In this document: positions 1 to 42,766 of the stretch, piece by piece | Numbering within the stretch: the stretch's first letter is position 1 | Layout: the number at the start of each line of letters is the position of its first letter | Assembly (NCBI GenBank): GCA_964488195.1 | Contig: CAZAUB010000001.1 | Span: 1 to 42,766 of the forward strand | Origin: an uncultured Methylobacter sp. | GTDB lineage: Bacteria > Pseudomonadota > Gammaproteobacteria > Methylococcales > Methylomonadaceae | Reading direction: 5' to 3' | DNA length: 42,766 nucleotides | Translations under genes and position numbers: made by a program | The notes under the pieces: model-generated | Told to the model about the DNA's origin: nothing | Databases searched by the model: none | Seen by the model: the letters and a program-made list of their open reading frames with translations, nothing else

Positions 1-321
1 CACCTTAAAGTACTGCGTTTTCTCGAGTCAAATCCGCGCATGAGCCAGCGCGATTTGGCTGTAGCTATGGGTGTGAGTTTGGGAAAAACCAATTACTGCA
101 TTAAAGCGCTTTTGGACAAAGGGCTCATTAAAATGCAAAATTTTCGGAACAACCAGAATAAGCTAGCTTATGCTTATCTACTTACTCCCGCTGGGGTGGA
201 GGAGAAGGCGTGCATCGCCATGCGCTTTCTCAAATACAAAGTGCAGGAATACGAGCGGCTGCGCGCTGAGATCGTAGAGTTGCAGCGCGAAGCCGAGCTG
301 CTGGATAACGAAAATGAGTGA
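1..321 (+). CDS. MarR family EPS-associated transcriptional regulator (5'-truncated by window edge)
   Basis: Frame is open from base 1 ([20 protein letters not shown]...). wHTH motif [23 protein letters not shown]...GLIKMQNF...[13 protein letters not shown] is typical of the EPS-locus MarR family. Confidence 0.9.
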
Positions 322-424
322 CACTATCGCGGTCATCCCTTTGAATGATAAGTGTGTCAGCACTTGGCGCTGCCAAAAAGAAACAGTAACCACGACTTGG
401 TAGCTCTGATTGCCACATAATCCT

Positions 425-2200
425 ATGCAACCCGCCCAGCCCATCCCCCAACTCCTAAGCCGACTCTGGCACCACATTAGTCCACGGCGCCGAGGGCAAT
501 TTGGTCTCCTGCTTGTTTTGATGATCCTTGCGTCGTTCGCGGAAATTCTCAGCATCGGAGCCGTGTTGCCTTTTTTAGGTGTACTGACTGCGCCGGATCG
601 TATTTTTGAACATCCGGCCGCACAGTCATTTGTTAAAATTCTGGGACTCACGGAGCCAGAACAACTTCTGTTGCCGCTGACCATCGCATTTGGCCTAGCG
701 GCTCTTATGGCGGGCACGATGCGCTTATTGCTGCTCTGGGCCAGTACGCGAATCTCCTTCGCGACTGGCGCCGACCTCAGCATCAGCATCTACCGCCGTA
801 CGCTTTATCAGCCCTACATGGTTCATGTTGCTCGCAACAGTAGTGAGATTATCAACGGCATCTCGAACAAAACGAGTGGAGTGATAAACATCATTGTGAT
901 GTTACTCAACCTCATCAGTTCGATCGTCATGTTGAGCGCGATCCTGATTGCCCTGCTGTCGGTTGACCCCGTCATTGCAATGGCGGCCTTTGGCGGTTTT
1001 GGTTTTATCTACGCTCTCATCATTAGACTTACCCGAAATCAACTATTGATCAATAGCCAGCGTATGGCCCGCGAGTCCACTCATGTCATCAAATCCCTGC
1101 AAGAAGGGTTAGGTGGTATACGCGACGTGCTGATCGACGGCAGTCAGGCCGCCTACTGCCAAATCTACCGCAATGCCGATCTCCCCTTGCGCCGCGCTCA
1201 GGGCAGTAACTCTTTTATTAGCGCAAGCCCCCGTTATGCGATGGAGGCACTGGGTATGGTACTCATTGCGGTGCTTGCCTACACACTCGCCCAACAATCT
1301 GACGGCATCGCAAAGGCCATTCCAATTCTCGGTGCCTTGGCGCTTGGTGCCCAGCGCTTGTTGCCTGTGTTGCAGCAGGCGTATGCAGCGTTGTCCTCCA
1401 TTCAAGGGGGGCAGGCTTCGCTGCAAGACACGCTGGAGTTGCTTGATCAGCCGCTCCCCGAATACGCTGATCAGCCAGTCACCAAGCCACTGCCTTTTCG
1501 GCAACACATTAGCATGAAGCAACTATCGTTTCGCTACAGCCTGCAAACGCCCTGGGTGCTTAATAACCTCAACCTGACAATTGCCAAGGGCAATCGCGTC
1601 GGTTTCATCGGTACGACCGGTAGCGGAAAGAGTACCCTGCTCGATATCGTCATGGGCCTGTTGCAACCTACTGAAGGTACTCTCGAGATTGATGGTCAGT
1701 CCATTACGACGAGTAACCATCGTGCTTGGCAAGCGCATATCGCGCATGTGCCACAGGCTATTTTTCTCGCCGACAGTACCATCGAAGAAAACATCGCTTT
1801 CGGTGTGCCGAAGGACAAGATCGACCACGAGCGTGTCCGGCAAGCAGCCCGTCAGGCGCAGATCGCCGACATCATCGAGACTTGGCCTAAGCAATACCAA
1901 ACCTTTGTGGGCGAACGCGGCATCCGTTTATCTGGAGGGCAACGTCAGCGCATTGGCATCGCTCGTGCCCTTTATAAACAGGCTGATGTTATAATCTTCG
2001 ACGAAGCCACCAGCGCGCTGGACAACGAAACCGAACAGGCAGTCATGGAAGCCATCGAAGGCCTCAGTAAGGATCTTACCATTCTTATTATCGCCCACCG
2101 CCTGACCACGTTGAAAAGCTGTACGCAGATTGTGGAACTGGATGGTGGCGTCATTAAGCGAGCCGGTACCTATCAAGAAATTGTGACTCAAACGGCATAA
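425..2200 (+). CDS. ABC transporter permease/ATP-binding protein, PglK/WlaB-like glycan flippase
   Basis: N-terminal transmembrane domain; Walker A GTTGSGKST, signature LSGGQRQRIGIARA, Walker B IIFDEATSALD, AHRL. ATG at 425 preferred over TTG at 410. Confidence 0.9.
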   Translation: MQPAQPIPQLLSRLWHHISPRRRGQFGLLLVLMILASFAEILSIGAVLPFLGVLTAPDRIFEHPAAQSFVKILGLTEPEQLLLPLTIAFGLAALMAGTMRLLLLWASTRISFATGADLSISIYRRTLYQPYMVHVARNSSEIINGISNKTSGVINIIVMLLNLISSIVMLSAILIALLSVDPVIAMAAFGGFGFIYALIIRLTRNQLLINSQRMARESTHVIKSLQEGLGGIRDVLIDGSQAAYCQIYRNADLPLRRAQGSNSFISASPRYAMEALGMVLIAVLAYTLAQQSDGIAKAIPILGALALGAQRLLPVLQQAYAALSSIQGGQASLQDTLELLDQPLPEYADQPVTKPLPFRQHISMKQLSFRYSLQTPWVLNNLNLTIAKGNRVGFIGTTGSGKSTLLDIVMGLLQPTEGTLEIDGQSITTSNHRAWQAHIAHVPQAIFLADSTIEENIAFGVPKDKIDHERVRQAARQAQIADIIETWPKQYQTFVGERGIRLSGGQRQRIGIARALYKQADVIIFDEATSALDNETEQAVMEAIEGLSKDLTILIIAHRLTTLKSCTQIVELDGGVIKRAGTYQEIVTQTA

Positions 2201-2218
2201 ACTTCTACACATGACTCT

Positions 2219-3235
2219 ATGAATCAAACCAATTCAAATTCAACTATTCTTGTCACTGGCGCCGACGGTTTCATCGGCTCGCACCTGACCGAAGCACTGG
2301 TGCGTCAGGGTTATAAAGTCCGTGCCTTCGCGCTCTACAATTCCTTCAACTCTTGGGGTTGGCTGGATCATTGCGCGCTCGATGTGAAGGGTCAGTTCGA
2401 GGTATTCGCTGGTGATATCCGTGATCCGCATGGGGTGAGGGAGGCGATGAAGGGCTGTGACGCAGTGCTGCATCTGGCCGCCCTCATCGCAATCCCATAC
2501 TCTTACCATTCGCCAGACACCTATGTCGATACCAATGTCAAAGGCACGCTGAATGTGCTGCAAGCGGCGCGTGAGCAGGGTGTTAAGAGGGTAGTTCATA
2601 CCTCGACCAGCGAGGTTTATGGCACAGCGCGATTTGTGCCGATAACTGAAGAACACCCCTTGCAGGGACAGTCTCCGTACTCGGCCACCAAGATCGCTGC
2701 GGATCAGTTGGCCTATTCCTTCTATGCCTCCTTCGGCCTGCCGGTAGTGATTGCACGGCCCTTCAACACCTATGGTCCGCGCCAGTCCGCTCGTGCCGTA
2801 ATCCCGACCATCATCACCCAGATCGCCAATGGCCGACGTCAGATCAAACTCGGGGCGGTATCGCCCACACGCGATTTCAACTTTGTGCAGGACACAGTAG
2901 CTGGTTTTATCGCCGCGCTGAACTCCGATAGGGGGCTGGGAGAAGTGGTCAACTTCGGCAGTAATTTCGAAATTTCCATCGGCGATACTGCCAAACTGAT
3001 TGCCGAAGCCATGAACACCGAGATTGAGATCATCACTGACGAAGCCCGCTTGCGCCCAGAAAACTCCGAGGTTGAACGTTTGTGGGCCGATAACGCCAAA
3101 GCTAAACAACTCTTCGGCTGGCAGCCCAGCTATGGCGATCGAGAGGGGTTTAAGCGCGGTCTGGCCGAAACTGCCGAATGGTTCGCACAACCGGATAACC
3201 TGCGCGGTTATAAAGCAGATATCTATAATGTCTAA
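2219..3235 (+). CDS. legB: NAD-dependent NDP-GlcNAc 4,6-dehydratase, LegB type
   Basis: TGADGFIGSHL, YNSFNSWGWLD, HLAALIAIPYSY, TSTSEVYG, QSPYSATK, RPFNTYGPRQSARAVIP and SEVERL are characteristic of LegB. Confidence 0.9.
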   Translation: MNQTNSNSTILVTGADGFIGSHLTEALVRQGYKVRAFALYNSFNSWGWLDHCALDVKGQFEVFAGDIRDPHGVREAMKGCDAVLHLAALIAIPYSYHSPDTYVDTNVKGTLNVLQAAREQGVKRVVHTSTSEVYGTARFVPITEEHPLQGQSPYSATKIAADQLAYSFYASFGLPVVIARPFNTYGPRQSARAVIPTIITQIANGRRQIKLGAVSPTRDFNFVQDTVAGFIAALNSDRGLGEVVNFGSNFEISIGDTAKLIAEAMNTEIEIITDEARLRPENSEVERLWADNAKAKQLFGWQPSYGDREGFKRGLAETAEWFAQPDNLRGYKADIYNV

Positions 3236-3941
3236 GCGCGCCATCATTCTTGCCGGTGGAAAAGGAACGCGCTTGCATCCCTACACCGTGGTGCTGCCGA
3301 AACCGTTAATGCCCATCGGCGAGTTTCCCATCCTGGAAGTGATCATTCGCCAGCTCGTGCAGCATGGTTTTGACCATGTCACCATGGCAGTCAACCATCA
3401 GGCCGAGATCATCAGAGCGTTTTTCCAGGACGGTGCGAAATGGGGTATCAAGATTGACTATTCGCTGGAAGACAAGCCACTTAGCACCATAGCGCCGTTG
3501 GGCCTGATTCACGATCTTCCAGAAAATTTCCTGGTCATGAATGGCGATATTCTGACCGATCTTAGCTATTCGGATCTCTTCGATGAGCATGTCAGCAAGA
3601 ACAATATCTTCACCATTTCCGCTTACCTGCGCGAACAGAAGATTGATTACGGTGTGCTTGAAATGGATACGAGTAGCCACTTGACTGGATTCAGGGAGAA
3701 ACCCAGTGCCGAATATTTGGTGAGCATGGGGGTGTATATGGCTAGTCGGCGCATCATAGGCTTTATTTCGGAAGGCAAGAGTTATGGTTTTGACAACTTG
3801 ATGCTGGATTTGCTTGCTGCGGGGAATCCTGCTGCTGTGCGGAAGTTTAGCGGCTACTGGTTGGATATAGGTAGGCCCGATGATTATATGCAAGCTATCG
3901 AAGAATTCGAGAGCATGCGAGCACGATTTGTTGGTGCATAA
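3228..3941 (+). CDS. Sugar-phosphate nucleotidyltransferase (PtmE/LegX-like, no CBS domains)
   Basis: Likely start MSKRAIILAGGKGTRL at 3228 overlapping the legB stop; PKPLMPIG, MNGDILTD, EKP and WLDIGRPDDY motifs. Confidence 0.88.
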   Translation: MSKRAIILAGGKGTRLHPYTVVLPKPLMPIGEFPILEVIIRQLVQHGFDHVTMAVNHQAEIIRAFFQDGAKWGIKIDYSLEDKPLSTIAPLGLIHDLPENFLVMNGDILTDLSYSDLFDEHVSKNNIFTISAYLREQKIDYGVLEMDTSSHLTGFREKPSAEYLVSMGVYMASRRIIGFISEGKSYGFDNLMLDLLAAGNPAAVRKFSGYWLDIGRPDDYMQAIEEFESMRARFVGA

Positions 3942-4804
3942 TGAAAAATGTACTTGTCACTGGTGCAGGAGGTTTTATAGGGCGGCGTTTGGTATGCGCA
4001 CTAAAAGATGCGGGGTACTTGGTGCATGAATTTGGCAGTGCGGGTGGGGATATTGCCGATCCAGCAACTGTTGAACGGTTTAATGAAGTTACAGTGGATT
4101 TTGTGTTTCATCTTGCCGGACGCACTTATGTGCCTGACGCTTGGTGTGAGCCAGGAGACTTTCAGCGAGTAAATGTAGCGGGCACCGTAAATGTGCTGGA
4201 ACTATGTCGTCGAAAAAAAATACCGCTAACATATGTCAGCGCTTATTTGTATGGAATTCCGGCCTCCTTACCTGTCAGGGAAACCGACAGGATTGATCCT
4301 AATAATCCATATGCATTGTCGAAATTTTTGGCTGAATCCCTATGCAGCTTCTACGCCGAGCATTTCGATGTTCCCGTAACCATCATCCGCCCGTTTAATA
4401 TTTACGGGCCGGGGCAAAAAGGGCACTTTTTGATCCCGGAAATCATCGCGCAAATAAAGGCTGGCCAGCCTATCCGCCTCAAAGATCTCACTCCCCGGCG
4501 TGATTATCTTTATCTAGACGATCTGGTCGATGCGCTGGTTCGTACGCTCAATCAGGAGGCGGGCTGTCATGTGTACAATATTGGTTACGGTAGCTCACTC
4601 AGCGTGGCTGAAATTGTCGAAACTATCCAATCTGTGGCGGGAACAGCATTACCTGTTGTGAGTGAAAATGCACCTAGGCACAATGAGATTTGTGATGTAT
4701 ATGCGGACATCAGCAAAGCCGCTCAAGAGTTACACTGGCATCCGCATTACAGTTTCAAAGAGGGCATCAAGAAAATGATTCTGAATGGAGATCACCTGAA
4801 ATGA
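3941..4804 (+). CDS. NAD-dependent epimerase/dehydratase family SDR, probable NDP-4-keto-6-deoxyhexose reductase (Rmd-like)
   Basis: TGAGGFIG, YALSK (YxxxK), RPFNIYGPGQ and RDYLY motifs; start overlaps the upstream stop (TAATG). Confidence 0.8.
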   Translation: MKNVLVTGAGGFIGRRLVCALKDAGYLVHEFGSAGGDIADPATVERFNEVTVDFVFHLAGRTYVPDAWCEPGDFQRVNVAGTVNVLELCRRKKIPLTYVSAYLYGIPASLPVRETDRIDPNNPYALSKFLAESLCSFYAEHFDVPVTIIRPFNIYGPGQKGHFLIPEIIAQIKAGQPIRLKDLTPRRDYLYLDDLVDALVRTLNQEAGCHVYNIGYGSSLSVAEIVETIQSVAGTALPVVSENAPRHNEICDVYADISKAAQELHWHPHYSFKEGIKKMILNGDHLK

Positions 4805-5874
4805 GTGAACGTTACGTACCCATTAACAAGGGCAATTACTCAATGGACACCTCAGAGAGGGAGGCGTTGTTTGAACAATATCGTGGAGAGGGTTGGGAAG
4901 CGCAATACCAAGATTACCGTAATAAATGGACTGAACTCGCCAAGACGCAGACGGTATCTGAGTACCCGCTTCTAGTGGATATAGAGCTCTCATCTGTTTG
5001 CAACCTCACCTGTTCGATGTGCTACACCATCACCGATGAATTTAAGCAGCACGTCAATGTCACCCGGATGGATTGGGAGCTGTACAAGAAGATTATTGAC
5101 GAAATCGACGGCAAGGTTCCGGCCATTCGCCTGAGCTTGCGCGGGGAGGCGACCCTGCACACAAAATTCATCGAGGCGATCAATTATGCAAAGGGTCACG
5201 GCATCAAGGAAGTTTCCTTGTTGACCCATGGCGGCAAGTTGACTCTGCCGTTTTTCCAGAAAATGGTGGAAGCGGGGGTAGACTGGATAACGATCTCGGT
5301 GGATGGCTTAGGCGAGACTTATGAGCGTGTGCGCAAGCCGCTGAAATTTGACGACCTGTTCAACAAAATAAAAGCCATCAAACAGTACAAGGAAGAACAC
5401 AAGCTGAAGCGCCCGGTCATTAAGGTGCAAGGCATCTGGCCTGCGATTGCTGAAAGCGGGCCCGATGCCTACTACAACACTTTCGCTCCCTATACCGATT
5501 TGGTGGCGTTCAATCCGCTGATTGACTACCTGTCCAACGATACCCATATCGAATACCTTGAAGAATTTACCTGTCCGCAACAATACCAGCGGCTGGTGAT
5601 AGGAGCCGACGGGCTGGTCATGAAGTGCTCAAACGATGAAGAAAATCGTGAAGTGATCGGCGACATCAAACAGGAAACCGTGCATCAGGTATGGCATGGC
5701 GAGAAGATGCAGGCGGTACGGAACATGCATCTGCAACCGCTTGGCTTCATGCAAAGCACGGTCTGCCGCAAGTGCTACCTACCGCGAGTGACCGAGGATG
5801 ATGTGGCTACGATTGGCGACAGAACATTCTTCGTAAAGAATTATATTCACCGTATTCAAGTAATAGGAAAGTAA
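4801..5874 (+). CDS. Radical SAM enzyme with SPASM/Twitch auxiliary Fe-S domain
   Basis: CNLTCSMC (CxxxCxxC), RGEATLH, ISVDG; C-terminal C-x17-C-x45-C-x2-C. Confidence 0.9.
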   Translation: MSERYVPINKGNYSMDTSEREALFEQYRGEGWEAQYQDYRNKWTELAKTQTVSEYPLLVDIELSSVCNLTCSMCYTITDEFKQHVNVTRMDWELYKKIIDEIDGKVPAIRLSLRGEATLHTKFIEAINYAKGHGIKEVSLLTHGGKLTLPFFQKMVEAGVDWITISVDGLGETYERVRKPLKFDDLFNKIKAIKQYKEEHKLKRPVIKVQGIWPAIAESGPDAYYNTFAPYTDLVAFNPLIDYLSNDTHIEYLEEFTCPQQYQRLVIGADGLVMKCSNDEENREVIGDIKQETVHQVWHGEKMQAVRNMHLQPLGFMQSTVCRKCYLPRVTEDDVATIGDRTFFVKNYIHRIQVIGK

Positions 5875-5877
5875 TCT

Positions 5878-6813
5878 ATGGGCACAGGCGACACATTGGA
5901 GCAGCTGCTCAACGTTTTTTGGCTTCGTCCGGAAACGGCACTTTGGCGCGAGATTGATATCAGAGCTATGAGTGCTTTTGAGATGCGCTCTCCGTCTCTG
6001 GACTTGGGATGTGGCGATGGCACATTTTCATTTATCCGGGCGGGCGGCGAATTCGACAGGAGTTTTGATGCTTTTCGTTCAGTATCACAGCTAGACCAGT
6101 TTTTCCAGAATGTCGATGTCTTCGATTCGTATGACGAGAGCCTGAGCTCGGCAGTAACAAAACCTCCGCGATATCAGATTGATGTTGGATTTGATCACAA
6201 AACAAATCTTCTCAAAAAGGCGGGACAGCTTGGTTTGTATGGAGCACTCAAGCAAGGGGATGCGAATCAACCATTGCCATTTCCAGATGCCTCGTTTAAT
6301 AGTATTTTTTCTAACATCGTATATTGGCTGGACTCGCCCCAGTTTGTGGTTTCAGAGATTTCCAGAATTTTGAAGCCTGGTGGGGTTGCTTGCCTGATGT
6401 TGCCGAATATTACATTTCCACAGTTCAGTTTTTATAACCAGCTATATGTGAAGGGTGGCGACGCTCGTTGGCAGTTTCTTGAGATGCTTGATCGGGGAAG
6501 ATTTGCCGACAATATTCGCCAAGCTAAATCTCAGGATGAATGGCAATCCATATTTGAACAAGCTGGGCTGCACATTGAACGCCACCATTCTCACCTGAGC
6601 AAACTCACCATCCAGGCTTGGGACATTGGTCTACGCCCCCTTTTCCCGGTTTTGCTTGAGATGTCGAATGAGTTGTCACCTGAAAAACTTATTTCTATAA
6701 AAGCCAAGTGGATACAGACAATGAGGGCTTTTCTTGAGCCACTGATAGAGATTGACAAGTCTCTTCCAGGCAATGAGCAACCGGCGTTCCACTGTTTCGA
6801 ATTGAGGAAATAA
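5878..6813 (+). CDS. Class I SAM-dependent methyltransferase
   Basis: LDLGCGDG motif I, GDANQPLPFPDASFNSI and SRILKPGG. Confidence 0.85.
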   Translation: MGTGDTLEQLLNVFWLRPETALWREIDIRAMSAFEMRSPSLDLGCGDGTFSFIRAGGEFDRSFDAFRSVSQLDQFFQNVDVFDSYDESLSSAVTKPPRYQIDVGFDHKTNLLKKAGQLGLYGALKQGDANQPLPFPDASFNSIFSNIVYWLDSPQFVVSEISRILKPGGVACLMLPNITFPQFSFYNQLYVKGGDARWQFLEMLDRGRFADNIRQAKSQDEWQSIFEQAGLHIERHHSHLSKLTIQAWDIGLRPLFPVLLEMSNELSPEKLISIKAKWIQTMRAFLEPLIEIDKSLPGNEQPAFHCFELRK

Positions 6814-6814
6814 T

Positions 6815-7831
6815 ATGTTCAAAAACTATCGAAGAGACCGTTGCTACATCATCGCCGAGATCGGCGGAAACTTCACCACATCAGACCAGGCCAAACGCCT
6901 GATTGATGCGGCGCATGGCTGCGGCGTGGATGCGGTCAAGTTGCAAACTTATCGCGCCGATACAATCACAAGCACCAAGGCTATCTTCGATATGGAGAAC
7001 ACAGGTGTGGTGTCGCAACATGACCTGTTCAGAAAATACGAAGTGGACGAAGCCTTGCATCACGATGTATTCAAGTATGCCGAATCCAAAGGCCTGGACT
7101 GGTTCTCCACCCCATCGCATTCGACCGATGTAGACTTGCTGGAAAAATGCGGTGTCGGCGCGCACAAGATCGGTTCGGATGATGCCGTCAACCTTCCCTA
7201 TCTTCGTTATGTCGCCCGCACTGGCAAGCCGGTGTTGCTATCGACCGGCATGTGTACGCTGGAAGAAGTGCGGGAATCGGTGGCTGCGATACTGGCGGAG
7301 GACAATGAGCAACTGATTTTGCTGCACGCCATCACCAGTTACCCGACCCATGCGGAGAACGTCAATCTGGCTGCCATGCAGACCTTGATGCAAGCTTTTC
7401 CGCAACTGGACATCGGTTATTCCGACCACACCCTGTCACCGATCGCCTGTTTGTGCGCGGTGGCCATGGGTGCGCGGGTGATCGAAAAGCATTTCACCTG
7501 GGACAAAAAAGCGGACGGCCCCGACCACGCGCTTTCCGCAGATCCGGCGGAAATGAAATGGCTGGTGGAGGCGGTGCGCAATTTTGAAATCATGCGCGGC
7601 TCCGGGATCAAACGTCCCGCCAACAGTGAGAAAACTACGCGGCGCAACAATCGCAAGAGCGTGGTGCTGAACCGCAATGTGAAAGCGGGAGAGCGCTTGA
7701 CCGAGCAGGATATCGCCGTCAAACGTCCCGGTTACGGTATTGGCCCAAAATACTTTGAGCAGGTCGTCGGGCGGACGGTAGCCGCAGACATGGAAAAAGA
7801 TGCCGTGCTCACCTGGAATGATCTGGCGTGA
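6815..7831 (+). CDS. neuB: Nonulosonic acid synthase (NeuB/SpsE family) with C-terminal SAF domain
   Basis: IIAEIG, DAVKLQ, FSTP, KIGS, LSTGM, SYP, GYSDH, EKHF, GPDH and SAF motif KRPGYGI. Confidence 0.9.
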   Translation: MFKNYRRDRCYIIAEIGGNFTTSDQAKRLIDAAHGCGVDAVKLQTYRADTITSTKAIFDMENTGVVSQHDLFRKYEVDEALHHDVFKYAESKGLDWFSTPSHSTDVDLLEKCGVGAHKIGSDDAVNLPYLRYVARTGKPVLLSTGMCTLEEVRESVAAILAEDNEQLILLHAITSYPTHAENVNLAAMQTLMQAFPQLDIGYSDHTLSPIACLCAVAMGARVIEKHFTWDKKADGPDHALSADPAEMKWLVEAVRNFEIMRGSGIKRPANSEKTTRRNNRKSVVLNRNVKAGERLTEQDIAVKRPGYGIGPKYFEQVVGRTVAADMEKDAVLTWNDLA

Positions 7832-8505
7832 GGGTTGGCGTCATCATACAAGCCAGAATAGGCTCGACCCGTTTGCCCGGCAAGGTATTGAAACCCATTG
7901 CGGGCAAGGCGCTGTTGGATCATGTGCTGGGTAGGTTGTCTCTGCTGGCATACCCGGTACAGATAGTGGTCGCCACCAGCGATATGCCGCAGGATGATGC
8001 TATCGCACAGCATTGCCTGTCCCGTGGTGTGGCGGTGTTCCGTGGCAACGAAACCGATGTGCTGGACAGATATTATCAGTGCGCTCGCGAGAACCGCTTT
8101 GCGCATGTCGTTCGACTGACGGCGGATAATCCGTTCACCGATATGGAAGAGTTACAGCGATTGATCGAGCAGCACTTGACCCAACGCAACGATTACAGTC
8201 ACTCTTTCGGTAGCATGCCGCTGGGCGTGGGGGCTGAAATTTTTACTTTCGCCGCGCTGGAGAAAAGCGCGCGGGAAGGTCATGCGCTCAATCACCGCGA
8301 GCACGTCAACGAATACATTCAGGAGAACCCGGATGTTTTCCAGATTGGTGTGCTGGAGGTGGTCGCAGCTAAACGATGCCCTGATTTGCGTTTGACGGTG
8401 GATACTGAAGATGACTATCAGTGTGTTTGTGCCATTGCCGAATACACGCCCAACCGATGGGTCGGTACCGAAGAGGCGATTAAATTTTGTTCGCATTCTG
8501 CATAG
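7828..8505 (+). CDS. Cytidylyltransferase (SpsF/NeuA-like CMP-nonulosonate synthetase)
   Basis: IIQARIGSTRLPGKVL, GNETDVLDRY, VRLTADNP, REHV and RLTVDTEDD motifs; GTG start overlaps the neuB stop. Confidence 0.88.
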   Translation: MRVGVIIQARIGSTRLPGKVLKPIAGKALLDHVLGRLSLLAYPVQIVVATSDMPQDDAIAQHCLSRGVAVFRGNETDVLDRYYQCARENRFAHVVRLTADNPFTDMEELQRLIEQHLTQRNDYSHSFGSMPLGVGAEIFTFAALEKSAREGHALNHREHVNEYIQENPDVFQIGVLEVVAAKRCPDLRLTVDTEDDYQCVCAIAEYTPNRWVGTEEAIKFCSHSA

Positions 8506-9440
8506 AAAGCTCCCATACGCGCGGTATGGGGCACTTTTACCGCGCGCTGAATCTGGCGGATGGACTGGCTGAAATGGGGCTGCCGTATACGTTTTATCTG
8601 AACGATCATGCCCCATCCCGGCAAATCCTCGCTGAGCGAGGCGTACCGCATCAGATAGTGAATCTGGAAGATTTCACCGGCAACTGGGAAGCGTCGCTGA
8701 TACAGCGGGACGGCATAACGTTGTGGCTGAATGACCGCCTCGATACTGATGTCCGTCATGCAGAAAAAATCAAAGCGGCAGACATTCCGCTGGTGACGTT
8801 CGATGACCGGGGAACGGGAGCGGCGTTGGCAGACTTGCATATTGCCGCACTGGCCTTCGATGCACAAGAACGGCTTGCGGGTGCCAAATTGTTGCGCGGT
8901 TCGGACTATCTGATACTGAACCCGCAAATCAGCGGCTACACGCGCCTGCGTAAGCAGCTTTCTAGTATACTGGTGACGTTGGGCGGTAGCGATACCTATG
9001 GTGTGACCGTCAAGGTGGTGCAGTTGCTGAAGGAAATGGGCCTGACGGTAACTGTCGTGGTGGGGCCAGGGTTCATGCATAGGGACATGCTGGATGAAGT
9101 ACTGACCGAGGATTTCACATTGAAGCGCGGCGTACCTTCCATGATCGAGGAATTCTATCACCACGATCTGGCGATCACTGGCGGCGGGATCACACCGTTC
9201 GAGGCCAACGCTTCCGGCCTGCCCTGCGTGGTGATAGCTAATGAATTGTTTGAAATGCCGGTCGCAATAGCCTTGCAGAAGCTGGGAGGCTCGCTTTTTG
9301 CCGGGCATCATGAATCACTGTCGCTCCCATTGTTCAGGACAGACTTGGCACTGGAGAAAATGAGTCAGGCCGGGATGCGCAATGTCAGCCTGCAAGGAAC
9401 ACGGCGCGTGATAGATGCGCTGCTGGAATTGGTCAAATGA
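8487..9440 (+). CDS. PseG/SpsG-like NDP-sugar hydrolase (GT-B fold)
   Basis: GMGHFYRALNLA, TFDD, LVTLGGSD, DLAITGGGITPFEA and GLPCVVI motifs; TTG start. Confidence 0.8.
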   Translation: MFAFCIESSHTRGMGHFYRALNLADGLAEMGLPYTFYLNDHAPSRQILAERGVPHQIVNLEDFTGNWEASLIQRDGITLWLNDRLDTDVRHAEKIKAADIPLVTFDDRGTGAALADLHIAALAFDAQERLAGAKLLRGSDYLILNPQISGYTRLRKQLSSILVTLGGSDTYGVTVKVVQLLKEMGLTVTVVVGPGFMHRDMLDEVLTEDFTLKRGVPSMIEEFYHHDLAITGGGITPFEANASGLPCVVIANELFEMPVAIALQKLGGSLFAGHHESLSLPLFRTDLALEKMSQAGMRNVSLQGTRRVIDALLELVK

Positions 9441-10141
9441 ACAAAAAAGTCGTCGTAATTCACCAGCCCGATTTTGCGCCTTACCTAGGTTTTTTTCATC
9501 GCTTCTTACATGCGGATTTTTATATCGCGCTGGACCATGTGCAATATGTGAACGGTAGCAGCCGCGCTTGGACGCACCGGGATAAAATCAAGACAGCGCA
9601 AGGCGAGAAGTGGCTAACGGTCAGCGTCAAAAAAGCTCCTCGTGATACCGCGATTAACCAGATCGAGCTTTCTACCGATACAGACTGGCGGCAGGATAAT
9701 TTGCGCTTGCTCGAACAGAACTACCGCAAAGCGCCCTGTTACAACGAACTGATGCCGGAGATCGAACGCTTATATGCCCGGCCATTCCACATGCTGCGCG
9801 ATTTCAACATGGCCTCAATCGAGATGCTGATGGACATGCTCGATGTGCGTATTCCCTGGGTGTGGTCGAGTAATCTTGATCCGGTTGGGACGAAAAACGA
9901 ATTGTTGGTGGACTTGTTGCAGAAAGTTTCTGCCACACATTATCTTTCTGGAGTGGGGGCGCGGGATTATTTTCAACCAGAACCCTTCGTCAAGAAAGGT
10001 ATCGAGGTGATCTGGCAAAACTTCACTCAGCCGGTTTATACTCAACAATTTGGTGAATTCCTGCCGTATTTGAGCGTACTGGATGTGTTGTTTAATCATG
10101 GTATAACGGCTTCGAGAGAAATACTGAGGAGAGGTGGATGA
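9437..10141 (+). CDS. WbqC-like family protein (putative aminoacyl/acyl transferase)
   Basis: IHQPDFAPYLGFF, LDHVQY, WLTVSV, YLSGVGARDY and LSVLDVLFN motifs. Confidence 0.88.
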   Translation: MNKKVVVIHQPDFAPYLGFFHRFLHADFYIALDHVQYVNGSSRAWTHRDKIKTAQGEKWLTVSVKKAPRDTAINQIELSTDTDWRQDNLRLLEQNYRKAPCYNELMPEIERLYARPFHMLRDFNMASIEMLMDMLDVRIPWVWSSNLDPVGTKNELLVDLLQKVSATHYLSGVGARDYFQPEPFVKKGIEVIWQNFTQPVYTQQFGEFLPYLSVLDVLFNHGITASREILRRGG

Positions 10142-10767
10142 ATATATTGGCTATCGGTGCACATTTCGATGACGTGGAACTTGGTTGCGGGGGAGCGTTG
10201 GCGCGCCACGCCCAGCAGGGAGATGACGTCTATGTATTTGTCGCTACGGTATCGGGTTTTTCTAATCAGTACAATCAAGCGGTGCGCACCAATGAATCTG
10301 CGCTCGAAGAGGCGCGTAATGCGATGGCGATTTTGGGGGTGAAAGAATTGCTGTGCGGCAATTTCAAGACGCTCGAAGTCGAGTTTGTGGATGTGCTGAA
10401 CATCGAGATTCTCAAGATTGTGCAGGAAAAGAAAATTGATCTGGTCTATACCCATTGGGCGGGAGACATCCACCACGACCATCAGGCTGTCGCCAAGGCT
10501 TCCCTGCACAGTTGCCGCCATGTGCAGAGAATGCTTATGTATCGCAGTAACTGGTATCACTCCACGATGGAATTCCGAGGGAATTTCTATTTTGATATCA
10601 CCGAATTCTGGCCGACCAAAGAGCAGGCGATTCGTGCACACGTCACCGAAGTGGATCGCACCGGTGAAAAATGGATCAGTTTTTTCAGGAACGAAGCAGA
10701 AAATGCCGGGCAAAAGATTGGTGTGCCTATGGCCGAGGTTTTTGAGGTGGTTAAGTTTCTTAACTAA
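10138..10767 (+). CDS. PIG-L/LmbE family N-deacetylase
   Basis: AIGAHFDDVELGCGG and DIHHDH metal-binding motifs; C-terminal AEVF. Confidence 0.88.
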   Translation: MNILAIGAHFDDVELGCGGALARHAQQGDDVYVFVATVSGFSNQYNQAVRTNESALEEARNAMAILGVKELLCGNFKTLEVEFVDVLNIEILKIVQEKKIDLVYTHWAGDIHHDHQAVAKASLHSCRHVQRMLMYRSNWYHSTMEFRGNFYFDITEFWPTKEQAIRAHVTEVDRTGEKWISFFRNEAENAGQKIGVPMAEVFEVVKFLN

Positions 10768-11966
10768 TGAAGACTTTTTTCCGCCTTATAGCAAAAATAA
10801 AGTTTGCAAATCCAAAAGCAAATAAAATTGCGATTCTCTATTCAGATGATTTCTGGCTTAGAAAATTAATTCTAAAAGATATGCTTGCAACAACTTTAAG
10901 TCTTTATCCAGAAGATTATAGAATTTATGTGACGCCTGTGTTGATAGGTCGTACATTGTTACGTTTAAGGTTGATTAATTGGCTTCAGATCCAAAAGAAT
11001 TTTTCCTTTAAAGAATTGTCCCGACAAATTTATGTTCAATATATTTTGGCATGTCTAGATCAAATAAAAGCTAAAGTTGTCCTGACAACAATTGATAATT
11101 CAAGTTTTTTTCATAATTTAAGTCGAATTGATAAAAAAAGGGTCTATTTCGCAATTCAGAATGGTACCAGAACGCTTGCTTGTGTGAGAGACTCGTTACC
11201 TTTACCCCCCCATCAGTTCTCTACCATTTTAATGAGCAATTTTTTTTGCTTTGGTCAAAGAGATATTGACCTGTTTGTTCGACATGGTCATAAAGTGGAT
11301 AATTATTTCCCAGTTGGGTCTTTGATTGGGAGTTATTATAAAAGCGTAGTTTCTGTTCCAAGTGCGAGACCGCAGTTTGATTTATGTCTGATTTCTCAGT
11401 GGCATGAACATTTCTTTAACGAGATAACTGGGGATGATTTTTCGGCGAATGCCTCCAGAAGGATTGGCGCGGGCATAAAGGGTTTGAATTCATTTGTGCT
11501 TCGTCTTTTGGAAGAAGCGGGCTTGAATTTGGTGGTTTGTCTGCGCAATGACCTTGATGACGCAGAGGTGTCTTTTTACAAAGATACTTTTGGGGATAGG
11601 GTGAGAATTGCTGAGTCTGACCGAAAGAATTTTTCTACTTACCGTGTTGCTGAGCAGAGTCGGCTTGTGATTGCGCTGAACTCAACTACACTTGCGGAAC
11701 TTTTTTCTTGGGGCCAGAAAGTGCTCTGGTGCAATGTGCCCAATGATGTCCATTATGAAATGGCAGAGGCCGACATTAGTTATTTTCATGGTGACGACTA
11801 CAATGCATTCAAGGTCCGCGCGTTGATGCTCCTGAAGATGCCTCAAGAAGATTATGAAATCCATACGCGTGATCGAGCCCGCTATATTAATAATTATGAC
11901 CCGACTACCCCCTCCTATGAAATTATTAGGTCGGCTGTAATCGCAAAGTTATCAAGCATAAATTAA
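10767..11966 (+). CDS. Surface carbohydrate biosynthesis protein, putative CMP-nonulosonate transferase
   Basis: IDNS, IQNG, FCFG, PVGS and ALNSTTLAE motifs resemble GT-B surface-polysaccharide transferases; AT-rich 5' part; sits at the end of module 1. Confidence 0.55.
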   Translation: MKTFFRLIAKIKFANPKANKIAILYSDDFWLRKLILKDMLATTLSLYPEDYRIYVTPVLIGRTLLRLRLINWLQIQKNFSFKELSRQIYVQYILACLDQIKAKVVLTTIDNSSFFHNLSRIDKKRVYFAIQNGTRTLACVRDSLPLPPHQFSTILMSNFFCFGQRDIDLFVRHGHKVDNYFPVGSLIGSYYKSVVSVPSARPQFDLCLISQWHEHFFNEITGDDFSANASRRIGAGIKGLNSFVLRLLEEAGLNLVVCLRNDLDDAEVSFYKDTFGDRVRIAESDRKNFSTYRVAEQSRLVIALNSTTLAELFSWGQKVLWCNVPNDVHYEMAEADISYFHGDDYNAFKVRALMLLKMPQEDYEIHTRDRARYINNYDPTTPSYEIIRSAVIAKLSSIN

Positions 11967-11986
11967 TTTAAATTTCGGCTAACTAA

Positions 11987-12985
11987 ATGTTTAACAATAA
12001 ATCTATATTAATCACCGGTGGCACTGGTTCCTTTGGTCACGCTTTTGTGCCAATGACGCTGGCCAAATACAACCCGCGTCGTCTAGTTATCTACTCGCGT
12101 GATGAAATGAAGCAGTGGGAAATGGCCAAGCTTTATGGTAACGACGAACGAGTACGTTTTTTTATCGGGGATGTACGCGATAAGGAACGACTCGCACGTG
12201 CGCTGAATGGTATCGAGTACGTTGTTCACGCGGCCGCCACCAAGATCGTACCGACGGCGGAATACAACCCATTCGAGTGCGTCAAGACTAATGTGATCGG
12301 TGCCATGAACCTTATTGATGCTTGCATCGACCAAGGGGTTAAACGTGTGGTGGCGCTATCGACCGACAAGGCCAGTAGCCCGGCGAATCTGTATGGCGCT
12401 ACCAAGCTTACCTCAGACAAGCTTTTTATTTCGGGCAACTCATACGCGGGCTTTGATGATACCCGTTTTGTCGTGGTGCGTTACGGTAATGTCATGGGCT
12501 CACGAGGTTCGGTGATCCCGTTCTTTTTGTCACTCGCCGACAAAGGGGTGTTACCGATTACCGATGAGCGCATGACCCGCTTCATGATCACCTTGGAGCA
12601 GGGCGTGGATCTCGTTTGGCATGCCTTCGAGGATATGGTCGGCGGCGAAATATATGTGAAGAAGATTCCTTCCATGAAGGTGACAGATATCGCCCGCGCA
12701 ATTGCGCCCGATGCGGGGCATGATATCGTCGGCATCCGCCCTGGTGAAAAGCTTCACGAGCAGATGATTGGGACAGAAGATGCGCTCTATACGTACGAAT
12801 ACTCCGAGCACTTTAAAATTCTTCCGGCCATTCACAATTGGAGCAACGACCCATATCGCATCAAGGATGGCAAGAAGGTGACCGAAGATTTCACTTACTG
12901 CTCGGACAACAACCCAGAATGGATGAGCATTGAAACGCTAAAAGCGTGGATCACGCAAAACCGTGAAAAAGTCGGCAAGATATGA
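11987..12985 (+). CDS. pseB: UDP-N-acetylglucosamine 4,6-dehydratase (inverting)
   Basis: ITGGTGSFG, YSRDEMKQ, FFIGDVRD, AEYNPFE, LSTDKA, YGATK, RYGNVMGSRGSVIP, MTRF and GIRPGEKLHE motifs. Confidence 0.95.
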   Translation: MFNNKSILITGGTGSFGHAFVPMTLAKYNPRRLVIYSRDEMKQWEMAKLYGNDERVRFFIGDVRDKERLARALNGIEYVVHAAATKIVPTAEYNPFECVKTNVIGAMNLIDACIDQGVKRVVALSTDKASSPANLYGATKLTSDKLFISGNSYAGFDDTRFVVVRYGNVMGSRGSVIPFFLSLADKGVLPITDERMTRFMITLEQGVDLVWHAFEDMVGGEIYVKKIPSMKVTDIARAIAPDAGHDIVGIRPGEKLHEQMIGTEDALYTYEYSEHFKILPAIHNWSNDPYRIKDGKKVTEDFTYCSDNNPEWMSIETLKAWITQNREKVGKI

Positions 12986-14151
12986 CGGCAATGATTCCTT
13001 ACGGTCGCCAAGATATTTCCGATGTGGACATACAAGCGGTTGTGGAAGTCCTGCGTTCCGATTACCTAACACAAGGCCCGGCAGTTCCCGCTTTTGAAAA
13101 AAGCCTCGCTGACTATTGCGGTACGCAACATGCTGTTGCCGTGAACAGCGCCACGAGTGCACTGCACGTTGCCTGTTTGGTGCTAGGCGTAGGGCCAAAC
13201 GATGTGGTTTGGACTACCCCGATTACTTTTGTGGCCAGTGCAAATTGTGCCCTCTATTGTGGTGCGGGGATCGATTTCGTGGACATTGATCTGCGTACCT
13301 ACAACATGAGTGTTGAGCGTCTGGCAGAAAAACTGGGACATGCAGAAAAGATCGGCAACCTACCCAAAGTCGTGATTCCCGTGCATCTATGCGGACAGCC
13401 CTGCGATATAACAGGTATTCACCTACTCAGTCAACAATACGGCTTCAAGATTATCGAGGATGCATCACATGCGATTGGTGGCAAATATCGCGGCGAAGCG
13501 ATCGGCAACTGTCGTTACAGTGACATCACTGTATTTAGCTTCCATCCGGTCAAGATCATCACCACGGGTGAAGGGGGCATGGCCATGACTAACGATGCAC
13601 AGTTGGCGAAGCGCATGCAGTTACTGCGCAGTCACGGCATTACCCGTGACGTGAACGAGATGACTCATGCGCTGGATGGGCCTTGGTACTACCAACAAAC
13701 TGATCTTGGCTACAACTACCGTATGACCGACTTGCAGGCTGCATTGGGCCTGAGCCAAATGAAGCGATTGGATGAATTTGTCGCTAAGCGTCACGCCATC
13801 GCCAAGCGATATGATCAGCTTTTGGCTAATCTGCCGGTGATTTTGCCATGGCAGCATGCGGACAGCTATTCCGGTTTGCATCTGTATGTGATTCGTTTGA
13901 ATCTCGGAGAGATTGGCAAAGCACACCGTCAAGTGTTTGAAGCATTGCGTGCAGCAGGCATCGGCGTGAACTTGCACTACATTCCGGTGTATCGGCAGCC
14001 GTACTACGAAGGATTAGGTTTTCAGGTTGGACATTGCCCGGAGGCGGAGCGATATTATACGGAAGCAATTAGCTTACCAATGTATCCCGGATTAACCGAA
14101 GAACAACAGCTTCAAGTGGTGTGCGCATTGGATATGGCAATCCAAGGATGA
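12982..14151 (+). CDS. pseC: UDP-4-amino-4,6-dideoxy-N-acetyl-beta-L-altrosamine transaminase
   Basis: IPYGRQ, LTQGP, NSATSALH, EDASHA, FSFHPVKIITTGEGG, LRSHGI and NYRMTD motifs. Confidence 0.95.
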   Translation: MTAMIPYGRQDISDVDIQAVVEVLRSDYLTQGPAVPAFEKSLADYCGTQHAVAVNSATSALHVACLVLGVGPNDVVWTTPITFVASANCALYCGAGIDFVDIDLRTYNMSVERLAEKLGHAEKIGNLPKVVIPVHLCGQPCDITGIHLLSQQYGFKIIEDASHAIGGKYRGEAIGNCRYSDITVFSFHPVKIITTGEGGMAMTNDAQLAKRMQLLRSHGITRDVNEMTHALDGPWYYQQTDLGYNYRMTDLQAALGLSQMKRLDEFVAKRHAIAKRYDQLLANLPVILPWQHADSYSGLHLYVIRLNLGEIGKAHRQVFEALRAAGIGVNLHYIPVYRQPYYEGLGFQVGHCPEAERYYTEAISLPMYPGLTEEQQLQVVCALDMAIQG

Positions 14152-15017
14152 GATTGGCCCTCGGTGCAGTCCAGTTCGGCATGAACTACGGAATCGCTAA
14201 CCAAGATGGACAAGTTTCTGTTGATGAAGCCAAAGCCATCATTGAGTTTTCACGCGCAAGCGGCATTGACACGCTTGATACCGCGATTGCCTACGGCGAC
14301 AGCGAGAAGCGGTTGGGAGAGGTTGGCATTCAAGATTGGCAGGTTGTGTCAAAGCTGCCAGCCATTCCAGAAAATTGCCGTGACATCACGCAATGGGTTA
14401 CGGATACTGTTAACGAATCCATGCAACGGTTGAAAGTCAAAAATTTATATGGCCTGTTGTTGCACCGACCGCAACAACTTTTAGAGCAAGAGAGCGACCA
14501 GCTCTATCGTGCCTTGCAGCAGCTAAAATACGAAGGCTTAGTACAAAAAATCGGTGTCTCGATTTATGCCCCTTCAGAACTGGATGCACTTTGTAGTCGC
14601 TTTAAGTTCGACCTTGTCCAAGCACCCTTTAATGTTATAGATCGCCGTCTGATTGAAACAGGCTGGTTGACCCGTTTGGCGGAGCAGGGCACGGAATTGC
14701 ATGTGCGTTCGGTTTTTTTGCAGGGTCTGCTTTTAATGAGACCAAGTGATAGGCCTCAAAAATTTGCCCGATGGGACGTCTTTTGGTCAAAATGGGATGA
14801 ATGGCTTGCGCACAATGGGTTGACGCCATTGCAAGCCTGTCTCTGTTACGCCTTGTCATTTCCGCAAATCGGAAAAGTCATCGTCGGTGTCGATAGCTTG
14901 CCGCAGTTGAAAGAGATACTTATGGCTATGGCAGGCCCATCACCGAAAATCCCAGATGGACTAAGTATCAGCGACATTAATTTAGTGAATCCAGCAAATT
15001 GGGCGGCGCTCACCTAA
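14148..15017 (+). CDS. Aldo/keto reductase family oxidoreductase
   Basis: Start MRLALGAVQFG at 14148 (ATGA overlap with pseC); LDTAIAYG, VSKL, LLLH, KIGVSIY and RSVFLQG motifs. Confidence 0.88.
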   Translation: MRLALGAVQFGMNYGIANQDGQVSVDEAKAIIEFSRASGIDTLDTAIAYGDSEKRLGEVGIQDWQVVSKLPAIPENCRDITQWVTDTVNESMQRLKVKNLYGLLLHRPQQLLEQESDQLYRALQQLKYEGLVQKIGVSIYAPSELDALCSRFKFDLVQAPFNVIDRRLIETGWLTRLAEQGTELHVRSVFLQGLLLMRPSDRPQKFARWDVFWSKWDEWLAHNGLTPLQACLCYALSFPQIGKVIVGVDSLPQLKEILMAMAGPSPKIPDGLSISDINLVNPANWAALT

Positions 15018-15065
15018 TCCATAGTCTCTATAAGCAAATCTAGCAAGTAAAACAAGGATACGAAA

Positions 15066-16067
15066 ATGTCTATCGAAATCATCGCCGAACTAGCTCAGGG
15101 GTTTGAAGGTCGCTCAGAGCAGGCTCGCCTGCTGCTGAAAGCGGCGGCGGCGGCAGGAGCTGATGCAGCTAAATACCAACTTGTGTATGCAGATGAATTG
15201 GCTACTCCAGACTATAAGTACTACGAACTTTTTCGTTCTCTTGAAATGACCGATGATGTCTGGAAAGGGTTGGCGACATATGCAGCGGAGTTGGGTATTC
15301 AGTTACATGTAGATATTTTTGGGACGCGCAGCCTACAATTGGCTGAGCGAATTGGTGTGGCGGCCGTGAAGCTTCATGGCACCGATATTGCCAATCTTGG
15401 CCTATTAAACGCGGTTGCAAACAGTTCGATAAAAAGAGTGCTGTTGGGCGCGGGAGGTGCTTTTTACAGTGAACTTCAGCAAGCCATAGATATTCTTTCA
15501 AGCAAAGAGGCGATTGTTCTTCTTGGCTTTCAGGGCTATCCAACCCCTAATGAAACTAACCAAATAGATCGTGTCCGCTTATTGGTGGAGCGCATTGAAC
15601 GCACACATACGAATGTGTCTATCGGGTTTGCTGATCATGCGCCGCCGGAAAGTCCCTTGCGTTATGCTTTAGCAGCAACGGCTATAGGTGCAGGTGCAAA
15701 GGTGCTTGAAAAGCACCTAACCCTGGGACAGGTCATGAAGCTGGAAGACCACGAGTCAGCTCTGAATCCCGATGAATTTTTAGAGTTCACTCAGACCATT
15801 CGGGATTGCGCCCAAGCTTTGGGAGGTGCCGCAGACATCGAGGACTTCGGAATGTCCGAGGCTGAGCATGCTTATCGCAAGATGATTCGTCGGCATGTGG
15901 TATCAAGCCGAGATATTGAAAAGGGTTCAAAAATTGCCCCAGCCGATCTGGTTCTCAAGCGCACATCGTCCGAGCAAGTCATTACAGACTTGGCCTCGGT
16001 TTATGAGAAAACGCTTAAGCGCGAGATTCAACAAAACACACCAATTTTACCTGCCGACATTGATTAA
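15066..16067 (+). CDS. Divergent NeuB-family protein with SAF domain and degenerate PEP-binding motifs
   Basis: IIAE, GADAAKYQ, YPT, GFADH, LEKHLTL, DHESAL and RRHVV are retained; STP, KIxS, STGM and SDH are replaced by VDI, KLHG, GAGG and ADH. Confidence 0.85.
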   Translation: MSIEIIAELAQGFEGRSEQARLLLKAAAAAGADAAKYQLVYADELATPDYKYYELFRSLEMTDDVWKGLATYAAELGIQLHVDIFGTRSLQLAERIGVAAVKLHGTDIANLGLLNAVANSSIKRVLLGAGGAFYSELQQAIDILSSKEAIVLLGFQGYPTPNETNQIDRVRLLVERIERTHTNVSIGFADHAPPESPLRYALAATAIGAGAKVLEKHLTLGQVMKLEDHESALNPDEFLEFTQTIRDCAQALGGAADIEDFGMSEAEHAYRKMIRRHVVSSRDIEKGSKIAPADLVLKRTSSEQVITDLASVYEKTLKREIQQNTPILPADID

Positions 16068-16079
16068 AGTGATTCCATA

Positions 16080-16841
16080 ATGAAAAGACGTCTTGTAGCT
16101 GCCATCGCTTGTCGTAACCAGGGGGCGCGCCTTTACGGCAAGCCGATTCAGAATCTGGATGTAGAAAATGGTGCGCGAATAATTGATAACATTGTTGAAT
16201 GCTTGAGAACAATTGATTGCATTGATGAGATAGTTCTTGGCATTTCAGAGGGTATCGAAAATGATGTGTTTAAAATCATCGCGGAAGAGAAAGGTCTTCG
16301 TTACGTTGTTGGTGACCAAATTGATGTGTTATCGCGGCTTATTAAATGCGGGCAGCTCGCAGGTGCAACCGACATTTTTCGTGTAACCAGTGAATCCCCT
16401 TTTCTTTATTTTGAACCCGTTGAAGAGTTATGGCGTCTTCACCAAGAAGAAAAGGCGGATGCGATTTTCATGGATGATGTTATTGACGGATGCGGATTTG
16501 AAATCATTTCTTTAAAAGCTCTGGAAGAGTCGCACGCAAAGGGCGATAGAAAACATCGCTCCGAACTTTGTACGCTGTATATTCGGGAGCATCATCAGGA
16601 ATTCAAGATCATCAAGCCGGAACCGCCGATTGAACTGGTTCGCAAAGATTTGAGGTTGACAGTAGACAACCCGGAAGATTTGGCAGTATGTCGAATTGTG
16701 TTCGGCGCATTCAAGGGGAAAGCCCCGAGAATTCCGGTTCCTGAAATCGTCAAATATCTAGATGCGAATCCAACGCTGATCGAGCTGATTTCACCTTTTA
16801 CCGAAACCGGGTATGCAACGATGTATCGTTGGGGTGAGTAA
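16080..16841 (+). CDS. Cytidylyltransferase (SpsF-like; likely fills the PseF role)
   Basis: IACRNQGARLYGKP, GDQIDVLSR, RVTSESPF and LRLTVDNPEDL motifs. Confidence 0.83.
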   Translation: MKRRLVAAIACRNQGARLYGKPIQNLDVENGARIIDNIVECLRTIDCIDEIVLGISEGIENDVFKIIAEEKGLRYVVGDQIDVLSRLIKCGQLAGATDIFRVTSESPFLYFEPVEELWRLHQEEKADAIFMDDVIDGCGFEIISLKALEESHAKGDRKHRSELCTLYIREHHQEFKIIKPEPPIELVRKDLRLTVDNPEDLAVCRIVFGAFKGKAPRIPVPEIVKYLDANPTLIELISPFTETGYATMYRWGE

Positions 16842-16867
16842 TAATTCGCAGCAGTCAAAAACATTTC

Positions 16868-18208
16868 ATGGATAAAATGATGAACAAGATAACAAACTAC
16901 CAGAAATCCAAAGAATTTTCAGCGAGAGTTCATGACCTGATACCTGGCGGCGCACATACTTATTCCAAGGGTGATGATCAGTTTCCGCTCAATGCTCCGG
17001 CAGCAATTACCCATGGTAAGGGAGCTCACGTGTGGGATCTTGATTGCAACGAGTTTATTGATTGCAGCATGGGGTTAACATCGGTTTGTATCGGTCACGG
17101 ATATGAGCCTGTCGCACAAGCTGTTTGTGAGGCGGCGTTTGGGGGTACCAATTTCCAGCGACCAGCCGCAATCGAGTTGGAGGCTGCCAAGATATTCCTC
17201 GAAACCGTTCAGTCCGGGGACATGGTGAAGTTTGCTAAAAACGGCTCCACAGTTACGACTGCTGCAGTCAAGCTGGCGCGCGCTTATACCGGACGTAATC
17301 GGGTTGCTATCGCACGCGAACACAATTTCTTTAGTTACGATGACTGGTTCATTGTCACCACGCCCTGTGATCGAGGCATTCCATCCAGAGTGCGCGAGAT
17401 GACTGCGGTGTTTAGTTACAACAACTATGAATCGGTCGAAGCATTGCTTGCCGACAACGACCATGACATCGCCTGCTTGATAATGGAGCCGGTGAAATTC
17501 GAGCCACCCAAGGATGATTTCCTGCATAAGGTTGCGGCTCTGTGCAAGGATCGCGGTGTGCTCTTGATTCTTGATGAGATGATTTCTGGCTTCAAATGGA
17601 GTTTGCAAGGGGCGCACAACTATTACGGGGTCAAACCCGACATGGCGACCTGGGGCAAGGGTATTGCTAATGGGTTTTCGGCCTGTGCACTGACCGGGCG
17701 TGCCGATATCATGGAATTAGGCGGTATCCGGCGTGAAGGGGATGACAAGCTATTTCTGATCTCAACGACTCATGGTGCCGAGACCACAGGTCTTGCTGCC
17801 ATGATTGCCACCATCAGGGAATTCAAACAGCACAATATGATTGAGAGCAACTGGGCGAGGGGCGAGGCCCTAAAGCAGCGTCTTGAACAGATTGTGCACA
17901 ATCATGGGTTGGAAAATTCGTTGCAACTGCTTGGTTATCCCTGTCTATTCGTGTTGGTATGCCGTAATTCCGCAGGTGTGCCGGATGATGCGTACCGAAC
18001 CTTGATGATGCAGGAAATGATTGCGCGGGGCGTATTGTTTCAGGGGATGTTTTATCCTACTTGGTCGCACCAGCAACCGGAGATGGATCATCTTGCCACG
18101 GCCTTTGATGAGTCATGTGCCATATACCGTAACGCTATTGATATCGGTTCTACGGATAACCTGTTGATCGGTCGGCCTGCCAAGCCGGTTTTTCGTAAGA
18201 TAATTTAG
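16868..18208 (+). CDS. Class III PLP aminotransferase (glutamate-1-semialdehyde aminomutase/KdnA-like)
   Basis: IPGGAHTYSKGDDQFP, GKGAHVWD, KFAKNGS, LILDEMISGF and TWGKGIANG (catalytic Lys). Confidence 0.88.
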   Translation: MDKMMNKITNYQKSKEFSARVHDLIPGGAHTYSKGDDQFPLNAPAAITHGKGAHVWDLDCNEFIDCSMGLTSVCIGHGYEPVAQAVCEAAFGGTNFQRPAAIELEAAKIFLETVQSGDMVKFAKNGSTVTTAAVKLARAYTGRNRVAIAREHNFFSYDDWFIVTTPCDRGIPSRVREMTAVFSYNNYESVEALLADNDHDIACLIMEPVKFEPPKDDFLHKVAALCKDRGVLLILDEMISGFKWSLQGAHNYYGVKPDMATWGKGIANGFSACALTGRADIMELGGIRREGDDKLFLISTTHGAETTGLAAMIATIREFKQHNMIESNWARGEALKQRLEQIVHNHGLENSLQLLGYPCLFVLVCRNSAGVPDDAYRTLMMQEMIARGVLFQGMFYPTWSHQQPEMDHLATAFDESCAIYRNAIDIGSTDNLLIGRPAKPVFRKII

Positions 18209-18254
18209 CTTCAAATATCAAGGAACAAAGGGTTAAGGTTTTGGCGTACCTAAT

Positions 18255-19784
18255 GTGGATAATATCGGTAGACAAGGTGTGAAAAATATTGCAATTCGGG
18301 TCGATGCTTCAAGCCAAATCGGTACTGGGCATTTCATGCGCTGCCTGACCTTGGCTGATGGCTTAAGGCAGCGAGGCGCGCGGATTCGTTTTGTTAGCCG
18401 CCATCTGCCTGAATATCTGAGCGACATGTTGATGGACAAAGGGCATGAGATATTGCTGTTCGATAGTGTTAAAAATAATGCGGAAGTGGATGAACTTGCA
18501 CATTCTCACTGGCTTGGAGTTAGCCAAGCACAGGACGCAGCAGATTCTATTGAGGTGCTGTCAGATGTGGATTGGCTTATTGTGGATCATTATGCACTGG
18601 ATGCGCGATGGGAAAGCGCCTTGCGCGGAACTGCCAAAAAAATCATGGTCATCGACGACATTGCCGACCGTCAACACGATTGCGATGTGCTGCTGGATCA
18701 GAATTTATATACAGACATGCAGACTCGCTATACCGGCAAAGTTTCATCCTCTTGCCAATTATTGTTGGGCCCACGTTATGCTTTACTGCGGGATGAGTTT
18801 CGAAAGTTGCGCGAACAAGTTAATCCACGCACAGAGCCAGTCAAACGAATTTTGGTATTTTTTGGTGGTGTAGATGCTGATAACTACACTGGCCTTGCTA
18901 TAAAGGCATTGGTGGAATTGAAGACAAAAGGACTACATATCGATGTAGTGATAGGTGCGCAGCATCCGTGTCGTGTAGAGATTGAGGCAAGCTGTGCTGA
19001 GCAAGGATATGTTTGTCATGTGCAAACCAATCGTATGGCCGAGTTGATGGCGGTTGCTGATCTGGCGATTGGTGCTGGTGGATCCGCTAGTTGGGAGCGT
19101 TGTTGTTTGGGGTTGCCCACTTTAGTCATTTCTACGGCGGATAATCAGCAAAGACAGGTTGCTGATGCTGCATTAGATGGCTTGCTGTGTTCCCCAGAAA
19201 TCAAGGGTGACTTGATTCAAGCGTTCCAAAGGCATATTAGCGCGCTGATTGAGAATAGATATCTAAGGCAGATGATTTCGTGCAATAGCATGCATGCAGT
19301 AGATGGTCGAGGCGTGTTACGGGTCATTGCAACCATTGGGTGCAGTGATATAGAGATTCGGACTGCAAGATCAGAAGATTCAGAAAAATTATTTCAATGG
19401 CGTAATCACTCTAGTATCAGGGCGGTTTCACGCGACGCTAACTTGATCGATTGGCAGGTTCACCAGAGATGGTTTACTTCTATGCTGAGAGATCCAGAGA
19501 AAATACTGCTCATTGGACAGCGTGTGGAATCTCCCGTCGGGGTGGTTCGCTTCGATGTTCAGAATGATGAGGCGGAAGTTTCGATTTATCTTGTTCCGGA
19601 TGGCGCGTCCTCTGGACAAGGGCGAAGTTTACTGCAAAGCGCTGAGCAATGGCTTGTAGCCAACCGCCTAGGGATTCGTAAGATTCGTGCGCATGTGCTT
19701 GGGGTAAATGTGCGTTCACAAAGGCTATTTGTTGGTGCGGGCTATCAAGTTGAGTCCACCAACTATTCAAAGAGGCTGCATTGA
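18255..19784 (+). CDS. pseG: PseG UDP-2,4-diacetamido-2,4,6-trideoxy-beta-L-altropyranose hydrolase fused to a PseH-like GNAT acetyltransferase
   Basis: RVDASSQIGTGHFMRCLTLA, VDHY, VIDD, FFGGVD, GAGGSASWER, ADNQ; C-terminal WRNHSSIR...HQRWF...GVVRFD GNAT domain. Start may be GTG at 18279. Confidence 0.9.
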   Translation: MDNIGRQGVKNIAIRVDASSQIGTGHFMRCLTLADGLRQRGARIRFVSRHLPEYLSDMLMDKGHEILLFDSVKNNAEVDELAHSHWLGVSQAQDAADSIEVLSDVDWLIVDHYALDARWESALRGTAKKIMVIDDIADRQHDCDVLLDQNLYTDMQTRYTGKVSSSCQLLLGPRYALLRDEFRKLREQVNPRTEPVKRILVFFGGVDADNYTGLAIKALVELKTKGLHIDVVIGAQHPCRVEIEASCAEQGYVCHVQTNRMAELMAVADLAIGAGGSASWERCCLGLPTLVISTADNQQRQVADAALDGLLCSPEIKGDLIQAFQRHISALIENRYLRQMISCNSMHAVDGRGVLRVIATIGCSDIEIRTARSEDSEKLFQWRNHSSIRAVSRDANLIDWQVHQRWFTSMLRDPEKILLIGQRVESPVGVVRFDVQNDEAEVSIYLVPDGASSGQGRSLLQSAEQWLVANRLGIRKIRAHVLGVNVRSQRLFVGAGYQVESTNYSKRLH

Positions 19785-20842
19785 AAATGACAGAAGTATT
19801 TAAAATTGCTGGCCGGCTAATCGGTCGAGGGCACAAACCATTTATCATCGCCGAGATGTCTGGCAATCATAACCAGTCGCTGGAGCGGGCGCTGGAAATC
19901 GTCGAGGCGGCCGCCAAGACGGGTGCTCACGCGCTGAAGATTCAGACTTATACGCCCGACACCATGACGCTTGATCTGGATGAGCGCGAGTTTCATATCA
20001 GCGACCCCAACAGCCTGTGGGCAGGTAAGTCTCTTTACAAGCTTTACGGCGAAGCCTATACCCCATGGGAATGGCACAAGCCGATTTTCGATAGAGCGCG
20101 TGAACTGGGCATCATTCCGTTCAGTACGCCATTTGACGACACGGCAGTGGACTTTCTCGAAAGTCTGGATGTGCCGTGCTACAAGATTGCGTCTTTCGAG
20201 AATACTGATTTACCGCTGATTCGTCGCGTGGCTGCCACCGGGAAACCTCTGATCATCTCTACCGGCATGGCCACGGTGGCCGAATTGGATGAGACTGTGC
20301 GAGCTGCTAGAGAGGGGGGATGCAAAGACCTTATCCTGCTCAAGTGCACCAGCACTTACCCTGCCACGGCAGCGAACACCAATATTTTGACCATCCCACA
20401 TCTGCGCGAGCTGTTCGGCTGCGAAGTGGGCTTGTCCGACCACACGATGGGTGTGGGTGTCTCGGTAGCCAGCGTAGCACTGGGAGCAACCGTTATCGAA
20501 AAGCATTTTACCCTCAACCGTGCAGATGGCGGGGTAGACAGCACCTTCTCGATGGAGCCTACCGAGATGGCGCAACTGGTGGTGGAGTCCGAACGAGCCT
20601 GGCAGGCACTGGGGCAGGTGAGCTATGGCCCCTCCGAGGCTGAAAAGAAATCACTTCAGTTCCGTCGTTCACTGTATGTAGTGCAAGACCTCAAAGCCGG
20701 TGATGTGTTGACGTGTGAGAATATGCGTACGATTAGGCCGGGGTTAGGTTTGCCGCCAAAGTATTTCTACACGCTATTAGGATGTCGGGTGAATCAGAAT
20801 GTGAAGAGGGGTACTCCGATGAAGTGGGAGCTGGTAACATGA
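19781..20842 (+). CDS. pseI: Pseudaminic acid synthase
   Basis: IAEMSGNHNQS, KIQTYTPDT, TPWEWH, STPFD, YKIASFE, STGMA, KCTSTYP, GLSDHT, EKHF, DSTFS and RRSLY motifs. Start may be ATG at 19787. Confidence 0.95.
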   Translation: MKMTEVFKIAGRLIGRGHKPFIIAEMSGNHNQSLERALEIVEAAAKTGAHALKIQTYTPDTMTLDLDEREFHISDPNSLWAGKSLYKLYGEAYTPWEWHKPIFDRARELGIIPFSTPFDDTAVDFLESLDVPCYKIASFENTDLPLIRRVAATGKPLIISTGMATVAELDETVRAAREGGCKDLILLKCTSTYPATAANTNILTIPHLRELFGCEVGLSDHTMGVGVSVASVALGATVIEKHFTLNRADGGVDSTFSMEPTEMAQLVVESERAWQALGQVSYGPSEAEKKSLQFRRSLYVVQDLKAGDVLTCENMRTIRPGLGLPPKYFYTLLGCRVNQNVKRGTPMKWELVT

Positions 20843-20881
20843 TGTTGCTTCTATTAGTGCAAGAAGGCACGCCATTGAATT

Positions 20882-21913
20882 GTGGCTGACGTGGGGATAT
20901 TTCGCCTAATTCTGGCGTTAATGGTTGTAGCTGTTCATTCTAGGCATTTCCCTGACTCATGGCCTAATATTGGTATAGCCGCTGTAGCTGTATTTTTTTT
21001 CATATCAGGGTTCCTAATGCCTTTAGCATTACTTAATAATTATACTCTTCATGGTTCTTTATCTCTGAACGGCTGCATGAGATATTTGATCAATCGATGG
21101 TTGCGTATATTTCCTTTGTATTGGGTGTCACTGATTTTTATTTTGGGTTATGACGGATTTAAGAATTGGCGTTCTTATAAAGAAGCATTTGACGCTCCCA
21201 GCATATTCTTGCAAAACATCCTATTGTTGGGTATGAATCAAAAGGAAATATGGGGAAATTATCTTAGATTCAATAATCCAGCATGGACTTTGGATGTTGA
21301 AATTCAATATTATTTAATTGTCCCTTTGTTGTTGTTGGCCTGGGCGAAGAATAAAACTATTACTTCATTATCGCTAATAGCCTTGGGACTTATTAGCTGT
21401 TTTCTGATTGCCTTTCCTACTAATATATTTGGTATTGATAGATCAATATTATCTTGGAGCGCATGCTTTTTTTTGGGATTCCTGTTTTTTCAAATGACTT
21501 CAAACTTCGAGTGCAAGCAATGGGCACGAAGAGCTTTTTTAGTAGGTGTCGCGATAGTTGCTTCTGTCATCGTCTTGAATCCAACAGGGTTCAAGACGAT
21601 GACTTTGACGATAGGCCTCATATTAGTGGGTGGGTATTTGTTAGCGTTGCAGAGAAAAGCCCCCCCCCTAGATAGATTTCTTGGAGACTTGTCCTATCCA
21701 GTTTTCATAATCCATATTTTTACTAATGAGTGTGTATATGAAAACATTGTCCACGTATATATGTACAAATTACAAACCTTTGCTAATGTATTCATGCTAA
21801 ATGCGTTGTTCTCGTTGGTTATGGGCGTTATTTTATTGCTGATAGTTGTCTACCCGATTGACAGATATAGGAAAAAATTGAAGCTAATCAAAGAGCCTCT
21901 GAGAACGTATTGA
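20882..21913 (+). CDS. Acyltransferase family 3 (OafA-like) membrane O-acyltransferase
   Basis: FRLILALMVVAVH, AVFFFISGFLM, NRWLRIFP, WTLDVEIQYY and GDLSYPVFIIH motifs; hydrophobic and AT-rich. Confidence 0.88.
   Translation: MADVGIFRLILALMVVAVHSRHFPDSWPNIGIAAVAVFFFISGFLMPLALLNNYTLHGSLSLNGCMRYLINRWLRIFPLYWVSLIFILGYDGFKNWRSYKEAFDAPSIFLQNILLLGMNQKEIWGNYLRFNNPAWTLDVEIQYYLIVPLLLLAWAKNKTITSLSLIALGLISCFLIAFPTNIFGIDRSILSWSACFFLGFLFFQMTSNFECKQWARRAFLVGVAIVASVIVLNPTGFKTMTLTIGLILVGGYLLALQRKAPPLDRFLGDLSYPVFIIHIFTNECVYENIVHVYMYKLQTFANVFMLNALFSLVMGVILLLIVVYPIDRYRKKLKLIKEPLRTY
21660..21668 (+). repeat. C9 homopolymer inside the O-acyltransferase (currently in frame)
   Basis: aaa gCC CCC CCC Cta encodes K-A-P-P-L. 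Confidence 0.8.
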
Positions 21914-22353
21914 TTTATAACTTAGATTTAACTCATAAGTTCAATACTATTACTCATGCAGCTTCCTACTCAGCAAAAAATACCACATGAGGTGTTTTAA
22001 AATTGAGAGTTTTTCGAGGACGATGATTAGTTTTATGCATTACCGTCTCAACTGCGACTTGATTATTTTGGCATCGATTTCTCAATCGTCGAGATGAGTT
22101 TTTTACGCAACAATATTCGGGTGCTCATTTATAATTTTTAGGGATTAGCCGCCACTATGCATAACACCGTCTCAAATGATGTTGGCCAACATGAGTACCG
22201 GCATCTGAAAAATCAGTTCAACCAATTCATGACACCAGCTTGTCTAACAGCAGTGCAATCTCATGGGTCGCTGAAAGAGTCGTGGTATTTGTTCTGTGGT
22301 GCCTTTGATCATCAGTAGACTCGAGTTTCAATTGTCGCTATCGAACCAAATTT

Positions 22354-24138
22354 ATGCCTAAGAAAGCACGCTATTTAATTACGACCGCCGACGAGCGGAC
22401 TTGGAAATTTGATCGTCCAGTCATCTTCTTGGGTGAGTGGTGTCGTCTTTACGATCGAAAACACATTTGGCAGGATATGGATGCCGTCGTCGCGGCGCCA
22501 TATGGGCTAGGCCAAGCGAATCAAGATGCGGATCATGCGGAGGCGCGCGCGTTGGAGGAAAAACTCTTCCCCATATTGTGCGATGCGCTTAACCAATACC
22601 ATGGCACGTTGCATGGCTCGAGATTCTGGCGGATTGTCTTGGGGCACTGGCTTCGGCGTTATGTTGATGTGATTCTTAATCGCGTCAGAACGCTTGAGCT
22701 GTGCTTGCAGACTTATCAATTGAGCGGTATGACAGCATTCTCTGATGACCGCTATGCGCTTGCCCCACTGGACTCCTATGCGGCGATCTGGGCTTTCAAT
22801 GATGATCGATGGAATAACGCGCTGTATGTTCGCATCTTGAATCTCCTTGGTGTGGCAAGTTGCCCAATAGAAGTAATTCCTGGTGATGCATCCGAAGGCT
22901 TCCGCTGGAGCGTAACGGCAACTGAAGTCCCTTTAAAAAGGAAGATTCTGCGGATGGGTTACCAGAATGTGATGAAGCTGTTAGGATTGCTGGTGAGAGG
23001 GGGTGATGCTTTTGTTATCAACAGCTACCTTCCGCGCAAGGAAGAGATAAAACTTCAGTTAACCTTGGGGCAGGTGCCGCAGTTGTGGATTTCCCCGAAA
23101 CTCACACATACAATAAAGCCTGATCGTGTACTTCGGCAAAGCTTATCTGACCAAATTGCTGGAAAAGCGAGCGATACTCTCTTTGGAATTATGTGCTCAC
23201 TGGTATTTGAACTTATGCCGGTTTGCTATTTGGAAGGTTTTACAGAGCTGTCTGAAAAAGTTCAACAATTGCCTTGGCCCAAAAAACCAAAGTTTATTTT
23301 CACTAGTAATAATTTTGATATGGATGAAGTGTTTAAACTTTGGGCGGCAACTAAGGTTGAGTCCGGCTCTAAATATGTAACCGGGCAGCATGGGAGTAAT
23401 TACGGAACTTCTCGCTATATGTACCCTTCTGTAGAAGAAGTAACGGCTGACAAGTTTTTGACCTGGGGCTGGACTGACGGTTTGCCACAACACACCCCAG
23501 CATTTATATTTAAAACTTTAGGCAAAAAAACCGAGGCATACAACCCTAATGGGGGGTTGTTGTTGATAGAGTTGCATGCAGGTCTCATGTTGTCCACTTG
23601 GGATGTCACTGCTGAATTCAAGGCTTATTTTGAAGACCAGCAAAGCTTTATTGAAAAGATACAAAAGCCGCTTAGAAAGCATTTAACTGTCAGATTGCAC
23701 CATGGACATACCGATTTGAACTGGGCTGAAGAAACCCGGTGGAGGGAGTTTGCCCCGACAATTAAACTCGATACCGGGTCTTCTCGCATCAGTAAACTGA
23801 TTGCGCAAAGCCGACTGATTATCCACAGTTACGACTCCTCTGGCATTTTGGAAACGCTTTCACAAAATATTCCGACGCTCGCTTTTTGGCAGAATGATTT
23901 TGATCATTTGCGAGAGAGTGCCAAACCCTACTATCAACTGTTAGTAGATGCTGGCATTGTTCACTTAACCCCTGAATCAGCTGCTGCAAAAGTCAATGAG
24001 GTTTGGGATGATGTGGCTGGTTGGTGGATGCAGGCCGCTGTACAAGAGGCCCGAAAACAATTCTGCGATAGGTATGCTAGAGTTAGTCAAAATTCGGTGG
24101 ATGACCTTAAAAAAATTCTTATGAGTGGTGCCTCATGA
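22354..24138 (+). CDS. LIC12162-family putative glycosyltransferase
   Basis: LITTADERTW, FLGEWC, WRIVLGHWL, GQHGSNYG, FLTWGW, YDSSGILETL, NIPT and GIVH match my recollection of this Leptospira-type transferase family. Confidence 0.75.
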   Translation: MPKKARYLITTADERTWKFDRPVIFLGEWCRLYDRKHIWQDMDAVVAAPYGLGQANQDADHAEARALEEKLFPILCDALNQYHGTLHGSRFWRIVLGHWLRRYVDVILNRVRTLELCLQTYQLSGMTAFSDDRYALAPLDSYAAIWAFNDDRWNNALYVRILNLLGVASCPIEVIPGDASEGFRWSVTATEVPLKRKILRMGYQNVMKLLGLLVRGGDAFVINSYLPRKEEIKLQLTLGQVPQLWISPKLTHTIKPDRVLRQSLSDQIAGKASDTLFGIMCSLVFELMPVCYLEGFTELSEKVQQLPWPKKPKFIFTSNNFDMDEVFKLWAATKVESGSKYVTGQHGSNYGTSRYMYPSVEEVTADKFLTWGWTDGLPQHTPAFIFKTLGKKTEAYNPNGGLLLIELHAGLMLSTWDVTAEFKAYFEDQQSFIEKIQKPLRKHLTVRLHHGHTDLNWAEETRWREFAPTIKLDTGSSRISKLIAQSRLIIHSYDSSGILETLSQNIPTLAFWQNDFDHLRESAKPYYQLLVDAGIVHLTPESAAAKVNEVWDDVAGWWMQAAVQEARKQFCDRYARVSQNSVDDLKKILMSGAS

Positions 24139-24692
24139 CTACGTTATCCAAAAATAATGTCTCTGTGAAAATACTTGATCTGGGTTGTGGCAAGAAGAAA
24201 CGGCCTGGGGCAATCGGTGTTGATTATTCTGATCGACATAATGCAGACATTATTCACAACTTGAATGTTTTTTCATATCCATTTACGGATGATGAATTTG
24301 ATGAGATTTACCTCGATAATGTCCTGGAGCATTTGGATGCCCCAATGAAAGTGATGGAAGAGGTGCATCGCATATGCAAATCTGGCGGGCATGTAAAGGT
24401 TATCGTCCCTTACTTCCGCTCAGTTTGGGCTTTTATTGATCCAACGCACAAGCATTTCTTCACCGTGGACTCATTTGCATATTTTGATCCGAGACACACT
24501 ATTTGTCAGCAATACGATTACACACCTGCAAGATTTCTGATTGAAAAAATTGTCTTCAACGAAACACTACACAATCGATGGCCGAAAAAACTTATAGTCA
24601 AACTGGCGAATAAATATCCAAACCACTACGAACATTATCTAAGCCATTTATATCCGCTCGACGACATTACGTATTATTTAAAAAAATGCTGA
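24135..24692 (+). CDS. Methyltransferase-domain protein (class I SAM fold)
   Basis: ILDLGCG, NVLEHL, EVHRICKSGG and DPTH motifs. Confidence 0.8.
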   Translation: MTTLSKNNVSVKILDLGCGKKKRPGAIGVDYSDRHNADIIHNLNVFSYPFTDDEFDEIYLDNVLEHLDAPMKVMEEVHRICKSGGHVKVIVPYFRSVWAFIDPTHKHFFTVDSFAYFDPRHTICQQYDYTPARFLIEKIVFNETLHNRWPKKLIVKLANKYPNHYEHYLSHLYPLDDITYYLKKC

Positions 24693-24696
24693 GCAT

Positions 24697-25398
24697 ATGA
24701 AAATAGCCATTAAAAATTATTTAAGCTGGGCTTTTGATCCTGTTTTTCTAACCCATCTGCGACTAAAGGCTGCTCTGGAGTCGACAATCATCCCTTTGGC
24801 GGTTGATGAAATTAGTTGTCTGGATGTGGGGTGTGGTGATCGGCCTTATGAGTATTTGTTTGAACGTGGCAGTTATACAGGAATTGATGTGGAAGATTCC
24901 GGACGGCCTCTAAGCATGAAGCAACCTGATTATTTTTATGATGGCAACGCATTCCCATTTCCTGATGACTCCTTTGATATGGTTATCTCAACCCAAGTAT
25001 TGGAGCATGTACCTGATCCCTTGGTCATGCTAAGTGAGATGGCTCGTGTTTGTAAGCATGGGGGGGGGGTGGTAATCTCACTCCCTTTTGTTTATCAAGA
25101 GCATGAGGAACCTTTTGATTATTTCCGCTTTACCCGATTCGGTATTACGGAGTTATTGTTCAAAGCGGGGTTAAAAATCGAAACTATTAAAAGGGATTCG
25201 AGTGCACTTGAGGCTATAGCGATACTTATCAACGTATATATTATTCACAATCTTGTACCGGGAGTTAGGGGATTTGGTCGTCTTTATGCTCTGTTTTTTT
25301 GTTTACCCATACAGTTGCTTGCTATAGTGTTATCGAAAATTCTCCCGGACAAAGGCCAGCTTTACCTCAATCTTGTTGTATATGCTAAGAAGACGTAG
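24697..25398 (+). CDS. Class I SAM-dependent methyltransferase
   Basis: LDVGCGDRPY, FPFPDDSFD, TQVLEHV and HEEPFDYFRFT motifs. Confidence 0.85.
   Translation: MKIAIKNYLSWAFDPVFLTHLRLKAALESTIIPLAVDEISCLDVGCGDRPYEYLFERGSYTGIDVEDSGRPLSMKQPDYFYDGNAFPFPDDSFDMVISTQVLEHVPDPLVMLSEMARVCKHGGGVVISLPFVYQEHEEPFDYFRFTRFGITELLFKAGLKIETIKRDSSALEAIAILINVYIIHNLVPGVRGFGRLYALFFCLPIQLLAIVLSKILPDKGQLYLNLVVYAKKT
25060..25069 (+). repeat. G10 homopolymer inside the methyltransferase (currently in frame)
   Basis: cat GGG GGG GGG Gtg encodes H-G-G-G-V. Confidence 0.85.
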
Positions 25399-25407
25399 TC
25401 GATTTCA

Positions 25408-26373
25408 ATGCTGAATAATAGTCACATTTTAATAACGGGTGCCAACGGTTTTGTTGGGCAGCATCTAAGTGAAGCATTGCTGGATAAAGGTGCCCGAGTG
25501 TCGCGGATCGTGCGTTCTGTTTTACCTAGTCATCATGTGGTGGTAGATCAGCATGTTCTCGATTTAGCTGATCGTCTGAAAGTCCTCGAAGTTGTTTCTT
25601 TGTTACAGCCTAGCTACGTTATTCATCTGGCAGGGTCAAAAATTAGGACAAATGACGTTAAGCAATTTCGTGATACTTATGACGAGAATTTATTAATGTC
25701 TCTTAACGTTATTGATGCATGTCGTGCGCTGAAAAATTTCAAGAGACTGGTCTTTTTGGGGACATGCGAGGAATATGGTCTGGCTCCGACACCCTATAAA
25801 GAGGCACAAAGGGCTGTGCCCACAGGTGTTTATGGACTTTCAAAATTGGCTGTGACACAAATTCTTACAGGCCTATTTCATAGCCATCGATTCCCATCGG
25901 TAGTGTTACGACCAACAGTAATTTACGGGCCAAGGCAGGGAGACGAGATGTTTCTTTCTGCCTTGATTCAGTCTTTGCTGGCAGGGAAAGACTTCGCGAT
26001 GACCTATGGCGAACAGAGACGTGACTTCATCTATATCGATGATGTGGTAGACGCGATTATCAACGCGATCAAGGCTGACGAGCGTGTGAATGGAGAGGTC
26101 ATAAATATTGGTGCCGGGGATTCATTTCAGATCAAAGAGATCACAACCATGGTCGCCAATTCGATTGGTGCTGCTGTCAGCGGGTTCATCAAATTTGGTG
26201 CTGTTCCATATCGACCCAACGAGGCGATGGACTACTCCGTTGTGATTACGCGCGCTAAAGAATTACTAGGCTGGTATCCAAGCACCAGCCTAGAGGATGG
26301 CGTGCAACAGACAATCAAGCAATTTAAGGCGTCCGCCGGTAATCTTATTAGCCAAGATCAGGGTCATGCTTAA
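25408..26373 (+). CDS. NAD-dependent epimerase/dehydratase SDR, probable CDP-4-keto-sugar reductase
   Basis: TGANGFVG, GTCEEYG, YGLSK, RPTVIYGP and GEQRRDFIY motifs; adjacent to rfbG/rfbF. Confidence 0.78.
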   Translation: MLNNSHILITGANGFVGQHLSEALLDKGARVSRIVRSVLPSHHVVVDQHVLDLADRLKVLEVVSLLQPSYVIHLAGSKIRTNDVKQFRDTYDENLLMSLNVIDACRALKNFKRLVFLGTCEEYGLAPTPYKEAQRAVPTGVYGLSKLAVTQILTGLFHSHRFPSVVLRPTVIYGPRQGDEMFLSALIQSLLAGKDFAMTYGEQRRDFIYIDDVVDAIINAIKADERVNGEVINIGAGDSFQIKEITTMVANSIGAAVSGFIKFGAVPYRPNEAMDYSVVITRAKELLGWYPSTSLEDGVQQTIKQFKASAGNLISQDQGHA

Positions 26374-27622
26374 GATTCACTACCATTCCGACTGCCCGTT
26401 TTTTGCGGGCTGCGAGAGCATGTTGGCAAATTTCTTTAATTCGGAGGGTTTCAGGCAAGCTCATGTTGTGAGTTTCAGCTATCGCCAATCTGTGCGCTAT
26501 ACATTAGGTTTTAAGCAGAGGGTCGAGCGTGATTTGCCTGTTTACTCGATTGCCTTCCCTGATTTGTCCGATTTCGCTAAATTACCCAGTGGATGGCCGT
26601 TGTTAAGCAAACGGCTAGTGATGGCATTTTTTCGATTGCTGTTCACGAGCCCTATACTGGTATATGAGATTGTGGTTCTATTCCGCCTGTTCAAAAAACT
26701 TGATCCCGATATCCTGCATATCAATAACGGGGGGTATCCCGCAGCACTTTCTGCGCGTGCGGCTGCAATTGCAGGTAAATTGGCTGGCATCCCAAAAGTG
26801 CTTATGGTTGTTAACAATATGGCGGACGACTATCAACGTTTTTCACGATGGCTAGACTATCCTGTCGATCGTTTAGTAGGGCGGTCGGTTGACCTATTCG
26901 TAACTGGGTCAGAAGTAGCGGCCGCTAGACTTCGTTCCGTTTTAAATCTCCCAAAGCATCAGGTAATAGCGGTTCATAACGGAATTTCGATGCGTAAGGC
27001 AAATGCAAGTGTTGCGGTTACGCGCGAGCGGTTGGAGCTGGGTAATTTTGATGGTGTGATCTTCGGTGTTGTGGCTTTATTGATACCGAGAAAAGGACAT
27101 CAGGTTCTTCTAGATGCAGTTTTGAAGCTTGTTGCAGAAAACAGACTGGCCGAAAATGAATTCAAAATTTTAATTGAAGGTAGCGGCCCGTTGCAGCAGG
27201 AGCTTATTAATTTTGTTAATATTCATAAGTTAGCACGTTGGGTGATGTTTGTTGGGGATGAGGAAAATGTAATCGACTTCATGTCTGCATTGGATGTTTT
27301 GATTTTACCCTCTGTCCAGGAAGAAGATTTCCCCAATGTTATTTTGGAAGCCATGGCACTTGGCAAGCCAGTTATAGCAACCCGCCTTGCGGGCACGCCC
27401 GAACAGGTGATCGACGGCGTGACTGGATTATTGGTTGAGCCGCGTAATGCTGTTCAATTGGGTGAAGCTATTTGTCACCTAGTGGATAATCCGAATATAA
27501 GATATGGGATGGGACGTGCGGCCGTAGGCCGATTTAGCGATCATTTTACTAGCGAGATAGCTTTGGATAATTATACCAATATGTATATAAAACTTTTTGA
27601 TACACGGAAACAAACAAAATGA
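26366..27622 (+). CDS. Glycosyltransferase family 4
   Basis: Start MLKIHY at 26366; HNGI, RKGH and EDFPNVILEAMALGKPVIAT motifs. Confidence 0.88.
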   Translation: MLKIHYHSDCPFFAGCESMLANFFNSEGFRQAHVVSFSYRQSVRYTLGFKQRVERDLPVYSIAFPDLSDFAKLPSGWPLLSKRLVMAFFRLLFTSPILVYEIVVLFRLFKKLDPDILHINNGGYPAALSARAAAIAGKLAGIPKVLMVVNNMADDYQRFSRWLDYPVDRLVGRSVDLFVTGSEVAAARLRSVLNLPKHQVIAVHNGISMRKANASVAVTRERLELGNFDGVIFGVVALLIPRKGHQVLLDAVLKLVAENRLAENEFKILIEGSGPLQQELINFVNIHKLARWVMFVGDEENVIDFMSALDVLILPSVQEEDFPNVILEAMALGKPVIATRLAGTPEQVIDGVTGLLVEPRNAVQLGEAICHLVDNPNIRYGMGRAAVGRFSDHFTSEIALDNYTNMYIKLFDTRKQTK

Positions 27623-28686
27623 AGAAAACTTTTAGCATGTTTCGTGGCCGTCGCGTTTTTATCACTGGCCATACTGGTTTTAAGGGCTCCTGGCTTGCGT
27701 TCATGCTAAATGAGGCAGGTGCTGAAGTAATGGGTTTTGCCTTGCCGCCGGCAACCGCTATCAACCACTTTGATTTGCTTAAGCTCGATAAAAAAATTAA
27801 GCATGTAGTGGGTGACATTCGTGATGCTTCACTTATTGCCAACACTTTACAAGAATTTCAGCCTGAGTTTGTTTTTCACCTCGCAGCGCAAGCCTTGGTT
27901 CGACCCTCCTACGATTCACCGGCGGCCACTTTTTCAACTAATGTCATGGGGTCGGTAAATCTATTGGATGCTGTGCGTCAGTGTGAGTCGGTGCGATCTC
28001 TGGTTTATATCACCTCCGATAAATGTTACGAGAATGTCGAATGGATTTGGGGCTATCGAGAAAATGATCAACTGGGTGGCCGTGATCCTTACAGCGCTTC
28101 CAAAGCCGCTGCCGAGATTGTGTTCTCTTCTTATGCGAGATCGTTTTTTGAACAGCATCCGTTATTAGGCACTGCAAGTACTAGGGCGGGCAATGTGATT
28201 GGCGGGGGCGATTGGGCAGTCGATCGGATTATTCCTGACTGCATGCGTGCCATTGAAGCGGGTGAGCCTGTCCGGTTACGCAATCCAGGTGCGACGCGTC
28301 CTTGGCAGCATGTGTTGGAGCCGCTTTCAGGCTACCTGTTACTGGCTGCTCGTTTGTATGAAGAGCCGAAACGCTGGGGAGGTGCTTGGAACTTTGGCCC
28401 ATCCACTCATGAAGTACGAACTGTAAAAAACGTTGCCGAAGTTATCGTCGGTCACATTGGCAAGGGGCGTGTTGAGGTTGTTGAATCACAAACACAGGTG
28501 CATGAAGCACGATTACTTCAGCTAAATTGCGATAAGGCGCATCAATTGCTAGGTTGGTATCCTCGTTGGCATGTTGAAAAAACGCTTGAGACTACCGCAC
28601 TTTGGTACAAGACCGTTATGAATGGGGGCGATGCTGAAGTAATTACCCGCGCGCAAGTTCATGAGTTTTTTCCGGAGTTAACATGA
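27619..28686 (+). CDS. rfbG: CDP-glucose 4,6-dehydratase
   Basis: TGHTGFKGSWL, HLAAQALV, TSDKCY, DPYSASK, RAGNVIGGGDW and RPWQHVLEPL motifs. Confidence 0.95.
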   Translation: MKKTFSMFRGRRVFITGHTGFKGSWLAFMLNEAGAEVMGFALPPATAINHFDLLKLDKKIKHVVGDIRDASLIANTLQEFQPEFVFHLAAQALVRPSYDSPAATFSTNVMGSVNLLDAVRQCESVRSLVYITSDKCYENVEWIWGYRENDQLGGRDPYSASKAAAEIVFSSYARSFFEQHPLLGTASTRAGNVIGGGDWAVDRIIPDCMRAIEAGEPVRLRNPGATRPWQHVLEPLSGYLLLAARLYEEPKRWGGAWNFGPSTHEVRTVKNVAEVIVGHIGKGRVEVVESQTQVHEARLLQLNCDKAHQLLGWYPRWHVEKTLETTALWYKTVMNGGDAEVITRAQVHEFFPELT

Positions 28687-29132
28687 TTGATGGGGTGGTA
28701 CTGACGCCGCTACGGCAGATTTTTGATGAACGTGGCAAGGTCATGCACATGCTACGGGAAGACTCACCGGTTTTTTCAAGATTTGGTGAGATTTATTTTT
28801 CATGCACTCATCCAGGTGTTGTGAAAGCCTGGCATTTGCATGAAAAAATGACTTTAAACTATGCGGTTATTTATGGAGAGATCAAATTTGTGCTATTTGA
28901 TGATCGCGCAGACAGCTCTACGCACGGGGAAGTTCAGGAGCTTTTTATTTCGCCAGAAAACTATATGTTGGTAACGGTACCCCCCTTAATCTGGAACGGC
29001 TTCAAAAGTGTTGGTACCAAGACTGCAATCGTCGCCAATTGCGCAACCTTGCCACATAGTCAGGATGAGATTGAGCGGCGCGCAGCATCTGATGCCAGTA
29101 TCCCGTATGACTGGGGGTTGAAGCACAGATGA
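28683..29132 (+). CDS. RmlC-like cupin NDP-4-keto-6-deoxyhexose 3(,5)-epimerase
   Basis: DERG, GEIYFS, KAWHLH and VPPLIWNGF motifs. Confidence 0.82.
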   Translation: MIDGVVLTPLRQIFDERGKVMHMLREDSPVFSRFGEIYFSCTHPGVVKAWHLHEKMTLNYAVIYGEIKFVLFDDRADSSTHGEVQELFISPENYMLVTVPPLIWNGFKSVGTKTAIVANCATLPHSQDEIERRAASDASIPYDWGLKHR

Positions 29133-29182
29133 CCCACCTTCCCACTTCAACGTTACCAATATTTTGAGAACCGATTGAGCCT

Positions 29183-29944
29183 ATGAAAGTTATCCTCCTC
29201 GCTGGCGGTTTTGGTACGCGCTTGGCCGAATACACCGATGTTATCCCCAAACCGATGGTGCCCGTCGGTGGCAAACCGATCCTCTGGCACATTATGCAAA
29301 CCTATGCGCGCTTTGGGTACAAGGATTTTTATGTCGCATTGGGTTATAAGGCAGAGGTAATCAAGGAGTATTTCCTTAATTACCGAGCGCTCAATGCTGA
29401 TTTCACGGTAGATCTCGCCTCGGGCGGCGTTACGCCGCACCAAGTGGATTCCGTGGACTGGCGGGTGACCTTGGTCAACACGGGTGATGCATCCATGACC
29501 GGTGGCCGTGTCAAGCGGATGCAGTCATTTATTGGTAACGAGACCTGTATGCTGACCTATGGTGATGGTGTGGCCGATATTGACCTGAATGCGCTGCTGG
29601 CCTTTCATCGCAGCCATGGCAAGATGGTCACCGTGTCAGCCGTGCGTCCCTCTGCCCGTTTTGGCGAGCTGGAAATGGATGGCGCGCGTGTCGTCAGCTT
29701 TCAGGAAAAACCGCAGTTACATGAAGGTTGGATCAATGGTGGTTTTTTCGTGATCGAACCTGCGTTCTTTGATTTGATTGCCGGGGATAGCACTTTGTTG
29801 GAACGGGAGCCTTTGGAGCAAGCAACCAAAGCAGGTGAGTTGATGGCGTATCGCCACGATGGTTTTTGGCATTGCATGGACACCAAGCGCGATCATGAGC
29901 TGCTGGAGTCGCTGTGGGCTAAAGGTGCCCCTTGGGCGGTTTAG
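29183..29944 (+). CDS. rfbF: Glucose-1-phosphate cytidylyltransferase
   Basis: LAGGFGTRL, PKPMVPVGGKPILWHIM, MTGGR, TYGDG, WINGGFF, FWHCMDT and APW motifs. Confidence 0.95.
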   Translation: MKVILLAGGFGTRLAEYTDVIPKPMVPVGGKPILWHIMQTYARFGYKDFYVALGYKAEVIKEYFLNYRALNADFTVDLASGGVTPHQVDSVDWRVTLVNTGDASMTGGRVKRMQSFIGNETCMLTYGDGVADIDLNALLAFHRSHGKMVTVSAVRPSARFGELEMDGARVVSFQEKPQLHEGWINGGFFVIEPAFFDLIAGDSTLLEREPLEQATKAGELMAYRHDGFWHCMDTKRDHELLESLWAKGAPWAV

Positions 29945-29953
29945 TTTAATCCG

Positions 29954-30916
29954 ATGCGCATATTGATTACCGGAGGCCATGGATTCGTCGGTGGCAGACT
30001 GGGCCAACATTTTCACCAAGTTGGGCATCAAATTATTTTGGGCTCACGCGCTCTAACTGGCCGACCCGATTGGTTGCCTCATGCCGAAGTGGCGCAGATT
30101 GATTGGCATGATAGTCGCGCTCTAGAGCAAATTTGTGGCGGGGTCGATGTGGTGATTCAAGCGGCGGGGATGAATGCTCAGGATTGCGCAGCAGACCCAG
30201 TGGCGGCGCTTGAATTCAACGGTCTTGCAACAGCGCGTTTGCTTGGGGCAGCAAGTCGGGCTGGCGTGAAACGGTTTATCTACCTATCCACCGCCCATGT
30301 GTATGCCAGCCCGCTTGTGGGTAGAATTACGGAAGACACTTGCCCGCGTAATCTGCACCCCTATGCTACATCGCATCTTGCTGGGGAGAATGCTGTATTG
30401 AGCATCAGCCAACGTGGGCAGATTGAAGGCATCGTGCTGCGCTTGTCCAATGCCTTTGGCGCACCACTGCATAAGGATGTAAATTGCTGGATGTTGTTGG
30501 TGAACGATTTGTGTATGCAGGCTGTGCAGAACGGAAAAATAGTTTTGCGTTCGAGTGGGTTGCAACAGCGGGACTTCATTGCCATGACGGAAGTGTGCCG
30601 CGTTGTTGAGCATCTGTCCTGTCGTGATTTCGATGCTCCGGTGCCAAACGTTTTCAATTTAGGCGCTGGGAAATCGCAATCCGTTCTTGAAATGGCGCAG
30701 TTGATACAGCGGAGGTGTAGGCGGGTTTTGGGTTTTGAACCTGAATTGCAACGACCAGAGATGGGCGCTGATGAGAGACATGAGAGGCTGGAATACCGCA
30801 CAGATAGATTGGCAAAAATGGATATAAACGTGAGTCTTGATAACAACAATGAAATTGATAGTTTGTTGGCATATGTCCAAGCATCGTCCAATCAAAATGG
30901 GAGTGAAAGCATATGA
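29954..30916 (+). CDS. NAD-dependent epimerase/dehydratase SDR (YxxxH variant)
   Basis: TGGHGFVG, STAHVY, YATSH, RLSN and QRDFI motifs. Confidence 0.8.
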   Translation: MRILITGGHGFVGGRLGQHFHQVGHQIILGSRALTGRPDWLPHAEVAQIDWHDSRALEQICGGVDVVIQAAGMNAQDCAADPVAALEFNGLATARLLGAASRAGVKRFIYLSTAHVYASPLVGRITEDTCPRNLHPYATSHLAGENAVLSISQRGQIEGIVLRLSNAFGAPLHKDVNCWMLLVNDLCMQAVQNGKIVLRSSGLQQRDFIAMTEVCRVVEHLSCRDFDAPVPNVFNLGAGKSQSVLEMAQLIQRRCRRVLGFEPELQRPEMGADERHERLEYRTDRLAKMDINVSLDNNNEIDSLLAYVQASSNQNGSESI

Positions 30917-31818
30917 ATGCCACTGCTGTTCCACTCGTCTCCGTAGTCATTCCCACTTATAACCACGCTCATTTTCTGCGCCGCGCCCTGCAGTCGGTGC
31001 TGGATCAGACTTATACCAACTGGGAAGTCATTCTTATCGACAATCATTCTCAAGACAACACCGATGAGGTTGTTCAAAGTTTCAACGATTCACGGATTAC
31101 TCTGCTCAAAATCCATAACAATGGAGTCATCGCGGCCTCTCGGAATATGGGGATTCTTGCAGCCGAGGGGGAATGGATAGCGTTTCTAGATTCAGATGAT
31201 CTCTGGTATCCAAAAAAACTAGAAATCGCGATAAACGGAATTCAAGAAGACTCTTCGATTGATGTTTGCAGTACGGACGAAATGCTAGTCGATGAAGCAA
31301 CCGGTAACAGACAGTTGCTAAAGTTTGGACCATATTGTTCAGATTTCTATAAAAGCTTATTGGTGACAGGTAACCGTCTATCACCTTCGGCCTCATTAGT
31401 AAGGCGAGATTTCCTAAACAAGAACAATTTACTATTTCGTGAAAACAAAGAGTTCGTGACGGCTGAAGATTATGATTTATGGATGCTGCTCGCGCAAGCA
31501 GGGGCAAAATTTAAATTCATACACTCAGTGCAAGGCGAATATAGCATTCACACGACCAACAATTCCGGTCAAACTGCGCGACATAATCAGGCCGTGATTA
31601 ATGTTATAAAAGACCATGTGTACCAATTGCAGGAATTCCAGCCAGATAAGGAATATCTTTGGCACAACATACATGCTCGCCTATTGTTAGCGAGTGCCAG
31701 AAGCCAAATCATTAAAGGGCAATTTGTTTCAGGTATTCATGAGCTAATTCATGCATTCCGTAGCTCTTTTTCAGGCTCTTTGTGGCATATACTTTCTAAG
31801 GTTGGCAAAAGGTATTAG
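30913..31818 (+). CDS. Glycosyltransferase family 2
   Basis: VSVVIPTYN, IDNHS, SRNMG, AFLDSDD and EDYDLW motifs. Confidence 0.9.
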   Translation: MNATAVPLVSVVIPTYNHAHFLRRALQSVLDQTYTNWEVILIDNHSQDNTDEVVQSFNDSRITLLKIHNNGVIAASRNMGILAAEGEWIAFLDSDDLWYPKKLEIAINGIQEDSSIDVCSTDEMLVDEATGNRQLLKFGPYCSDFYKSLLVTGNRLSPSASLVRRDFLNKNNLLFRENKEFVTAEDYDLWMLLAQAGAKFKFIHSVQGEYSIHTTNNSGQTARHNQAVINVIKDHVYQLQEFQPDKEYLWHNIHARLLLASARSQIIKGQFVSGIHELIHAFRSSFSGSLWHILSKVGKRY

Positions 31819-31844
31819 TAATTCCCGTATTTATAGGAAAACAA

Positions 31845-32048
31845 ATGATTTCACAACTACTGAACCTTTTGAATTTGCATCCTATTGATGCTGACAGAAT
31901 TTACGGCAGCCTATCCGGCATCTCCCAAGACCAATCTGCCGAAATTGCATTGCGCGAACCCGTATCTGAGAACGTCAATAATCATCCCAGATGGTATCCT
32001 TTCAATGGTTTTCGGTTGGTCGCTAAGGATAACCAATGTTCGGCGTAA
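31845..32048 (+). pseudogene. Short ORF (67 aa), possible deletion remnant
   Basis: RBS-like AGGAAA before the ATG; overlaps the next start; no complete domain recognisable. Confidence 0.3.
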
Positions 32049-33136
32049 TAAAACGGAATCCAACGCTTGCACCCAAAGATCTTTGCCATGTGCTGGCAGC
32101 CCAAAGCCCAGATTCGGAAGCTTCTGCCTCTGAGGCATTCAGTTACACGGGTTATGCGCGTTTTGCCTTGTACAATATTCTGAAGTTGTTGAAGCTCGAG
32201 CGAGGAAGTGAGGTTTTACTTCCCGCCTATATATGCGATGTCGTGCTACTGCCTTTCGTTGATTTCGGACTAGAGCCAATTTATTACGGAGTCACGGATC
32301 AATTTCAGATTGACTTTAACACTGTCAGTCTTTCTTCAAAGACAAAGGCTATTATCACCGTAAACTATTTTGGGTTGAGTCAGGATTTCGAAACCATCAA
32401 TTCCTTCGCAAGTGAGCACCAACTTATTTGGATAAATGATAACAGTCATGGATTCGCGAGCAGTCATGATGAGAAAAAGTTTGAATCGTTCGGTGATTTC
32501 AGCATAACTTCGTTTCGAAAAGTCCTTCCGACAGTAAATGGCGCGCGTGCCTGTATCAACAATGCGGCCTATGAATACATGAGATCGGAGTTGTCCGTGC
32601 TCAATCGTCCTGCTGCAATGGAAAGCAAGCTGCTGCGGTTCTTGGGTGCCACCCTTCTTGGAAATCTGCATTACCGGCCATGGAAGCATGCGGATTATTC
32701 TGATGTTCCAGTATTATCGGAAGCCGAAATCATGTCTTTTCGCCTCGACCGGATTTCCGGCAGAGTGCTTAGTATAATAGCAGAAGATTATGTTCAGAAA
32801 CGCCGGTTCCAGCTGTATCAGGCGGTCGATATATTTCTTTTGCAACGATGTTATAGCTTTCTTGGGCCGATCCCGAATTTGCTGCATTCCGGAAATTCTC
32901 CTATGGTCTATCCCGTGGTGGTTGCAGATCAGAGTTATTGGAGAGCTATCTTGCGTACAAGTCGAGACGTTGGTATGGATATTCATACATGGCCTGACTT
33001 GCCGCAGGAGGTGATCGCAACCAATCTTTTTGGGGCAGTCGAGATGTGGCAGCGGCTACTTTTTTTGCCCATTCATCAAGATCTTGAGGTAGAACAATAT
33101 TGCTCACGTTTGGCCAAAGCTTTAGATTCTGTGTGA
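32036..33136 (+). CDS. DegT/DnrJ/EryC1/StrS-like PLP-dependent protein (divergent)
   Basis: VLLPAYIC, VNYFG, NDNSHG, SFRKVLP (PLP Lys) and LFLPIHQ motifs. Confidence 0.75.
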   Translation: MFGVIKRNPTLAPKDLCHVLAAQSPDSEASASEAFSYTGYARFALYNILKLLKLERGSEVLLPAYICDVVLLPFVDFGLEPIYYGVTDQFQIDFNTVSLSSKTKAIITVNYFGLSQDFETINSFASEHQLIWINDNSHGFASSHDEKKFESFGDFSITSFRKVLPTVNGARACINNAAYEYMRSELSVLNRPAAMESKLLRFLGATLLGNLHYRPWKHADYSDVPVLSEAEIMSFRLDRISGRVLSIIAEDYVQKRRFQLYQAVDIFLLQRCYSFLGPIPNLLHSGNSPMVYPVVVADQSYWRAILRTSRDVGMDIHTWPDLPQEVIATNLFGAVEMWQRLLFLPIHQDLEVEQYCSRLAKALDSV

Positions 33137-33241
33137 CTTTAAGTGCACCTATATTTATTTTAGGGATTTTTAGATGGCTATTGCGAAATGTTTTAAGTCG
33201 GATCGGTGGGATGCTATCCGTTCTCGTGATGAGGGGCTTTC

Positions 33242-34276
33242 ATGATCGAGTTTCTGGAATTCAACGCTGAAAATTCAGAGGATGAGTGGGATAGCAAACT
33301 GCTAAAGTTCAATGATGCTGGCTTTCAGCAGACATATTCTTTTGGTGAGCTAGGAAAATCTCACGTCTCTGGGGTATTTCGGGCGTTGCTTGTTGAGGGC
33401 AACCAGACGCTGGTCATGGCACAAGGGTTTGTGTACAATCCTATATTCGGTGTTTGTGTACTTGTGATCCGTGGTGGCCTAGCCTATCAATCTTCAAAAA
33501 ATGAAAATACGAATCTCAAGCATCTTCGTTTTTTTCTTCAACAACTTATTAAAGTTAATAAAGAGCGATGTAAGTTTTTATATATCAACATTACTATGAA
33601 TGGTGAACGTTCAATGCTTGCCGAGATTGCGTTGCGTGAAGCGGGTTTGGCTAGGCCTTTTTTTGAGCGCGATCCTTATCTTACTTACGTTGTGTCTATT
33701 CACCGAGATTTTGACCAAAATATGAAGGCATTTGATTCAAAATGGAGGAATCAACTCCGCCGTGCGGAAAGCCTTAAGCCTAAATTCATTTGGGGGAATG
33801 ATGATTCATTGCTTCATTCATATGTGAAGTTACATAACTCAATGTGTCAAATTAAGTCAATCGAAAGCCAGACCTTGAGTTATGAAGGTCTCAATGATAT
33901 GCGAATAAATTTGGGTGGAAAGTTGCAATTCCTTATTGGGAGTCTTGGTGGGTTTGACGTTTGCGGGTGTGCCGTCATAATCGCTTATAACAAAGCTTAC
34001 TACTATTATGCTGCAGCAAATGAGCAGGGCCGAAATGGTTATTTCTCGAATGCGATGGTTTGGTTTTTGATCCAGAAGCTTCAGGCGATCAATGTGACTG
34101 AGCTTGATTTGGTAGGAGTCGATCCAGTGAGAAACTGGGGTGGGTATCATTTCAAAAGAGGTGTTGGAGGAAAGCCGTTTGCCTACGTTGGTGAATGGGA
34201 TTTTAGCTCCCCAACTTTCCTAAAGCCGTTAATAAATTTTGCCTTGTTTTGGCGATCGAAGCGGATGTATCGTTAA
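33242..34276 (+). CDS. FemAB/FemX-like GNAT protein (peptidoglycan-bridge glycyltransferase family)
   Basis: FQQTYSFG, KWRNQLRRAE, AYYYYAA, LDLVG, GGYHFKRGVGG and GEWD motifs. Confidence 0.78.
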   Translation: MIEFLEFNAENSEDEWDSKLLKFNDAGFQQTYSFGELGKSHVSGVFRALLVEGNQTLVMAQGFVYNPIFGVCVLVIRGGLAYQSSKNENTNLKHLRFFLQQLIKVNKERCKFLYINITMNGERSMLAEIALREAGLARPFFERDPYLTYVVSIHRDFDQNMKAFDSKWRNQLRRAESLKPKFIWGNDDSLLHSYVKLHNSMCQIKSIESQTLSYEGLNDMRINLGGKLQFLIGSLGGFDVCGCAVIIAYNKAYYYYAAANEQGRNGYFSNAMVWFLIQKLQAINVTELDLVGVDPVRNWGGYHFKRGVGGKPFAYVGEWDFSSPTFLKPLINFALFWRSKRMYR

Positions 34277-34388
34277 TTATTGTGAATCTTGGTTTTTCAT
34301 GCCCTCCCACCTTTAAAGACAATGTCATGCTTACAAAGTTAATTAAGCTGTACAGCTTTTGTCGTGACGGCTCTGGTTGTTTTCTTAA

Positions 34389-35183
34389 ATGCGCGCTGCA
34401 ATGAAAAGTAGGCGAATTATCCTTAAATCTGTTGCCGAGGGAGTATCTCTGTCCCGAATTTTTCGCCCACTGCGTCCTCCAGGGCTTCGTATTTTGAATT
34501 ATCATTCTGTGGGGGGGCATGCTTTCGAGGATACTCTGGGCATGTTCAGCATTTCGCAACTACGCTTCCGTAGTCATATCCATCTGATCGCCAATATGGA
34601 GGATTGTCGAATAGTTCCCTTGCAGCCACTTAGCTTGTCGCAACGATGGTTACAGGTGGCGGTAACTTTTGATGACGGTTACCGGGATAACCTGCGTATC
34701 GCTGCGCCAATTCTTGTCGAGCATGGCATTCCTTTCACCGTATTTGTGTCCACGGACTTTATTAAAAATCTTACTAATGGATTTTTGACGCCTAAGGAGT
34801 TAAAGGAGCTTGCTGGATTATCGGGAGTGACTATAGGGGCACACGGCAAGTCGCACCGAGCGTTAACTGAATGTAACGATATCGAGCTTAAAAGGGAGTT
34901 GTCCAGTAGCAAACACTATCTTGAAGATCTGTTGGGCCGTTCCGTGAGCGCAGTAGCATATCCCTTCGGAGCGGCAGACATACGGGTTCGCGATGCAGCC
35001 AGACAATTTGGCTATGACTTGGGCGTGTGTACTCGTTATGATATCAATACGCCAGACCGAGATCCATTAATGCTATGTCGCTACAATATCGAGTGCGACA
35101 ATACCCCGCGAGTCCTTCGCCAAAAATTGCGTGGGGATTGGGACTGGTATCGCTGGCGCTCACCGGATCCACTTTTTCAGTGA
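34389..35183 (+). CDS. Polysaccharide deacetylase (NodB/CE4)
   Basis: LNYHSV, VTFDDGY, IGAHGKSH and AYPFG motifs. Confidence 0.88.
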   Translation: MRAAMKSRRIILKSVAEGVSLSRIFRPLRPPGLRILNYHSVGGHAFEDTLGMFSISQLRFRSHIHLIANMEDCRIVPLQPLSLSQRWLQVAVTFDDGYRDNLRIAAPILVEHGIPFTVFVSTDFIKNLTNGFLTPKELKELAGLSGVTIGAHGKSHRALTECNDIELKRELSSSKHYLEDLLGRSVSAVAYPFGAADIRVRDAARQFGYDLGVCTRYDINTPDRDPLMLCRYNIECDNTPRVLRQKLRGDWDWYRWRSPDPLFQ

Positions 35184-35235
35184 GACATAAGAAAAATATA
35201 GTGAGTGCTATCACGAAGCAAGCAGGGACTATGCA

Positions 35236-36567
35236 ATGAAAATTGGTAGTCTACCTTTTGGGCTGGTTTTTATATCGGCTCTAATACCCACGGTGAGTTC
35301 ATTGGTCGGTGTAAATGGCTATCATCTGCCAGCTTTTTTAGCGCTTGTTGTTTTGTTTCTTATCGTAATATCAAAACCAAACAGTTTTAGAGTTATATTT
35401 TACAGGCGGCTGAATTGGGCAATTGCTCTTATGGCGCTGTTGCTAATGTTTCAAATGTTTACAGGGAGGGGGGCTGTAATATTGGGGGCTGGTGGTTATG
35501 TGCTAATAATTACCTTAGTATTTTATGACCTGCTCTTAATTGGGAAGGCTTCCGTAGTTTCAGTTATGCGTTGGATTAGCTTCCTTTTTAAGTTTTTTAT
35601 TGTTGGATTGATTGTCGAAATTTGTTTCATTAGTTTTGGACAGCAACCACTATTGGTAGAAATTCTTACTTCCTCTAATACATCAGGATATAAAAATTAC
35701 AATCCATCAGATGTACTGAGAATGGTTGGATTATTTCAAGATGTGGGCGGTCTTAACAGCATACTGCTAGGCTCTCAAATTGCGGGCATGCTGTCCTTAT
35801 TTGCAGTTATTTGGTTTTCTTTCGTCAAACAAAGCGAATTGGCGCAGAAGATAACGAGCTGCCCGAGATTATGGTTCTTTATGTCGCTTGCTATGCTGTT
35901 GGTTACAATAAATGGTATGGTTTTCCTAATGACTGTCCTAGCTATCATTGTTTATCGATTGTTCATTAGAAAGAAACAGAGGGTTGTTGCGTTCCTTGTT
36001 TTAAGTAGCTTGTTGTTGGTGATATATATTTGTATATCCCAAGGTTACTTATTTAATCGAATATTTTCTACTGAGCAAGCATTAACCGAGTATCAATTGA
36101 GTGTGTATAAGCCATATGGGCTTGATCAGGAACTTAGGGGTATCTCTGTGCTTGACTATTATGTTTTTTGTTTTTTTAATCCCGTGTCCGTTTGGTTTTC
36201 AGCAGGATGGATAGACAAATTGCTGGGTGTGGGTGCCCCATTCTTCTTAAATGACCAAGTTTTTATCAGCGGGGATTTTGGATTCGCTACAGATGTGCTT
36301 CTTAAATCAGGGTTGGTTTGGGCGGTTACATTTTTAGCTACAGTGCTAGTCATTTGTTCTTCCGCTCTAAAGTTGAAGACAACTGGCTCAAGGGATCGGC
36401 AATTGTGGTCTAGTCTGGGTGCAACCAATGCATTGATCTCGATTCTATGGCTGTTTTCGACCGGTCACTATAATCAAGCCATGCAGAATCCTGGTGGTGA
36501 AGCACTTTTCGCTTTGCACCTTGCACTGGTGCTATATTGCCGCCGTCGTTCTCGTGCATTGGTTTGA
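35236..36567 (+). CDS. Polytopic membrane protein, putative Wzy polymerase or ligase-like protein
   Basis: About 10-12 hydrophobic segments, a large loop before LLGVG and a C-terminal STGHY; AT-rich; located among glycosyltransferase genes. Confidence 0.6.
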   Translation: MKIGSLPFGLVFISALIPTVSSLVGVNGYHLPAFLALVVLFLIVISKPNSFRVIFYRRLNWAIALMALLLMFQMFTGRGAVILGAGGYVLIITLVFYDLLLIGKASVVSVMRWISFLFKFFIVGLIVEICFISFGQQPLLVEILTSSNTSGYKNYNPSDVLRMVGLFQDVGGLNSILLGSQIAGMLSLFAVIWFSFVKQSELAQKITSCPRLWFFMSLAMLLVTINGMVFLMTVLAIIVYRLFIRKKQRVVAFLVLSSLLLVIYICISQGYLFNRIFSTEQALTEYQLSVYKPYGLDQELRGISVLDYYVFCFFNPVSVWFSAGWIDKLLGVGAPFFLNDQVFISGDFGFATDVLLKSGLVWAVTFLATVLVICSSALKLKTTGSRDRQLWSSLGATNALISILWLFSTGHYNQAMQNPGGEALFALHLALVLYCRRRSRALV

Positions 36568-36602
36568 GTCCTGCCGATAAATATCTGTGGTGATCCGAAA
36601 AA

Positions 36603-37409
36603 ATGAAGAAAATTAGTGTAGTAATTCCGGCATTCAATGCCTCGACAACTCTTCGGGGTACTGTAGAATCATGCCTTTATCAGACGGTCCGCCCGTTCGA
36701 AATACTGATAATAGACGACGGGAGTACTGATGACACTTTCAGCATAGCAAGGTCAATTCAAGATCAGGCAATCGATAATATAGTTATCAAAGTGCTCCAT
36801 AATGACAAGAATATGGGGCCATCAGCTACAAGGAATGTCGGATGGAATACTGCCGAAGGCGAGTATATTGCCTTTCTGGATTCCGATGATAAATGGCATC
36901 CGATGAAATTGTCACGATTCATGCGGATTTTGAGTGCCAATCCTCATATTGCACTGCTTGGACACACTAATGACTCGAAACACAAAAAAGCTGAAGTTGA
37001 AAGGGTTCCATTGCTATCGCTCTTAATTGCAAACTTTGCAATTACTCCAAATATCATTGTAAAGCGAGAGATAATCGAACGCTTTGATGAAAAAATGCGT
37101 TATGTGGAAGATCATGATCTGTGGCTTAGAATCACACAAAAACAGGATGCCTATATCTTTGATGGATCTGATATTCCCACCACGCTGGGAAGAAAGCCTC
37201 TCTCGGAAGGCGGACTTAGCGGCAATCGTTACAGGATGAGAACGGGTGAGATTTTCATGTATTTCAAATTTGTATCCCAAAGTGTGAGGTGCGCTTTTTG
37301 CACGCCGCTAGTAGTGATTATAATTATGGCCAAACTGATCAAGGAACTTGCGAAAAAGTTTGATGGGGAGGTAAAATGTCATGGGTTAAAAAGGGATGGT
37401 GACACATGA
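36603..37409 (+). CDS. Glycosyltransferase family 2
   Basis: ISVVIPAFN, IDDGSTD, GPSATRN, AFLDSDD and EDHDLW motifs. Confidence 0.9.
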   Translation: MKKISVVIPAFNASTTLRGTVESCLYQTVRPFEILIIDDGSTDDTFSIARSIQDQAIDNIVIKVLHNDKNMGPSATRNVGWNTAEGEYIAFLDSDDKWHPMKLSRFMRILSANPHIALLGHTNDSKHKKAEVERVPLLSLLIANFAITPNIIVKREIIERFDEKMRYVEDHDLWLRITQKQDAYIFDGSDIPTTLGRKPLSEGGLSGNRYRMRTGEIFMYFKFVSQSVRCAFCTPLVVIIIMAKLIKELAKKFDGEVKCHGLKRDGDT

Positions 37410-38608
37410 AAGTCAAAGGCAGAGTAATCAGATCCTTGGTGTTTGCCCCTTTTTTTAGCCACAAAGCCATCTCCAGCCGAGAGCTGCTAGTCTCGGACGT
37501 ACTGACGAGGTTTGGATCAGTGGATATCGTAACCACAAGTTACGATCACTACACCAAGTCAGAGAAAATTTCCTATCAGTTTAACGATGCGCGAACCATC
37601 CATTATTTGCCGACTATCCGGTATAGGCATAATGTGAGACCTGCGAGGTTTCTTTCCCACTTTGTCTTTTCTCTGCGTGCAGTATTTTTTTATCTGAAAC
37701 GAAAACAAGAATACGATGTGGTGTATGCTACATTGCCTTTGAATCTGCTTGCTCTTCTGGTATTTGTTGCCGGGCCTGAAAAGCTGAGAATTGCCGATGT
37801 AATAGATATCTGGCCGGATGTGCTGCCGTTTCCTCCGCTGACCAAAAAAATTCTTTCCCCGTTTTTTTACCTCTGGAAAAAGTCTTTTGTCCACGCGGTT
37901 AAAAGTTGCGACTTGTTATTGACGGTTTCCGACTGGTACATGAATGAGTCGATTTGCTTTTTCCGCCACGCACCTTTCGCTGCGCATCGTTTTTACCTTG
38001 GTTGCAGCCAGCTACCTCGTAAAGCGAAGCAGAGTGAGGAACGCTTAACCATCGCGTACATTGGCAACATTGGACATCTCTACGATTTTGAAACACTATT
38101 GGCTGCTCTTGCTGCCCGCCCCGAAAAGACACGATTTTTCTTGATCGGCGATGGAGATCGAAAGGAATGGCTACTAGGGGAGCTTGCGCGCTTGAAACTC
38201 GAGCATCAGTATTTCGGTGTTGTGTACCACGACGAGCAATTAGCGGAGATTCTGGCCCATTGCGATATAGGATTCAACGGTTATCAGAACACGACAGCCG
38301 CCTTTTCGTACAAAGCCACTACCTATTTTTCCGCCGGATTGCCGATTTTAAACTCCATGAGCGGTGACTTGGGGCGACTGGTGGCTGATCGCGGACTTGG
38401 GTTCAATTTTATTCAGGGTAATCTCGCTTCGCTTCTTGGCTGCATTGATCGATGTTCGAGGGAGGAACTGGTCGCATTTGCACGGAACGTGGAGGTTTTT
38501 TTCCGTGCAGAAATCGATCAGGAGATAATTAAGAAAGATCTAACCGAATTTATCGGCGGGTTCATTACGAAAACATGTCCAAGCTGCAAACTCCAGCCTA
38601 GGGAATAA
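37406..38608 (+). CDS. Glycosyltransferase family 4-like
   Basis: DVIDIWPD, YIGNIG, IGDG and KATTYFSAGLPILNS motifs. Confidence 0.8.
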   Translation: MKVKGRVIRSLVFAPFFSHKAISSRELLVSDVLTRFGSVDIVTTSYDHYTKSEKISYQFNDARTIHYLPTIRYRHNVRPARFLSHFVFSLRAVFFYLKRKQEYDVVYATLPLNLLALLVFVAGPEKLRIADVIDIWPDVLPFPPLTKKILSPFFYLWKKSFVHAVKSCDLLLTVSDWYMNESICFFRHAPFAAHRFYLGCSQLPRKAKQSEERLTIAYIGNIGHLYDFETLLAALAARPEKTRFFLIGDGDRKEWLLGELARLKLEHQYFGVVYHDEQLAEILAHCDIGFNGYQNTTAAFSYKATTYFSAGLPILNSMSGDLGRLVADRGLGFNFIQGNLASLLGCIDRCSREELVAFARNVEVFFRAEIDQEIIKKDLTEFIGGFITKTCPSCKLQPRE

Positions 38609-38717
38609 CCGGCAAGACTTCACTTATGAAACAAGAAATTCTGTCCAAACAAAAGGAGTCGCCTCTCTTCTGTGTACTTAAAATTTTGGATTTGACCATC
38701 GCAGTAAGGAGTATTCA

Positions 38718-40235
38718 ATGAAAGTTATGCTTATGGTTGCGCCGGAAGAGCACTATATGGTGGCGAGCATACACAAAGCGCTGGATCATAAGCGCGAAGC
38801 TAGGCCGTTGCTCGGTATACTGTCGGTGGCAACCTATCTCAAGAACCGGCGTCCAGATGTCGAACTCAAGTTCATCGACTGCAGGGCGGAGGCGTTGACA
38901 TTTGCCGATGCCGTCGACAGGGTGCGTGAGTTCCAACCCGATTTGGTGGGGATGACCTGCCTGACCTTTAACTATTACGACACGTTGCGGATGGCGAGGC
39001 TGGTAAAGGACACCAATCCCTCCGCGAAAATTTGTATAGGCGGATGGCATACAACGCTCTATCCGAAGGAGACATTGGCACAGGAAGCTGTTGACTTCGT
39101 TGTGTTCGGCGAAGGGGAGAGGACGTTCCTTGAGTTGGTCAATGCCATTTCCCAAGGGAGTGATCCAATTGGTGTGTTGGGTTTGGGCTTCAAAACCCAA
39201 GGTAATGTAGTCATGAACGAGGAGCGAGGGGCGGAAGATGAGCAGCCCGGCTGCTCTTCGGAATCAGAAGCGCCGATCACCCTGCATGGTAAACTTGCGC
39301 AACGCATGGGCATGAAGGTTAATGGCGAACGCCCGGTGGACAAGCTGCTGGATGAAATTGATTTTCCGGATTTCAGCTTGGTCGACATCGGTCGCTATTC
39401 CCATATCCTTGACCGCGGATTCGATGTGACGCTACCGATTGAGTCTTCGCGTGGCTGCCCCTTCGCCTGCACCTTCTGCGACATTCGCAGGACACAGTTT
39501 CGTTATCGCTCACCGGAACTGATCGCGGACGAGATGGAGCGTTGGGTGAACAAGGGTGTCAGATCATTTTTCTTCGTGGACGACAACATTACGGTTAACA
39601 AGCCGCGTGCGATCCAGCTGTTCCAGGAAATCGTCAAACGGCAGTTGAACGTTGAATTTAAAGTCAGTAGCCGTATTGATCGGCTGGATGATGAAATTAT
39701 GTACTGGATGAAGCTGGCGGGAGTGTCGCGCGTGTCGGTCGGTATTGAAACGACCAAACAAAATTATCTCGACTATATGCAGAAGGAGATCACTGTTGAG
39801 CAGATCGAGGACTGTCTTACTAGGGCGCGCAAGATGGAATTGCCTGTGTTTGCTTACATGATGCTTGGTCTTCCTGGTCAGACTCGGCAGGAAATGATGG
39901 AAGAAGCGGACTTTCTTAAGAAGCACAAAGTTGAATATGCAAACTTCTCTGTCATGACGGTTTACCCGAAAACTGAACTGCATAATATTGTCTTGGCTAG
40001 TGGACATCTAAAGGATGACCCGTGGCAGTCATTCGCAGAGAACCCGGTACCGGATATGCAGGCTCCCTATGTTAATGGGTTGTATAGCGCCGAGGAACTG
40101 AAAAAAATACAATTAGCGGTGACGCGCCGCTTTTATTTCTCCCCGCGTGTACTGTACAGACGGATTCGCGAAGTAAATTCCTTCAAGGCGTTAATCATGC
40201 GTGCGAGGCTGTTGCTACGTTTTCTGAATTTTTGA
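38718..40235 (+). CDS. Cobalamin-binding radical SAM enzyme (class B methyltransferase-like)
   Basis: B12 domain (PLLGILSVA, PDLVG, IGGWH, VFGEGE); SRGCPFACTFC, FVDDN, GIET and MLGLPGQT motifs. Confidence 0.9.
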   Translation: MKVMLMVAPEEHYMVASIHKALDHKREARPLLGILSVATYLKNRRPDVELKFIDCRAEALTFADAVDRVREFQPDLVGMTCLTFNYYDTLRMARLVKDTNPSAKICIGGWHTTLYPKETLAQEAVDFVVFGEGERTFLELVNAISQGSDPIGVLGLGFKTQGNVVMNEERGAEDEQPGCSSESEAPITLHGKLAQRMGMKVNGERPVDKLLDEIDFPDFSLVDIGRYSHILDRGFDVTLPIESSRGCPFACTFCDIRRTQFRYRSPELIADEMERWVNKGVRSFFFVDDNITVNKPRAIQLFQEIVKRQLNVEFKVSSRIDRLDDEIMYWMKLAGVSRVSVGIETTKQNYLDYMQKEITVEQIEDCLTRARKMELPVFAYMMLGLPGQTRQEMMEEADFLKKHKVEYANFSVMTVYPKTELHNIVLASGHLKDDPWQSFAENPVPDMQAPYVNGLYSAEELKKIQLAVTRRFYFSPRVLYRRIREVNSFKALIMRARLLLRFLNF

Positions 40236-40360
40236 GTATTTTATTGTGATTTTGCGTTTAAATCATCGGTCGGTGAACTTGCAAAAATGGGAGATAGCGG
40301 GCGATATAAGGTGATTGAGCTAAACCGGATACACAATCTAAAAAAGCCTGAAAAGGGAGT

Positions 40361-41416
40361 GTGTCGAAAATGAATCAAGAAAAACAAGAAGTAGAGGTAC
40401 ATAGCGCCGAATTTAGAGAATCTTCCGGGAAATTAGAAATGGGTTCAAATCACTTCATGCTGGTGACTGGTGCAAGTGGATTTGCCGGACGCAGACTATG
40501 CGTAGAGCTGGTAAGGCTTGGGCATCCGGTTCATGCCGCGCTTCGCGCTTCAGCAAATCTTGATGTCTTCATCTGCGAAGCGGTCAAAATATCGAGCATA
40601 GACGCTGATACGGATTGGACTAATGCGTTACAAGGAATAACTAGCCTTATTCACCTTGCCGCACGGGTGCATGTAATGCAAGATTGCTCTGCAAATCCTC
40701 TCGCGGAATTTCGTAAGGTCAATTTGCACGGAACGGAAAATCTGGCGCGGCAAGCTGCACAGGCTGGGGTGAAGCGCCTAGTATATGTCAGCTCGATTGG
40801 GGTGAACGGCTTGCAGACCGCTTACGACCAGTCATATTCCGAAACAGACAATCCCAACCCTCACAATGCCTATGCACTTTCCAAATGGGAGGCTGAACAG
40901 AGTCTATCGCGTGTTTCCGAAGAAACAGGATTGGAGGTGGTGATTGTGCGGCCACCTTTGGTTTATGGGGGGAATGCTCCGGGTAATTTCGCGCAGATGC
41001 TTAAGGTGCTCGCTAAGGGAATCCCACTGCCGCTGGCCTCGGCGCATAATCTGCGCAGTTTTATTTATGTGGAAAATTTGGTTGATGCTTTAATCGTTTG
41101 CGCGACGCGTCCCGCAGCTGCCGGACAAACCTATCTGGTCAGCGATGGTGAGGATATTTCCACGCCAGACCTACTGCGCCAGTTGGGTATTGCAATGGGG
41201 TATCCGGCGCGTTTGTTGCCTTGCCCTCCGGCCTTGCTGAAATTGGCCGGGCGGCTAGTTGGCAGATCAGATCAGATCGAGCGACTGCTGGGTTCGCTGC
41301 AAGTGGATAGCAGCAAGATTCGTCGAGAATTGGGTTGGCAGCCACCCTACACTTTACAGCAAGGGTTGCAAGCCACTGCCGAGTGGTATCGATGTCACCG
41401 CAATGGGTCTGCATGA
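40361..41416 (+). CDS. WbpV/WbpK-like UDP-4-keto-6-deoxy-HexNAc reductase (annotated as UDP-glucose 4-epimerase family)
   Basis: VTGASGFAG, HLAARVHVM, SSIGVNG, YALSK, RPPLVYG and RLLGSLQVD motifs; true start may be 40439 or 40457. Confidence 0.85.
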   Translation: MSKMNQEKQEVEVHSAEFRESSGKLEMGSNHFMLVTGASGFAGRRLCVELVRLGHPVHAALRASANLDVFICEAVKISSIDADTDWTNALQGITSLIHLAARVHVMQDCSANPLAEFRKVNLHGTENLARQAAQAGVKRLVYVSSIGVNGLQTAYDQSYSETDNPNPHNAYALSKWEAEQSLSRVSEETGLEVVIVRPPLVYGGNAPGNFAQMLKVLAKGIPLPLASAHNLRSFIYVENLVDALIVCATRPAAAGQTYLVSDGEDISTPDLLRQLGIAMGYPARLLPCPPALLKLAGRLVGRSDQIERLLGSLQVDSSKIRRELGWQPPYTLQQGLQATAEWYRCHRNGSA

Positions 41417-41574
41417 TCAAATAGTTGTTACTTGCCTTGACCACCCCCGCTATCGTTAACCTTTTCGTATGGGGGAATTTTTTCATTGCTGTGCTGTTAC
41501 TTAGGATGGCAGTGTCATTTGATATGTCAGCGCAGCTGTTGCAGGCACCCGGCCCGAAGAAACTTACAAATTAA
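41413..41574 (+). pseudogene. Degenerate small hydrophobic ORF with an early in-frame stop
   Basis: ATGA-coupled start reads MIK*LLLALTTPAIVNLFVWGNFFIAVLLLRMAV...KLTN*. Confidence 0.3.
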
Positions 41575-41583
41575 AATTAACTG

Positions 41584-42564
41584 ATGATGTATTACCTTGC
41601 TACACCGATGGTGTCTTTTTTTGTGACATTTGGAATGTTGTTCTGGTTGCTGAAGGGTGCAATGGCGGGCGCAGTGCTGGATCATCCTAATCAGCGATCA
41701 CTGCATACCCACCCGCGACCGCGTACCGGTGGGCTTGCTATGATGACCGGGGTGTTGGCGGCGTGGGCTGCCGCTCAGACATCTTGGGGCTGGGCGATGA
41801 TGTCGATGTTGTTTTTCCTGTCGGCGGTGTCTTTCTTGGATGATGTGCGCGGGCTGTCAGTTATTTGGCGGTTTCTGGCCCATTTTGTGGCTGCGGGAAT
41901 GTTTGTCGCAGTTTATGTATTGCCTGAATTGGGGTTTGTTGGCATAGCCTTGGCTGTACTGGCGATAGTCTGGATGACCAATCTCTATAATTTTATGGAT
42001 GGCTCGGACGGTTTGGCCGGGGGTATGGCGTTATTCGGCTTCGGTTTTTATGGCGTGGCTGCGTTGCTGCAAGGGGATATGGCGTTTGCCGGTCTTTGCT
42101 GGAGCGTGGCGGCGGCTTCTATTGCATTTCTTTTGTTCAATTTTCATCCTGCACGGATTTTTATGGGGGATGCCGGTTCTATTCCGTTGGGGTTTCTCGC
42201 TGCCGCGTTGGGTCTGCTGGGTTGGCGTGTCGGGCATTGGCCGTTGTGGTTTCCGATGCTAGTTTTTTCTCCTTTTATCCTGGATGCCAGTGTCACGCTG
42301 GCAAAACGATTGTTGCGCCGGGAGAAGGTCTGGCAGGCTCATTGTGAGCATTACTACCAGCGTCTGATACAGATGGGCTGGGGACACCGCCGTACGGCAC
42401 TGGCAGAGTACGTGCTAATGGCGCTGGCAGGCGTAAGCGGCACTTGGGCGATTGGGCAGGATGGACGCATTCAACTGTCTGTCTGCATCGGGTGGGGGCT
42501 GGCATATTTACTGGCTATGTGGCTGGTGGATTCCAAATGGTCGCGTAGGCAAAAAAGCTGTTGA
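41584..42564 (+). CDS. Undecaprenyl-phosphate HexNAc-1-phosphate transferase (MraY/WecA/WbpL family)
   Basis: DHPNQRSLH, PRTGG, FLDD, NLYNFMDGSDGL, FNFHPARIFMGDAGS and AHCEHYYQRL motifs. Confidence 0.92.
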   Translation: MMYYLATPMVSFFVTFGMLFWLLKGAMAGAVLDHPNQRSLHTHPRPRTGGLAMMTGVLAAWAAAQTSWGWAMMSMLFFLSAVSFLDDVRGLSVIWRFLAHFVAAGMFVAVYVLPELGFVGIALAVLAIVWMTNLYNFMDGSDGLAGGMALFGFGFYGVAALLQGDMAFAGLCWSVAAASIAFLLFNFHPARIFMGDAGSIPLGFLAAALGLLGWRVGHWPLWFPMLVFSPFILDASVTLAKRLLRREKVWQAHCEHYYQRLIQMGWGHRRTALAEYVLMALAGVSGTWAIGQDGRIQLSVCIGWGLAYLLAMWLVDSKWSRRQKSC

Positions 42565-42766
42565 AATGCCGAAAAATAAAAACATGAAGCTGTTTAGTCG
42601 TTTTGTCTACCCGTCATGGAAGGAGCCCCACCTGTACCGGTTTGCCGATGCCGAGAGGAATCCGGTTTTTGTGCTGGGTGAGGTCATGCGGCTCGCCGCA
42701 AGATAGGGGCTATCATTGCAAATTTATCTTCACAAGATTCTGCCGGTTTTCTTGCTGCCTCTCGGC

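Follow-up and report, generated by a model that had tools for sequence, protein, structure and literature searches.

A widespread LegB- and NeuB-containing gene cassette in a Methylobacter contig and its predicted nonulosonate product

Layout and distribution of the cassette

The window analysed here is a stretch of 42,766 nucleotides of contig CAZAUB010000001.1 (assembly GCA_964488195.1) from an uncultured Methylobacter sp. Between positions 2219 and 11966 it carries eleven open reading frames, all on the forward strand (Table 1), whose ten junction gaps are, in gene order, -8, -1, -4, +3, +1, -4, -19, -4, -4 and -1 nt. The tight coupling described in the first-pass annotation is thus borne out, with gaps from -19 to +3 nt, as is its observation that no aminotransferase, acetyltransferase or 2-epimerase lies within this interval. 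Only 20 nt downstream of the cassette begins a full module of the Pse type, which includes PseC and a fusion of PseG and PseH; the true PseB, PseC and PseG-H are members of this adjoining module.

Table 1. Genes of the cassette, with positions in the window and the main basis of each assignment.
Product	Status	Position	Strand	Basis
LegB, NDP-GlcNAc 4,6-dehydratase	core	2219..3235	+	TIGR04180 535.5 bits
Sugar-1-phosphate nucleotidyltransferase, likely guanylyl, without CBS domains	core	3228..3941	+	PF00483
Extended SDR, Rmd-like, predicted 4-keto reductase	core	3941..4804	+	Rmd 6x3b best solved relative
Radical SAM + SPASM protein, four-Cys auxiliary domain, BtrN-like	near-core	4801..5874	+	Foldseek BtrN 4m7t
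Class I SAM methyltransferase	accessory	5878..6813	+	PF08241
Nonulosonate synthase of a separate NeuB clade, NeuB + SAF	core	6815..7831	+	profile and tree
SpsF-type cytidylyltransferase (CTP_transf_3), predicted CMP-nonulosonate synthetase	core	7828..8505	+	PF02348
PseG-like GT-B protein, predicted non-epimerising NDP-sugar hydrolase	core	8487..9440	+	TIGR03590 79 bits
WbqC, BshC-like predicted amino-acid ligase	core	9437..10141	+	PF08889
PIG-L/LmbE de-N-acetylase, BshB-like	core	10138..10767	+	PF02585, TIGR04001 74 bits
LA_1612-like protein, possible nonulosonate transferase	accessory, low GC	10767..11966	+	TIGR04441 53 bits

A conserved unit of eight to nine genes was found in 39 loci across many phyla. 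It is composed of NeuB together with LegB (33/39), the nucleotidyltransferase (34/39), the Rmd-like SDR (36/39), the radical SAM protein (34/39), the SpsF-type cytidylyltransferase (36/39), the PseG-like protein (35/39), WbqC (36/39) and PIG-L (34/39). The methyltransferase occurs in only 10 of the 39 loci and the LA_1612-like last gene in 5, so the eleven-gene unit first proposed holds for these eight or nine genes, the other two being accessory. Since the methyltransferase lies outside the core, the methylation suggested earlier is not a core step. The last gene, which may encode a nonulosonate transferase, falls below its profile cut-off (150) and shows a GC3 of 0.36. Its homologue P0121 groups among LA_1612 clusters (score 0.98) and gave, besides these, only one GT-B-type lead.

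Some loci deviate from the common arrangement. The SDR is absent from L027, L031 and L032, of which L031 carries another SDR, 26% identical to that of the window, and two Azospirillum loci have no SpsF, PseG-like or PIG-L gene nearby. A longer nucleotidyltransferase form of ~350 aa is found in L033, L034 and L038; in these loci and in L028 the gene order is shuffled, with PIG-L and WbqC still accompanying NeuB. Cultured carriers are Rhizobium phaseoli JHI366, Neorhizobium galegae HAMBI 1141, Herbaspirillum sp. 3R11 and Ferrovibrio xuzhouensis, hence predicted masses can be searched for directly: 251.10 Da for the C9 keto acid as free amine, 293.11 Da for its N-acetyl and 308.12 Da for its N-glycyl form, as against 334.14 Da for di-N-acetyl Leg/Pse and 252.08 Da for 9-deoxy-Kdn. 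Literature searches, which covered few subscription journals and only part of the carbohydrate-structure literature, returned no title or abstract describing this gene set, and no biochemistry or glycan structure was found for any cassette carrier.

Front end and missing legionaminic acid enzymes

The LegB score lies above the TIGR04180 cut-off of 475, while the PseB profile gives only 80.6 (cut-off 407.75). The protein is 90% identical to the LegC-linked LegB of L109, a complete Leg cluster, and in the tree the cassette LegBs interleave with LegC-linked ones, with at least six label changes forced by the starred branches. In L021 the place of LegB is taken by a dehydratase 83% identical to that of the Leg cluster of genome G005. 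Both the interleaving and the L021 dehydratase indicate that the substrate is likely NDP-GlcNAc. Concerning the nucleotide, the best NCBIfam matches of the nucleotidyltransferase are guanylyltransferases, all under cut-off, the top one being a mannose-1-phosphate guanylyltransferase model. The SDR has the 4-keto reductase Rmd (6x3b, E 2e-33) as its closest solved relative and keeps the catalytic triad (Ser100 in 37/38 homologues, Tyr124 and Lys128 in 38/38). By family, triad and nearest structure it is predicted to be an Rmd-type 4-keto reductase, and it may alternatively act as a 4-epimerase. The SDR groups with those of L019 and L021 and not with its NeuB neighbours; the idea that it represents a different stereochemical subtype was discarded, as the active-site segments are of the same family.

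The kinship with Rmd and the mannose-type nucleotidyltransferase match also allow for a front end working on GDP-mannose by Gmd/Rmd logic, which would lead through D-rhamnose to 9-deoxy-Kdn and dispense with epimerase and amine enzymes. In L006, where LegB is absent, the cassette SDR is indeed preceded by two further SDRs, which we take to resemble gmd and fcl. Such a route would leave the core deacetylase and amine ligase without a substrate, and it was largely rejected, as extremely improbable, on the LegB identity, the LegB tree and the L021 dehydratase.

The remainder of the genome, which is 74% complete, was searched for the enzymes that the cassette lacks, and neither LegC nor NeuC/LegG was found. 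For LegC the best score is 242.9, below the cut-off of 420, and this match is PseC; for LegG/NeuC there is one weak PF02350 match (31.5 bits, contig C206), and tblastn with the NeuC of G005 gave no match. On the acetyltransferase side, searched with queries other than the C. jejuni LegH, a NeuD-like gene scoring 157.5 (cut-off 160.8) lies in another cluster on contig C7. Across the carriers, LegC exceeds its cut-off in only 3/39 genomes and NeuC occurs in 6/39, LegC-like matches at E <= 1e-90 being present in 13/39; in L022 a LegC orthologue (54%) is located 5.3 kb from NeuB. The Herbaspirillum, Rhizobium and Ferrovibrio isolates (G012, G015 and G016) contain neither a LegC over cut-off nor NeuC. 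A DegT-type aminotransferase is absent from 10 of the 26 loci with full flanks, whereas 17 loci do have such genes, which form seven groups at 50% identity and vary in position.

These data bear on the alternative that the cassette makes normal legionaminic acid or one of its known isomers, for which LegC, LegH and LegG would come from another place, be encoded in the part of the genome that is not assembled, or be replaced by the neighbouring PseC and PseH. The incompleteness of the genome, the PseC and PseG-PseH genes just downstream and a second LegB on contig C11 leave room for it, and for Bacillus subtilis the synthesis of Leg by SpsM/C/D/G/E/F has been reported (PMC7439481). The scarcity of LegC and NeuC among the carriers, their absence from the three isolates, the placement of the cassette NeuB outside the LegI-type clade (see below) and the fact that the C11 LegB stands beside a nucleotidyltransferase and an SDR, not LegC, make this reading very unlikely. 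The earlier proposal that the 4-keto intermediate is reduced rather than aminated agrees with the lack of LegC and with the Rmd-like SDR, and the reaction is kept here as a prediction.

Synthase, predicted release and predicted acyl exchange

The cassette NeuB scores below both the NeuB_NnaB (345.5 against a cut-off of 399.65) and the PseI (281 against 340) thresholds; the synthase of the G005 Leg cluster reaches 518 on the NeuB_NnaB profile. In a phylogeny, a check that the first-pass annotation had suggested, cassette NeuBs form a clade of their own (support 100/99) outside the LegI-type clade. The variant motifs noted earlier (GGNF for GxNH, STPS for STPF) are present. Asp122 is found in 41/41 of these NeuBs at a position occupied by Gly in Neu/Leg enzymes and by Phe in Pse enzymes and tied to C2 specificity (PMC7371886, section 7); NeuB pocket residues are changed to polar or acidic ones.

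Another NeuB lineage with the Asp site, which shares 36% identity and has a Pse backbone, shows the same company: in its well-flanked loci WbqC is found in 31/33 and PIG-L in 30/33, compared with 0/23 and 4/23 in the control loci, where the four PIG-L genes lie beside ordinary PseI or LegI-type genes. The link between Asp site and WbqC is thus drawn from two lineages and 23 controls, with one of the six patterns of the sequence scan containing the Asp-site motif itself. Both lineages may go back to a single origin (support 67/70), in which case their WbqC links are not necessarily independent. The link yields a testable sequence rule, Asp at the C2 site going with PIG-L and WbqC. Genome annotation calls the cassette synthases neuraminate or legionaminate synthases, hence the assignment of an entire class of surface sugars may be wrong.

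WbqC was modelled with AlphaFold (pLDDT 95), and its best match is BshC (4wbd; Z 14.3, rmsd 3.1, 221/234 residues aligned, 10% identity); Foldseek of the model against the PDB gave nothing at E <= 0.001, the best E being 0.068. The modelled fold is that of BshC and class I synthetases, and ligation of an amino acid to an amino sugar is the putative role, because of this fold and of the pairing with PIG-L. In the literature searched, the reaction of BshC itself had yet to be reconstituted. PIG-L has diacetylchitobiose deacetylases as closest solved relatives and conserves His9, Asp12, His112, Asp114 and His115. The PIG-L/WbqC acyl swap, put forward earlier as an add-on, looks like a core feature.

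The backbone might instead stay N-acetylated, with PIG-L and WbqC modifying a different sugar or acting once CMP has been attached; contig C7 also has a WbqC gene, in an unrelated cluster with an aminotransferase, and the control PIG-L genes mentioned above can be read in the same way. That both genes follow NeuB even where the order is shuffled, and that the NeuB pocket has become polar or acidic, renders this distinctly improbable.

The PseG-like protein stays below the TIGR03590 cut-off (153.55) and shares 27% identity with the PseG domain that the window itself encodes. It keeps the GxGH histidine (His16) across 38 homologues, and a sequence search against solved structures returned nothing under E 0.05. 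The non-epimerising PseG-type hydrolase proposed at first is therefore backed by the histidine and weakened by the profile score; the protein could instead be a glycosyltransferase.

Concerning the radical SAM protein, the best Foldseek match is BtrN (4m7t, E 1.5e-11), with DesII, BlsE and the epimerase EpeE also among the matches. It carries a CxxxCxxC motif plus four auxiliary Cys (Cys 67/71/74/258/276/322/325, all conserved) and no further Cys. Its fold matches, its frequency and its usual place between SDR and NeuB would suit an enzyme that alters the backbone, either by C2 epimerisation replacing LegG, with a sugar of 9-deoxy-neuraminic type as the result, or by a dehydration or deamination like those of BlsE and DesII, which would yield a further deoxy sugar. 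Cys-type radical epimerases use an extra Cys as hydrogen donor, and here none is spare; deoxygenation would require a second reductase, and the core has none. Besides, the gene is missing from five Lachnospiraceae loci, with no orthologue and no NeuC in these MAG genomes, although the other cassette genes are kept as far as the contigs extend. A backbone-altering role is hence considered unlikely.

Predicted pathway and comparison with known systems

From the observed gene content, conservation, folds, motifs and phylogeny we infer the reactions, their order and the product. The nucleotidyltransferase would yield GDP-GlcN(Ac) and LegB GDP-4-keto-6-deoxy-GlcNAc, whose C4 keto group the Rmd-like SDR would reduce to a hydroxyl, replacing the LegC amination. 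PIG-L would remove the N-acetyl group and WbqC add an amino acid, perhaps glycyl as a guess, probably before condensation; the PseG-like enzyme would free the sugar and leave C2 unepimerised. Condensation with PEP by the Asp-site NeuB and addition of CMP by the SpsF-type enzyme would follow. The BtrN-like radical SAM protein and the methyltransferase are probably optional tailoring enzymes, although the former is more frequent than a dispensable step would suggest. The predicted product is a CMP-activated 5-amino-3,5,9-trideoxy-nonulosonic acid with a 7-hydroxyl and an aminoacyl or free N5, destined for a cell-surface polysaccharide, to which we assign a probability of about 0.55.

In stereochemical terms, C8 would be D-configured as in legionaminic acid, and C7 would be set by the face of reduction, giving D-glycero-D-gulo/ido or D-glycero-L-manno/gluco. 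Since no C2 epimerisation is expected, C5 would be as in pseudaminic acid; the C5 described earlier as unusual is thus not so by itself, and what would be new is the pairing of a Pse-type C5 with a Leg-type C8 and a 7-hydroxyl. Neither is the 7-hydroxyl novel in itself, fusaminic acid being already known as a 7-hydroxy trideoxy nonulosonate (PMC13014188). The D-glycero-D-gulo/ido 7-hydroxy 9-deoxy skeleton was not found in the literature searched. The fuller proposal, a widespread route to this very skeleton with an N5 aminoacyl group, a transplanted BshB/BshC-type pair and an acidic-C2-pocket NeuB, is more tentative and on balance doubtful. If true, it would also provide WbqC (PF08889) with a function open to testing and with it a compact model of the BshC reaction, which is still unsolved. 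The main proposal, if right, would mean one more way in which bacteria make nonulosonic acids, and a sugar, zwitterionic or aminoacylated, that would alter surface charge and phage or host recognition; it would also offer a defined substrate for tests of WbqC and, by analogy, of BshC.

The CMP-legionaminic acid pathway of Campylobacter jejuni proceeds through PtmE, LegB, LegC, LegH, LegG, LegI and LegF (PMC3438082, PMC13317340). The cassette has in common with it a true LegB, a nucleotidyltransferase, a synthase of the NeuB family and a CMP-transferase. It differs in that LegC, LegH and LegG are replaced by a PseG-like protein and an SDR resembling Rmd, in a synthase from a separate clade, and in WbqC, PIG-L and radical SAM genes as extras. 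With the Pse pathway (PseB, C, H, G, I, F) it would share PseG-like release without C2 epimerisation, and hence the predicted C5, but it contains LegB in place of the C5-inverting PseB, no aminotransferase or acetyltransferase, and a synthase that does not reach the PseI cut-off and has Asp at the site of the PseI Phe.

In the sps system of Bacillus subtilis, SpsG is PseG-like and SpsC is an aminotransferase. This system resembles the cassette in its SpsF-type activator and in requiring SpsG, and differs in the putative acetyltransferase SpsD, the use of UDP-sugars and a product reported as Leg (PMC7439481). Fusaminic acid presents the same 3,5,9-trideoxy skeleton, and its 7-hydroxyl implies reduction, not amination, at hexose C4; it belongs to the L-altro series, whereas the cassette is predicted to use a D-series precursor from LegB and to leave N5 aminoacylated or free. 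The CMP-NulO cluster of Ca. Kuenenia stuttgartiensis is likewise Leg-related and includes a deacetylase, with a free amine seen on the CMP-sugar, but it has legC, legG and a formyltransferase, and the main text of its description mentions neither WbqC nor radical SAM (bioRxiv 10.64898/2026.04.20.719630). Finally, the bacillithiol (BshB/BshC) and mycothiol (MshB/MshC) pairs likewise combine a PIG-L deacetylase with a class-I-synthetase-like ligase on a GlcNAc-derived amine; compared with the bacillithiol pair, that of the cassette is placed inside a nonulosonate pathway, and its WbqC is of 234 aa as against 540.

Gene content and distribution of the cassette

The eleven tightly coupled genes of the first-pass annotation are confirmed as eleven plus-strand ORFs with junction gaps of -19 to +3 nt. 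The module sits within a surface-polysaccharide locus, preceded by genes for an EPS-associated MarR regulator and an ABC transporter and followed by glycosyltransferase genes and a complete Pse-type module. Concerning family assignment, LegB (535.5) exceeds the curated cut-off of 475, NeuB falls below both of its cut-offs (NeuB_NnaB, 345.5 against 399.65; PseI, 281 against 340), and the PseG-like protein scores below that of PseG (79 against 153.55).

Positions of the features discussed
Feature	Record	Position
Eleven-gene module	Window	2219-11966
SDR gene	Window	3941-4804
Second nonulosonate module: PseB, PseC, aldo-keto reductase, divergent NeuB, second SpsF-like, class III aminotransferase, PseG-PseH fusion, PseI	Window	11987-20842
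Divergent NeuB	Window	15066-16067
B12-binding radical SAM protein, in the glycosyltransferase region downstream	Window	38718-40235
AMP-ligase-like ORF, SDR, NeuD-like acetyltransferase, second WbqC, DegT aminotransferase farther along	Own genome, contig C7	2360-10149 and 15598-16722
Second LegB (over cut-off), nucleotidyltransferase, SDR, among polysaccharide genes	Own genome, contig C11	13004-15580
Asp-site NeuB locus L104	Genome G458, contig C8	97000-116999
Add-on block: second SpsF-like protein, oxidoreductase-like ORF, DegT aminotransferase	Locus L021	14922-17934

A GTDB scan seeded with the NeuB yields 39 cassette loci in Pseudomonadota, Nitrospirota, Chlorobiota, Bacillota, Spirochaetota, Thermodesulfobacteriota and other phyla. 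SDR, SpsF and WbqC are each present in 36/39, the PseG-like gene in 35, the nucleotidyltransferase, radical SAM and PIG-L genes in 34, LegB in 33, the methyltransferase in 10 and the LA_1612-like gene in 5. Contig ends explain several missing genes (L005, L010, L011, L026, L029); true exceptions include L006 and L027, without LegB or nucleotidyltransferase, as well as L008, L021, L031/L032 and two Azospirillum loci. Cassette-type NeuB occurs in 0/200 genomes of the window's own family (top identity 42%), hence the distribution is patchy. Two plasmid records carry a cassette NeuB at about 72%, the next matches falling to about 40%, and the one retrieved, a Neorhizobium plasmid (L043), holds the entire core. 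The SDR gene shows a lower GC3 (0.44) and clusters with L019/L021, not with the loci nearest in NeuB, which suggests that it alone may have been exchanged inside the cassette. The add-on block recurs after PIG-L in L030, L031 and L032, and its DegT aminotransferase forms one orthologous group, L012 included.

Amination genes, probable substrate and proposed core chemistry

The initial proposal of a non-canonical pathway, in which a 4-keto intermediate is reduced instead of aminated, is partly supported: LegC and NeuC are rare, the NeuB stands apart and the SDR is nearest to Rmd, while the chemistry stays a prediction. In the window's own genome (563 contigs, 74% complete) no LegC exceeds the cut-off, the top score of 242.9 against 420 being the adjacent PseC; the 2-epimerase family gives a single weak match (31.5 bits, contig C206), and tblastn with a NeuC from a genuine Leg cluster gives none. 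A NeuD-like gene marginally below cut-off lies in the separate aminotransferase/WbqC cluster of contig C7, where names apart from NeuD, WbqC and DegT were assigned by eye. Since this genome is incomplete, the 39 genomes with related loci were examined too: LegC exceeds the cut-off in 3, with matches at E <= 1e-90 in 13, and NeuC is found in 6 (completeness of these genomes not given). At L018 the NeuC adjoins a separate second synthase of its own, and at L022 a LegC orthologue lies 5.3 kb away from NeuB. DegT-type aminotransferases are absent from 10/26 loci having full flanks, and those present, spread over 17 loci, sort into 7 groups when clustered at 50% identity.

Among 29 other LegB loci from a phylum sample of 400 genomes, LegC or NeuC adjoins LegB in 24, two have this cassette and three other arrangements. 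The LegB of the window shares 90% identity with that of a complete Leg cluster (L109), cassette and Leg-cluster LegBs are interleaved (a FastTree tree of 64 rows forces 6 or more changes), and L021 has in LegB's place a dehydratase 83% identical to that of the Leg cluster of genome G005; together, these sequence relationships point to NDP-GlcNAc as the probable substrate of the front end. The nucleotide would be GDP by analogy with LegB as described in PMC13317340 and PMC7439481. The LegB trio on contig C11 has no NeuB beside it on that contig, and its SDR shares only 24% identity with the one in the window; similar trios occur at L107 and L108.

The closest solved relative of the SDR is Rmd (6x3b, E 2e-33), followed by a 4-epimerase (1e-27). 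Its Ser-Tyr-Lys triad is kept and Tyr102 is invariant, at a site occupied by an acid in dehydratases and by a Cys in 3,5-epimerases. This Rmd-like enzyme would reduce C4, on a face not readable from sequence. The PseG-like protein (27% identity to the window's PseG domain, N-terminal His retained) is probably the hydrolase, because NeuB requires a free aldose and the core has no other candidate. The radical SAM model (pLDDT 91) matches BtrN best, then DesII, SuiB and BlsE. Three cysteines of the radical SAM type and four auxiliary ones account for all that the protein has, which favours a dehydrogenase or lyase role over a Cys-donor epimerase. The gene is absent in five Lachnospiraceae loci, with no orthologue found in those genomes.

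Proposed NeuB specificity and N5 group

The 41 cassette NeuBs form a single branch (99% SH-aLRT in a quick 74-row tree; 100/99 in a more careful one built on 37 selected rows), separate from PseI and from LegI-type synthases, the latter labelled from neighbours only. Compared with Neisseria NeuB they show His30 to Phe, Phe112 to Ser, Gly133 to Asp, Glu134 to Asp and Phe288 to Asn (numbering assigned here). Phe112 and Phe288 line the N-acetyl pocket. The Asp at the Gly133-type position is found in 41/41. PMC7371886 ties this position to C2 specificity: Neu/Leg enzymes have Gly there, and Pse enzymes have Phe.

A second synthase lineage (L104, Pse backbone), 36% identical, has the same Asp, present in 80/80 of its members (the best 80 of 435 metagenome relatives, one scan pattern including the Asp motif). 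Of these loci, 47 were dropped for having less than 3 kb on one side or the other; among the remaining 33, WbqC is found in 31, PIG-L in 30 and the two together in 28. The 23 control loci (21 from the list of window-family NeuB matches, plus L109 and L041) have WbqC in 0 and PIG-L in 4. The two Asp lineages may be sisters, with support of 67/70, so the Asp/WbqC/PIG-L association may be one event. L104 and L131-L210, with PseB/PseC/PseG and nearly always WbqC and PIG-L, are candidates for an N5-aminoacyl pseudaminic acid pathway; the L104 synthase adjoins flagellin-like genes and a hexapeptide acetyltransferase.

PIG-L retains its metal ligands and, because there is no aminotransferase, the C2 amine it frees would be the sole one available. 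The WbqC model (pLDDT 95) matches BshC best (Z 14.3, rmsd 3.1, 221 aligned, 10% identity), with class I tRNA synthetases coming next; Foldseek alone gave no significant match with this model. Bacillithiol is made with BshB as the deacetylase and BshC as the enzyme that attaches cysteine; when the review PMC5790435 was written, the BshC reaction had still to be reconstituted. The second WbqC, on contig C7, is 26% identical to the window's. WbqC is annotated as a possible glycine transferase and, after this annotation, glycine is our guess for the amino acid on N5.

Predicted product and known pathways

On stereochemical reasoning, a retained GlcNAc C2 would give a C5 like that of pseudaminic acid, and a non-inverting LegB would leave C8 in the D configuration. 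The product would bear a 7-OH in either case, and would be D-glycero-D-gulo or -ido if it came from a QuiN precursor and D-glycero-L-manno or -gluco if it came from FucN.

The window's locus has three NeuB homologues, among them the highly divergent one of the adjacent second module, which has a very long branch. L020 carries close copies of this divergent NeuB (69%) and of that module's SpsF (81%). The aldo-keto reductase and class III aminotransferase might yield an 8-amino derivative.

Titles and abstracts in the literature searched, with most subscription journals outside its coverage, showed no paper on the cassette gene set. Fusaminic acid is an L-series trideoxy nonulosonate (PMC13014188) and was the sole trideoxy case reported as of 2020 (PMC7371886). 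The Kuenenia cluster includes a deacetylase, as the cassette does, and a CMP-sugar with a free amine was seen there, but it retains legC and legG (bioRxiv 10.64898/2026.04.20.719630). Unlike the cassette, the B. subtilis sps pathway (PMC7439481) and the Leptospira pathway retain aminotransferases.

Follow-up and report, generated by a model that had tools for sequence, protein, structure and literature searches.

The closest described systems are the NeuB, PseI, LegI, and SpsE synthases, whose reference structures we take to be N. meningitidis NeuB (1xuu/2wqp), C. jejuni PseI (8h2c), and B. subtilis SpsE (1vli). In the N. meningitidis enzyme, S154 and S213 presumably contact the phosphate of PEP, and we assume the roles of S154, S213, K53, and T285 to be those known from work on 1XUZ. 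Positions 110, 129, 131, 132, 182, and 184 are described as surrounding PEP in NeuB (PMC7371886), and E25, E134, E234, F288, and R314 are named elsewhere, with E134D reported to be a common variant (PMC8208679). NeuB sequences serve to predict the nonulosonate of a microbe, and the clade described here would mislead such predictions.

We analyzed a 42,766-nt stretch of contig CAZAUB010000001.1 (hereafter, the window) containing an open reading frame that we named NeuBX (Table 1). NeuBX is a member of the NeuB family at the level of fold, scoring above threshold for Pfam PF03102 (120 versus 22 bits) and for the SAF domain (27 versus 21 bits). Its AlphaFold model (pLDDT 91.9, pTM 0.83) had only NeuB proteins among its top structural matches and shares their barrel and SAF domain at a Z of about 29-30. 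In contrast, NeuBX is 21-25% identical to the described synthases, falls far under the NCBIfam equivalog cut-offs for NeuB (150 versus 400 bits; TIGR03569) and PseI (116 versus 340 bits; TIGR03586), and requires a neighboring canonical synthase. KDO8P and type I-beta DAHP synthases belong to the same barrel superfamily (Z 22-23) but have no SAF domain, whereas NeuBX has one.

Table 1. Genes of the NeuBX cassette and notable NeuBX residues, in window coordinates (equivalent N. meningitidis NeuB positions in brackets)
Feature	Position	Strand	Remarks
PseB + PseC	11987..14151	+	each over its NCBIfam cut-off
Aldo-keto reductase (AKR)	14148..15017	+	usually precedes NeuBX, though not obligatory; D/Y/K/H tetrad conserved
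NeuBX	15066..16067	+	NeuB-fold, 333 aa, TIM barrel + SAF domain; Pfam NeuB 120 bits
D83 (T110)	15312..15314	+	acid in 273/282 family members, S/T in none
K102-L-H104-G105-T106-D107 (K129-I-G131-S132-G133-E134)	15369..15386	+	2wqp alignment
G128-A-G-G131 (S154-T-G-M)	15447..15458	+	2wqp alignment
G154-F-Q156 (C182-T-N184)	15525..15533	+	Q in 282/282
A189-D190-H191 (S213-D214-H215)	15630..15638	+	serine lost, first metal histidine kept
E215-K-H217 (E234-x-H236)	15708..15716	+	second metal histidine kept
Y270 (T285, linker)	15873..15875	+	Tyr in 282/282; canonical synthases variable there
R299 (R314, SAF domain)	15960..15962	+	2wqp alignment
CTaseX, divergent SpsF-type cytidylyltransferase	16080..16841	+	constant partner; many relatives fuse NeuBX to it
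Class III aminotransferase (GSA-aminomutase-like, PRK06209)	16868..18208	+	frequent neighbor, exchanged independently of NeuBX
PseG-PseH fusion	18255..19784	+	PseG over cut-off (NCBIfam)
Canonical PseI (KIASFE)	19781..20842	+	507 vs 340 bits cut-off

The NeuBX frame is uninterrupted, starts 48 nt past the AKR stop, and ends 12 nt before the cytidylyltransferase start. With NCBIfam and Pfam models, the local gene order was resolved as PseB, PseC, AKR, NeuBX, CTaseX, class III aminotransferase, PseG-PseH, and PseI. The canonical PseI anticipated by the original prediction is present, and it is the likely source of the NeuBX substrate. This cassette is set in a large cluster for surface polysaccharide that contains three genes of the NeuB family, and no others were found in the 74%-complete genome. 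Promoter and terminator scans of the sequence found no more sites than in shuffles (13 versus 16.5 and 7 versus 10.1, respectively). A second nonulosonate set occupies positions 4801-11966 of the window and comprises radical SAM, methyltransferase, NeuB1, ordinary SpsF, PseG-like, WbqC, PIG-L deacetylase, and LA_1612 genes. The same set is found beside an AKR-NeuBX cassette in loci L006 (NeuB1 93% identical) and L175 (84%), a recurrence suggesting that the two travel together.

We mapped the residues of NeuBX by alignment to 2wqp, with residue numbers counted by hand. By this mapping E8 corresponds to E25, D83 to T110, G105 to S132, D107 to E134, G128 to S154, A189 to S213, H191 to H215, E215 to E234, H217 to H236, D228 to D247, and R299 to R314. 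In N. meningitidis numbering, NeuBX carries the changes T110D, G131H, S132G, G133T, E134D, S154G, C182G, N184Q, S213A, and T285Y, and it keeps E25, K53, Q55, K129, H215, E234, H236, D247, and R314. Both metal histidines are present along with the equivalents of E25, E234, D247, and R314, and none of the four positions T110, S132, S154, and S213 holds Ser or Thr. A conserved hydroxyl, T106, sits one residue past the lost S132. The PseI-type Phe at the C2-specificity position is absent; this position is T106 in NeuBX and T, S, or A in 278/282 family members. The original prediction had contrasted the motifs VDI / KLHG / GAGG / ADH of this copy with STP / KIGS or KIAS / STGM / SDH in the other synthases of the window, and a three-way alignment reproduced the contrast. 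Among the motifs it had listed as kept, AE, KxQ, DH, EKH, and the later DH are indeed there, but the RR pair (275-276) belongs to the linker and first SAF strand, and the equivalent of R314 is R299. Judged from its residues, NeuBX does not qualify as a canonical PEP synthase, yet it is a NeuB member by fold.

NeuBX has many relatives. Of 7998 candidates scored in a word-based search, 1263 matched at E<=1e-30, with identities of 69-93% for the best 120; at the same threshold, a full HMMER search against 50% representatives found 251 matches. Scanning GTDB revealed 66 NeuBX loci in many bacterial phyla and archaea. The distribution is patchy: within the phylum of the window, a sample of 400 genomes yielded at least 2 with NeuBX (of four matches at E<=1e-70, two proved canonical when inspected), and within its family a sample of 200 yielded at least 1. 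Plasmid and phage collections gave no NeuBX match at E 1e-30 and 1e-15, and a first metagenome scan was empty. For a nonredundant family set, 509 aligned domains were reduced to 284 below 70% identity and, after removal of two canonical sequences, to 282. In a FastTree phylogeny, a branch with support 99 separated 198 NeuBX-type rows from 57 canonical rows, the latter drawn from NeuBX loci only and sampling canonical diversity in part. By this phylogeny, NeuBX is one conserved bacterial and archaeal clade, and in alignments it can be recognized by the short signature D/E110, G-x-Q184, Y285.

The original prediction had favored a new function over decay in this intact frame, and the single clade, purifying selection, and invariant new residues all agree with it. 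Comparison with 12 related loci yielded pN values of 0.15-0.27 and saturated pS values of 0.66-0.82, and dN/dS was 0.09-0.13 in the 3/12 pairs where it was computable, which answers the selection check that had been proposed. The poor scores against curated NeuB and PseI models might suggest a decaying duplicate. However, we regard that explanation as extremely improbable, and rejected it, because the frame is intact, evolution is not neutral, the word-based search gave 1263 matches, and NeuBX-type rows of the tree form one clade. NeuBX belongs to a widespread, unstudied NeuB offshoot, probably with a new reaction. Databases label its members, hundreds of proteins, as ordinary sialic or legionaminic acid synthases. 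We found no description of the subfamily in full-text literature, a search in which subscription journals were mostly uncovered, and the supplementary trees and logos of PMC8208679 may contain the clade unnamed.

Conservation within the pocket was uneven. H191, H217, Q156, and Y270 were invariant in 282/282 members, confirming the expectation that the metal site is retained, and G154 and E215 (281 each), E8 and D228 (280 each), and R299 (279) were nearly so. Position 83 was Asp in 247 members, Glu in 26, another residue in 9, and Ser or Thr in none. Relative to the described synthases, the family as a whole differs by T110D/E, G131H, C182G, N184Q, T285Y, usual loss of S213, and labile S132 and S154. 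Of these changes, T110D/E, N184Q, and T285Y form a fixed signature, accompanied by the usual loss of S213, and are not the random substitutions that would have pointed away from a new function. The 94 canonical NeuBs of the same loci had Ser at the 132 and 213 positions in every case, and at the 110 position had Ser or Thr in 89, Ala in 5, and an acid in none, which argues that the NeuBX pattern is not due to chance.

Loss of all four hydroxyls, as stated in the original prediction, describes the sub-clade of the window but not the family. No hydroxyl remained in 85/282 members, three remained in 11/282, and four in 0/282, as compared to all four in 49/54 canonical rows. Two of the four survive in about half of the family, with Ser or Thr at position 105 (S132) in 157, 128 (S154) in 152, and 189 (S213) in 22 of the 282. 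We therefore rejected complete hydroxyl loss as a family-wide trait. On the tree, the hydroxyl state changes at least 31 times at S132, 26 times at S154, and 14 times at S213. The 132 position is Pro in 35/282 members, the 213 position is Glu in 3/282, and the E134 position is non-acidic in 28/282. Fusion proteins were all of NeuBX type (68/68) and kept Ser or Thr at the 132 position in 57/68 and at the 154 position in 67/68, implying that part of the family could still bind phosphate.

The charge of the pocket was lowered. K36 and K102 were each kept in 272 members and replaced in 10/282, never both together, and no member (0/282) had both lysines without a compensating acid. Among the nine members lacking an acid at position 83, either a lysine was lost (five Q36 and one F102) or E189 was gained (three). 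These exceptions represent three independent events on the tree, making for a clean but thin signal. Canonical rows had both lysines in 93/94 cases and the acid in none. That the PEP pocket never holds two unneutralized lysines, unlike in canonical synthases, supports loss of phosphate recognition on grounds other than those of the original prediction. We also considered a class I (Schiff-base) pyruvate aldolase, which requires one invariant catalytic lysine; neither lysine being invariant, this candidate was not supported, which argues instead for metal chemistry. One sub-clade (L162-L164) has Gln for K36, no acid at position 83, and a NeuA-like rather than SpsF cytidylyltransferase nearby. 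In L163, the gene upstream of NeuBX encodes a DapA/NanA-family lyase.

GTDB loci were found with NeuBX patterns alone, whereas metagenome loci came from a fusion query and are biased accordingly. Among the 66 GTDB loci, CTaseX was present in 55, the aminotransferase in 54, AKR in 53, another NeuB in 50, PseC in 49, and PseB in 36. Across both sources, a cytidylyltransferase was fused to or directly downstream of 112/132 NeuBX ORFs, with 9 at contig ends. A canonical synthase lay within the flank in 66/70 loci of at least 14 kb; in the other four, the locus was truncated, the genome carried one at another site, or the flank held a short barrel-only NeuB. For the 16 GTDB loci without a canonical synthase in the flank, most of them on short contigs, a match above 200 bits existed elsewhere in 10 genomes and in none of the remaining 6. 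The constant core is NeuBX, the cytidylyltransferase, and a canonical synthase. The conserved synteny foreseen by the original prediction is supported, with AKR and the aminotransferase as frequent members. Both were missing from 10/70 long NeuBX loci and cassettes also exist without NeuBX, so we rejected them as obligatory partners. Conversely, NeuBX was found in 0/15 stretches around sugar-type aminotransferases in a class sample, although three of these (L104-L106) held AKR, SpsF, aminotransferase, PseG, and synthase together.

The three core genes usually occur in equal numbers. The ratio of NeuBX to canonical synthase to cytidylyltransferase was 1:1:1 in 31/39 GTDB loci of at least 18 kb holding both synthase types and in 16/23 metagenome loci of at least 14 kb. 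In the window it is 1:2:2, the second pair belonging to the separate NeuB1-SpsF-PseG triad. One natural protein (P0163) joins canonical NeuB, NeuBX, and SpsF in that order. A single-chain model of a natural fusion (pLDDT 92.5, pTM 0.74) was not counted as interface evidence. The constant canonical synthase, the single cytidylyltransferase, and this triple fusion point to one activated product, and by this gene content NeuBX looks like an in-line pathway step, linked to the activating enzyme, rather than a parallel synthase. Over 42 loci, divergence of NeuBX tracked that of CTaseX (rho 0.76) and AKR (0.68) more than that of the canonical synthase (0.42), while CTaseX tracked the canonical synthase at 0.29 and the adjacent aminotransferase at 0.07; the pairs are not independent and we claim no P value. 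Since NeuBX and AKR are also highly correlated, adjacency explains part of this signal. CTaseX retains nucleotide- and metal-binding motifs, yet forms its own subfamily. Other natural fusions are Gfo/Idh/MocA + GNAT + NeuBX (P0167), GNAT + NeuBX (P0197), and NeuBX + SpsF + GT2 (P0251).

As read from the alignments, NeuBX keeps its metal- and sugar-binding residues and its PEP pocket is rebuilt. We consider it somewhat probable that NeuBX catalyzes a reaction of some kind independently of PEP. Our more specific prediction, which is tentative, is that the substrate of NeuBX is the free nonulosonic acid from PseI and that the enzyme, using no PEP, is a retro-aldol/aldol C4 epimerase preceding activation by CTaseX. 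With the metal and sugar contacts kept and the phosphate contacts not, the simplest chemistry would be reversal and re-formation of the C3-C4 bond to give the C4 epimer. The keto acid would bind in open-chain form, the metal holding the C4 oxygen and the remaining lysine(s) the carboxylate. The bond between C3 and C4, which is the one made by NeuB enzymes, would then break to leave bound pyruvate enolate and aldose, and its remaking on the opposite face would invert C4. D83, Q156, and Y270 of the partner subunit may provide acid/base catalysis and positioning, although the Asp lies by the substrate-carboxylate site and could plug that site instead. The product in this cassette would be 4-epi-pseudaminic (L-gluco) acid, which CTaseX would then activate.

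Among the evidence in favor of a C4 epimerase, metal- and sugar-side residues are nearly invariant while the S132, S154, and S213 positions drift, and the partners include both Pse-type synthases (Phe in 46/86 loci) and others, as expected of a step at a carbon common to all. A mechanistic analogue is the L-ribulose-5-phosphate 4-epimerase AraD, which performs metal-dependent aldol-type C4 epimerization on a different fold and substrate, and with which we claim no homology. Its bases are an Asp and a Tyr from the neighboring subunit. The aldol mechanism of AraD is mentioned in PMC12531865. If the prediction is correct, bacteria and archaea would convert pseudaminic- or legionaminic-type sugars to their 4-epimers using NeuBX and a CMP-transferase, which would fill in a missing route to nonulosonates of the 4-epi and L-gluco types, extend the PEP-aldolase barrel to a new reaction, and offer a tool for making rare sialic-acid analogues. 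The fullest version of the prediction is doubtful: that NeuBX would be the first NeuB-fold enzyme to dispense with PEP, a metal-dependent retro-aldol C4 epimerase forming a two-gene plug-in with a dedicated and often fused CMP-transferase, where a protein carboxylate replaces the charge of PEP and a partner-subunit tyrosine acts as catalyst.

Alternatively, NeuBX could remain a PEP-dependent synthase with a phosphate pocket remodeled from K102, H104, T106, Q156, the metal, and the glycine backbone, and could use a modified aldose to make a nonulosonate that is itself modified or a second one. The rest of the active-site residues are kept, some members hold up to three of the four hydroxyls, most fusions hold two, and NeuBX has its own cytidylyltransferase like an ordinary synthase. 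The beta-3 acid also occurs in KdsA motifs, where that of KDO8P synthases falls in register with the NeuBX Asp by a weak HHalign alignment of canonical NeuB to KdsA (36%, E 6e-5). An Asp at the 110 position alone does not exclude PEP use, because by this weak alignment PEP-using KDO8P synthases show one in the matching motif. One NeuBX domain also matched a DAHP-synthase HMM, so the Asp may be an ancestral feature and not a gain. The NeuBX profile itself did not align meaningfully to KdsA by HHalign, and the Arg/Lys phosphate ligands of KDO8P and DAHP synthases presumably correspond to glycine or serine in NeuBX. We find a PEP-dependent synthase unlikely given that a canonical synthase is almost always alongside and a single cytidylyltransferase serves both, and given that Pro132, Glu213, loss of either lysine, and a non-acidic 134 position fit PEP chemistry poorly. 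It is less likely again that NeuBX is non-catalytic, either a heterodimer subunit retuning PseI through trans-acting Y270 and R299 or a scaffold passing sugar to the cytidylyltransferase. NeuB forms homodimers, and the site of each subunit is completed by SAF-side residues of the other (PMC8208679). The near-invariance of Y270 and R299, the constant co-occurrence with canonical synthase, and the tandem NeuB-NeuBX-SpsF fusion, which could form an internal pseudo-dimer, would all suit such a partner. However, the barrel of NeuBX itself keeps its metal histidines in 282/282 members along with E8, E215, D228, and a new invariant Gln. Co-divergence with the canonical synthase was also below that with the neighboring genes, and the canonical synthases that accompany close NeuBX relatives range from 31 to 87% in identity to the PseI of the window.

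The same residue and charge evidence that suggests a C4 epimerase would also suit other chemistry on the keto acid, namely a pyruvate-releasing lyase for recycling or proofreading, or a C3-C4 dehydration followed by reduction by the neighboring oxidoreductase. Immediately upstream of NeuBX there is usually a gene for a redox enzyme (AKR in 65, radical SAM in 8, and Gfo/Idh/MocA in 4 of 132), but AKR and the aminotransferase can both be absent from long loci, and fusion to an activating enzyme favors the biosynthetic direction. We know of no natural 4-deoxy nonulosonate, which counts against the dehydration route, and we consider such keto-acid chemistry quite as unlikely as a non-catalytic role. 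Slightly more improbable is that NeuBX acts upstream of PseI as a metal-dependent epimerase or isomerase of a neutral six-carbon aldose, with D83 plugging an unused PEP site. Acid/lysine compensation fits a protein carboxylate in place of that of PEP, the net charge of the pocket is zero in some members, and the conserved residues are those on the aldose side. Against action on the aldose, the cytidylyltransferase tracks NeuBX and not the synthase, and the Pse-type Phe of most partner synthases selects an unchanged C2 (PMC7371886), making C2 epimerization unneeded.

Returning to the predicted C4 epimerase, gluco/manno and talo/galacto nonulosonates differ at C4. Sugars of such configurations exist (PMC7371886, PMC12940168, and PMC3210612). 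Natural C4 epimers include 4-epilegionaminic acid and also fusaminic acids of L-gluco configuration, for which the gene cluster is called "not investigated" (PMC7371886). No link emerged between a NeuBX locus and any organism whose 4-epi sugar is known; Priestia was the one name among 20 clusters, fusions were named from archaeal MAGs only, and Atlas held generic NeuB clusters. In PMC3694923, a table of divergent L. pneumophila Sg6 genes lists AKR, a cytidylyltransferase, a GSA-type aminotransferase, and one NeuB. This gene set resembles the NeuBX-less PseB-PseC-AKR-SpsF-class III aminotransferase-PseG-PseI cassettes of L104-L106, which have the same neighbors and order as NeuBX cassettes, and another parallel is an AKR-SpsF fusion in Vibrio B9-25K2 (PMC7371886). 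They differ in having an ordinary SpsF (QARM..RLP.K, RLTGD) where NeuBX cassettes have CTaseX (ACR..RLYGKP.Q, R.T.E.P). L. pneumophila non-Sg1 strains reportedly make 4-epilegionaminic acid. Together with the Sg6 genes, this implies that 4-epimers can probably also arise by redox routes that lack NeuBX, which counts against the prediction. AKR and the aminotransferase may add a side-chain amino group. Flexibacter maritimus reportedly contains a pentadeoxy nonulosonate (PMC4052302), for which we found no link to NeuBX-cassette genes. Acinetaminic and 8-epilegionaminic acids depend on add-on epimerizing steps, with extra genes attached to the core pathway changing stereochemistry, as PMC7371886 describes for acinetaminic acid. 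The add-on steps for acinetaminic and 8-epilegionaminic acids are said to use oxidoreductases on the CMP-sugar and no NeuB-fold protein. Passages of PMC9796276 do not tie the Tenacibaculum cluster to the NeuBX-cassette genes, and PMC7874193 makes no mention of aldo, semialdehyde, cytidylyl, or spsF.

Several loci departed from the arrangement of the window. An RmlD-like reductase is present in 24/66 GTDB loci (e.g., L043:928-1902), in many cases as a PseC fusion or lying between PseB and PseC; it is missing at that place in the window and could give a 7-hydroxy sugar. L140 and L148 share the order AKR, gluconate-5-dehydrogenase-like SDR, NeuBX-SpsF fusion, RmlD, NeuB, PseB, which we take to resemble the Fusobacterium nucleatum cluster. 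PseC and PseG were undetected in the flanks of L030, L050, and L060, which have a Gly-type canonical synthase. L054:14567-16982 has neither CTaseX nor canonical NeuB in its flank, where another cytidylyltransferase and an HMGL-like aldolase are found. Short barrel-only NeuBs with DH and EKH motifs kept occur in L141, L142, and L147, while odd NeuBs of ~243 aa with no SAF domain and with DH and EKH motifs not in the usual form occur at L154:1816-2547, L155:11801-12532, and L157:901-1623. The class III aminotransferases fall into types ~30, 50, and 80% identical to that of the window and are swapped independently of all neighbors.
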